Made by a program: the position numbers and the translations under genes. The notes below the pieces were generated by a model that was not told the DNA's origin, ran no database searches, and was given only the letters and a program-made list of their open reading frames with translations. DNA of 32,000 bases, taken from positions 34,428-66,427 of the forward strand of contig JAVKDP010000003.1 in the NCBI GenBank assembly GCA_040222185.1, written 5' to 3'. This document shows positions 1 through 32,000 of the stretch, in pieces. Source of the DNA: Balneolaceae bacterium. Lineage in GTDB: Bacteria; Bacteroidota; Rhodothermia; Balneolales; Balneolaceae. The first letter of the stretch is position 1, and every line of letters begins with the position of its first letter.

Positions 1-233
1 ACATACATTTTGCTGATTCCTTCATCCAGGATGGCTTGTTTTTCTTCAAGATCACTAAGCTGCTCTTTCCAGTTCCCCATCACTTCAATCTGCTCGTTCT
101 GAGTAGTTAGTACCGAATACTTCTCATACACTTCTACAAGATGAGGAAGCAATACAAAAATAGTAATGCCAAGAAATCCGGCAAGAGATATCCCAGCTAC
201 TATTTTCCAGGTATGTAGATTCTTTGATTCCAT
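1..233 (-). CDS. PilO/GspM-like bitopic assembly protein (N-terminal part only; gene runs off the window start)
   Basis: My own minus-strand translation from the ATG at 233..231 gives MESKNLHTWKIVAGISLAGFLGITIFVLLPHLVEVYEKYSVLTTQNEQIEVMGNWKEQLSDLEEKQAILDEG... This is a short cytoplasmic N-terminus, one TM helix and then a coiled-coil-like segment. The start shares an ATGA junction with the stop of the upstream gene (TGA at 235..233). It is absent from the ORF track because it is truncated. Confidence 0.45.
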   Translation of the reverse strand, partial: MESKNLHTWKIVAGISLAGFLGITIFVLLPHLVEVYEKYSVLTTQNEQIEVMGNWKEQLSDLEEKQAILDEGISKMY

Positions 234-1639
234 CACTGATTGGTTAGAATTAGAATCTCAAATTCTGAAGTCTGTCCATCGTCTAATTTTTGAGAGATAA
301 TTAAACTGGCTCTTTCAACCTTTTTGTGTTCTTCCAGCTCTTTTAGAAATTCAGTTAGTGAGTTTTCATTCCGTGTAAACCCTGACAAACGGACTTCCTT
401 ACCCTCTACTCCATTTCTTTTCGTCGCATCCAACTGCTCTAACCATACATTATCGGTAATACTTTCCCCAATTAGCTCAAAGATGAAGGTGTAGGTTTCT
501 CTTTCTGCTATAATAGATCTTGCTTCCAGAAATGTATCCCTGGTGTCGAACAGTAGTTCCCGCTTGTTATTGACCTCTTCAATCCGGTCACCTATTCTAT
601 CCATAATCTGGTTGCTTTCAATCAGCTTGTAATCTGTGATTTTCCCTAATGCGAATGCCAGTAAACCAAATAAAATGAGCGGTACAAATAACAGTATGCT
701 TAAACGAATAGATTCTTGCTTATCGTGCTGAAGTATGGCTTCGGTCTGGACTTCCGCTTCAGTAAAGTTAAATGAGTCCAGCCCTTCAAAAAATAGTTTC
801 GTAGTGAGGCCGGCTGAGATCGCATATTTATGATCCAGTTCGTCAAACCCTTTTTTTCCTTTCATAGGATGGATTTTCCTGATAGGCCTGCTGACCTGAT
901 CTTGGTTATGATCCAGTGAACTAGTGAATAGTGGAACCGAATGAATAGGCTTCTCAACAGAAGACTCTTCTGTTTGAAGGTATGAATCTGCTTCTGTTAT
1001 CAGCAAATTCTGTTCTGCTTCAACAACCGGGTTAAGATCAGATACCGAATGGATTATCCCTTGCTGATATACTACCAGGTATGGATTTTCTGAAGCGCCG
1101 GAAATTATAGCGGAGGTGTCTTCTATGAAATCTTCGTCATAAAGCAGGCTATACCCTGGTTCCAAAACTCCCGCATTCGATAGCTTTGGATAAAGCCCTG
1201 TCTCTTTAAATAAATCGCCATAATACTCCAGGGTCGTCTTATTTAATACCTGGAAAATACACCGCTTACTGTCTTCATCAATCTCTATGAGCTGATGCTG
1301 GATAACTACTTCTTCTGTAAACCCGGAGCTATACTCTTTTAATTTAGCTTCAATCCAATGATCAACATCCTCAGGTTCTTCCGAGTAGGGGACTTCATCT
1401 GTATAGATTGCAAGTAATGCCTCTGAAGCTGAAAACCCGATATGATATGCTTCCGATTTAAGGTTTTGCTTTAGCTCTTCAATCCCATCTGTTATAGAGA
1501 TATCGCTTTTGTTGTGAAGAATTTCTCCATGCGATTGTAATGATAACTTTTTGCCCAAACGATCTACTTCAACCCAACGGATGTACTCACCCGTTATCTC
1601 AATACCGACTGCGGTTTTTTCAATGAATGGGACTTTCAT
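233..1639 (-). CDS. GspL-like / PilM-PilN fusion (cytoplasmic actin-like domain, one TM helix, periplasmic domain)
   Basis: 468 aa. The N-terminus (VGIEITGEYIRWVEVDRLGKKLSL...) looks like the start of PilM/GspL actin-like domains. There is a single TM helix (LSILLFVPLILFGLLAFALG) near residue 315, followed by about 135 aa of periplasmic sequence. The gene lies directly downstream of the secretin (4-nt gap) and is coupled to a PilO-like gene. Confidence 0.6.
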   Translation of the reverse strand: MKVPFIEKTAVGIEITGEYIRWVEVDRLGKKLSLQSHGEILHNKSDISITDGIEELKQNLKSEAYHIGFSASEALLAIYTDEVPYSEEPEDVDHWIEAKLKEYSSGFTEEVVIQHQLIEIDEDSKRCIFQVLNKTTLEYYGDLFKETGLYPKLSNAGVLEPGYSLLYDEDFIEDTSAIISGASENPYLVVYQQGIIHSVSDLNPVVEAEQNLLITEADSYLQTEESSVEKPIHSVPLFTSSLDHNQDQVSRPIRKIHPMKGKKGFDELDHKYAISAGLTTKLFFEGLDSFNFTEAEVQTEAILQHDKQESIRLSILLFVPLILFGLLAFALGKITDYKLIESNQIMDRIGDRIEEVNNKRELLFDTRDTFLEARSIIAERETYTFIFELIGESITDNVWLEQLDATKRNGVEGKEVRLSGFTRNENSLTEFLKELEEHKKVERASLIISQKLDDGQTSEFEILILTNQ

Positions 1640-1643
1640 AGAA

Positions 1644-3686
1644 TTAGTTATCGATGCTTAAATCCAGATCATCTCTAATTTGATTCCACCTGTAGTTGTC
1701 ATTTCCATCTCCATAGAATACATATGGTGTTATAAAAATGACCAACTCAGACTTTATTATGCTCGTGCTTTTGTTTCTGAACAACCTGCCGAGTAACGGG
1801 ATATTTCCAAGTATAGGAACTTTGTTGATGTTCTCGGTTTCACTTTCTTGTATCAGTCCCCCGAGTATAATAGTTTCTCCGTCTTTCAGTCTGACGGTTG
1901 AGTCTAAAACCCGGCTGTTTATAGTAGGAGGAACCTCTGCTGTTAAGGTTCCAACCGGTGTGTTAAACTCCGGATGAACTTCTACTGTTACATCTCCTGA
2001 AGCGCTTACCCATGGAGTAATTTCCAGGAGCACGTTTGCTTCAATGCTTTCGAATCGCTGAGATTCCTGTGTAATCACATTATTTGGAGATTGAAGTGGG
2101 GTGGTAGACGTAAATATATAATACTGGGTCGTTCCGATTTCTATACTTGCAGTATGCCCGTTGAGGGTTGATATCTGCGGGCGCGATTTTACTGTTACCA
2201 ATCCTTCCTGGTCTAATGCCTGGATTCTGAAAATGAAATCACTCGGTAACCGACCCAGGTTTTTAACTCCAAAGAGATTTCCACCTGGCGCAAATGTTGC
2301 ATTAATATCAGCTCCACCTCCTTGCACACTTAATCCACCACTTTGATTCTCTCCCTGTCCAAACAGAACTGTAAACGGATTAAAGAATCCGCTATCGGGT
2401 TTAACTCCTGATGATAAAGACAATCCCAGTTGATACATATCCGAGGTGTTCACATCCACCACAAGAGCTTCTATCATAATCTGGGGTGTTGGGTAATCGA
2501 TCTCAGAAATAAAGTTTTCCAGCTCTACAATTACGTCATTTGTGCCAATAACCATTAATCCGTTTTGCTCTTTAATAACCTGCACTGTGGCATTCTGAAG
2601 TACACTTTCGGGAATTAGATCAATCACTACATCAGATCGGATATGTTTGAGCCGGATGAGTTTATTTGACGCAATTCCACTGGTGCTTTTATCTCCAATG
2701 ATGTACATCTCACCTTCTTTTCGGAAAGTAAATGAAGTCCCTCTGAATACATATGACAGAGCCTGTTCAATAGTAAGCCCTGATGCTTTGGCGGTTATAG
2801 AATTGGTCGGTAACCCATAGGTTATCATATTTATCTCACTTTGGTACCCAATCTCACGGATTACATCAGTAGCATTGGCGTCTACAACATCCATATCCAC
2901 CAGGCCATCGTCATCCACATTGATCCAAAAATTTGTTCCTGTACTTTCACCCTGTTCATTGGTAAAGCCAATCCGGTCAATGATATATACACCGTCTTTT
3001 TCACGTAACGAAAATCCGTTATTGGAAAGAATAATAGATAATGCTGATTCCAGTTCTACATCTTGCAGATACCCTGAAATTGATCCTCGTACTCCGTTTC
3101 GTGGAATCACATTTCTCCCGGTTTTCTGAGAGATCAAGCGAGCGAAATCGGTTACTTCGATTTCCTTTACATCCATTGAGAGCCTATTATCGTCAAAATC
3201 TATGATGGGTTCGATTGTTTCGGGTACTGGTTCCTGCTCCACATATTCCCTGATTCTGAAAATCTGCCCTGTCTGGGTTGTAGAAAGGTTGTACTCCATA
3301 GATATAAATATGAGTACCTCAATTATCGTGATATCTGAAAACCTGAGTGTGAGCTGCCTGTTCAGCCTGTTTTCTACCAAAAGATTTATATCATATTCAC
3401 GGCCTAATGCCCTTAAGAAGTCCCTGGAATCAATATTGCTAACGCTGATATCGGTCTCGATTTTTTTGAACACATTATCGGGAAGGTTATCCAGGTCAAC
3501 CCGCACTTTGTTCGTGTCAATAATAGTGGAGAGGTATTGTATATAATCCAGCCTTTCCTGTATGGTAGTACTATCGGCTTCGTTGGCCGTCTCTTGCGCG
3601 TAAGCATTGGTATAGACCAATGCGAAAATAAAAATCAGGAGTAATTGTAGGGTACGATTCATAAAACAGGATGGATGTAGACTCAA
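1644..3686 (-). CDS. Secretin (GspD/PilQ family outer-membrane channel)
   Basis: 680 aa with a classical secretin C-terminal domain: VKSRPQISTLNGHTASIEIG, LLEITPWVSASGDVTVEVHPEFN, KDGETIILGGLI...VPILGNIPLLGRLFRNKSTSIIKSELVIFITPYV. Three tandem N-terminal modules of about 59 aa are present (residues 87-145, 178-236, 272-330). The likely true start is the ATG at 3662 (MNRTLQLLLIFIFALVYTNAYAQ is a cleaner signal peptide). Confidence 0.9.
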   Translation of the reverse strand: MSLHPSCFMNRTLQLLLIFIFALVYTNAYAQETANEADSTTIQERLDYIQYLSTIIDTNKVRVDLDNLPDNVFKKIETDISVSNIDSRDFLRALGREYDINLLVENRLNRQLTLRFSDITIIEVLIFISMEYNLSTTQTGQIFRIREYVEQEPVPETIEPIIDFDDNRLSMDVKEIEVTDFARLISQKTGRNVIPRNGVRGSISGYLQDVELESALSIILSNNGFSLREKDGVYIIDRIGFTNEQGESTGTNFWINVDDDGLVDMDVVDANATDVIREIGYQSEINMITYGLPTNSITAKASGLTIEQALSYVFRGTSFTFRKEGEMYIIGDKSTSGIASNKLIRLKHIRSDVVIDLIPESVLQNATVQVIKEQNGLMVIGTNDVIVELENFISEIDYPTPQIMIEALVVDVNTSDMYQLGLSLSSGVKPDSGFFNPFTVLFGQGENQSGGLSVQGGGADINATFAPGGNLFGVKNLGRLPSDFIFRIQALDQEGLVTVKSRPQISTLNGHTASIEIGTTQYYIFTSTTPLQSPNNVITQESQRFESIEANVLLEITPWVSASGDVTVEVHPEFNTPVGTLTAEVPPTINSRVLDSTVRLKDGETIILGGLIQESETENINKVPILGNIPLLGRLFRNKSTSIIKSELVIFITPYVFYGDGNDNYRWNQIRDDLDLSIDN

Positions 3687-3809
3687 TTAAACAGAATAGA
3701 AAATTTTTGTTGAACTTACCTATATCTTTTTTGTGAAAGTCTGTTCCCTTAATCGCGCTTTTTCTTTCTCGCTTGTGATAGGTTTGGGGAGTACTTCCTA
3801 AAAGACTTA

Positions 3810-4979
3810 CTAAAGCACCGTCTCTCTGTAAATCTCTTCTACGGTAGTTAATCCGGCTTTGATTTTTTGAATTCCGACTTCTCTTAACGTAATCATTCCG
3901 TTCTTCCTGGCCTGCTCTTTGAGTTCGCCGGAATTTATGTTTTCCATAATTCTGGAAGCCAAGATCTCATCAAATACGAGCAGTTCAATCAATGCCGTTC
4001 TCCCTTTGTACCCGGTTCCATTGCAAGTGCTACAACCTTCTCCTTTTTTGTAAGAAAATTGTTCTCCATTCAGCCCTAAATCTTTAACCATAATCGGGTC
4101 TGGAGTGTATTCTACCTGGCAATCGGGACAGATTTTACGGACCAGGCGCTGAGCCATGATCAACCTAACAGAGGAAGCCACTAAAAATGGTTCCACACCC
4201 ATATCTGTTAATCTTGAGACTGCAGATGCTGCATCATTTGTGTGTAGCGTTGAAAATACCAGGTGACCTGTTAAGGCAGACCGGATTGCAATTTCTGCCG
4301 TTTCTTTATCCCTGATCTCACCAACCATAATGATATTCGGATCCTGCCGTAAAATGGATCGAAGTACATTGGCAAAGGTCAGGTCAATTTCTTCATGAAC
4401 CTGGGTTTGGTTTATCCCTTCCAGGTTATATTCTATCGGATCCTCAATAGTAGTTATGTTTACTTCTTCGGAATTCAGTTCATTTAATGCCGCGTAAAGC
4501 GAAGTAGTTTTACCACTCCCGGTTGGGCCAGTTACCAGGATCATCCCATAAGGATTGCTGATCCCTTTTCGAAAGTTGTTAAGTATTTTTCCATCAAAAC
4601 CCAGGGCTTCCAGGTTCAGGTCTAAATGACTCTTATCCAGGATTCTCATTACTACTTTTTCTCCATAATGAGTGGGAAGAATTGAAACCCTTAAATCAAT
4701 ATCGGAGCCTTTTTTTGAGCGTACTTTAATCCTTCCATCCTGGGGCCTGCGTTTTTCTGCTATATCCAGGTTCGACATAATTTTAACCCTGGAAACCAAC
4801 GCATCTTTCTGGCTTATTGGAAGTTGTGCTACTTCCTGGAGTACTCCGTCAAGCCTGTACCTCAAGCGGTAACTTTTTTCGAAAGGTTCAATGTGTATAT
4901 CACTCACTCCAATCTCAATAGCTTTTTGGATGATACTCTCAACCTGTTTGATGATAGAGCCGGTTAGCTGGATATTCAC
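3810..4979 (-). CDS. GspE/PilB-family type II/IV secretion ATPase, short form lacking an N1 domain
   Basis: 389 aa with a GTG start (cac at 4977..4979). Motifs: Walker A GPTGSGKTT, Asp box TIEDPIEY, Walker B IIMVGEIRD, His box FSTLHTND. The tetracysteine motif CPDC...CSTC is typical of GspE/PilB and not of PilT. The protein starts directly at the VSDIHIEP (N2) region. Confidence 0.9.
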   Translation of the reverse strand: MNIQLTGSIIKQVESIIQKAIEIGVSDIHIEPFEKSYRLRYRLDGVLQEVAQLPISQKDALVSRVKIMSNLDIAEKRRPQDGRIKVRSKKGSDIDLRVSILPTHYGEKVVMRILDKSHLDLNLEALGFDGKILNNFRKGISNPYGMILVTGPTGSGKTTSLYAALNELNSEEVNITTIEDPIEYNLEGINQTQVHEEIDLTFANVLRSILRQDPNIIMVGEIRDKETAEIAIRSALTGHLVFSTLHTNDAASAVSRLTDMGVEPFLVASSVRLIMAQRLVRKICPDCQVEYTPDPIMVKDLGLNGEQFSYKKGEGCSTCNGTGYKGRTALIELLVFDEILASRIMENINSGELKEQARKNGMITLREVGIQKIKAGLTTVEEIYRETVL

Positions 4980-5217
4980 AGTAGTTTATTTAACCTGTTT
5001 AATTCTGTGCATGTTTGTGAGTGCCTTATTTCTCAATGAAAAACAAGCAAATGAAGCTACCCGCTATTTGATAGAATTACAAGAAGCTATCTTCACATAA
5101 GCTACACATCACAGAAAGCTCAGTAAAAAATCAAGTAAACCTCAAGCAGCTCGCAAGTAGTGGAGATATAATCATGGATGCTGCCAAAGCATATATCCAT
5201 TAACTAATCTTTATCTC

Positions 5218-5985
5218 ATGAAATCTACACTCTTTGTTTTCTTTATTGCACTGCTTTTTACCGGCTCAGCAAATGCCCAGGTCGACACGGTCAGGGTTGG
5301 AGACACAAATATTGATGCTTCTTATTTTGAGCCTTTCGAGGTGAATTGGGTGGCTAAAAAATATTCGAACGAGGATGATCCGGGCGTAATCCAATACAGG
5401 GTTGACGAAACTTATGAAATTGTTGCTTCTGGCGATTCCAAAGTGTTGAAATTCACCCAGTACTGGAATGATAAAGATGGAGAAAATCTCTTTATTTCTG
5501 TTCGTACAGCTGATCTCAGTTCAATGGAATATTTAGCTTTCCATACCGGGAAATCGCCGGGTGGAATTGCGCACCTGGATTTTGATGGCCGCTATATAAA
5601 CGGCTTTACTGCTTTCGAATCTCATGGAAAAGCTAAACCGATTGGTGCATATATTGATGAACCTGCTTTTGCTTCGTTTTCTGGAGTACTATATGCCATG
5701 GTTCTCAAGAATTATAACGATCCCATCACTATACCGGGATTCGGATTTGGCGGAGAAACACCAACTCTAACCTATGAAACACTGGAAGTTGTATCGAATG
5801 AATCACTATCTATTGCCAATAAATCTAATCACAGGGCCAAAGTAGTCAGATCCAGTAGAAGCTCATCGAATACCTACTGGGTTGATTCAAACAAAGCTCC
5901 ATATTTTCTAAAAGTAGTTGTAGAACAGGGAAATGGAGAACATACTATTTATGAAATTGAAGACTACAAGCTTCTTGAGGATTAG
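5218..5985 (+). CDS. Secreted hypothetical protein
   Basis: 255 aa with a signal peptide (MKSTLFVFFIALLFTGSANAQ). No family motif recognised. It sits alone on the plus strand between minus-strand clusters and is followed by a hairpin. Confidence 0.6.
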   Translation: MKSTLFVFFIALLFTGSANAQVDTVRVGDTNIDASYFEPFEVNWVAKKYSNEDDPGVIQYRVDETYEIVASGDSKVLKFTQYWNDKDGENLFISVRTADLSSMEYLAFHTGKSPGGIAHLDFDGRYINGFTAFESHGKAKPIGAYIDEPAFASFSGVLYAMVLKNYNDPITIPGFGFGGETPTLTYETLEVVSNESLSIANKSNHRAKVVRSSRSSSNTYWVDSNKAPYFLKVVVEQGNGEHTIYEIEDYKLLED

Positions 5986-6045
5986 ATATCAATACCGTCT
6001 CATAAGCGAGATACTTGAGCCAGCGACGGGGTGAGAGGTCAAATA

Positions 6046-6082
6046 CTAAAGACACATCAAATCTAACGTGTCTTTAGTTTTA
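6046..6082. terminator. Bidirectional intrinsic terminator between convergent genes
   Basis: Perfect 10-bp stem: ctaaagacac (6046..6055) pairs with gtgtctttag (6068..6077), with a 12-nt loop, followed by tttta on the plus strand. Confidence 0.5.
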
Positions 6083-7216
6083 CTCATCAGCGCTTCTTCG
6101 AAATAACTGTATTACATCTGAAGAGCTTAAATCTTCTAAGCCTAAACTCTCTAACTGTGCATAAAACTCAAGAGGAACTCCCTCATTGTATAAAGCCCTC
6201 GCTCCATTTGAAGACATCTCATCAAAGATATCAGAATCTCCCATAGCTCTGATGTATTCTATCGGAATACCTTCATTGTACAACGCTACCGCTCCATTGC
6301 CAGACATCTCATCAAAAAGGTCTGCATCTGCCAGATTTTGAATGTACTCAACAGTAACTCCCTGGTTATATATTGCTAACATTCCATTGGAATTCATCTC
6401 GTCAAATAGATCAGTTGCTCCCATTCCTTGAATATAGGATATCGGGACTCCGGCATTTTTAATCGCTATGATTCCGTTGGCCGACATCTCATCAAATAAG
6501 TCTGAATCTCCAATGGTTTGAACATACTCGGATGTAATTCCTTCGTTATATACTGAAAGAAGGCCATTGCCAGACATCTCGTCGAACAAATCCGAATCTC
6601 CCATATTCTGAATATAGGATAACGGTACACCTGAGTTGTACAATCCAATTACGCCAGCGGCTGACATTTCGTCGAAAAGGTCTGATTGCCCTAAAGACGA
6701 AACATACTCAACAGGAACACCTTCTCTAAAAATAGATAGTACTCCAGCTGCAGAAAGATCATCAAACAAATCCGAGTTTTCCAGGTTCGATATATATTCA
6801 ATCGAAACACCTTCATTGTACAAGGCTTCAGCGCCGTTTACTGAAATATCTTCTGTTACATCAAACGATTTAAGAGCTGCTACATAATCGAGAAAAGAAC
6901 TCGTAATTGGCGTTACATTTGTTGCCGCATCACTGGCATTTCCTGAGTTTAACTCAATCGGAGTAGCCTCCTCATCAAAGAAACCTTTTACAAAATCAGT
7001 AGCTGAAGAGATTGGGTTCACAAAGTAAAATACTATTACCAGTACCAGAGTCGACCAGGCTATGATATTAGCTTTCGAAGATTTCTTCTCTTTGCCCTCC
7101 AGCGAGTCAATGAAGGATTCATCTTCATTTCCCTTTTCATTTATATACTCATCCAGGTCAAATTCATCACGAGTATTTTGATTTTCCGAATCCCTAAATC
7201 TGTCTTTTCTATTCAT
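6080..7216 (-). CDS. Acidic membrane-anchored tandem-repeat protein (about 7 full plus 2 degenerate 30-aa repeats)
   Basis: 378 aa. It has an acidic cytoplasmic N-terminus of about 50 aa, one TM helix (IIAWSTLVLVIVFYFV), and then repeats of consensus IQxMGDSDLFDEMSxNGxxAxYNEGVPxEY. Confidence 0.75.
   Translation of the reverse strand: MNRKDRFRDSENQNTRDEFDLDEYINEKGNEDESFIDSLEGKEKKSSKANIIAWSTLVLVIVFYFVNPISSATDFVKGFFDEEATPIELNSGNASDAATNVTPITSSFLDYVAALKSFDVTEDISVNGAEALYNEGVSIEYISNLENSDLFDDLSAAGVLSIFREGVPVEYVSSLGQSDLFDEMSAAGVIGLYNSGVPLSYIQNMGDSDLFDEMSGNGLLSVYNEGITSEYVQTIGDSDLFDEMSANGIIAIKNAGVPISYIQGMGATDLFDEMNSNGMLAIYNQGVTVEYIQNLADADLFDEMSGNGAVALYNEGIPIEYIRAMGDSDIFDEMSSNGARALYNEGVPLEFYAQLESLGLEDLSSSDVIQLFRRSADE
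6164..6895. repeat. In-frame 90-bp tandem repeat array inside CDS 6080..7216
   Basis: The motif catctcatcaaa / catctcgtcgaa recurs at about 6213, 6303, 6393, 6483, 6573 and 6663 with a strict 90-bp period. This corresponds to protein residues 108-351. Confidence 0.85.
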
Positions 7217-7380
7217 AGCTTTAAAATTTTACCGCAATTATACTACCTGCAAAAGTGGAAATAGTTACGGCTTTTCTAAATCGTATTAAGTTTCGGATTT
7301 GATTATAGAATCGTTGATGCAATCACTTCGCGCAGGTCATTCCGTGCTTTGCAAAAAGATAAAATCCAGTAGCGAAAAAA

Positions 7381-8058
7381 TCAGTAGTAAATGCGAACTA
7401 CTATTCGTCGATTTAACGCGCGGTTTTCGATGATATTCCTACCATTGTCATCAATGTGCGGAACTACAGGTTTCGTATCCGCGTAACCGGAAGCTTTTAG
7501 TCGCTCTCCTTCAATCCCTTCCTGCACAAAGTACTTTACTACCCCGGAAGCCCTGGCTACAGAAAGCTCCCAATTGGAAGGAAAAATAGGCGTACTGATT
7601 GGTACATTATCTGTATGACCTTCTACATCTACATTGAATTTATAGAAATCCAGGGCGTTCATCGCCTGGGTCACTTTATCAATGATTTCTTCACCGGTGG
7701 GTAAAAGATTGGCTTCACCGGAGTTATAAAACGAGCTACTGGTAAAAAAGAGCTTTATCCCTTCTCTATCCAGGGTTATATCTACCAGGCCCTGAGTCTT
7801 TTCTACAGCGAGTAATGAATCCAAATCCTGTTTTACTTCTGCAAGAGGTGTCCTAACGTTTTCCTGCTTACTAATCTCTGAACGAAGTCCCTGCTTCATT
7901 TGCTCCCAAAGGTTCAAATCTACTGTAGAAACAGCGATCAGCATTGCAAAGAAAGCGAGAAGAAGCGTGATCATATCACTATAAGTAAGTAACCATTCCT
8001 GGTCCTCTTCGTGCTCCTGATCATCATGCTGATGCCCTATGTAGTTACGGTTCAGCAA
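7381..8058 (-). CDS. motB: MotB-like stator subunit (OmpA-like peptidoglycan-binding C-terminal domain)
   Basis: 225 aa with an apparent TTG start. The N-terminal motif WLLTYSDMITLLLAFFAML matches the MotB TM/plug region and includes the conserved channel Asp (TYSD). The C-terminal OmpA-like signature is SNWELSVARA...NRALNRRIVVRI. Confidence 0.85.
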   Translation of the reverse strand: MLNRNYIGHQHDDQEHEEDQEWLLTYSDMITLLLAFFAMLIAVSTVDLNLWEQMKQGLRSEISKQENVRTPLAEVKQDLDSLLAVEKTQGLVDITLDREGIKLFFTSSSFYNSGEANLLPTGEEIIDKVTQAMNALDFYKFNVDVEGHTDNVPISTPIFPSNWELSVARASGVVKYFVQEGIEGERLKASGYADTKPVVPHIDDNGRNIIENRALNRRIVVRIYY

Positions 8059-8061
8059 AGG

Positions 8062-8910
8062 TTATTCCGAATCTTTAGGATTATTGTTATTGCGGGTTAA
8101 ATAGGTGTTCAATTTATCTTGTATATAGAAAGACGATCTTTTTTCATTGATCATGATGATTCCTTCCAACACAAAATACTCCCGGAATTTATTCATTTGA
8201 GCAGCATTCTTGATCTTTTCAGCCACCGGGTAAAAGATAAACCGGGCAAGTGAAATCCCATATAATGTTGTAATCAAAGCTGCAGCTAGCCCTGGCCCCA
8301 TCCCTGAAGGGTTTTCAAGCTCTCCAAGCATTACGATTAGCCCAAAGAGTGTACCAAACATCCCGAATGATGGCGCTGCACCACCCATAGCTTTTAACAC
8401 ATCTACAACAACCAATTTTCTGAAGTAGTGCTCTTCTACATGATTGGAGCCAAAAACCTGTATATCCTCGTTTGAGTAGTTAGTACTTAACAGAGAGAAT
8501 AGATACCCTGATACATCATTTGAATGTTCTGTCTCTAATTTTGAAAGTGAATTTACTCGGTCTTTTTTGATCTGATCGTTCCACTCTAAAATGGATTCCA
8601 GGTCTTTTTGTAGAGTACGATGGTTTGTTGTAGCCTGACTAAAGAGTAAAAAGATACTTCCGAAAGCTCTGCCCACATACCTCGGCTGATAAGTGATAAA
8701 AACAGCATTTAAAACACCACCCAATACAATAAATAAACTAGGCAAATTTAAAAATCGGTATTCGGAAAGAAAAGGAATTGAATTCATCACAGAGGTTGCC
8801 CCCGTAATTTCCGTAATCCCAAAAACAAGCATGGTTAAACTGACTATAACCCCAAGTATATTCGTAATTGAAAGTCTCATATTAGTTGTTACCCCCTCTA
8901 ATCTCATCAA
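8062..8910 (-). CDS. motA: MotA-like stator subunit (MotA/TolQ/ExbB proton-channel family, 4-TM MotA topology)
   Basis: 282 aa. Two N-terminal TM helices, a cytoplasmic loop of about 80 aa, then TM3 (APSFGMFGTLFGLIVMLG) and TM4 (AAALITTLYGISLARFIFYPVAEKI), each carrying the conserved Pro, and a cytoplasmic tail of about 50 aa. The start is probably the ATG at 8880 (MRLSITNILG...), one nt after the upstream stop, rather than TTG 8910. Confidence 0.85.
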   Translation of the reverse strand: MMRLEGVTTNMRLSITNILGVIVSLTMLVFGITEITGATSVMNSIPFLSEYRFLNLPSLFIVLGGVLNAVFITYQPRYVGRAFGSIFLLFSQATTNHRTLQKDLESILEWNDQIKKDRVNSLSKLETEHSNDVSGYLFSLLSTNYSNEDIQVFGSNHVEEHYFRKLVVVDVLKAMGGAAPSFGMFGTLFGLIVMLGELENPSGMGPGLAAALITTLYGISLARFIFYPVAEKIKNAAQMNKFREYFVLEGIIMINEKRSSFYIQDKLNTYLTRNNNNPKDSE

Positions 8911-9511
8911 TTAAACTTTCCAGCTCTGGTATGCTTGGAACCGGAATGTTTGGATCCAATTGTACTGCCCTGTTCCAGTTAGCCCTTGCGGCAGTTATAT
9001 TTTCCATCATAAAGAATATGGTTCCTTTCAATGCATAAGCATCAGCTGTTTCCTGGATTTCCAGGGTACTATCTACCTGCTCAAGTGCTTCCCTGTATTC
9101 ACCCAGGTAAAATAAATCCTGAGCCTTTCTATAGTTAGTTAATAAGCTTTGAATATCTTTAGCCCTGTTTTTGATCATTGAAGAATCAGCTACTACAATT
9201 GAATCCTTTTCGCTTGGTGCCATTCCTCTTAAATCCAGGTAGAATTGATCTTTATTAGGATCAAGATTAATCTGGATATTCGAACTTTGATTCTTATAGG
9301 TAACTGTAATTTTTTCGGCTTCACCACTTGTAGTACCTGCTTCCTCGGTAGAACCAGCTTCCGATGCTTGTTCAGATGTATTTTCACCAGTATTTGCTAC
9401 AGTATTCGCCTCCTGTAACCCAGCAGTGGATTTACAGCCAGTGATAAATAAAGCCCCAAATAAAAAAACTATTCCTGCTTTTCTAAAAACGTATAACACC
9501 TTGTACACCAT
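8882..9511 (-). CDS. TPR-containing lipoprotein
   Basis: 209 aa with a lipobox (FGALFITGC-KS). A low-complexity T/E/S-rich linker is followed by a C-terminal TPR-like segment (YREALEQVDSTLEIQETADAYALKGTIFFMMENITAARANWNRAVQLDPN). Confidence 0.65.
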   Translation of the reverse strand: MVYKVLYVFRKAGIVFLFGALFITGCKSTAGLQEANTVANTGENTSEQASEAGSTEEAGTTSGEAEKITVTYKNQSSNIQINLDPNKDQFYLDLRGMAPSEKDSIVVADSSMIKNRAKDIQSLLTNYRKAQDLFYLGEYREALEQVDSTLEIQETADAYALKGTIFFMMENITAARANWNRAVQLDPNIPVPSIPELESLIDEIRGGNN

Positions 9512-10568
9512 AACTTGTCCTATTAAATGTTACTTTGTTATTGTTTTCCAGTGTAATCGTCTCTCCTGATAGTGCTATGCTACCATAGACCGCAAGACCA
9601 ATATTCTCACTAAGGTTAAACATCAGCCCGGGGTTAAAAGTGAATATCTGTCCTTTGGGTTTACCAATAGGAATTTGTGCACTCGCTTTGAGAAGCAGCA
9701 TTACCCTTGCCTCATTCAGGTCTTCATTCATTTGGGTAACAGCCTGGTAATAAGAAACTCCAAACTCGAGAAAGTTAATTTCGAAGTCCTGGGCTTCACT
9801 GCTTTTTAAAATGTGGAAACCACCTGAGAGGCCGACATATGAGCTATTTTCAGCATTCAGAGGTTGTCTAAATGTGTAAGAAACCTGGAAATCGATAATC
9901 GTTTTATCTAGAGTACTATCGGTTTCTGCACCTGTTGTATCAACAAGGGTGATACTTTCAGAAGCCCGGCTTTCGGCTCCAAAATTAATCATATGACTTT
10001 TACTTTGAACTATTTCTTCTACTACTTCAAATGGATTAGATACAAAGCTTCGGGTCCAGATTACTTCACGGGATATTGGATTCATCATTCGAACCGAAAT
10101 CACAAGTCCTTCAGGATATCTTCTTTGAACGGTAAGTTCAATAAGTCCCTGAACTCCGTATTTATCTGTAATCGTTGTCAAAAATTCAGGAGAGACATCT
10201 GCAAGAGACCTACCACGGATGTTCAGAATCTGAAGAGTACTGTCGTTCCCCATAATCTTCATTTTATCATTGGGCTCCAGCTCAGGGGGAGATAGAACCG
10301 TGAGGCCGGCATACAAACGCATAGCCGACTCAACCTCAGCCCTGATAAATTCAACTTGCTGTGGAGTAAATCTTAAAGCACTGTAATTAATTTTATATAC
10401 AGCAACCCGCCTGATATTTACAGGAATATCGCTGAGCTCGTCACTCATTTGATTCGTGATCTGCTCCATTAGGTATGGATCACCAGATTTATGATCCTGG
10501 GCAAAAGAAGAAGACGAAATACTTAAACAAACAATGCCAAGTACTACTGATTGAAATATTCTTTTCAT
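9483..10568 (-). CDS. Putative outer-membrane protein (periplasmic N-terminal domain plus C-terminal beta-barrel)
   Basis: 361 aa with a signal peptide (MKRIFQSVVLGIVCLSISSSSFAQ). The C-terminal half has alternating-residue beta-strand patterning and ends in ...YGVQGVIRF, an aromatic C-terminal residue typical of the OMP beta-signal. No named family recognised. Confidence 0.5.
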   Translation of the reverse strand: MKRIFQSVVLGIVCLSISSSSFAQDHKSGDPYLMEQITNQMSDELSDIPVNIRRVAVYKINYSALRFTPQQVEFIRAEVESAMRLYAGLTVLSPPELEPNDKMKIMGNDSTLQILNIRGRSLADVSPEFLTTITDKYGVQGLIELTVQRRYPEGLVISVRMMNPISREVIWTRSFVSNPFEVVEEIVQSKSHMINFGAESRASESITLVDTTGAETDSTLDKTIIDFQVSYTFRQPLNAENSSYVGLSGGFHILKSSEAQDFEINFLEFGVSYYQAVTQMNEDLNEARVMLLLKASAQIPIGKPKGQIFTFNPGLMFNLSENIGLAVYGSIALSGETITLENNNKVTFNRTSYGVQGVIRF

Positions 10569-10569
10569 C

Positions 10570-12405
10570 TTAACCCTCGGACTTCATTTTTCTTCTTACA
10601 GCATACAGAACTGCCTTTTGAGCATCCTCTATATCTTTCTTTGAAGCCTCGGTTGGGTTATCAAGCTCTGAAAGAATTAACTGCTGTTCACGTTTTGGAC
10701 GTACTTTAAGTATTTTTTCACGCACTGCAGCCGGTGCTGTTCTTAAGGCAAGGATTACTGTTTCAGTGAGAATCTCTTCCGTAGCACTTTGAACAAAATC
10801 ATCTTTAACTTTTGGAAGATCATCAAACCCAATAAAGAACTTGCGGATTTTTTTGGCTAGCTCAAGATCCTGCTCAGCAATAGATCTCACATAGTTATCC
10901 TGGTCAGCGAGTGGCATTGTCTCAATTGTTGACAAGATAGAATCTATACCATCAGCGGCTACATACTTCATATCTGAAACTGATAACGCCTTGTTTGAAA
11001 AGTGAGACGCTACTTTCTTATAAACAGAAATCGGGATGTTATTAATCTTACCCATTTTTAGAAGAATCGATATCCTTCTTTGGTCATCCATTTTTTGAAG
11101 AATAATCCCAGCTCTCTCTCCAGCAATCTGAGCTAAAAGAATAGCTACCATTTCATTGGATTCTTCTTTCATTAAATGAAGTAATTGCTGATCGGTTAGC
11201 TGATATACGAAGTCGAATAGATTAGAACCTGAGTCGGGAGAGTCGGTTGAAGATTTTATCTGCTGTATACTTCTTCTAAATGCCCGCGCTTCCTCAATTT
11301 TTTCATCAAGAGGGATAGGATCTGTATTGGCTAAACCAAATTTCAGATTTTCAAATGTATTAGCTTCTAAATGACCTTCAAGTACAGTTAGTAATTTCTC
11401 GTCTACACTGGCGAATCCTCTCACAGCCCGGATAACACCCTGCTCTTCATCTGATGCAATCCATTGTTTAACCATGTCGGCAACAACTTTAGGTGTACTG
11501 ATACAAGTATTGGTGAGATAAGTCTTGTCTTCGTCATACTGAGCCATTGTTTTTGCATCTGGCCCGGAAGGCTCATTATTGGTTGAAGCTAAAGCTCCCT
11601 GGTTAGCCATTAGTGCTTCCATACCTGGAGTAAACGGAGGAATACTTTCTTCACTTTTTGAAGGCTTCTTAAGTAATGCATAAAGCAGAGCTATTAAGAA
11701 AAGAACTGCTAAACCTACAATTACATACATCAGCTGTTTAGGGTCATTCCAATCAATCCCCAGAAAAGTATTTTTTTCTGCTTCTGCAGGTGTATTAGGT
11801 TGGGTTCCGATCCGCTCAACTGCATCATCATTACCTGATGGATCATTTTTGGCTGCATTTTGATCAATGGCTCTGGCATTTCGGGGGAAAACTTTTTTCT
11901 CAACCGTTACAACATCTCCCCTGAACCTATCAGCATTAGCTATCAGAGTAGCTGCTTCTTCAACAAATTCTAAATCTTCATCACTGTATGAAGTATCTAC
12001 CAGTACTTTGATATTAAGCCTGGTTAATCGGAAACGAGTATCAAAACCAGAAGCTCTTAAGCTGTCTCTTCCTGTTTCTGATGCACCTCTTAAATTTGGT
12101 GGAACAAATGGAAGCCCGGGTAAATTCTCGATTCTAACAGGATCTTCGGCTTCAATTACTTCATAATCTTTAGCAACCAGCACCCTTTCAAGAGTTGCTT
12201 TTACATCAACAATAAAGGTTCCGGCCTTATAATAATCCGATAATGAATTATCTAGCACAACTTCATAGTATTGCTCATACTTAGCAGCTTCTTCCTGGAC
12301 ATCAGCCGAAACAGACTGACCCGGTAGCGTCTGTGCCTGTACAAAGGATACTGCAAAAATCACGATTAGCCATGTTAGTGGCCCCCAATTTTTTTTCCCA
12401 ACCAT
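10570..12405 (-). CDS. Membrane-anchored FliG-like protein with a FliF/YscJ-like periplasmic segment (natural FliF-fragment/FliG-type fusion)
   Basis: 611 aa. N-terminal signal/anchor (LTWLIVIFAVSFVQA), a periplasmic region of about 200 aa ending LTRLNIKVLVDTSYSDEDLEFVEEAATLIANADRFRGDVVTVEKKVF (compare the FliF tail of the form RLSVAVvVd...GfdxxRGDxvxV), and a TM helix at residues 225-245. The cytoplasmic residues from about 397 to 611 align by eye to the FliG middle and C domains: ESNEMVAILLAQIAGERAGIILQKM, DLELAKKIRKFFIGFDDL, ILALRTAPAAVREKILKVRPKREQQLILSELD...DIEDAQKAVLYAVRRK. Confidence 0.7.
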   Translation of the reverse strand: MVGKKNWGPLTWLIVIFAVSFVQAQTLPGQSVSADVQEEAAKYEQYYEVVLDNSLSDYYKAGTFIVDVKATLERVLVAKDYEVIEAEDPVRIENLPGLPFVPPNLRGASETGRDSLRASGFDTRFRLTRLNIKVLVDTSYSDEDLEFVEEAATLIANADRFRGDVVTVEKKVFPRNARAIDQNAAKNDPSGNDDAVERIGTQPNTPAEAEKNTFLGIDWNDPKQLMYVIVGLAVLFLIALLYALLKKPSKSEESIPPFTPGMEALMANQGALASTNNEPSGPDAKTMAQYDEDKTYLTNTCISTPKVVADMVKQWIASDEEQGVIRAVRGFASVDEKLLTVLEGHLEANTFENLKFGLANTDPIPLDEKIEEARAFRRSIQQIKSSTDSPDSGSNLFDFVYQLTDQQLLHLMKEESNEMVAILLAQIAGERAGIILQKMDDQRRISILLKMGKINNIPISVYKKVASHFSNKALSVSDMKYVAADGIDSILSTIETMPLADQDNYVRSIAEQDLELAKKIRKFFIGFDDLPKVKDDFVQSATEEILTETVILALRTAPAAVREKILKVRPKREQQLILSELDNPTEASKKDIEDAQKAVLYAVRRKMKSEG

Positions 12406-12716
12406 TTTAAAACCCCAAGTGAGTTTCTAAGTAATTATAGATGATTTTATTCTGCGAACCCCAAGTATGCTGATTTTTTTTAAGTTTTCCACATTTTAAT
12501 TCAAAAAATGTAAAATTTCAGATGTATGTTTTTTAATGAAAAGCATCGTTTTTGAGTGCTTATTCAACGAAAAAAAGGGTTTTATGTACTTTTGCTAAGA
12601 ATTATCCACATTAGAAATTTTTCGAAAACTGCAGCATAGATTAAACAATATTGCTCAAATCTATTAAATAAGCGTCTGGTTTCGTTTTTTGGAGTAGAAT
12701 AGCGTATTTACACTTT

Positions 12717-12980
12717 ATGATTGAATACCAACAAATACTTACGCTCATTATCATTTCGAGCTTGTATCTCTTTCTTTTATGGCTCTTAAGACATTTTAAG
12801 TTACAAGTGTCTAAGTACTGGATCATTTGTATAACTCTGATTGTATTCGGTGAACTGTTTTCAGTGCTGGAACGCATATCAATCCCTTTGCTCTTTAACA
12901 TACTCGAGCATTTATCATTTACTTTGGCATGCTTGTCTTTTTTTGTAGCTGTAGCAACAATCGAGGAGAGTCATGAATAG
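12717..12980 (+). CDS. Small 3-TM membrane protein, possibly the detached N-terminal part of the downstream sensor kinase
   Basis: 87 aa with three hydrophobic helices. It overlaps the kinase start by 8 nt (ATGAATAG) in a different frame. It shares an xLExxS motif (SVLERIS, NILEHLS) with the kinase membrane region (NFLEHTS). Confidence 0.4.
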   Translation: MIEYQQILTLIIISSLYLFLLWLLRHFKLQVSKYWIICITLIVFGELFSVLERISIPLLFNILEHLSFTLACLSFFVAVATIEESHE

Positions 12981-14295
12981 TGTAATCCCCATTCTAAATA
13001 TAATCTCCGCTCTTTTTGCAATATCCGGGATGGTTTTGGTTTTAGCTAAACGTGTTAACCCCTCAAACCTGGATACCCGTTTTATAATTGCCGGAGGATG
13101 TGTTCTTCTCCTTATCGGAACTTTAAATTTTTTAGAACATACCAGCCTGGCAGTAAGCCCGGATATAGGCGAAAATTTTCTGATACTTCTATTCTTTCCC
13201 ATTGGGATTTTTGCCGTTTACTCCTCAGCTGTAAGGCAAGAGTTTAACCGGCGGCGATTGGAAGAAACGAAGGCTGCAGAAGTATTAAAAGAATCTGAAG
13301 AGAAGTATAAGCTACTATTTACCAAAAGCCCGTTACCAAAATCTATTTTTGACCCAAAGACCTTGAAGTTTATCGAGGCTAATGACGCCGCCCTCGAACT
13401 TTACGGATACACAAGAGACGATATTGATAAAGTAACCCTCCTGGATATACACCCTCCGGAAGAGATTGATCGTTTGGTTGAAAATAATGCCAAATATCTC
13501 GGGAAAGCTGCTCCAACAAGTGAGTGGAGAAATCTCAAGAAAAATGGTGACGTTATTATAGTGGAAGTTTCAACCTCTATCATCCATTACCTGGATGAGG
13601 AGTATCGTTTAGCTGTAATCAAAGATATTACTGCCCAACGCAAAGCAGAAGAGAAAGTATTCTCTGCATTCGTAGAAGGTGAAAATAAGGAAAGAGATCG
13701 GCTAGCAAGGGAATTGCATGACGGCATAGGGCAATACCTGGCAGCTACGAGTATGAATCTTGATGCAATGAAAAAGGAAATTCAAAAACTGGGTAAAAGA
13801 GAGCAGTCACTTTTTGAAAACGGCCTCTCTTATTTGAAACAGGCTATGACCGAAACACGAAACCTGTCTCATAATCTGATGCCAAGTATAATAGAAGACT
13901 ATGGACTTGATGTGGCATTGAAAAACCTGACTGATGATTTTGGTAAAAGCTCAGGCATTGATTGCCAGTTTTATTGTAATCTGAAGCATACCAAGCTTAA
14001 AAAAAAGCAAGAATTTAATATTTATCGCATTGTGCAAGAATGCCTCAATAATATTTCTAAACATTCTAAGGCTACCAAAGTTAATGTGCAGCTTATTAAG
14101 GATGAGTTTGACTTGATACTTACAATTGAGGATAATGGCGTTGGTATTGATACTTCGCATCCATCTTACGTTTCTGGTTTAGGACTTAATACTATCAAGA
14201 CCAGAACTTTTATCATGGGTGGAGTGTTTGATATTGAAACCAGTAAGAACAAAGGAACCCTGATTTCAATAAGCGTTCCAATTACTACTAGCTGA
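12973..14295 (+). CDS. Sensor histidine kinase, NarX/DegS type (HisKA_3) with membrane region and PAS domain
   Basis: 440 aa. Three N-terminal TM helices, a PAS segment (FTKSPLPKSIFD...AVIKDITAQRKAEE), an H-box (RLARELHDGIGQYL, HisKA_3 style), and an ATPase N-box and G-box (QECLNNISKHSKA...DNGVGI...GLGLNTI). Confidence 0.9.
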   Translation: MNSVIPILNIISALFAISGMVLVLAKRVNPSNLDTRFIIAGGCVLLLIGTLNFLEHTSLAVSPDIGENFLILLFFPIGIFAVYSSAVRQEFNRRRLEETKAAEVLKESEEKYKLLFTKSPLPKSIFDPKTLKFIEANDAALELYGYTRDDIDKVTLLDIHPPEEIDRLVENNAKYLGKAAPTSEWRNLKKNGDVIIVEVSTSIIHYLDEEYRLAVIKDITAQRKAEEKVFSAFVEGENKERDRLARELHDGIGQYLAATSMNLDAMKKEIQKLGKREQSLFENGLSYLKQAMTETRNLSHNLMPSIIEDYGLDVALKNLTDDFGKSSGIDCQFYCNLKHTKLKKKQEFNIYRIVQECLNNISKHSKATKVNVQLIKDEFDLILTIEDNGVGIDTSHPSYVSGLGLNTIKTRTFIMGGVFDIETSKNKGTLISISVPITTS

Positions 14296-14304
14296 CGGGG
14301 ATCT

Positions 14305-14958
14305 ATGGATTCTATACACCTATTGATTGTTGACGATCATAAAATTGTGCGGGATGGAATAAAATCCTTACTGGATAGTGATGCAGATATTGTAATAGCA
14401 GGGGAAGCTTCAAATGGAAATGAAGCCATTGAACAAATCCATCGCTCTTCTCACAAGCCTGACCTGGTTATCATGGATATTAACATGCCGGAGCTAGACG
14501 GAATTGAAGCTACCAGGTTGATCAAAAAGAAATACCCTGCGATAAGAATACTGGCTTTAACAATGATTAATGAACAGCATCATATTCGGAAAATGATTGA
14601 AGTTGGTGCTTCCGGATATATTTTGAAAAGTGCCAGCAAAGAGGAACTGGTAAGTGCCATTCAAAAAATACATGCTGGTAGTCATTATTTTAGCCCTGAG
14701 GCTGCCCAATCAATTTTACAAGAATTCGTGAGCCCGGAACTTTCGAAAAAAGCCGGCGATATTAATGTTCAAATCACTGACCGCGAAAAAGATGTTCTTC
14801 GGTTAATCGTTGATGAATACACTAACCAGGAAATTGCAAATGAGCTTTTTATAAGTGTGCGTACGGTTGATGCTCATCGTAGAAACTTGCTACAAAAAAT
14901 CGGAGCTAAAAATACTGCCGGTCTCGTAAAGTTTGCTATCGAAAACGATGTTTTTTAA
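14305..14958 (+). CDS. Response regulator, NarL/FixJ family (REC plus LuxR-type HTH)
   Basis: 217 aa. REC motifs LLIVDDH and DLVIMDINMPELDG. The C-terminal sequence LTDREKDVLRLIVDEYTNQEIANELFISVRTVDAHRRNLLQKIG is a GerE/LuxR HTH. Confidence 0.95.
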   Translation: MDSIHLLIVDDHKIVRDGIKSLLDSDADIVIAGEASNGNEAIEQIHRSSHKPDLVIMDINMPELDGIEATRLIKKKYPAIRILALTMINEQHHIRKMIEVGASGYILKSASKEELVSAIQKIHAGSHYFSPEAAQSILQEFVSPELSKKAGDINVQITDREKDVLRLIVDEYTNQEIANELFISVRTVDAHRRNLLQKIGAKNTAGLVKFAIENDVF

Positions 14959-15018
14959 CTCATTAGCAAACTCTTATCTTTTAGCCTCCTCAAAATCATT
15001 AGCATAATTTTAGATAAA

Positions 15019-15034
15019 TAGGTGATTTCACCTA
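15019..15034. promoter_or_regulatory. Candidate operator: perfect 7-2-7 inverted repeat TAGGTGA-tt-TCACCTA
   Basis: Seen directly in the 161-bp spacer between the NarL-type regulator and the PAS kinase. ATTTAGG half-site-like copies lie at 15042..15048 and 15073..15079. Confidence 0.3.
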
Positions 15035-15119
15035 ATTTGAAATTTAGGCTTTTCACGTCTTATATCGGCTTTATTTAGGTCGTAATTTTGGTTTGTAATA
15101 ACAGAGTAATGTTACAACC

Positions 15120-16571
15120 ATGCCAAAAAATCAAAATTTTTATTCCTCTATTAAGTTAGATTCTTTAACCGAACAGATCTTGTCGGCATTGCCTAACCAG
15201 GTGGCTATAGTTAATGAGTATGGAGAAGTAGTAGCCTTTAATCGCAAATGGAATTCTTTATCAACTAAGGTAACAGAAGGATGGGCTTTTCCTGAACTTG
15301 GAAAAAATATACTCGAAGAGCTTCAAATTCCCTTAAGCCGAAATAATGAGTACGCACTCCGGTTAATTGTGGCCTATAAAACTGTATTAAGTGGGGAGAA
15401 GAAGAAGCTAAAGGTTCACTTCCCGGTAAACATAAGTTCGGATGAAGAACAGTGGTTTTCTCTCAGTATTTCGATGCTCGAAGATAAAAAACACTTTTTA
15501 CTAGTAAACCAAAAAGTAGCTGGTAGTAAGCGATTCACTTCAAAACAGCCTACCGATCGAAATAGCGAACACTTCTTCCGAAAACTATTCGACTCAAGCC
15601 CTAATGCTATCGCCATATTAGATAAAAAGGGACAGGTAATCGATATTAATAAAAGCTTCCACAAAATCTTTGGCTATAGTATCGACGAATTGAGCAAAAA
15701 CAGGCTCCCCGATTTTATAGTTAGTTCTGAACAGAAGAAAAACTCGGATGAATTACTTAAACAGGTTTTTCAAGGTGCTGACTTTAGAATCGAAACGGAG
15801 AGGGTTAGTAAGAATGGGAAGAGTATTCCTGTAATACTAAGTTTATATCCTATAAGAGAAGGTGATGAGATTACTTCGGTGTTCTGTATTTATGTGGATA
15901 TGACGGAGCAAACAAAGTCAAAGAAAATCATTGAGCACCAGTTACGGGAAAAAGAAATTCTTATCCAGGAAATTCATCACAGGGTAAAAAATAACCTGGC
16001 TATTATTTCCGGTTTAATCGAACTGGAAAATATTCATACTCAAAATGAACGTCTTAAAACCCAGTTAACTGTAACACAATCCAGGATTCATTCCATAGCC
16101 AAAATCCATGAACTACTGTATAGTAATCAAAGCTTTTCGAATATAGATTTCCAGGAGTATGTGAAGGACTTAACTGTTTCTTTTTCACGTTCTTCGATGT
16201 TTAATTTTACGGTAACTGCAAACAACCCTGTTTTTCTGAATGTGAACCAGGCCGTACCCTGTGGAATGTTGCTCCATGAAATCACAACTCAGATTGTTTC
16301 AAAAGCGAAATCAAAAGGGATTAATCCCCGAAACGTCCAGTTCGATTTAAGAGACAGAGAAGGAGAACTCTCAATTGATATTTGTGAAGAGGGAACACAA
16401 CGAGTTTTTGATGTTAATGAGGTTCAAAAAGAAACTCTTGAATCCGAATTAATAACAGTACTCCTTAAGCAGCTGGGAGGCAGTATCAACATCGCCAAAG
16501 ACTCAAGGCGTTGTACAACAGTATCATTTAAAAAGAGAGAAAAGAAAGGTGCTCACAGTTCACTTTTGTAG
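15120..16571 (+). CDS. Cytoplasmic PAS-domain histidine kinase, HisKA_2 type
   Basis: 483 aa with no TM helix. PAS region: FRKLFDSSPNAIAILDKKGQVIDINKSFHKIFGYSIDEL...YVDMTEQ. The H-box EIHHRVKNNLAIISGLIELE is the HisKA_2/HWE-like signature. Confidence 0.85.
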   Translation: MPKNQNFYSSIKLDSLTEQILSALPNQVAIVNEYGEVVAFNRKWNSLSTKVTEGWAFPELGKNILEELQIPLSRNNEYALRLIVAYKTVLSGEKKKLKVHFPVNISSDEEQWFSLSISMLEDKKHFLLVNQKVAGSKRFTSKQPTDRNSEHFFRKLFDSSPNAIAILDKKGQVIDINKSFHKIFGYSIDELSKNRLPDFIVSSEQKKNSDELLKQVFQGADFRIETERVSKNGKSIPVILSLYPIREGDEITSVFCIYVDMTEQTKSKKIIEHQLREKEILIQEIHHRVKNNLAIISGLIELENIHTQNERLKTQLTVTQSRIHSIAKIHELLYSNQSFSNIDFQEYVKDLTVSFSRSSMFNFTVTANNPVFLNVNQAVPCGMLLHEITTQIVSKAKSKGINPRNVQFDLRDREGELSIDICEEGTQRVFDVNEVQKETLESELITVLLKQLGGSINIAKDSRRCTTVSFKKREKKGAHSSLL

Positions 16572-16593
16572 CACTCCTGTTTCGTTAGAATTT

Positions 16594-16630
16594 AAAACCC
16601 GCTCTATGATAAGAGTGGGTTTTATTTTTT
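16594..16630. terminator. Intrinsic terminator between convergent genes
   Basis: aaaacccgctct (16594..16605) pairs with agagtgggtttt (16612..16623) with one G-U pair. The loop is atgata and the stem is followed by atttttt. Confidence 0.55.
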
Positions 16631-17146
16631 ACTGGCTCTTCTATTAAAATTGAATTCTATTTCTTCCACTTCCTCACCCGATGATTTCATTACCAGGAAC
16701 ACCTGGTATTCATCAGTGCCCTTTTTAAGAATAGTAAAACCTTCGAACCAAACTCCTTGGTCAGAAATCTCAACTAATCGGAAATCCTGGGTAACATTCT
16801 TCTCTTCCCATCCTGTTAAGTCGGCATTAAAATGTTTGAGCCTCAGAATCAGTGATTCTTCAATTTCTGAAATAGTAAATATCTCATAAAAATTAACCTC
16901 TCCACCTGATACTGATCTGAACAGGCCTACCATTGATCCCCCAGCGGGGTCTGACCAGATGTCTTCTGCCAACCCTCCAAAAGCTTCTGCAACCCAGTTA
17001 CCTGAAAGCCATGCAACGTCATCAATCTTTGCATGTGGCATATTTATTGGATCGTCCAGTTTCAAGGTGTTCTCAGTATATACGCTTTGTGCAAATAATG
17101 AACTGGTACAAAAAATCAGAGCTGCACTTAAGATGCTTCTTAACAT
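16622..17146 (-). CDS. Secreted hypothetical protein, third gene of the ECF sigma operon
   Basis: 174 aa with a signal peptide (MLRSILSAALIFCTSSLFAQ). It begins 11 nt after the sigma-factor stop on the same strand. Confidence 0.6.
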   Translation of the reverse strand: MLRSILSAALIFCTSSLFAQSVYTENTLKLDDPINMPHAKIDDVAWLSGNWVAEAFGGLAEDIWSDPAGGSMVGLFRSVSGGEVNFYEIFTISEIEESLILRLKHFNADLTGWEEKNVTQDFRLVEISDQGVWFEGFTILKKGTDEYQVFLVMKSSGEEVEEIEFNFNRRASKK

Positions 17147-17157
17147 GATATTGGATA

Positions 17158-18438
17158 TTAATTATTATTGATGTTGTTAGTGTCGCAAGCCATGATCTTT
17201 TTCCTTATAAACGACTTATCCGATTCTGTTTTTGAAAGATCCAAAGCTACCTGGTAGTAAGACCTGGCAATCTCATACTGCCCAAGCCTCATATTCATTT
17301 CAGCAATTGCTGCATACAAAAGCGACCTCTTCTTAGCTGAGGAGTCTTTTTCTAAATCCTTTAAGAGTACTAGTCCACCCTCAAAACCCTTTGCTCTGCC
17401 GGATGCTATTGCATGATTCAAACGAATCATAAATGAATTGTCAATCTGCAGAAGCTTTTCATAGCAATAGAGAATGGTATCCCAATCAGTATCTTCATAC
17501 TTCTCAGCAGAACAATGAACCGAAGCAATAGTAGACTCAAGGTGATATCGGCTAAGCGCCGGACTCTGTCTTGACTTCTTTAGGAAGTGTAGCCCTATAT
17601 CAAGTAAATCCTTATCCCATTTAGATCGATCCTGGAACTCGATCTCTATAACCTCTCCAAAACTGTTTACCCTTGACGGGAAACGTGCCAATGTTAAATA
17701 CATAAGAGCCAACAGGGCATATACCTGGCCCGATTCAACGTTGGGAATATCGAGCAAGAGGTAGGCCAACCTAATGGCTTCATAACACAACTCTTCATTA
17801 ATTACATCTACCCCGGAAGTTGTTTTGTAACCCTCATTAAATATCAGGTAGATAATAGTTAGCACTGTTTCTATCCTGTTTGAAACTTCTGAAAGAAATG
17901 GAATACCAACCGAAGTGTGTTGTGCCTTTAGCTGTTGCTTAGCTCTGAAAATCCCCTTTTTTACAGCAGCAGGGTTCATTAGTAAAGCATTGGCAATTTC
18001 ATTGTCTCCAAACCCGGAAAGCACTTTAAGCGTCAACATAATTTGGGCTTTAAGCTTCAAACTGGGATGACAACAAGCGAATAACAGCCTGAGTTGGCTA
18101 TCCTTTATTTCGTGATCGAGAAATAGCTCATCTATCTTTTCCTCTGCTTCCTCATAGTGAATTTTTTCTCTCTTTTCTGCGTGCCGTTTTCTTTTACTCA
18201 GCTCATTGATGATTTTATTTTTTGCAACAAGCATTAACCAGGCTTCAGGATTTTCAGGCTCACCTTTCATTCCCCAGGTTTTAATCGCAGATAAAAAAGT
18301 CTCCTGGATTATATCCTCAACCAGGTCTGTATTCTGAAAGCCAAAAATACGCGTTAAGATTGCAGACATCTTCCCGGACTGTTGCCTGAAAAGATGTTCT
18401 ACAATCTTTGAAGAAATATGTGTGTCCTTTTTAACCAA
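17158..18438 (-). CDS. ECF-type sigma-70 factor with a long C-terminal TPR-like extension (ECF42-like)
   Basis: 426 aa. Sigma-2 region: VEDIIQETFLSAIKTWG...PEAWLMLVAKNKIINELSKRKR. Sigma-4 region: MLTLKVLSGFGDNEIANALLMNPAAVKKGIFRAKQQL. A hallmark IYLIFNEGY motif is followed by a helical-repeat C-terminus of about 200 aa. It is adjacent to a DGPF/YCII gene with zero gap. Confidence 0.85.
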   Translation of the reverse strand: MVKKDTHISSKIVEHLFRQQSGKMSAILTRIFGFQNTDLVEDIIQETFLSAIKTWGMKGEPENPEAWLMLVAKNKIINELSKRKRHAEKREKIHYEEAEEKIDELFLDHEIKDSQLRLLFACCHPSLKLKAQIMLTLKVLSGFGDNEIANALLMNPAAVKKGIFRAKQQLKAQHTSVGIPFLSEVSNRIETVLTIIYLIFNEGYKTTSGVDVINEELCYEAIRLAYLLLDIPNVESGQVYALLALMYLTLARFPSRVNSFGEVIEIEFQDRSKWDKDLLDIGLHFLKKSRQSPALSRYHLESTIASVHCSAEKYEDTDWDTILYCYEKLLQIDNSFMIRLNHAIASGRAKGFEGGLVLLKDLEKDSSAKKRSLLYAAIAEMNMRLGQYEIARSYYQVALDLSKTESDKSFIRKKIMACDTNNINNN

Positions 18439-18774
18439 TTAGAACTTCATTACTTCGCGCACTTCAACTTTCCCACCCAACCTGAGTACAGGGCAGCCTT
18501 TAGCCAGTTCAGTTGCTTCATCAAAGCTGGACGCGTTTAAAATATAAAACCCACTAACAAGCTCTTTTGATTCAATAAAAGGCCCGTCGGTGGTTATCTT
18601 ATCTTTTCCAATAATAGTTTTGGCAGGTTGATGTAATGGTTCACCTGAATCATAGTGCTCCCCTAGTTCCTGAATCCACTGTCCGTGAGCGGCAATCTCT
18701 TTTTGCATCTCTTCCGGTGAAAAATCTGCGTAAGCGTTTTCGTGTTCAAAAAGTATTAGCATATATTTATTCAT
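18439..18774 (-). CDS. YCII/DGPF-family protein
   Basis: 111 aa containing TTDGPFIESKELVSGFYIL, which matches the DGPFxExKE signature of YCII-related proteins that pair with ECF42-type sigma factors. Confidence 0.85.
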   Translation of the reverse strand: MNKYMLILFEHENAYADFSPEEMQKEIAAHGQWIQELGEHYDSGEPLHQPAKTIIGKDKITTDGPFIESKELVSGFYILNASSFDEATELAKGCPVLRLGGKVEVREVMKF

Positions 18775-18857
18775 AGTATCTCCTTATTGTTTAGTTGGGA
18801 TTTACAGGTATAACAACCTTGCCGTTAAGTAGGGGACAAAATCGAAATTCTTGAACC

Positions 18858-19289
18858 ATGAATGTCAATAATCTTACGTTTACATCAAAAGAAAACCCGG
18901 GTTCTGATGAAATCGACGAGTTGAGAATGAGCCTTAGAGCATTCAATAACAAATTTGCAGGAGAGTATGAGAGGACATCTCTAATACACCAGGTTAGAGA
19001 TTCTGAGGGCACACTTTTGGGCGGAGCATATGGATATATTTCCTGGGGGTGGTTATATATTGATTTGCTTTGGGTTGATGACAGCCTAAGGGGAACAGGA
19101 ATGGGAACCCGGCTCATAAAAGAAATAGAGAAGCTTGCTAACGAAAAGGATGTGTATTGCTACTACCTGGGAACTACCAGTTTTCAGGCGCTCGATTTCT
19201 ATAAGAAAATGGGATACCAGGTTTGCGGAGAAATTGAAGGCTTACCTCCCGGTTATACGAATTACTTTCTAAAAAAAACGGACCATTAA
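18858..19289 (+). CDS. GNAT-family N-acetyltransferase
   Basis: 143 aa. Acetyl-CoA motif A: LWVDDSLRGTGMGTRLIKEIEKLA. Ends with FYKKMGY. Confidence 0.8.
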   Translation: MNVNNLTFTSKENPGSDEIDELRMSLRAFNNKFAGEYERTSLIHQVRDSEGTLLGGAYGYISWGWLYIDLLWVDDSLRGTGMGTRLIKEIEKLANEKDVYCYYLGTTSFQALDFYKKMGYQVCGEIEGLPPGYTNYFLKKTDH

Positions 19290-19293
19290 CATT

Positions 19294-19908
19294 ATGTACA
19301 CCCCTTCTTCATTTAAGGAAACTAATCCTGAGACTCTCTTCGATTTAATAGAAAAGTACAACTTCGGAGTTCTATTCAGCCAACATATGGATAACCCAGA
19401 AGCAACACACCTTCCTTTTATGGTAGATCGTAAAGCCGGAACTCATGGAAAATTAATTGCTCATTTTGCTAAAGCTAATAAGCACTGGAAAAAACTGGAT
19501 ACCCAGAAAGAGGTTCTTTGCATCTTCCAAGGACCACATACTTATATTTCTCCCTCATGGTATGAAAAGAGAGACACTGTTCCGACCTGGAATTATGCAA
19601 CAGTTCATGTGTACGGAAAACCAAAAGTAATACATGAGCTTGATGAGCTGAGAAAGATGGTAACCGGGTTAACGCATTATCATGAAGCTCAGGTAAAAAC
19701 GGATTGGAGCCTTGAGGAAGGTAAAACCAGTTTTGAGAAAAACCTTTTGGGTATTACAGGACTTGAAATAGAGATCACAAAATTAGAAGGTAAATTCAAG
19801 TTCAATCAAAATCGATCGAAAGAAGACCAGGTGGGGGTTATAAAGAACCTGGATGATTCAACATCACCGGGTGTTAAAGAGATCATGAAGAAAAACCTGG
19901 AGCAATAA
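19294..19908 (+). CDS. paiB: PaiB-family FMN-binding putative transcriptional regulator
   Basis: 204 aa. The N-terminus MYTPSSFKETNPETLFDLIEKYNFGVL and the C-terminal LEGKFKFNQNRSKEDQ match the PaiB family pattern. The gene starts 4 nt after the GNAT gene. Confidence 0.8.
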   Translation: MYTPSSFKETNPETLFDLIEKYNFGVLFSQHMDNPEATHLPFMVDRKAGTHGKLIAHFAKANKHWKKLDTQKEVLCIFQGPHTYISPSWYEKRDTVPTWNYATVHVYGKPKVIHELDELRKMVTGLTHYHEAQVKTDWSLEEGKTSFEKNLLGITGLEIEITKLEGKFKFNQNRSKEDQVGVIKNLDDSTSPGVKEIMKKNLEQ

Positions 19909-19914
19909 GGCTTT

Positions 19915-21753
19915 TTATTTCAGATGAGATGCCATCTTTTGCTGTAAATCGGCCGGGTTAAATGGTTTCGTCACAAAGTCGTTCATACCTGAAGCATACA
20001 CTTTCTCTCTTACTTCTTTTAGTGCTGCCGCTGTAAGAGCAATAATTGGCGTACTGCGTTTATTAGCATCTTCCAGTTTTCGGATCTTGGCCGAAGCTTC
20101 ATACCCATCCATTTCCGGCATTTGAAGATCCATAAGAATGATATCGAAATCAGATTTCTTCACTTCTTCTAAAGCCTTAACCCCGTTATCTACGATAGTC
20201 ATTTTGATTTCCCATCGTTCAAGAAAACGGTGCATTACCTTTTGGTTTACAATATTATCTTCAGCTAAAAGCACTTTTATACCTTTGAGAGCGTCTTCTG
20301 TCTCTTCGTGATCAATCAGCTTTTCCTCTTTTATTGCTTTGCCTTCACCCTTATCAAAAGTGATTTGTACAGCGAAAGTACTGCCTTTTCCTTCTTCACT
20401 ATCTACTCTTATTGAGCCACCTTGCAGTTCGGCTAGCTGTTTGCTTATAGTAAGCCCCAGGCCGGTTCCGCCATATAATCTTTTTGTACTGCCACTTGCC
20501 TGTGTAAAACTTTCAAAAATAGTTCCGAGCCTTTCTTCTGGTATGCCGATTCCTGTATCAATAACTGAGAATTCCAGTTTTTGGCGGCCATCAAACTCAT
20601 CCAGGATGTTTATTTCGAGAGAGACACTTCCTTCTTCAGTAAATTTAAGTGCATTACTTAACAGGTTATTAAGTATCTGCGTTAAACGGGCAGGATCACC
20701 GATAAGGACATTATGAATTTTAGGATCAATCTTTTTATCGAGCTTTATCTCATTGTTACTAGCCATCACTTTAAAACTTTCCATGATGGTCGACACAAGT
20801 CGGTTCAACTCAAACTCTGTACTTTCAAACTCAACACGCCCGGCTTCAATTTTAGAAAAGTCAAGTACGTCATCAATAAGCGAAAGCAGTGTTTTGCCTG
20901 AGAAATCCAGGATATTCAAAGGCTCCTGTTGATCTTTTCTGGGCTTTTCTTGCTGAAGCAAATGTGTCATCCCCATGATTGCATTCATCGGAGTCCTGAT
21001 TTCATGACTCATCGTTGCCAGAAAGTCTGATTTCGCCTTCGTGCTTTCTTCCAGGTCTTGCCGGGCTTCTTCAAGCTCCTGGATATTTTTTTTAAGACGT
21101 TCCTGGTTGTAGCTCAGTTCTTTGTTTAACTCAATTTCCTTATCCAGAAGCTCACTTGCCTTATTCTCTGCACTTTCTTTGAACTCTGAAAAAGTATTGA
21201 AGATTAACCAGGTAGTTACAAATGATGATACAATAACGCTCATCCTGATAATGGAGAAATCATCTTCACTGAAATCTATTTGTTCAAATATGATATAGTC
21301 TAATACGAAATATGATATCACCGAGAAAAATATAGAAATATTCCTGAGCCGGATATTCTTACCATCGAATAGTAAAATTGAAAGGCCCATGGTGGGTATT
21401 AGGAAAGCTTTAATCATCACTTCATCACCAAACACTGAACTGAGCACGATAATGGCAATATCTATGTATGCAATCAGAAGTAATTTTGCGGTATTGATGT
21501 ATCCTTGTTTTGCGAGAATTGGAATCAGTGCGAATGCGAGAGCTTCTGAAAGAAAGAACCAGGTTAGGGAAACCGAATCATCAAAGTAAAAAGGGATTAG
21601 AAACAGAACACAAACAAGCAAAAGGAAAAAACAAACCCTATTTAGAATATATATCCCAGGCTTTCTTATTTCCTCCCAAGGGTTTACAAACAAGCTACCT
21701 TGCTTAACCCCCCGTTCTATACCCGTAAGTGAAAACTTATCTCCCATTCGCAA
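19915..21753 (-). CDS. Hybrid sensor histidine kinase/response regulator with a multi-TM N-terminal domain
   Basis: 612 aa with about 6 TM helices and a coiled coil. Kinase motifs: H-box SHEIRTPMNAIMGM, N-box LLSNALKFT, G-boxes DTGIGI and GGTGLGLTIS. REC domain: VLLAEDNIVNQKV...DIILMDLQMPEMDG...TKP. Confidence 0.9.
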   Translation of the reverse strand: MRMGDKFSLTGIERGVKQGSLFVNPWEEIRKPGIYILNRVCFFLLLVCVLFLIPFYFDDSVSLTWFFLSEALAFALIPILAKQGYINTAKLLLIAYIDIAIIVLSSVFGDEVMIKAFLIPTMGLSILLFDGKNIRLRNISIFFSVISYFVLDYIIFEQIDFSEDDFSIIRMSVIVSSFVTTWLIFNTFSEFKESAENKASELLDKEIELNKELSYNQERLKKNIQELEEARQDLEESTKAKSDFLATMSHEIRTPMNAIMGMTHLLQQEKPRKDQQEPLNILDFSGKTLLSLIDDVLDFSKIEAGRVEFESTEFELNRLVSTIMESFKVMASNNEIKLDKKIDPKIHNVLIGDPARLTQILNNLLSNALKFTEEGSVSLEINILDEFDGRQKLEFSVIDTGIGIPEERLGTIFESFTQASGSTKRLYGGTGLGLTISKQLAELQGGSIRVDSEEGKGSTFAVQITFDKGEGKAIKEEKLIDHEETEDALKGIKVLLAEDNIVNQKVMHRFLERWEIKMTIVDNGVKALEEVKKSDFDIILMDLQMPEMDGYEASAKIRKLEDANKRSTPIIALTAAALKEVREKVYASGMNDFVTKPFNPADLQQKMASHLK

Positions 21754-21774
21754 AATGTACTAAGAAAAAAGAAA

Positions 21775-22206
21775 TTATCCGCTATTTCTCAATTTAGTTT
21801 TAAAAGCCATAGCGTAAATCTTCATTTGTTTAACCATTGAAGCTAAACCATTAGCCCTGGTTGGCGATAAATGTTGAGCCATTCCAATATTTGATATGAA
21901 TTCGGGATTCGTATTAATAATGGTATCCGGGTCTTGCCCCGAATAAACTCTGATCACCAATGCTACCAAACCTTTTGTTATGGCTGCATCGCTGTCGGCT
22001 TTATATACTACTTTATCGCCTTCTAATTGAGCAGTAAGCCATACCTGGCTTTGGCACCCTTTCACAAGATTTTCATCAATATGATCTTCTTCTGGAAGCT
22101 CTTCTAGTTTAGAACCCAATTTAATGATGTGTTTATACTTCTCAGTCCAGTCCTCGAAAAGCCCAAATTCCCTGACAATCCTGTTCTGTATATCTTGTAT
22201 GGTCAT
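21775..22206 (-). CDS. sufE: SufE-family sulfur acceptor protein
   Basis: 143 aa with the VKGCQSQVWL active-site Cys motif and family-typical length. Confidence 0.85.
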   Translation of the reverse strand: MTIQDIQNRIVREFGLFEDWTEKYKHIIKLGSKLEELPEEDHIDENLVKGCQSQVWLTAQLEGDKVVYKADSDAAITKGLVALVIRVYSGQDPDTIINTNPEFISNIGMAQHLSPTRANGLASMVKQMKIYAMAFKTKLRNSG

Positions 22207-22239
22207 AAATTTTTTTGAAGAATATAAACAGGCTGAAAC

Positions 22240-22267
22240 AAAAAAAGCTCAATCATGAGCTTTTTTT
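22240..22267 (-). terminator. Intrinsic terminator downstream of the PAS gene
   Basis: The stem agctca/tgagct with loop atca is extended by flanking A7/T7 runs (aaaaaaagctca-atca-tgagcttttttt). This gives a U-tract on either strand. Confidence 0.6.
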
Positions 22268-22287
22268 TAGAGGCCACTATTAGTTCT

Positions 22288-23166
22288 TTACACTTCCTTT
22301 AACTCGAGCTTGGCAATAGACTTTACAGATTTAACCTTCGTAGAAGCATCATTCCATATTGGTTTGAACGATTGTAATACCACAAGATATTCATTTTCTG
22401 AATTTCTGTACCTGCACTTCACTGTGCTTTCATTGCCTTCAAAAGCTTGTTTCAGATGATTCTCAACTCCTTTAACATCATCCTTATGAAGAACTGATTG
22501 AATGCCAGAGTCAAAAATCTCTGATTTATCGAGGCCGGTTATTTCTTCAAATGCTTCGTTTACATATTTACAGGAGATTGAACCATCCTCATCTTTAACA
22601 AACTTGATGGTAAATTCTTCCCGTCGCTTTAATAACGCATCAAAATCTGTATTAAAGATTGCTTTTGCAGTTTCTCTTTTCTCAGTTACATCACGTTGAT
22701 AAGAAACCCAGTGAGTAACTTCCCCATCACTATTCATTAATGGATGGATGTCCCACTGGTTAATAAACTCAGTCCCGTCTTTGCGATAATTTATAGTATG
22801 TCCGAAAAAGGCCTGGCCTTCAATCAACCTTCTTTTCAATCGCTCTAAAATTGCCCTGTCCGTTTTAGGCCCCTGGAGCATTCTTGGAGTATTTCCGATT
22901 GCTTCTTCTCTAGAGTATCCGGTCATTTCAGTGAAACCATCATTCACATAAATAATTTTTGGGCCTGGTTTTTCTAAACCCAGCTCTGTAATGAGAATGG
23001 AGTTATAATCGTTTTTTACAGCATTTTCTAATAACTGAAGCTGCTCTTTTATTGTTTCTTTGTCCGCAATAAAACTACTAATAATGGTTTTCAGCTCTAA
23101 AAACGAAGCTTTATCACTGGAATACTCTTCCAGTTTCTTTAGCAATTCCGGATCAATGTTACTCAT
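22288..23166 (-). CDS. Tandem PAS protein; the first PAS is LOV-like but lacks the adduct-forming Cys
   Basis: 292 aa. The stretch IIYVNDGFTEMTGYSREEAIGNTPRMLQGPKTDRAILERLKRRLIEGQAFFGHTINYRKDGTEFINQWDIHPLMNSDGEVTHWVSYQRDVT aligns with the LOV consensus (GRNCRFLQGPETD...NYRKDG..FWN...P....G....F.G.Q.D.T). A second PAS follows and no output domain is present. Confidence 0.8.
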   Translation of the reverse strand: MSNIDPELLKKLEEYSSDKASFLELKTIISSFIADKETIKEQLQLLENAVKNDYNSILITELGLEKPGPKIIYVNDGFTEMTGYSREEAIGNTPRMLQGPKTDRAILERLKRRLIEGQAFFGHTINYRKDGTEFINQWDIHPLMNSDGEVTHWVSYQRDVTEKRETAKAIFNTDFDALLKRREEFTIKFVKDEDGSISCKYVNEAFEEITGLDKSEIFDSGIQSVLHKDDVKGVENHLKQAFEGNESTVKCRYRNSENEYLVVLQSFKPIWNDASTKVKSVKSIAKLELKEV

Positions 23167-23289
23167 ATTAATCTAAGATTTATTTATGTGAATGGTCCAC
23201 ACGTAGCATTTAAACTCTTTGTTGGAAACCATCATTCCATTTTTTTAAATAAAAAATCGTATCATATACTATTTAAATAGTATTAATGT

Positions 23290-24030
23290 ATGCGTAGGTA
23301 TTTCCTCTTTTCCTTTCTAGCGCTTTTTGTGGTTAATGGATGTTCTTTATTTAGGGCGACTACAAAAAGCTACCAACCGGAAATGGTATTTATTGAAGGA
23401 GGTATTTTCGAGTTCGGCGATGTTTTTGAAGGAACAAATACCGATGCTCTACCAGTTCATACAGTGGAAATCCGTTCTTTTTATCTAGGGAAATATGAGA
23501 TCACATATGAAGAGTATGATGCTTTCGCTCTATCTAAAAACCGGGAACTCCCATCATCAGGAAACTTTGGGCGCGGAAAACGAGCTGTTGTAGATATAAC
23601 CTGGGATGATGCTATGGCGTTTTGTGAAAGTCTTGGGTATAGACTACCCACTGAAGCAGAATGGGAATATGCAGCCCGATCTGGTGGGAAAGAATATCTT
23701 TTCTCTGGTACTAGCGATCCTGACTCTTTGAAAAATTATGGAGTAACAAGAAGCTCAAATATAAATTTCTCTTTCGTTGTCGGATCAAAAAAGCCCAACA
23801 AGCTGGGTCTATATGATATGAGCGGGAATGTTTTTGAGTGGATTCATGAGTTTTATCAATTCTACAGTATGCCGGGTAATATGCATGATTACCAAAGCGA
23901 TGGCATAAGAATAATCAGAGGTGGAAGCTTTGCTGAAGAAACCGTTGCAACAAGAACCTATTGGAGAGTCGGTACTTTGAGAGATGTTAAAGCTACAGAT
24001 ATAGGGTTCAGATGTGCTTCAGATCCTTGA
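23290..24030 (+). CDS. FGE-sulfatase (SUMF1/EgtB/PvdO) domain lipoprotein
   Basis: 246 aa with a lipobox-like VVNGC. Family motifs: VTWDDAMAFCESLGYRLPTEAEWEYAAR, GLYDMSGNVFEW, RGGSF, GFRCA. Confidence 0.85.
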   Translation: MRRYFLFSFLALFVVNGCSLFRATTKSYQPEMVFIEGGIFEFGDVFEGTNTDALPVHTVEIRSFYLGKYEITYEEYDAFALSKNRELPSSGNFGRGKRAVVDITWDDAMAFCESLGYRLPTEAEWEYAARSGGKEYLFSGTSDPDSLKNYGVTRSSNINFSFVVGSKKPNKLGLYDMSGNVFEWIHEFYQFYSMPGNMHDYQSDGIRIIRGGSFAEETVATRTYWRVGTLRDVKATDIGFRCASDP

Positions 24031-24063
24031 CTTTATTCTATAAACTACAAGGATGATATAAAA

Positions 24064-24090
24064 TAAAAGGGGGGCCGAAACCCCCCTTTC
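24064..24090. terminator. Bidirectional GC-stem terminator between convergent genes
   Basis: aaagggggg-ccgaaa-ccccccttt, a G6/C6 stem flanked by A3/T3. Confidence 0.6.
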
Positions 24091-24099
24091 CTCACTCAC

Positions 24100-25263
24100 T
24101 CATCGAAGTAGCAGCTTTGCAATGGTGCTAAGCTGCATGTTCGTTGTACCCTCGTAGATTTTACCGATCTTTGCATCTCGATAATATTTTTCTACGGGAT
24201 ATTCTTTCACGTATCCATAACCACCAAATAAATCTACGGCCATTGAGGATACGCGTTCAGCAACTTCTGAAGAATAAAACTTCGCCATTGCTGCTTCTTT
24301 CAAAAAATTCTGACCGGCCATTTTCATACGGGCCGCATTATATACTAACAAGCGAGCTGTTTCAATATCTGTTGCCATCCTGGAAAGCTGAAACTGAACT
24401 CCCTGGAAGTCAGAAATCGCTTTACCAAATTGCTTGCGCTCTTTAACATATTCCAGAGCAGCATCGAAAGCTCCCTGAGCAATACCAATCATTTGAGCTC
24501 CAATACCAATCCTTCCTTCATTCAAGGTTTCAATAGCTACTTTGTAGCCTTTACCATATTCACCCAGAATATTCTCTTTCGGTATTTTACAATCTTCGAG
24601 CAATACTTCACAGGTTGAACTGGCTCGTATTCCAAGCTTGTTTTCTTTCTTGGAGATTGATAAACCTTCAGTACCTCTTTCTACAACAAATGCAGTAATT
24701 CCTTTATAACCCAATTCCTGGTTTACATTTGCAAAAACAAGGAATATATCCGCTTCATTGGCATTTGTAATCCACAGCTTAGAGCCGTTAAGAATAAAAT
24801 GATCATCCATTTCCTTGGCAGACGTCTTAAGTGCAAAAGCGTCGCTACCTGAGCCTGCTTCAGAAAGACAGTAAGCTCCAACTTTATCAGTGGCTAATTG
24901 AGGAAGGTATTTTTCCTGTAGGCTTTCGGATGCGAAATTATTAAAAGCATTTATAACCAGGGTGTTCTGGACATCCATAAAAACTCCAGCTGAAGCGTCA
25001 ATCCTGGAAATCTGCTCAATGGCAACGATAGACATCATGAATGTTCCACCACCACCAGAGTACTTTTCAGGAATTTCAATTCCCATTAGACCCATTTCAA
25101 AAAATTCTTTAATCAAACCCGAATCCAGCTTCGCATTTTCGTCCATTTCATGAACTAAAGGTGCGATCGAGCTTTCAGCAAAATCAGCAGTTGCTTCTTT
25201 AAGCATCTGCTCATCTTCTGTAAGCTGTGTTAGCGGGGCTATTGATTGTACTATTTCTTCCAT
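24100..25263 (-). CDS. Acyl-CoA dehydrogenase (short/branched-chain type)
   Basis: 387 aa with ACAD hallmarks: CLSEAGSGSDAFALKTSA, GSKLWITNA, QFGKAISDFQGVQFQLSRM, and the catalytic Glu context KIYEGTTNMQ. Confidence 0.95.
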   Translation of the reverse strand: MEEIVQSIAPLTQLTEDEQMLKEATADFAESSIAPLVHEMDENAKLDSGLIKEFFEMGLMGIEIPEKYSGGGGTFMMSIVAIEQISRIDASAGVFMDVQNTLVINAFNNFASESLQEKYLPQLATDKVGAYCLSEAGSGSDAFALKTSAKEMDDHFILNGSKLWITNANEADIFLVFANVNQELGYKGITAFVVERGTEGLSISKKENKLGIRASSTCEVLLEDCKIPKENILGEYGKGYKVAIETLNEGRIGIGAQMIGIAQGAFDAALEYVKERKQFGKAISDFQGVQFQLSRMATDIETARLLVYNAARMKMAGQNFLKEAAMAKFYSSEVAERVSSMAVDLFGGYGYVKEYPVEKYYRDAKIGKIYEGTTNMQLSTIAKLLLR

Positions 25264-25411
25264 TCGATTTTTAGAGATTCAGGATTCAAATTACTTAAGC
25301 TGCATTGAATATAGTAATTTTGGAAGCGCTTTTCCGACTACTATTTTAATTTTGTAACAAATTCTTGCTTCACTTCTTATTTACGGGAAGCGCTTTTTAT
25401 TTAAGAGAAAA

Positions 25412-25425
25412 TGTAAGCGCTTACA
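25412..25425. promoter_or_regulatory. Perfect 14-bp palindrome TGTAAGCGCTTACA (LacI/CcpA-type operator-like) 34 bp upstream of the amylase start
   Basis: Seen directly in the sequence. The palindromic core AAGCGCTT also occurs at 25324..25331 and 25388..25395, both times within GGAAGCGCTTTT. Confidence 0.5.
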
Positions 25426-25458
25426 ATTACCAACCAATAATTAAATCAAGAGGTAATA

Positions 25459-27846
25459 ATGAAACGATTAATTCTATTAATCATGATTGTGTCTGGGTTA
25501 ACTACAATGACACAAGCTCAAGATGACGTAATGATGCAAGCTTTCTACTGGGATGTCCCTGTTGATGCGAGCGGATTTAACGGTACCTGGTGGGATTCAC
25601 TTTCTGCCAAGGCTAACGCAATGTCCACATCTGGATTCACCGGTATGTGGCTACCATCACCCTCAAAGGGAAACTTTGGTATATACGATATGGGATACGG
25701 AATATATGATCATTACGATCTTGGTAACTATAATCAAAAAGGTACTACCGAAACTCGCTTTGGAAGCCGTGCGGAATTAGAAGCTATGATAGATTCGATG
25801 CATAATAATGGAATAGAGGTATATGCAGATATGGTTTTAAATCATATTTATACGGATGGAGATTATTATAGCACTAATAACGACCTCGAGTCCAATCCTG
25901 ACGTCAAAGACTATGTTTTTGACCAGGCCTACCGTGGTGGGGTACAATATCAATCTTATCCTACGAATGAAATAACCTGGGTAATCCCAAATGCAGCAGC
26001 AGGTACATACTACATTCAAATTGACGGGTATAACCTGGATTGGGGTGCAGCAAAAACCGAGCGCGGTTATGATGTTATGATTGACTGGACCGGTGGGGGA
26101 GCTACTACTACTACCGCATGGGAAAGTGAACCTAATAATGGGAGCGGAAATTATAACACTGTTTCCAGTTCAGGAACAACCACGAGAGGCCACATGGATA
26201 ACTCAACAGATATTGATGAGTTTGAAATAACACTGAGTTCTTCCTCTGATATCGTAATTAAAATTACTGCCAGAAAAGAGGGAACAGATAGTGGTGGTGC
26301 CTGGGAATGGCAATGGGCTGACCAAAATAACGGGTACTATCCTATAGCGGTCTGGTTCAGTGGTAGCAACCTTGCTAACACTACCCTGGAAGCCCAAACT
26401 GGTACAGGCATTTCTTATCCTACACATACTGGAACGGGTGAAGCAAATTACTCGTGGGATCATAATGATTTCCACCCTGTTGATGGTAGTGACTGGCTTG
26501 GATATCCCGGAAATGATGAAGTTATCACAAATACCAAGTTCTTTGGTAATGATCTGAATACATTCAGCCCTACTGTTATTGGAAGGCTGGAAGATTTTGG
26601 AGACTGGATGGCAAGTGAAATCGGTTTCGATGGTTTCCGTCTCGATTTTGTTCGCGGATTCCAGGAAACTTTTGTAGCAGACTGGGTAAATAACCTTCCT
26701 TTGCTAAATGGTTCACAACGATTTATCGTTGGCGAGTATTGGGGTAATGCTCAATCGATCCATTCATGGGTTACCAACGTTGATGCCGGAACTTCTACGG
26801 TTACTACTGCCACAACTACCGGAGCAGATGTTGATGCTTTTGACTTTCCATTAAAGTTTGCTCTTAACGGAATTGTCAATAACACAAGCGGCTCTGCTGA
26901 TATTACGAGCACTCTTGATCATGCAAGCATGGTCCGCAATAATTCCGGGTATTCACTATCAGGAACTCAAATTGTTACTTTCGTTGATAATCATGATACT
27001 GGCAAAGAGCATGATAAGTGGGTTTTCAGTGACTGGGATATGGCTTATGCATACATCCTTACTCATGAAGGCAGGCCTTGTGTATTCTATTCTCACTATT
27101 ATGGTGTTGAACAAGAAGATGCTCACAGTAGTAGCTATACTACTCAGGCCCCTACCAGCTTGCAGAACGATATCGATAACCTAATCCACATCAGAAATAA
27201 TTACCTGGGTGGTGGACTTGAAGTACTTAGTGCAGATGGAAATCCTTATCCCTCTGGTGATGCTGCAGATGTATATGTTGCCCGAAGAAGTGGCAACGGC
27301 ACAAAAACAGGTGCTATCATCGTGATTAATGACAACAGCTCTTCAACAAAAGGGCTATGGGTTGATCACACAACTGGCACGTCGCTTTGGTCGAATTCTT
27401 ATTTAGTAAATGTTGAAACCGGTGATAGCACTTATGTGTACTCTGACGGACGAGTATATGTGGAAGCTACTTCCAGAGACTTTGCAGTATATGTACCTGC
27501 AAGTGAGTTCTCTACTACTTTACCAAAGAGTAAAACTATTGGCACAAATACTTCTGAGACTATACCTGAGGATTCTAAACCTGGTGGATTTGAGTTATTT
27601 GATAACTATCCAAATCCATTTAATCCTTCGACAAACATCTCTTTCTCTATTCCGGCTCAAGGAAAAGTAAACGTTTCTGTTTACAATTCTTTAGGCCAAC
27701 GAGTAGCTGTATTAGCGAATAGTGAATTTGTTCAGGGTACTCATACGCTTACCTGGGATGCTGCGAATGCATCTAGCGGCATGTACATTTACTCTATTGA
27801 GTATAATGGAGCCCGTATTAATAAGAGAATGACTCTTATCAAATAG
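25459..27846 (+). CDS. Secreted GH13 alpha-amylase with an enlarged B-domain (PPC-like insert) and a T9SS C-terminal sorting domain
   Basis: 795 aa with a signal peptide. GH13 regions: I (VYADMVLNH), II ([12 protein letters not shown]), III (IVGEYWG), IV (FVDNHD). The C-terminal 80 aa ([22 protein letters not shown]...[11 protein letters not shown]...MTLIK) match the Por/T9SS type-A sorting-tail pattern. Confidence 0.9.
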
Positions 27847-27857
27847 ATAACTTATTG

Positions 27858-27889
27858 AAAAGGCCTCCCAGGAGGTCTTTTCTTTTTTT
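27858..27889. terminator. Bidirectional intrinsic terminator between convergent genes
   Basis: aaaaggcctc (27858..27867) pairs with gaggtctttt (27872..27881) with one G-U pair. The loop is ccag and the stem is followed by cttttttt. Confidence 0.6.
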
Positions 27890-27895
27890 AAAAAA

Positions 27896-28876
27896 TTAGT
27901 CTTTTCTGTTCGACCTGGCTCTTTCAACCATTTTTGCTGAGGCCAGCGACGGCGATATCTCTCCTCTTTCAATCTGACCTTTCAAATTATCAGCAAAATC
28001 CCGATTCCGGGCTGAAGTCCACAAATCCCTAATCAGTTCATCTTCTGTAAGTCTCTTGAACCAGTTTAGTTCTTGTGAATTTCTCAACAAAGAAAACAGT
28101 CCTTCTTTTTTTAATGAAGATATAAACTCAGAAATAGCTTGCCATACCTCTGGGATACCTATGTTATGAAGTGCACTTGTGGTTAGGAGCTTTACAGGGA
28201 TTCCCTCAAATTTAGGAGTGAGCATATGAAATGCATTTTCATATTCATCTTTCCCCCTCTCAGCAAGCTTTTTCTGATCTCCATCAGCCTTGTTTACAAC
28301 CAGAATATCTGTGATCTCCAAAATTCCACGTTTTATTCCCTGCAATGAATCTCCACCACCCGGTAGCATCATTACCAAAAAGCAGTCTACCATCGATGAA
28401 ACTTCAAACTCACTTTGACCTACTCCAACGGTTTCTACTAAAATCACATCATAGCCAGCGGCTTCACAAAGCAACATTGACTCTCGCGTTCTTTTCGCTA
28501 CCCCGCCTAGTGTGCCGGAAGTCGGAGACGGTCTAATAAATGCTTCCTCTTTAGATGAGAGAGTTTCCATTCTTGTTTTGTCTCCAAGAATACTCCCTCC
28601 CGTTGTTGGGCTGCTGGGATCAACAGCAAGTACTGCAACTCGTTTACCTTCTTTGATCAGAACATTGCCAAGAGCTTCGATAAAGGTACTCTTCCCTACT
28701 CCCGGAACCCCGGAAATACCAACCCGAACTGTATCTCTTTTCTCCTGGAGTATGGAGAGTAATTCCTGTGCCTTTTCCTGGTCTGAGTCTTTATTACTCT
28801 CCACAAGAGTAATTGCTTTAGCAAGGTCCCGGCGGCTTCCTTCTTTAACTCCTCTTGCTAGTTCTTTGATCTTCAT
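27896..28876 (-). CDS. meaB: Methylmalonyl-CoA mutase accessory GTPase MeaB/ArgK
   Basis: 326 aa. Motifs: P-loop [30 protein letters not shown]. The start shares an ATGA junction with the mutase stop (28873..28876). Confidence 0.92.
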
Positions 28877-31020
28877 GCACGCTTGGCTCGTATTTCATCA
28901 ATAACTTTAGAAGCTGCTTTTGGAATGTTCGTCCCCGGACCAAAAATAGCAGATACACCTTGTTCATATAAGAAATCGTAATCCTGGACTGGTATTACTC
29001 CACCTGCAACAATCACAATATCATCAGCTTTGTCTTGCTTTAGTATCTTGATAAGCTCAGGAATCAGAGTTTTATGCCCTGCAGCAAGAGTTGAAACTCC
29101 TATTACATGCACATCGTTTTCAATTGCTTGTTTAGCAGCTTCATCCGGAGTTGAAAATAATGGCCCTACATCCACATCAAAACCCATATCAGCAAAGGCA
29201 GTTGCTACTACTTTTGCTCCACGGTCATGCCCATCCTGCCCCATTTTTACAACCAGAATTCTCGGTCGTCGGCCTTCTTCATCTGAAAAGGAGTCGATCT
29301 TGGATTTTATATCCTTATATCCCTGGTCTGATTTGTACACGCTTTCGTACACTCCTTTTATGGTTTGATTTACAGCTTTATGCCTGCCCCATGCCTGCTC
29401 TAAAGCAGATGAAATCTCGCCAACGGTGGCTCTTTTCCGGGTTGCTTCAACAGCAAGTTCAAGAATGTTCCCATCTCCTGATTTAGCTGCTTCAGTAAGT
29501 GAAAGCAAAGCTTTTTTAGTAGCTTCAGTATCTCTTTTTGATTTGATAGAATCAATTCTTTCGATCTGTTTGTTTCGAACATCGGTATTATCAATATCCA
29601 AAACTTCAACGGGGTCTTCTGATTCATTCACATACTTGTTAACCCCAACAATCGTAATATCACCTTTATCAATACCAGCCTGCTTTATAGCTGCAGCTTC
29701 TTCAATCTTCCTTTTTGGATAACCTTCTTCAATGGCTTTTGCCATTCCTCCCATTTCCATTACCTCATTGATAATAGCTTTTGCACGTTCTTTTAAATCA
29801 TGTGTGATTGATTCTACAGCATAAGAGCCTGCAAATGGATCAACAGTATGGGTCACATCTGTTTCTTCCTGGATAATGGTTTGAGTATTTCGTGCAATTC
29901 TGGAAGAAGTCTCTGTAGGTAACGAAATTGCCTCGTCATAGCTATTGGTGTGTAAGGATTGTGTTCCTCCTAATACTGCAGCCATCGCTTCGATTGTAGT
30001 ACGGATCACATTATTTAATGGGTCCTGTGCAGTTAGCGACCAGCCGGAAGTTTGGCAGTGCGTTCGAAGCATCATCGATTTCTGGCTTTTAGGGTCGAAG
30101 TACTCTTTCATTAATTCTGCCCAAAGTGTACGAGCAGCTCTGAGCTTACTCACCTCCATCAAAAAATTCATCCCTATTGCAAAGAAGAACGAAAGCCTTG
30201 GTGCAAATGCATCAACATCTAATCCGCTAGCTACAGCTGTTTTCACATATTCAAGTCCATCAGCAAGGGTGAAAGCAAGTTCTAAAGCAGAATCAGCACC
30301 TGCCTCTTGCATATGATATCCTGAAATTGAAATAGAATTAAAGCGTGGCATTTTCTCGCTGGTAAATGCAATTATATCCGAAACCAGTTTCATCGACTGT
30401 TGAGGTGGATAGATGTATGTATTCCTAACCATGAACTCTTTAAGAATATCATTTTGAATTGTACCCTTTAGTTCTCCAACTGGTACGCCCTGCTCTTCCG
30501 CCGCTACGATATAAGCCGCAAGAATTGGAATCACAGCTCCATTCATAGTCATAGAAACCGACATATCCTGGAGAGGAATGCCATCAAATAAAATCTTCAT
30601 GTCCTCCACTGAGTCGATTGCTACACCAGCCATTCCAACATCGCCTACTACCCTGGGATGGTCCGAATCATATCCTCGGTGTGTTGCCAGGTCGAAAGCT
30701 ACGCTAAGCCCTTTTTGCCCTTTTTTTAAAGCCTGGTGATAGAATTTGTTTGACTCCTCGGCAGTAGAAAACCCAGCGTATTGCCTTATAGTCCATGGCC
30801 GCTGGGTGAACATACTCGGATATGGCCCTCTTGTAAAAGGAAACTGGCCGGGGTATCCTGCATCAGCTTCTCTTTTTTCAATATCAGAAGCATCGTACAA
30901 AGCCTGGATTGGAATTCCCTCCGGGCTCATGCGGTTCAGTGATTCTGCCGGAGCGCCTTTTAATGCTTTCTCTACATCAGCAGTCCATTGCTTTTTCCCT
31001 GGGTTTTTAGACTCGGACAT
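28873..31020 (-). CDS. scpA: Methylmalonyl-CoA mutase, single-chain (catalytic barrel plus B12-binding domain)
   Basis: 715 aa. Motifs include [20 protein letters not shown] and TMNG. The C-terminal B12-binding motif [23 protein letters not shown] (DxHxxG) is present, along with GVSTLAAGH. Confidence 0.95.
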
Positions 31021-31079
31021 TAGTTTATTTCTTTCGTGGAAACGGTTTTCTGAATCGTAATGTACGGTTTTACTTTTTT

Positions 31080-31113
31080 AGATTGGAATATAGATAAGGA
31101 TAAATTCCAATCT
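31080..31113. other. Perfect 10-bp-stem hairpin in the cdaA / mutase spacer (function unclear)
   Basis: agattggaat (31080..31089) pairs with attccaatct (31104..31113) over a 14-nt loop. The T-run follows the hairpin on the plus strand only, whereas both flanking genes are on the minus strand. Confidence 0.3.
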
Positions 31114-31141
31114 TTTTGATTGGACTGAAAGCAATTTTAAC

Positions 31142-31954
31142 CTACAAATTCATCTCAGTCTGAGGAGTACTGAACCCAACTTCTTCTTCGAACTTTGTGG
31201 AACCAAACGAATCTTCCATCTCTGCACGAAGCTTTTGGATCGTAAGACCACTGGTAAGTGAGCCCTTTTTGGAAATAGAGATTCGACCTGTCTCTTCAGA
31301 TACAATGAGTACAAAAACATTATTGATTTCACTAACACCTACCGCAGCCCTGTGCCTGGTACCAAAAGACTGAGCGATATTAGGATTTTGTGAAATAGGC
31401 AGGTAGCAACTTGCTGCAACAATTCGGTTATTGCGAATTATAACTGCTCCATCATGTAAAGGGGTCTCTTTTCTGAAAATGGTAACCAATAGCTGGCTTT
31501 TAATTTTCGCATCTATGCTTACCCCAACATCAACAATATCCTGGAGAGAAGAGCTGCCAGCAAAAACAACCAAGGCCCCAATTTTCTCCTTGGCCATTAC
31601 CTTAACCGCATCAATAACTTCATCAATCATTTCATCGGAGTTGGAACGCGTAAAAAAACGATCCAGGCTTGTGTTCGTACCAAGGCGGTACAAGAGCTTC
31701 CGAATTTCCGGTTGAAAAATGATAAAGACAGCAAGAATACCAACATCCAGGATTCCGCTTAGAATGAAGTCGATCGTATTAAAACCCAGTACCCTAATAA
31801 CCAGGTTAACCAATACAAGAAGTGCAATTCCAATCGCAGCCTGAATTGCAAACGTACCCCTGATCCATCGATATAGATATACCAGGACTCCTGCAATAAG
31901 CAGCGTCTCGATAAAATCCATAATACCGAAATCGAGAAACCCAATAGGAATCAA
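31142..31954 (-). CDS. cdaA: Membrane-anchored diadenylate cyclase CdaA (DAC domain)
   Basis: 270 aa with three N-terminal TM helices. DAC motifs: GALVVF, TPLHDGAVII, GTRHRAAVGVSE, VSEETGRISI. Confidence 0.9.
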   Translation of the reverse strand: MIPIGFLDFGIMDFIETLLIAGVLVYLYRWIRGTFAIQAAIGIALLVLVNLVIRVLGFNTIDFILSGILDVGILAVFIIFQPEIRKLLYRLGTNTSLDRFFTRSNSDEMIDEVIDAVKVMAKEKIGALVVFAGSSSLQDIVDVGVSIDAKIKSQLLVTIFRKETPLHDGAVIIRNNRIVAASCYLPISQNPNIAQSFGTRHRAAVGVSEINNVFVLIVSEETGRISISKKGSLTSGLTIQKLRAEMEDSFGSTKFEEEVGFSTPQTEMNL

Positions 31955-32000
31955 GGGATACTCCGTCTAAGATTGAGATTGTATTGCGTTGAATATACGA

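What the first reader, a model, noticed from the sequence alone, without database searches (positions are those of the whole stretch)
7381..12405. Orphan rotor-plus-stator operon: FliF/FliG-like fusion, OM barrel, TPR lipoprotein, MotA and MotB, with no other flagellar genes
Five minus-strand genes are packed almost without spacers. The junctions are a 1-nt gap at 10568/10570, a 29-nt overlap at 9483..9511, a 1-nt gap at 8880/8882 if MotA starts at its third Met, and a 3-nt gap at 8058/8062. The block is bounded by a 311-bp upstream spacer and a 164-bp downstream spacer, so it reads as one operon. It combines a MotA/MotB-type ion-driven stator with a membrane-anchored protein whose cytoplasmic half looks like the FliG torque-generating domains. 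It also carries a lipoprotein and a putative OM beta-barrel, giving predicted components in the cytoplasm, inner membrane, periplasm and outer membrane. None of fliM/N, fliH/I/J, flhA/B, rod, hook or flagellin genes is in the window. The known 5:2 motor families pair with TonB, TolA, GldM, GltG/J or the ZorA tail. To my knowledge a stand-alone stator paired with an anchored FliG outside a flagellar locus is not a described system. Hypothesis: a minimal pmf-driven rotary or trans-envelope energy-transducing machine.
Basis: partly seen in the sequence, partly recalled or inferred. Interest (0 to 1): 0.9.

Follow-up and report, generated by a model that had tools for sequence, protein, structure and literature searches.

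The report
Flagellar-type rotor and stator without flagellum
A tightly packed five-gene operon in a marine Balneolaceae bacterium encodes the torque-generating core of the flagellar motor (a natural FliF-FliG fusion plus MotA/MotB) together with two outer-membrane proteins. The lineage appears to have no flagellum, so the operon probably builds an undescribed ion-driven envelope machine.

Summary
Window 7381-12405 (minus strand) carries five ORFs with the stated junctions.

- **611 aa:** signal peptide, FliF RBM3/collar-like periplasmic domain, one TM helix, the FliF C-terminal FliG-binding motif, then a full FliG (N/M/C).
- **361 aa:** no Pfam family. The model shows a TolB-N/LpoB-like domain plus a small OmpA/Ail-type barrel.
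- **209 aa:** TPR lipoprotein.
- **MotA and MotB:** flagellar type, with plug, OmpA-like domain and an invariant channel Asp.

The five genes stay together in 20/20 Balneolaceae loci and in 6 of 7 distant loci (21-36% identity), in two of those with permuted order. All five are under strong purifying selection (dN/dS 0.01-0.16). At least 125 clusters at 50% identity share the 611-aa architecture.

FliG keeps the basic torque-helix residue but has lost the FliM-binding HPQ. FliF lacks RBM1/2. No other flagellar gene lies in the window or in the annotated loci. Published inventories of two complete Balneolaceae genomes list FliG and MotA but no export, rod, hook, filament or switch genes. Non-motile Gracilimonas tropica carries the operon.

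I found no paper describing it. Ring formation, rotation and the machine's output are inferred, not shown.

The parts
10570..12405 (-). 611-aa membrane-anchored FliF(RBM3)-FliG fusion, the putative rotor subunit. Layout: signal peptide (aa 1-24, ...VQA|QT), periplasmic domain, TM helix, FliF C-tail, FliG N/M/C.
11881..12306 (-). Periplasmic FliF RBM3/beta-collar-like domain (aa ~34-175). It carries the near-invariant LPGLP motif (aa 95-99) between the two long hairpins and the RGD...FP motif (aa 162-174).
   Evidence: AF2 model, mean pLDDT 67.5. Top 18 Foldseek PDB hits are FliF RBM3/collar, followed by SpoIIIAG and PrgK. Motif conservation. Pfam YscJ_FliF_C in 17/24 members.
11671..11727 (-). 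Single transmembrane helix (aa 227-245), equivalent to FliF TM2.
   Evidence: Hydropathy 2.81, and the helix is conserved at aa ~170-330 in almost all of 125 family clusters. It aligns to FliF TM2.
11446..11496 (-). FliF C-terminal tail motif (aa 304-320, STPKVVADMVKQWIASDE), equivalent to the FliG_N-binding helix of FliF (Salmonella NDPRVVALVIRQWMSND).
   Evidence: alignment. P305 and W315 are each conserved in 38/44 diverse members.
10582..11247 (-). FliG middle and C-terminal domains (aa 387-608), including the torque helix (aa 569-590). The R281-equivalent, R572, is basic in 44/44 members. The FliM-binding EHPQ motif is degenerate (EESNE).
9483..10568 (-). 361-aa secreted protein of a novel family. 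Layout: signal peptide, TolB-N/LpoB-like alpha/beta domain (aa ~34-176) with a highly conserved loop that was not confidently modelled (aa 94-122), then a small C-terminal beta-barrel (aa ~192-361) ending in Phe.
   Evidence: No Pfam, NCBIfam or PADLOC hit. AF2 mean pLDDT 74.6. Foldseek hits: TolB 8e-7, LpoB TM 0.6, Ail/NspA/OmpA/OprG barrels. Invariant residues. The N-domain is conserved in L022/L023.
8882..9511 (-). 209-aa lipoprotein (lipobox ITG|C at aa 23-26) with an acidic Ser/Thr/Glu-rich linker and a C-terminal TPR domain.
   Evidence: TPR_1 2.7e-8 and TPR_2 1.8e-7. Homologues are in every distant operon.
8062..8910 (-). MotA-type stator A subunit with 4 TM helices. The likely true start is the Met at 8880, giving 272 aa.
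   Evidence: Pfam MotA_ExbB 1.5e-17. NCBIfam MotP 1.7e-34 and PomA 1.8e-29, against TolQ 0.0027 and ExbB 0.054. The only PDB hits are flagellar MotA/PomA, best 4.9e-23. TM3 and TM4 prolines are conserved.
7381..8058 (-). MotB-type stator B subunit: TM helix with invariant Asp (LTYSDMITLL), plug, and an OmpA-like peptidoglycan-binding domain.
   Evidence: MotB_plug 1.7e-15 and OmpA 1.4e-15. MotD 2.6e-47 and MotS 4.8e-37. The Asp is conserved in all relatives.
12406..12972 (.). Upstream intergenic region shared with the divergent histidine kinase/LuxR-type regulator pair. The presumed promoter lies here but was not defined.
   Evidence: Sequence read. The sigma-70-type scan was not enriched over shuffles.

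Best explanation

**Proposed mechanism.** MotB anchors MotA/MotB stator units to peptidoglycan. Ion flow through the conserved Asp channel turns the MotA ring. MotA's cytoplasmic face pushes on the torque helix of the FliG_C domain. That FliG is covalently fused to a truncated FliF. The FliF RBM3/collar-like periplasmic domain is of the kind that builds the S-ring of the flagellar MS-ring, so the fusion most likely assembles into a membrane ring that rotates.

**What it lacks.** There is no FliM/FliN switch, because the FliM-docking motif is lost. There is no type III export gate, because RBM1/2 are absent. There is no rod, hook or filament.

**Proposed output.** The conserved tip of the collar (LPGLP) is proposed to engage the two co-conserved envelope proteins: an outer-membrane barrel with a TolB-N/LpoB-like periplasmic domain, and a tethered TPR lipoprotein. 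Mechanical work would thus be delivered to the outer envelope. The actual output (surface movement, outer-membrane or cell-wall remodelling, secretion) is unknown.

**Shown versus inferred.** Shown: gene content, domain identities, conservation of catalytic and interface residues, operon conservation, purifying selection, and absence of other flagellar genes in relatives. Inferred: ring assembly, rotation, contact with the outer-membrane proteins, and the output.
For: - **Domain identities:**
- **Stator essentials conserved across the family:** MotB Asp, MotA TM3/TM4 prolines, plug and peptidoglycan-binding domain.
- **FliG torque helix:** the R281-equivalent is basic in 44/44 diverse members, and acidic residues are frequent at positions 580/582.
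- **Loss of switch docking:** the FliM-binding HPQ and the R160-equivalent are lost. This fits a motor without a switch.
- **Gene linkage:** the five genes are linked in 20/20 Balneolaceae loci with variable flanks. They are also linked in distant relatives, including a permuted order in L025 and L026.
- **Selection:** dN/dS is 0.01-0.16 for all five genes.
- **Family size:** at least 125 clusters at 50% identity share the architecture.
- **Whole-genome tables:** two complete Balneolaceae genomes show FliG and MotA (MotB in one) without export, rod, hook, filament or switch genes.
- **Cultured carrier:** Gracilimonas tropica carries the operon. It is non-motile and is listed among genomes lacking flagellar-assembly genes.
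- **Precedent:** engineered FliF-FliG fusions assemble rings (papers listed; PDB 8z4d).
Against: - No direct evidence of ring formation or rotation. Both AF2 models have only moderate confidence (pLDDT 67.5 and 74.6) and are monomers.
- FliF similarity at the sequence level is weak (E 0.0017-0.07) and rests mainly on fold and motif matches.
- The acidic residues of the FliG torque helix and the MotA loop charges are only partly conserved and may be shifted.
- The window's own genome could not be inventoried.
- Some Balneolaceae (Fodinibius/Aliifodinibius) do carry many flagellar genes.
- Without a rod it is unclear how a rotating inner-membrane ring would transmit work to the outer membrane.
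Confidence: 0.6

Rival explanations
1. A non-rotary force transducer. The stator acts on the anchored FliG as a single or few-copy adaptor, as ExbBD acts on TonB or TolQR on TolA. It would pull on or remodel the outer-membrane barrel/TPR module rather than spin a ring.
For: The operon combines an inner-membrane motor with outer-membrane and lipoprotein partners, like Ton, Tol-Pal and GldLM systems. The X protein's N-domain resembles the TolB N-domain and LpoB. No rod or bushing genes are present.
Against: - The stator is of the flagellar type, not the TolQ/ExbB type.
- Its partner keeps the FliG torque helix on the cytoplasmic side, which is a tangential-push interface.
- The periplasmic domain is a ring-building RBM3/collar fold.
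- In Ton/Tol the transducer sits inside or beside the A5 ring through its own TM helix, which is not the FliG geometry.
Confidence: 0.2
2. It is simply the fliF/fliG and motAB of an otherwise dispersed but complete flagellar regulon, so the organism makes ordinary flagella.
For: Balneola vulgaris was described as flagellated. Fodinibius/Aliifodinibius genomes hold many flagellar genes. The window's own genome was not inventoried.
Against: - The FliF part lacks RBM1/RBM2, which house the export gate.
- The FliM-binding motif of FliG is lost.
- Complete Balneolaceae genomes with FliG and MotA lack FlhA/B, FliPQR, FliM/N, rod, hook and flagellin.
- Non-motile G. tropica has the operon.
- No flagellar gene lies in the flanks of any annotated locus.
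Confidence: 0.05
3. A decaying remnant of a lost flagellum with no present function.
For: Flagellar loss with leftover genes is common (PMC12199754). PMC9909488 interprets incomplete flagellar pathways in Balneolaceae as loss.
Against: - All five ORFs are intact in the 20 Balneolaceae loci that contain the full operon, and in most distant loci.
- dN/dS is 0.01-0.16.
- Functional residues are invariant.
- Two non-flagellar genes are co-conserved with the three flagellar-type genes even where gene order is permuted.
Confidence: 0.03
4. An accessory energiser of the neighbouring type IV pilus / type II secretion-like genes (PilN-like, secretin, PilT/GspE-like ATPase at 233-4979).
For: These genes lie 2.4 kb downstream on the same strand in the window.
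Against: The adjacency is not conserved in any of the 21 Balneolaceae loci or in the distant loci. A different gene and a 164-bp spacer lie between them.
Confidence: 0.03

Closest known systems
Bacterial flagellar motor core (FliF MS-ring, FliG, MotA5B2 stator)
   Same: - Homologous FliG N/M/C with a torque helix.
- Homologous FliF RBM3/collar, TM2 and FliG-binding tail.
- Flagellar-type MotA, and MotB with plug, conserved Asp and an OmpA-like domain.
- The likely push-on-FliG_C mechanism.
   Different: - FliF and FliG are one polypeptide.
- FliF RBM1/RBM2 are absent and TM1 is replaced by a probable cleavable signal peptide.
- The FliM-binding EHPQR motif is lost.
- There is no FliM/N, export apparatus, rod, hook, filament or L/P rings.
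- Instead it is co-conserved with a novel outer-membrane barrel protein and a TPR lipoprotein.
Chlamydiaceae FliF-FliG fusion (Bergeron 2016, PMC4768692)
   Same: A natural fusion of a shortened FliF to a FliG-like domain in a non-flagellated lineage with only a few flagellar genes.
   Different: - The chlamydial protein is about 330 aa.
- It keeps RBM2 plus one RBM-like element and lacks the SpoIIIAG-like RBM3 domain.
- It carries only a FliG_M-like region.
- It is thought to work with the injectisome, and no dedicated MotAB is linked to it.
- Here RBM3/collar and a full FliG with its torque helix are kept and are linked to MotAB.
Engineered FliF-FliG full-length fusions of Salmonella and Vibrio (e.g. 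PDB 8z4d/8z4g)
   Same: End-to-end FliF-FliG polypeptides that assemble MS-ring-like rings. The window protein has the same junction logic: FliF C-tail followed by FliG_N.
   Different: Those fusions are laboratory constructs with full FliF, operating within a complete flagellum.
Other 5:2 ion-driven motors with envelope partners (ExbBD-TonB, TolQR-TolA-Pal, GldLM-T9SS, AglRQS-Glt, ZorAB)
   Same: An inner-membrane ion-driven A/B motor encoded next to periplasmic or outer-membrane partners, so that work is delivered to the unenergised outer envelope.
   Different: - The A/B pair here is of the flagellar (plug-bearing, torque-interface) type rather than the TolQ/ExbB/GldL/ZorA type.
- The coupled partner is a cytoplasmic FliG torque domain rather than a periplasmic shaft or an intracellular tail.
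SpoIIIAG / SctJ-PrgK ring-building-motif proteins
   Same: An RBM fold with a beta insertion that forms large rings. SpoIIIAG and PrgK appear among the fold hits after FliF.
   Different: These have no FliG and no stator, and they belong to sporulation or injectisome channels.

Membership tests
Bacterial flagellum (canonical motor) | FliG with middle and C-terminal domains and a torque helix | tested here: met
   Pfam FliG_C 7.4e-20 and FliG_M 2.8e-8. Profile vs 1lkv 3.9e-44. R281-equivalent basic in 44/44.
Bacterial flagellum (canonical motor) | FliG EHPQR motif that docks FliM | tested here: not met
   The window has EESNE where T. maritima has EHPQT. Across 44 members only the Glu is kept, and the R160-equivalent is not conserved.
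Bacterial flagellum (canonical motor) | FliF with three periplasmic ring-building motifs (RBM1, RBM2, RBM3) and two TM helices | tested here: not met
   Only about 170 structured periplasmic residues, and they match RBM3/collar. The N-terminal hydrophobic segment looks like a cleavable signal peptide. TM2 and the C-tail are present.
Bacterial flagellum (canonical motor) | FliM/FliN switch, type III export gate (FlhA/B, FliPQR), rod, hook and filament genes in the genome | tested here: inconclusive
   None in the 32-kb window or in the flanks of the annotated loci. All are absent from two complete Balneolaceae genomes in PMC12199754 Table S2. The window's own genome could not be scanned.
Bacterial flagellum (canonical motor) | MotA/MotB stator with plug, channel Asp and a peptidoglycan-binding domain | tested here: met
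   All NCBIfam equivalog scores are below their curated cutoffs, so it is a divergent subfamily.
5:2 ion-driven motor superfamily (MotAB/ExbBD/TolQR/GldLM/ZorAB) | MotA_ExbB channel domain in the A subunit and a single-TM B subunit with a conserved acidic residue | tested here: met
   PF01618 1.5e-17. The YSD Asp is invariant.
5:2 ion-driven motor superfamily (MotAB/ExbBD/TolQR/GldLM/ZorAB) | A5:B2 stoichiometry with rotation of A around B | not testable with these tools
   Needs multimer modelling or cryo-EM.
Tol-Pal / Ton systems | TolQ/ExbB-type A subunit with a TolA/TonB partner | tested here: not met
   TolQ 0.0027 and ExbB 0.054, against MotP 1.7e-34. No TolA or TonB domain in the operon. 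The X protein shares only the TolB N-domain fold and lacks the beta-propeller.
Zorya anti-phage defence | ZorA with a long cytoplasmic tail, plus ZorC/D or ZorE | tested here: not met
   In PADLOC only MotB gives generic ZorB hits (1.5e-19, weaker than MotD at 2.6e-47). There are no hits to ZorA or any other Zor protein.
GldLM / type IX secretion motor | GldL and GldM proteins | tested here: not met
   No GldL/GldM family hit for any of the five proteins in Pfam or NCBIfam.
Chlamydiaceae-type FliF-FliG fusion | Short FliF (RBM2 only, no RBM3) fused to a FliG_M-like region | tested here: not met
   The window protein keeps RBM3/collar and the full FliG N/M/C. The comparison is with the description in PMC4768692. 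No chlamydial sequence was aligned.

The most novel reading that the evidence does not exclude
This is a previously unrecognised, widespread rotary nanomachine: a switchless, export-less flagellar-type motor. A ring of FliF(RBM3)-FliG fusions would be spun by MotAB, and its output would be delivered to the outer membrane through a novel barrel protein and a TPR lipoprotein. It would power a non-flagellar process such as a new form of surface motility or outer-envelope remodelling. A more radical sub-reading, roughly 0.1 on its own, is that the module is not a reduced flagellum but a surviving relative of the pre-flagellar rotor-stator core.
Probability: 0.45. Interest if true: 0.92.

Novelty: new variant of a known kind. 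Interest (0 to 1): 0.82.

Why it matters
The FliG-MotA interface is known only from flagella, and every other 5:2 motor uses a different partner. A conserved, selected five-gene module would show that the flagellar torque generator has a second life as an independent machine. It keeps only FliF-RBM3, FliG and MotAB and adds outer-membrane partners.

It would give a far simpler system than a flagellum (five genes, no switch, no export) for studying rotor-stator torque generation and ring assembly. It would explain the published puzzle of rotor proteins in genomes without filaments (PMC12199754). It also bears on how the flagellar motor was assembled, or dismantled, in evolution.

A cultured carrier, Gracilimonas tropica DSM 19535, makes the question experimentally testable.

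Tried and rejected
- **Second homologue search:** a search with a diverse profile returned essentially the same Balneolaceae set, because candidates are pre-selected by shared words.
- **Taxonomy of distant loci:** exact look-ups of family members and of housekeeping genes flanking L022, L023, L025 and L026 gave no organism names. The phyla of the distant members therefore remain unknown. The only clue is T9SS markers (PorZ, Por_Secre_tail) near L025-L027 and L029, which point to the FCB group.
- **Narrow FliF test:** a Balneolaceae-only N-terminal profile found no FliF in the PDB. Only the diverse profile did.
- **Signals in the DNA:** promoter and terminator consensus scans were not enriched over shuffles. 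Rfam and tRNA scans were empty. No DNA tandem repeat was found in the downstream repeat-protein gene.
- **Selection statistics:** dN/dS for deep pairs was saturated, and my ORF picker chose a wrong ORF for the 361-aa gene in three deep pairs. Only the four close pairs are used.
- **Ideas rejected:** Zorya, Tol/Ton and GldLM membership, linkage to the type IV pilus-like genes, and the 'OMP-TolB-like' class of PMC12204202, which has a beta-propeller that the 361-aa protein lacks.
- **Literature:** eight successful full-text searches found no description of this operon. A ninth failed on a syntax error. The library excludes most subscription-journal papers, so absence is not proof.

Full report
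**Observation.** The junctions are 1 nt, a 29-nt overlap, 1 nt and 3 nt, and there is a 164-bp spacer downstream. The upstream spacer to the next well-supported gene, a divergent histidine kinase at 12973, is 567 bp. GC content is uniform at about 0.39-0.40 across the block. No tRNA or Rfam element is present.

**Organism.** Homologues of the 611-aa protein at 58-99% identity come from Balneolaceae MAGs. The family belongs to phylum Balneolota in the FCB group.

**The 611-aa protein is a natural FliF-FliG fusion.**
- *FliG part.* Pfam gives FliG_C 7.4e-20 and FliG_M 2.8e-8, both above their curated cutoffs. TIGR00207 FliG scores 3.4e-24, below the equivalog cutoff. A profile of 44 diverse family members matches T. 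maritima FliG-MC at 3.9e-44 and FliG_N (5tdy) at 1e-4.
- *Topology.* The layout is a signal peptide, about 200 periplasmic residues, one TM helix, then about 365 cytoplasmic residues. Almost all of the 125 family clusters at 50% identity share it.
- *FliF fold.* The AF2 model of residues 1-251 has a mean pLDDT of 67.5 and the topology alpha, long beta-hairpin, loop, long beta-hairpin, alpha, beta. Its top 18 Foldseek PDB matches are all FliF RBM3/beta-collar structures (E 1.7e-6 to 1.1e-4, probability 1.0). SpoIIIAG and PrgK follow. TM-scores are low (0.27-0.48), so this is a fold-class match, not a close superposition.
- *FliF sequence.* A diverse N-terminal profile aligns to Salmonella FliF at E 0.0017. 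The alignment runs over TM2 and the C-terminal FliG-binding helix: FliF NDPRVVALVIRQWMSND against window STPKVVADMVKQWIASDE. A sub-threshold match also places the RGD...F motif at the end of RBM3. Pfam YscJ_FliF_C is hit by 17 of 24 diverse members, best 2.3e-5.
- *Conclusion.* The polypeptide is FliF lacking RBM1/RBM2, joined end to end to a complete FliG.

**Functional residues in the fusion.** Across 44 diverse members the FliG R281-equivalent (R572) is Arg or Lys in 44/44. Acidic residues are common at positions 580 and 582. The RGD Asp is invariant and the LPGLP motif between the two hairpins is nearly invariant. The FliF-tail Pro and Trp are each kept in 38/44. The FliM-docking EHPQ motif, in contrast, keeps only its Glu, and the R160-equivalent is not conserved. 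This pattern fits a rotor subunit that still meets a stator but no longer meets a switch complex.

**Stator.** MotA hits MotA_ExbB (1.5e-17). It resembles flagellar MotP and PomA (1.7e-34, 1.8e-29) far more than TolQ or ExbB (0.0027, 0.054). Its only PDB relatives are flagellar MotA/PomA. MotB has the plug (1.7e-15) and an OmpA-like domain (1.4e-15). Its channel Asp is invariant even in the most distant relatives, as are the MotA TM3 and TM4 prolines. PADLOC gives only generic ZorB-MotB similarity and no ZorA.

**The two other genes.**
- *361-aa protein.* It has no Pfam, NCBIfam or PADLOC family and no informative name in any source. Its AF2 model (mean pLDDT 74.6) has an N-terminal alpha/beta domain and a C-terminal barrel that ends in Phe. 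Foldseek matches the N-domain to the TolB N-domain and LpoB, and the barrel to Ail, NspA, OmpA-TM and OprG. A loop at residues 94-122 is among the most conserved stretches but is poorly modelled, so it is a candidate interaction segment.
- *209-aa protein.* It has a lipobox (ITGC), an acidic linker and a TPR domain.

**Conservation.** All 20 Balneolaceae loci with enough sequence keep the same five genes in the same order while their flanks differ. Seven distant family members (21-36% identity) were examined.
- L022, L023, L027 and L028 keep the order.
- L025 and L026 have a permuted order: X, TPR, MotA, MotB, FliG.
- L029 has the fusion gene followed by a transposase.
- Homology of the TPR, MotA and MotB proteins is detectable in all five distant loci tested. 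The X N-domain is detectable in L022 and L023.

dN/dS in four unsaturated pairs is 0.01-0.16 for every gene. This is a selected functional unit, not a relic.

**Is there a flagellum elsewhere in the genome?** I could not scan the source genome. Indirect evidence is strong.
- Table S2 of PMC12199754 lists FliG and MotA for two complete Balneolaceae genomes (Balneolaceae bacterium ECT2AJA-110-D and Balneola sp. EhC07), and MotB for EhC07.
- Everything else listed for them is the generic background seen in all non-flagellated genomes, plus FlgD and FlgO hits.
- FliF, FlhA/B, FliPQR, FliM/N, rod, hook and flagellin are absent. Non-flagellated Bacteroides, Barnesiella and Belliella lack FliG.
- I did not verify that the FliG listed for those two genomes is this fusion protein.
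- Gracilimonas tropica DSM 19535 carries the operon. It is described as non-motile and is listed among genomes lacking flagellar-assembly genes.
- As a caveat, Balneola vulgaris was described as flagellated, and Fodinibius/Aliifodinibius genomes hold many flagellar genes.

**Mechanism (inferred).** Peptidoglycan-anchored MotA/MotB units would convert ion flow into rotation of MotA against the FliG_C torque helix. The RBM3/collar domain would oligomerise the fusion into an S-ring-like ring. There is no switch and no export. The conserved collar tip, the X protein and the TPR lipoprotein form a plausible path to the outer membrane. The main rival (confidence 0.2) is a non-rotary, Ton/Tol-like use of the same parts. 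An ordinary flagellar regulon, a decaying relic and linkage to the nearby type IV pilus-like genes are each disfavoured.

**Comparison with known systems.** The closest system is the flagellar motor core itself, but three defining features were tested and not met: full FliF, the EHPQR motif, and the Tol/Ton, Zorya and GldLM alternatives. The accompanying flagellar genes are absent wherever I could look. The Chlamydiaceae FliF-FliG fusion is the nearest natural analogue. It keeps a different part of FliF, has only FliG_M, and has no linked stator. Engineered FliF-FliG fusions show that such polypeptides can form rings.

**Literature.** Recent surveys note rotor proteins in filament-less genomes as an open question and classify flagellar against generic stators. 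None of the eight successful searches found this operon described (for a 2026 preprint).

**Verdict.** The feature is real and well conserved, and as far as I can tell it is undescribed. It is best filed as a new variant of a known kind: the flagellar rotor-stator principle in a stand-alone, envelope-coupled five-gene machine. Interest is high.

Noticed in passing
window 233-4979 (minus strand): A type IV pilus / type II secretion-like set lies 2.4 kb downstream of the operon: a 468-aa protein with a C-terminal PilN domain, a 680-aa secretin with an STN domain, and a 389-aa T2SSE (PilT/GspE-like) ATPase. It is not linked to the operon in relatives.
   Followed up: partly
window 6080-7216 (minus strand): A 378-aa protein directly downstream of MotB has an acidic N-terminus, one hydrophobic segment and about nine degenerate ~36-aa repeats (...SDLFDEMSxNGxxxxYNxGVPxEYIQ...). 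It has no Pfam family. It is present downstream only in the closest relatives (L001, L006, L007, about 40% identity). No DNA-level tandem repeat was found.
   Followed up: partly
window 12717-12980 (+) and 12973-14958 (+): An 87-aa very hydrophobic ORF overlaps by 8 nt the start of the PAS/HisKA_3 histidine kinase. It could be a separate small membrane protein or the kinase's membrane N-terminus split by a frameshift. The kinase and its LuxR-type response regulator are divergent from the operon and recur upstream of it in L003, L006 and L007.
   Followed up: no
window 16622-18774 (minus strand): A cluster of a sigma-70-family factor with DUF6596, a DUF6265 protein and a YCII-domain protein. 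The sigma factor's homologue lies immediately upstream of the operon in many relatives (L005, L008-L012, L014, L015, L021). This may be synteny or regulation.
   Followed up: no
window 25459-27846 (+): An alpha-amylase-domain protein with a Por_Secre_tail sorting domain, so the organism has a type IX secretion system.
   Followed up: no
L025 3-4421: In one distant relative a 1472-aa cell-surface-type protein sits immediately upstream of the permuted operon on the same strand. It has fibronectin-III and Ig-like repeats and a T9SS C-terminal sorting domain. This is a possible hint that the machine acts on a surface adhesin, or it may be coincidence in a T9SS-rich lineage.
   Followed up: no
L029 10001-13587: The fusion gene is followed directly by a DDE transposase instead of the other four genes. 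The operon is apparently disrupted in this contig.
   Followed up: no
L022 11817-13432: Between the fusion gene and MotA there are three called genes (229, 86 and 175 aa). The 361-aa family HMM hits both the 229-aa and the 86-aa products, so the X gene may be split or frameshifted there. The 175-aa product is the TPR homologue.
   Followed up: partly
PMC12199754 Table S2: The gliding, non-flagellated gammaproteobacterium Beggiatoa leptomitiformis D-402 is also listed with FliG, FliN and MotA/MotB but without export, rod, hook or filament genes. A lone FliG with a stator may therefore occur outside the FCB group.
   Followed up: no
window 9483-10568, protein residues 94-122: The most conserved stretch of the 361-aa protein (SPPELEPNDKMKIxGNDSTLQILNxQGRSLADVSPE, many invariant residues) is the least confidently modelled part (pLDDT 32-45). 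That is typical of a segment that folds only on a partner.
   Followed up: partly

What the first reader, a model, noticed from the sequence alone, without database searches (positions are those of the whole stretch)
10570..12405. Single polypeptide joining a FliF-tail-like periplasmic ring motif to FliG middle and C-terminal domains
The architecture read from the translation is: signal/anchor, about 200 aa periplasmic, TM helix (residues 225-245), a cytoplasmic linker of about 150 aa, then the FliG-like region (about 397-611). The periplasmic end (RLNIKVLVD...ADRFRGDVVTVEKKVF) resembles the last ring-building strand and the RGD-containing tail that precede TM2 of FliF. In flagella, FliF and FliG are separate proteins in 1:1 contact, so this looks like a natural fusion with a drastically shortened FliF part. 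In a by-eye alignment to the E. coli FliG torque helix (SQRAADILRDDLANRGPVRL), the Arg281 equivalent (KRE) and one acidic position (SEL, equivalent to Asp289) are retained. The Asp288 and Arg297 equivalents are Ser. This suggests a modified stator interface.
Basis: partly seen in the sequence, partly recalled or inferred. Interest (0 to 1): 0.8.

Follow-up and report, generated by a model that had tools for sequence, protein, structure and literature searches.

The report
Natural FliF–FliG fusion rotor with stator
A single gene fuses a shortened flagellar membrane-ring protein (FliF) to the torque-receiving rotor protein (FliG), and it sits in a conserved five-gene operon with a flagellar-type ion-driven stator in bacteria that include a non-motile species, so it looks like a minimal flagellum-type motor used for something other than swimming.

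Summary
ORF 12405..10570 (-) encodes 611 aa: signal/anchor, about 150-aa periplasmic domain, TM helix (222-248), cytoplasmic FliG.

A profile of 124 diverse relatives matches Salmonella FliF 404-560 (its C-terminus, E 1.3e-7). It then continues directly into FliG from residue 6 to 321 (E 5e-33). A confident AlphaFold model (pLDDT 85) matches both FliF RBM3/collar S-ring structures and full-length FliG. The protein is therefore FliF without RBM1/RBM2, joined end to end with FliG. The supposed "150-aa linker" is mostly the FliF FliG-binding tail plus a FliG N domain.

More than 120 clusters (50% identity) share this architecture. In Balneolaceae and Fibrobacteria the gene heads the same operon: fusion, unknown exported protein, TPR lipoprotein, MotA, MotB. 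All five genes are under strong purifying selection.

The Arg281 equivalent is R/K in 122 of 124 members. The FliM-binding EHPQR motif is degenerate. The MotA R90 and FliG D289 equivalents are present together in Balneolaceae and absent together in Fibrobacteria.

Best reading: a switchless rotor-stator module with no export apparatus and an unknown envelope output. I found no description of it in the literature.

The parts
10570..12405 (-). FliF-FliG fusion gene (611 aa), first gene of the operon
   Evidence: ORF. Pfam FliG_M and FliG_C. Family profile against PDB hits FliF and FliG. AlphaFold model with pLDDT 85.4. Foldseek hits FliG and FliF RBM3/collar.
12334..12405 (-). aa 1-24: N-terminal signal peptide or membrane anchor (possible VQA|Q cleavage site)
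   Evidence: Hydrophobic segment 9-28. The same feature is found in most of the 124 family representatives. Whether it is cleaved or acts as an anchor was not resolved.
11881..12315 (-). aa 31-175: periplasmic FliF RBM3-like domain (alpha-beta-beta-alpha-beta) with a long hairpin, a conserved LPGLP tip loop (95-99) and an RGD motif (162-164)
   Evidence: Secondary structure H34-55, E64-83, E116-136, H142-155, E165-170. Foldseek 8z5v_A, 6sd1_A and 8z4g_1 at E 1.5e-4 to 4e-4, TM 0.51-0.55. D164 is invariant in 124/124, G163 in 116, P96 and G97 in 121. Sequence match to E. coli FliF 397-429, with 0 of 3000 shuffles as high.
11662..11742 (-). aa 222-248: transmembrane helix, equivalent to FliF TM2
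   Evidence: Hydropathy. Helix 222-245. It lies within the collinear alignment to FliF 396-552.
11443..11556 (-). aa 284-321: equivalent of the FliF C-terminal cytoplasmic tail (FliG-binding helices), ending at ...KQWIASDEE
   Evidence: 14.4 bits at E. coli FliF 534-552, its C-terminus, with 0 of 3000 shuffles as high. W315 conserved in 99/124 and P305 in 94/124. pLDDT above 90.
11218..11442 (-). aa 322-396: FliG N-domain equivalent, about 26 residues shorter than in E. coli before the M domain
   Evidence: Profile position 306 aligns to E. coli FliG residue 6, and E. coli residues ~72-97 are an insertion relative to the profile. Full-length FliG structures align over 312-324 columns.
10906..11217 (-). 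aa 397-500: FliG middle domain with a degenerate EHPQR motif (E415 kept; S416, N417, E418, K450)
   Evidence: Pfam FliG_M. Motif columns across the family.
10573..10905 (-). aa 501-611: FliG C-terminal domain with the torque helix (R572, S579, E580, S588)
   Evidence: Pfam FliG_C 71.7 bits. 1qc7 TM 0.83, rmsd 1.9 A. The R281 equivalent is R/K in 122/124.
9483..10568 (-). Second operon gene, 361 aa, exported, no known family. Inferred to be a periplasmic domain followed by a C-terminal outer-membrane beta-barrel.
   Evidence: No Pfam, NCBIfam or PDB sequence hit. Signal-like N-terminus. C-terminal F361 and Y353 conserved in at least 90%. Always the next gene after the fusion in Balneolaceae and Fibrobacteria. 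The barrel is an inference, not a result.
8882..9511 (-). Third gene, 209-aa TPR protein with a lipobox (FITGC)
   Evidence: Pfam TPR_1 33.7 bits. The lipobox is read from the sequence. The position is conserved. TPR proteins recur in divergent operons, and one MotB carries a fused TPR.
8062..8910 (-). MotA/PomA-type stator A subunit (282 aa)
   Evidence: Pfam MotA_ExbB. Full-length matches to solved flagellar MotA and PomA, E 5e-23 to 7e-11. NCBIfam MotP/PomA models match below their cut-offs. P173 and P222 equivalents invariant. R90->K115, E98->S123.
7381..8058 (-). MotB-type stator B subunit (225 aa) with plug and OmpA-like peptidoglycan-binding domain
   Evidence: Pfam MotB_plug 56.7 bits and OmpA 57.9 bits. 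The Asp32 equivalent, D28, is invariant in 54 of 54 aligned sequences (E. coli MotB included).

Best explanation
SHOWN. The 611-aa protein is a collinear, end-to-end fusion of the C-terminal part of FliF with a complete FliG. The FliF part comprises an RBM3 plus collar-like periplasmic domain, the second transmembrane helix and the cytoplasmic FliG-binding tail. FliF's RBM1 and RBM2, the domains that hold the type III export gate in flagella, are absent. The gene heads a five-gene operon (fusion, unknown exported 361-aa protein, TPR lipoprotein, flagellar-type MotA, MotB). The same gene order is kept in Balneolaceae and Fibrobacteria, and all five genes are under strong purifying selection.

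INFERRED. The fusion oligomerises through its RBM3-like domain into an inner-membrane ring. This ring carries a short periplasmic collar and a cytoplasmic FliG ring. MotA5B2-type units are anchored to peptidoglycan by MotB's OmpA-like domain and powered through the invariant Asp. They push on the conserved Arg of the FliG torque helix and turn the ring. With the FliM-binding EHPQR motif degenerate, the motor is probably switchless and unidirectional. With no export gate, rod, hook or filament, its output is not a flagellum. The torque, or a conformational pull, is probably passed through the conserved LPGLP tip of the periplasmic hairpin to the co-encoded exported protein and TPR lipoprotein, for an envelope or outer-membrane task that remains unknown.
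For: Architecture:
- Family profile against PDB gives FliF E 1.3e-7 (profile 134-304 = FliF 404-560) and FliG E 4.7e-33 (profile 306-595 = FliG 6-321).
- The same collinearity holds on E. coli K-12 proteins.
- Two TM-free sub-motifs each beat 3000 shuffles.
- The AlphaFold model has pLDDT 85.4.
- Foldseek hits full-length FliG and about 17 FliF RBM3/collar entries at E<1e-3.

Family:
- 127 clusters at E<1e-30, of which about 122 have the same two-TM architecture.

Operon:
- Same five genes, abutting or overlapping, in most of the 61 genome loci from Balneolaceae and Fibrobacteria; the exceptions are mainly short or truncated contigs.
- Fusion plus MotA plus MotB plus TPR also occur in two divergent operons.

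Selection:
- dS is saturated while dN is 0.10-0.36 for all five genes. The domains evolve slowly and the linkers fast.

Working parts:
- FliG R281 equivalent is R/K in 122/124.
- MotA P173 and P222 and MotB D32 equivalents are invariant.
- The MotA R90 and FliG D289 equivalents are K/R plus E in Balneolaceae and Q plus G in Fibrobacteria. The E98-R281 pair is kept in Fibrobacteria. These pairs are the documented contacts (PMC12505986).

Precedent and context:
- Engineered FliF-FliG fusions assemble rings (PMC6079021 abstract; PMC11481574).
- The operon is present in Gracilimonas tropica DSM 19535 (L028). This species is listed as non-motile (PMC5167729) and as lacking flagellar-assembly genes (PMC9909488).
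Against: - No oligomer was predicted and no ring has been observed.
- Rotation is inferred only from homology.
- The torque interface is reduced. The D288 and R297 equivalents are Ser, and the MotA E98 equivalent is lost in most Balneolaceae.
- The co-variation rests on one split between two clades, so it may reflect a single evolutionary event.
- Some distant members carry an N-terminal periplasmic LysM (peptidoglycan-binding) domain (P0217, P0241). This would tether the supposed rotor and argues against free rotation, at least in those members.
- I could not scan whole genomes for other flagellar genes. Some Balneolaceae (Balneola vulgaris; Aliifodinibius genomes) do have flagella or flagellar genes.
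- The partner protein p361 has no recognisable fold by sequence, and its outer-membrane location is a guess.
Confidence: 0.6

Rival explanations
1. It is the rotor of an ordinary flagellum in which fliF and fliG happen to be fused. The rest of the flagellar genes lie elsewhere in the genome.
For: All recognisable parts are flagellar homologues. Engineered FliF-FliG fusions work or assemble in Salmonella and Vibrio. Balneola vulgaris is flagellated and Aliifodinibius genomes hold many flagellar genes.
Against: - RBM1 and RBM2 of FliF are absent. The periplasmic part is only ~150 structured residues, and all FliF matches start at or after residue ~396-404 by sequence, or are to RBM3/collar by fold.
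- The EHPQR FliM site is degenerate.
- No flagellar gene was found next to the operon in the loci inspected.
- The two extra operon genes are not flagellar.
- The operon is present in non-motile G. tropica, which is reported to lack the flagellar assembly pathway.
Confidence: 0.07
2. It is a decaying remnant of a lost flagellum, with no present function. This follows the 'broken flagellar pathway' reading of Balneolaceae genomes.
For: PMC9909488 interprets incomplete flagellar gene sets in Balneolaceae as gradual loss. Several canonical motifs are degraded: EHPQR, D288, R297 and MotA E98.
Against: - Intact ORFs are kept in more than 120 clusters at 50% identity with the same architecture.
- Gene order is identical in two phyla at 27-33% identity.
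- Synonymous sites are saturated while dN is 0.10-0.36, and constraint is domain-specific.
- Catalytic and channel residues are invariant.
- Two non-flagellar genes are conserved inside the operon.
Confidence: 0.03
3. The ring does not rotate freely. It is a peptidoglycan- or outer-membrane-tethered platform on which MotAB does work, in a Tol-Pal or TonB-like way. Stator rotation against FliG produces a limited pull or conformational change that is passed to the exported partner proteins.
For: LysM domains occur on the periplasmic part of some members. The partner is an exported protein with a probable outer-membrane anchor, alongside a TPR lipoprotein. One MotB is fused to TPR. The charge interface is reduced.
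Against: The stator is of the flagellar MotA/PomA type rather than the ExbB/TolQ type (TolQ model only 17.5 bits against 119 for MotP). The retained RBM3/collar and FliG ring-building parts are those of a rotor. The window's own protein has no LysM domain.
Confidence: 0.25

Closest known systems
Flagellar MS-ring/C-ring pair FliF + FliG (Salmonella, E. coli, Vibrio), and the engineered FliF-FliG full-length fusions
   Same: The RBM3/collar-like periplasmic domain, RGD motif, TM2, C-terminal FliG-binding tail, and FliG N, M and C domains occur in the same order. The key torque-helix Arg is conserved. The partner is a flagellar-type MotAB. A 1:1 covalent FliF-FliG linkage is known to be compatible with ring assembly.
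   Different: The fusion is natural. RBM1 and RBM2 are absent. The collar hairpin is much shorter and carries its own conserved LPGLP tip. The segment joining FliG N and M is ~26 residues shorter. The EHPQR motif is degenerate. The D288 and R297 equivalents are Ser. No flagellar neighbours were found, and two unrelated envelope genes sit inside the operon.
Flagellar stator MotAB / PomAB / MotPS (the 'FIT' clade of PMC12505986)
   Same: The alignment is full-length, including the cytoplasmic torque-generating loop. The two channel prolines, the MotB Asp, the plug and the OmpA-like domain are present.
   Different: Scores fall below every NCBIfam equivalog cut-off (119 against 394). The R90 and E98 equivalents are each kept in only one of the two phyla. 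The stator is used with a rotor that carries no flagellum.
Other ion-driven 5:2 motors with non-flagellar outputs (GldLM/T9SS gliding, ExbBD-TonB, TolQR-TolA-Pal, AglRQS-Glt, ZorAB)
   Same: The idea is the same: an inner-membrane ion motor coupled to periplasmic or outer-membrane partners, including TPR lipoproteins and outer-membrane proteins.
   Different: None of those systems uses FliG or FliF. Here the stator belongs to the flagellar type. No ZorA-like protein was found.
RBM ring builders outside flagella (injectisome SctJ/PrgK, sporulation SpoIIIAG/AH)
   Same: The alpha-beta-beta-alpha-beta ring-building fold is shared. PrgK appears as a weaker fold hit (2y9j_Y, E 0.02).
   Different: The best matches are specifically to FliF RBM3/collar. 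No secretion-system or sporulation components accompany the gene.

Membership tests
FliG (flagellar rotor/switch protein) | FliG C-terminal domain with torque helix | tested here: met
   Pfam PF01706 71.7 bits against cut-off 23.3. Foldseek 1qc7 TM 0.83, rmsd 1.9 A.
FliG (flagellar rotor/switch protein) | FliG middle domain | tested here: met
   Pfam PF14841 34.3 bits against cut-off 25.
FliG (flagellar rotor/switch protein) | FliG N-terminal domain that binds the FliF tail | tested here: met
   The family profile aligns to E. coli and Salmonella FliG from residue 6. Full-length FliG structures align over 312-324 columns. The Pfam FliG_N model itself hits the M-domain region only weakly. The N-M joining segment is ~26 residues shorter.
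FliG (flagellar rotor/switch protein) | EHPQR motif (FliM-binding site) | tested here: not met
   E125->E415 is kept in 97/124. The H, P, Q and R160 equivalents are S, N, E and K here and vary across the family.
FliG (flagellar rotor/switch protein) | Charged ridge R281, D288, D289, R297 (E. coli numbering) | tested here: inconclusive
   R281 is kept (R/K in 122/124). D289 is kept as E in Balneolaceae only. D288 and R297 are Ser.
FliG (flagellar rotor/switch protein) | NCBIfam equivalog score (TIGR00207) | tested here: not met
   85.8 bits against cut-off 226.7.
FliF (MS-ring protein) | RBM3 with beta-collar (S-ring) | tested here: met
   Foldseek matches to RBM3/collar structures at E 1.5e-4 to 1e-3, TM 0.50-0.55. 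Pfam YscJ_FliF_C is below threshold at 13.9-17.3 bits against 23.8. The collar hairpin is much shorter.
FliF (MS-ring protein) | RBM1 and RBM2 (Pfam YscJ_FliF, PF01514) | tested here: not met
   No hit. All sequence matches to FliF begin at residue ~396-420. The periplasmic part has room for one domain only.
FliF (MS-ring protein) | Two membrane segments flanking the periplasmic region | tested here: met
   Hydrophobic segments 9-28 and 221-249, found family-wide. The first may be a cleaved signal peptide.
FliF (MS-ring protein) | C-terminal cytoplasmic FliG-binding tail | tested here: met
   14.4 bits at E. coli FliF 534-552, with 0 of 3000 shuffles as high. W315 conserved in 99/124.
Flagellar stator MotAB/PomAB | MotA four TM helices, cytoplasmic loop, channel prolines; MotB Asp, plug, peptidoglycan-binding domain | tested here: met
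Flagellar stator MotAB/PomAB | NCBIfam equivalog scores | tested here: not met
   Best MotP model 119.1 bits against 394. MotD model 161.6 bits against 283.
Bacterial flagellum (whole system) | Type III export gate, rod, hook, filament and FliM/FliN genes | tested here: inconclusive
   None was found within 10 kb in the loci inspected or in the 32-kb window. Whole genomes could not be searched. The literature reports no flagellar assembly genes in G. tropica.
Zorya anti-phage system | ZorA with a long cytoplasmic tail, plus ZorC/D | tested here: not met
   PADLOC gives only generic ZorB~MotB similarity. There is no ZorA hit.

The most novel reading that the evidence does not exclude
This is a free-standing flagellar-type rotary motor that works without any type III export apparatus, rod, hook, filament or switch. 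It has a FliF(RBM3)-FliG ring rotor and a MotAB stator, and it drives a so far unknown periplasmic or outer-membrane process through two novel partner proteins in non-flagellated Balneolota and Fibrobacterota. A bolder version is that it descends from, or mimics, the rotor-stator core that existed before it was joined to the export apparatus.
Probability: 0.45. Interest if true: 0.9.

Novelty: new variant of a known kind. Interest (0 to 1): 0.8.

Why it matters
Textbook FliF, FliG and MotAB are known only as parts of the flagellum. There, the rotor is built around the type III export gate.

A conserved operon that keeps only the S-ring/collar part of FliF, fuses it to FliG and pairs it with a flagellar-type stator separates the torque-generating core from the export and axial parts. 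This matters for four reasons:

1. It gives a minimal natural system (one rotor gene plus two stator genes) for studying ring assembly and torque generation.
2. It offers a natural experiment on the FliG-MotA charge interface. Two different half-interfaces are kept in two phyla.
3. It raises the possibility of a new envelope function powered by a flagellar-type motor.
4. It bears on the long-running question of how the flagellar motor and the secretion system came together.

It also corrects database annotation. These genes are currently labelled 'FliG C-terminal domain-containing protein', 'flagellar motor switch protein FliG' or 'hypothetical protein'. In genome surveys they could be mistaken for remnants of a lost flagellum.

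Tried and rejected
- First AlphaFold run, with 15 close homologues: the periplasmic part had pLDDT below 50 and was unusable. It was repeated with 124 diverse sequences.
- PDB search with a shallow profile of the periplasmic domain found nothing relevant. The deep profile was needed.
The narrower alignment that worked uses one peptide pattern, so the taxonomic range found (Balneolaceae, Fibrobacteria, one Chitinophagales MAG) is a lower bound.
- The 361-aa partner gave no Pfam, NCBIfam, PADLOC or PDB sequence match, even with a 20-sequence profile.
- I considered a link between the adjacent type IV pilus/T2SS-like genes and the operon and rejected it. They are absent from all 61 related loci.
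- A Zorya-like defence system was rejected.
- P0224 (331 aa) looked like a possible unfused FliG of this family, but it is a contig-end fragment.
- The promoter/terminator scan was uninformative.
- The last protein search, with the deep profile, returned mostly the same Balneolaceae clusters and added no taxonomy.
- Five literature searches found no description of this operon. Absence from the held library does not prove novelty.
Full report
**The sequence and its topology**

The minus-strand ORF 12405..10570 encodes 611 aa. Hydropathy shows two hydrophobic segments, aa 9-28 and 221-249. Lys-Lys follows the second. The N-terminal ~200 residues are therefore periplasmic and the C-terminal ~360 residues cytoplasmic.

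Pfam recognises FliG_M (406-478, 34.3 bits) and FliG_C (508-608, 71.7 bits) above their cut-offs. It also gives a sub-threshold hit of the FliF C-terminal model at 126-170. A single-sequence search of the PDB aligns residues 315-606 to Salmonella FliG 28-315. This was the first sign that the 'linker' is part of FliG.

**Family size and architecture**

Close homologues (56-99% identity, 600-650 aa) come from Balneolaceae and are annotated at best as 'FliG C-terminal domain-containing protein'.

An exhaustive profile search of 1.84 billion cluster representatives gave 2666 hits, 127 of them at E<1e-30. About 122 of the listed representatives are ~560-750 aa and share the same plan: an N-terminal hydrophobic segment, a ~200-aa periplasmic part, one TM helix near residue 200-300 (most near 200-260), and a ~370-aa cytoplasmic part.

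In an alignment of 124 of them (18-64% identity to the query), the only invariant residue is D164 of the RGD motif. P96, G97, G163, F397 and F399 are kept in more than 90%.

**What the protein is**

A profile of that alignment, searched against all PDB sequences, finds the following:

| Target | E-value | Profile positions | Target residues |
|---|---|---|---|
| Full-length Salmonella FliG | 4.7e-33 | 306-595 | 6-321 |
| Salmonella FliF | 1.3e-7 | 134-304 | 404-560 (last residue) |
| Vibrio FliF | 3.9e-7 | 134-303 | 418-580 |
| A third FliF | 4e-6 | 137-302 | 420-568 |

On E. coli K-12 proteins taken from the genome record, the same profile aligns FliF 396-552 (the end) to positions 134-304. 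It aligns FliG 6-321 to positions 306-595. The FliF C-terminus and the FliG N-terminus therefore abut in the fusion.

Two stretches that contain no membrane helix were tested separately against E. coli FliF and 3000 shuffles of it:
- The RBM3 end with the RGD motif scores 13.7 bits at FliF 397-429. The best decoy scores 8.9.
- The tail scores 14.4 bits at FliF 534-552. The best decoy scores 7.2.
- The alignment of the tail reads TPKVVADMVKQWIASDEE against DPRVVALVIRQWINNDHE.

**Predicted structure**

With the deep alignment, AlphaFold gives mean pLDDT 85.4. The periplasmic part folds as helix 34-55, strand 64-83, strand 116-136, helix 142-155, strand 165-170. This is the ring-building alpha-beta-beta-alpha-beta motif with a long hairpin.

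Foldseek against the PDB returns full-length FliG (8wiw_3, E 5e-9, 312 columns). It also returns about 17 FliF RBM3/collar S-ring entries at E 1.5e-4 to 1e-3 with target TM-scores mostly about 0.50-0.55 for the RBM3/collar-only chains and 0.28-0.35 for longer FliF chains. PrgK follows more weakly.

FliF's RBM1 and RBM2 have no counterpart. Only residues 1-4, 187-208 and 249-276 are disordered.

**Operon and distribution**

A scan of one genome per GTDB species found 61 loci:
- Balneolaceae, including the cultured Gracilimonas tropica DSM 19535 and Balneola sp. EhC07.
- About 20 Fibrobacteria/Fibrobacterota MAGs.
- One Chitinophagales MAG.

In both phyla the fusion gene is followed, abutting or overlapping, by the same four genes: an unknown ~360-390-aa exported protein, a TPR protein, MotA and MotB. 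This holds although the fusion proteins share only 27-33% identity.

Two more divergent operons keep the fusion, a TPR protein, MotA and MotB. In one of them MotB carries a C-terminal TPR.

The type IV pilus/T2SS-like genes next to the operon in this window are not conserved neighbours. The flanks are unrelated housekeeping genes, and no flagellar gene was seen in any inspected flank.

Against orthologues at 70-77% protein identity, synonymous sites are saturated while dN is 0.10-0.36 for all five genes. FliG_M is the slowest part (0.055) and the two disordered linkers are the fastest (0.45-1.1). This is not a decaying relic.

**Functional residues**

The stator is of the flagellar type:
- It aligns full-length to solved MotA and PomA structures at E 5e-23 to 7e-11.
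- The best NCBIfam models are MotP, PomA and MotD, though below their equivalog cut-offs.
- The MotA P173 and P222 equivalents and the MotB D32 equivalent (D28) are invariant.

In the FliG part, the mapping to E. coli numbering is as follows:

| E. coli FliG | This protein | Family |
|---|---|---|
| R281 | R572 | R/K in 122/124 |
| D288 | S579 | Ser most common (57/124) |
| D289 | E580 | E in Balneolaceae only |
| R297 | S588 | Ser most common (38/124) |
| K264 | R555 | variable |

The EHPQR FliM-binding motif keeps only its Glu.

Pairing each fusion protein with its neighbouring MotA shows a coordinated pattern. The R90-D288/D289 and E98-R281 contacts are the documented rotor-stator pairs (PMC12505986).
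- Balneolaceae have K/R at the MotA R90 position and E at the FliG D289 position. They have mostly lost the MotA E98 equivalent.
- Fibrobacteria have Q and G at those two positions. They keep E/D at the MotA E98 position opposite the conserved Arg.

Each phylum thus keeps one of the two documented charge pairs. Because this is essentially one contrast between two clades, it is supportive rather than statistical proof.

**Interpretation**

The domain composition is established. The mechanism is inferred.

The RBM3-like domain and the FliG part should build a membrane ring. Peptidoglycan-anchored, ion-driven MotAB units then act on the conserved torque-helix Arg of that ring. The absence of RBM1/RBM2, of the FliM site and of any axial genes indicates a motor with no switch, no export gate and no filament.

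The most conserved periplasmic feature apart from the RGD motif is the LPGLP tip of the hairpin (105-121 of 124). It is the natural candidate for contact with the two co-encoded partners:
- The 361-aa protein has a signal-like N-terminus and a conserved C-terminal aromatic end. It has no detectable family. An outer-membrane barrel is my guess, not a result.
- The TPR protein has a lipobox.

G. tropica carries the operon. It is described as non-motile (PMC5167729) and as lacking flagellar-assembly genes (PMC9909488). This argues for a non-flagellar role, but I could not search whole genomes myself.

**Caveats and rivals**

Ring formation and rotation are unproven. LysM domains on the periplasmic part of some distant members would tether the 'rotor' to the wall. 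They keep alive a Tol/Ton-like 'limited pull' mechanism.

The 'ordinary flagellum' and 'relic' readings are unlikely, for the reasons given above.

Five literature searches found engineered FliF-FliG fusions but no natural operon of this kind.

**Verdict**

The finding is a new variant of the flagellar rotor-stator module: a natural fusion with no export gate and no switch, encoded with novel envelope partners. It is widespread in two phyla of the FCB group and its output is unknown.

Noticed in passing
window 233-4979 (- strand): A type IV pilus/T2SS-like cluster lies just downstream. It comprises a 468-aa protein with a C-terminal PilN domain, a 680-aa secretin (PilQ/GspD-like), and a 389-aa PilB/GspE-type ATPase that aligns only to residues ~180-563 of PilB, so it lacks the usual N-terminal region. 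The cluster is not a conserved neighbour of the operon in any of the 61 related loci.
   Followed up: partly
window 6080-7216 (- strand): A 378-aa protein with one TM segment (47-76) and about seven tandem ~32-aa repeats (consensus GV..EYI.....SDLFDEMS.NG). It has no family match, and no repeat is visible at the DNA level. Homologues sit directly after motB in only three close loci (L005, L010, L011).
   Followed up: partly
P0217 (aa 52-94) and P0241 (aa 69-111), distant family members; locus L069: Some members of the fusion family carry an N-terminal periplasmic LysM (peptidoglycan-binding) domain (28.8 and 21.8 bits, cut-off 20.9). This is hard to reconcile with a freely rotating ring.
   Followed up: partly
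L067 5177-6133: In a divergent operon, MotB has a C-terminal TPR repeat fused to its OmpA-like domain (TPR_2 27.3 bits). This hints that the separate TPR lipoprotein of the window's operon works with the stator. P0259 has a TPR extension at the C-terminus of the fusion protein itself.
   Followed up: no
L055 17997-19580 (-) and L047 8106-9815 (-): A 527-569-aa MORN_2-repeat protein lies within a few kb of the operon in two Fibrobacteria loci, on the opposite strand. This may be coincidence.
   Followed up: no
window 12973-16571 (+ strand): A sensor and regulator set is transcribed divergently from the operon: a 440-aa membrane PAS histidine kinase, a 217-aa LuxR-type response regulator, and a 483-aa PAS histidine kinase. 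A PAS protein also lies upstream in L001. No conserved linkage was established.
   Followed up: no
window 25459-27846 (+ strand): An alpha-amylase-domain protein with a T9SS C-terminal sorting domain. The organism therefore has a type IX secretion system, presumably with its own GldLM motor.
   Followed up: no
PDB chain 9yh6_Oj: A 144-residue chain named 'FliF' matches the family profile over the whole periplasmic domain (profile 34-167, E 2e-4), unlike the enterobacterial FliFs, which match only from the RBM3 end onward. I did not look up which organism or region it represents.
   Followed up: no
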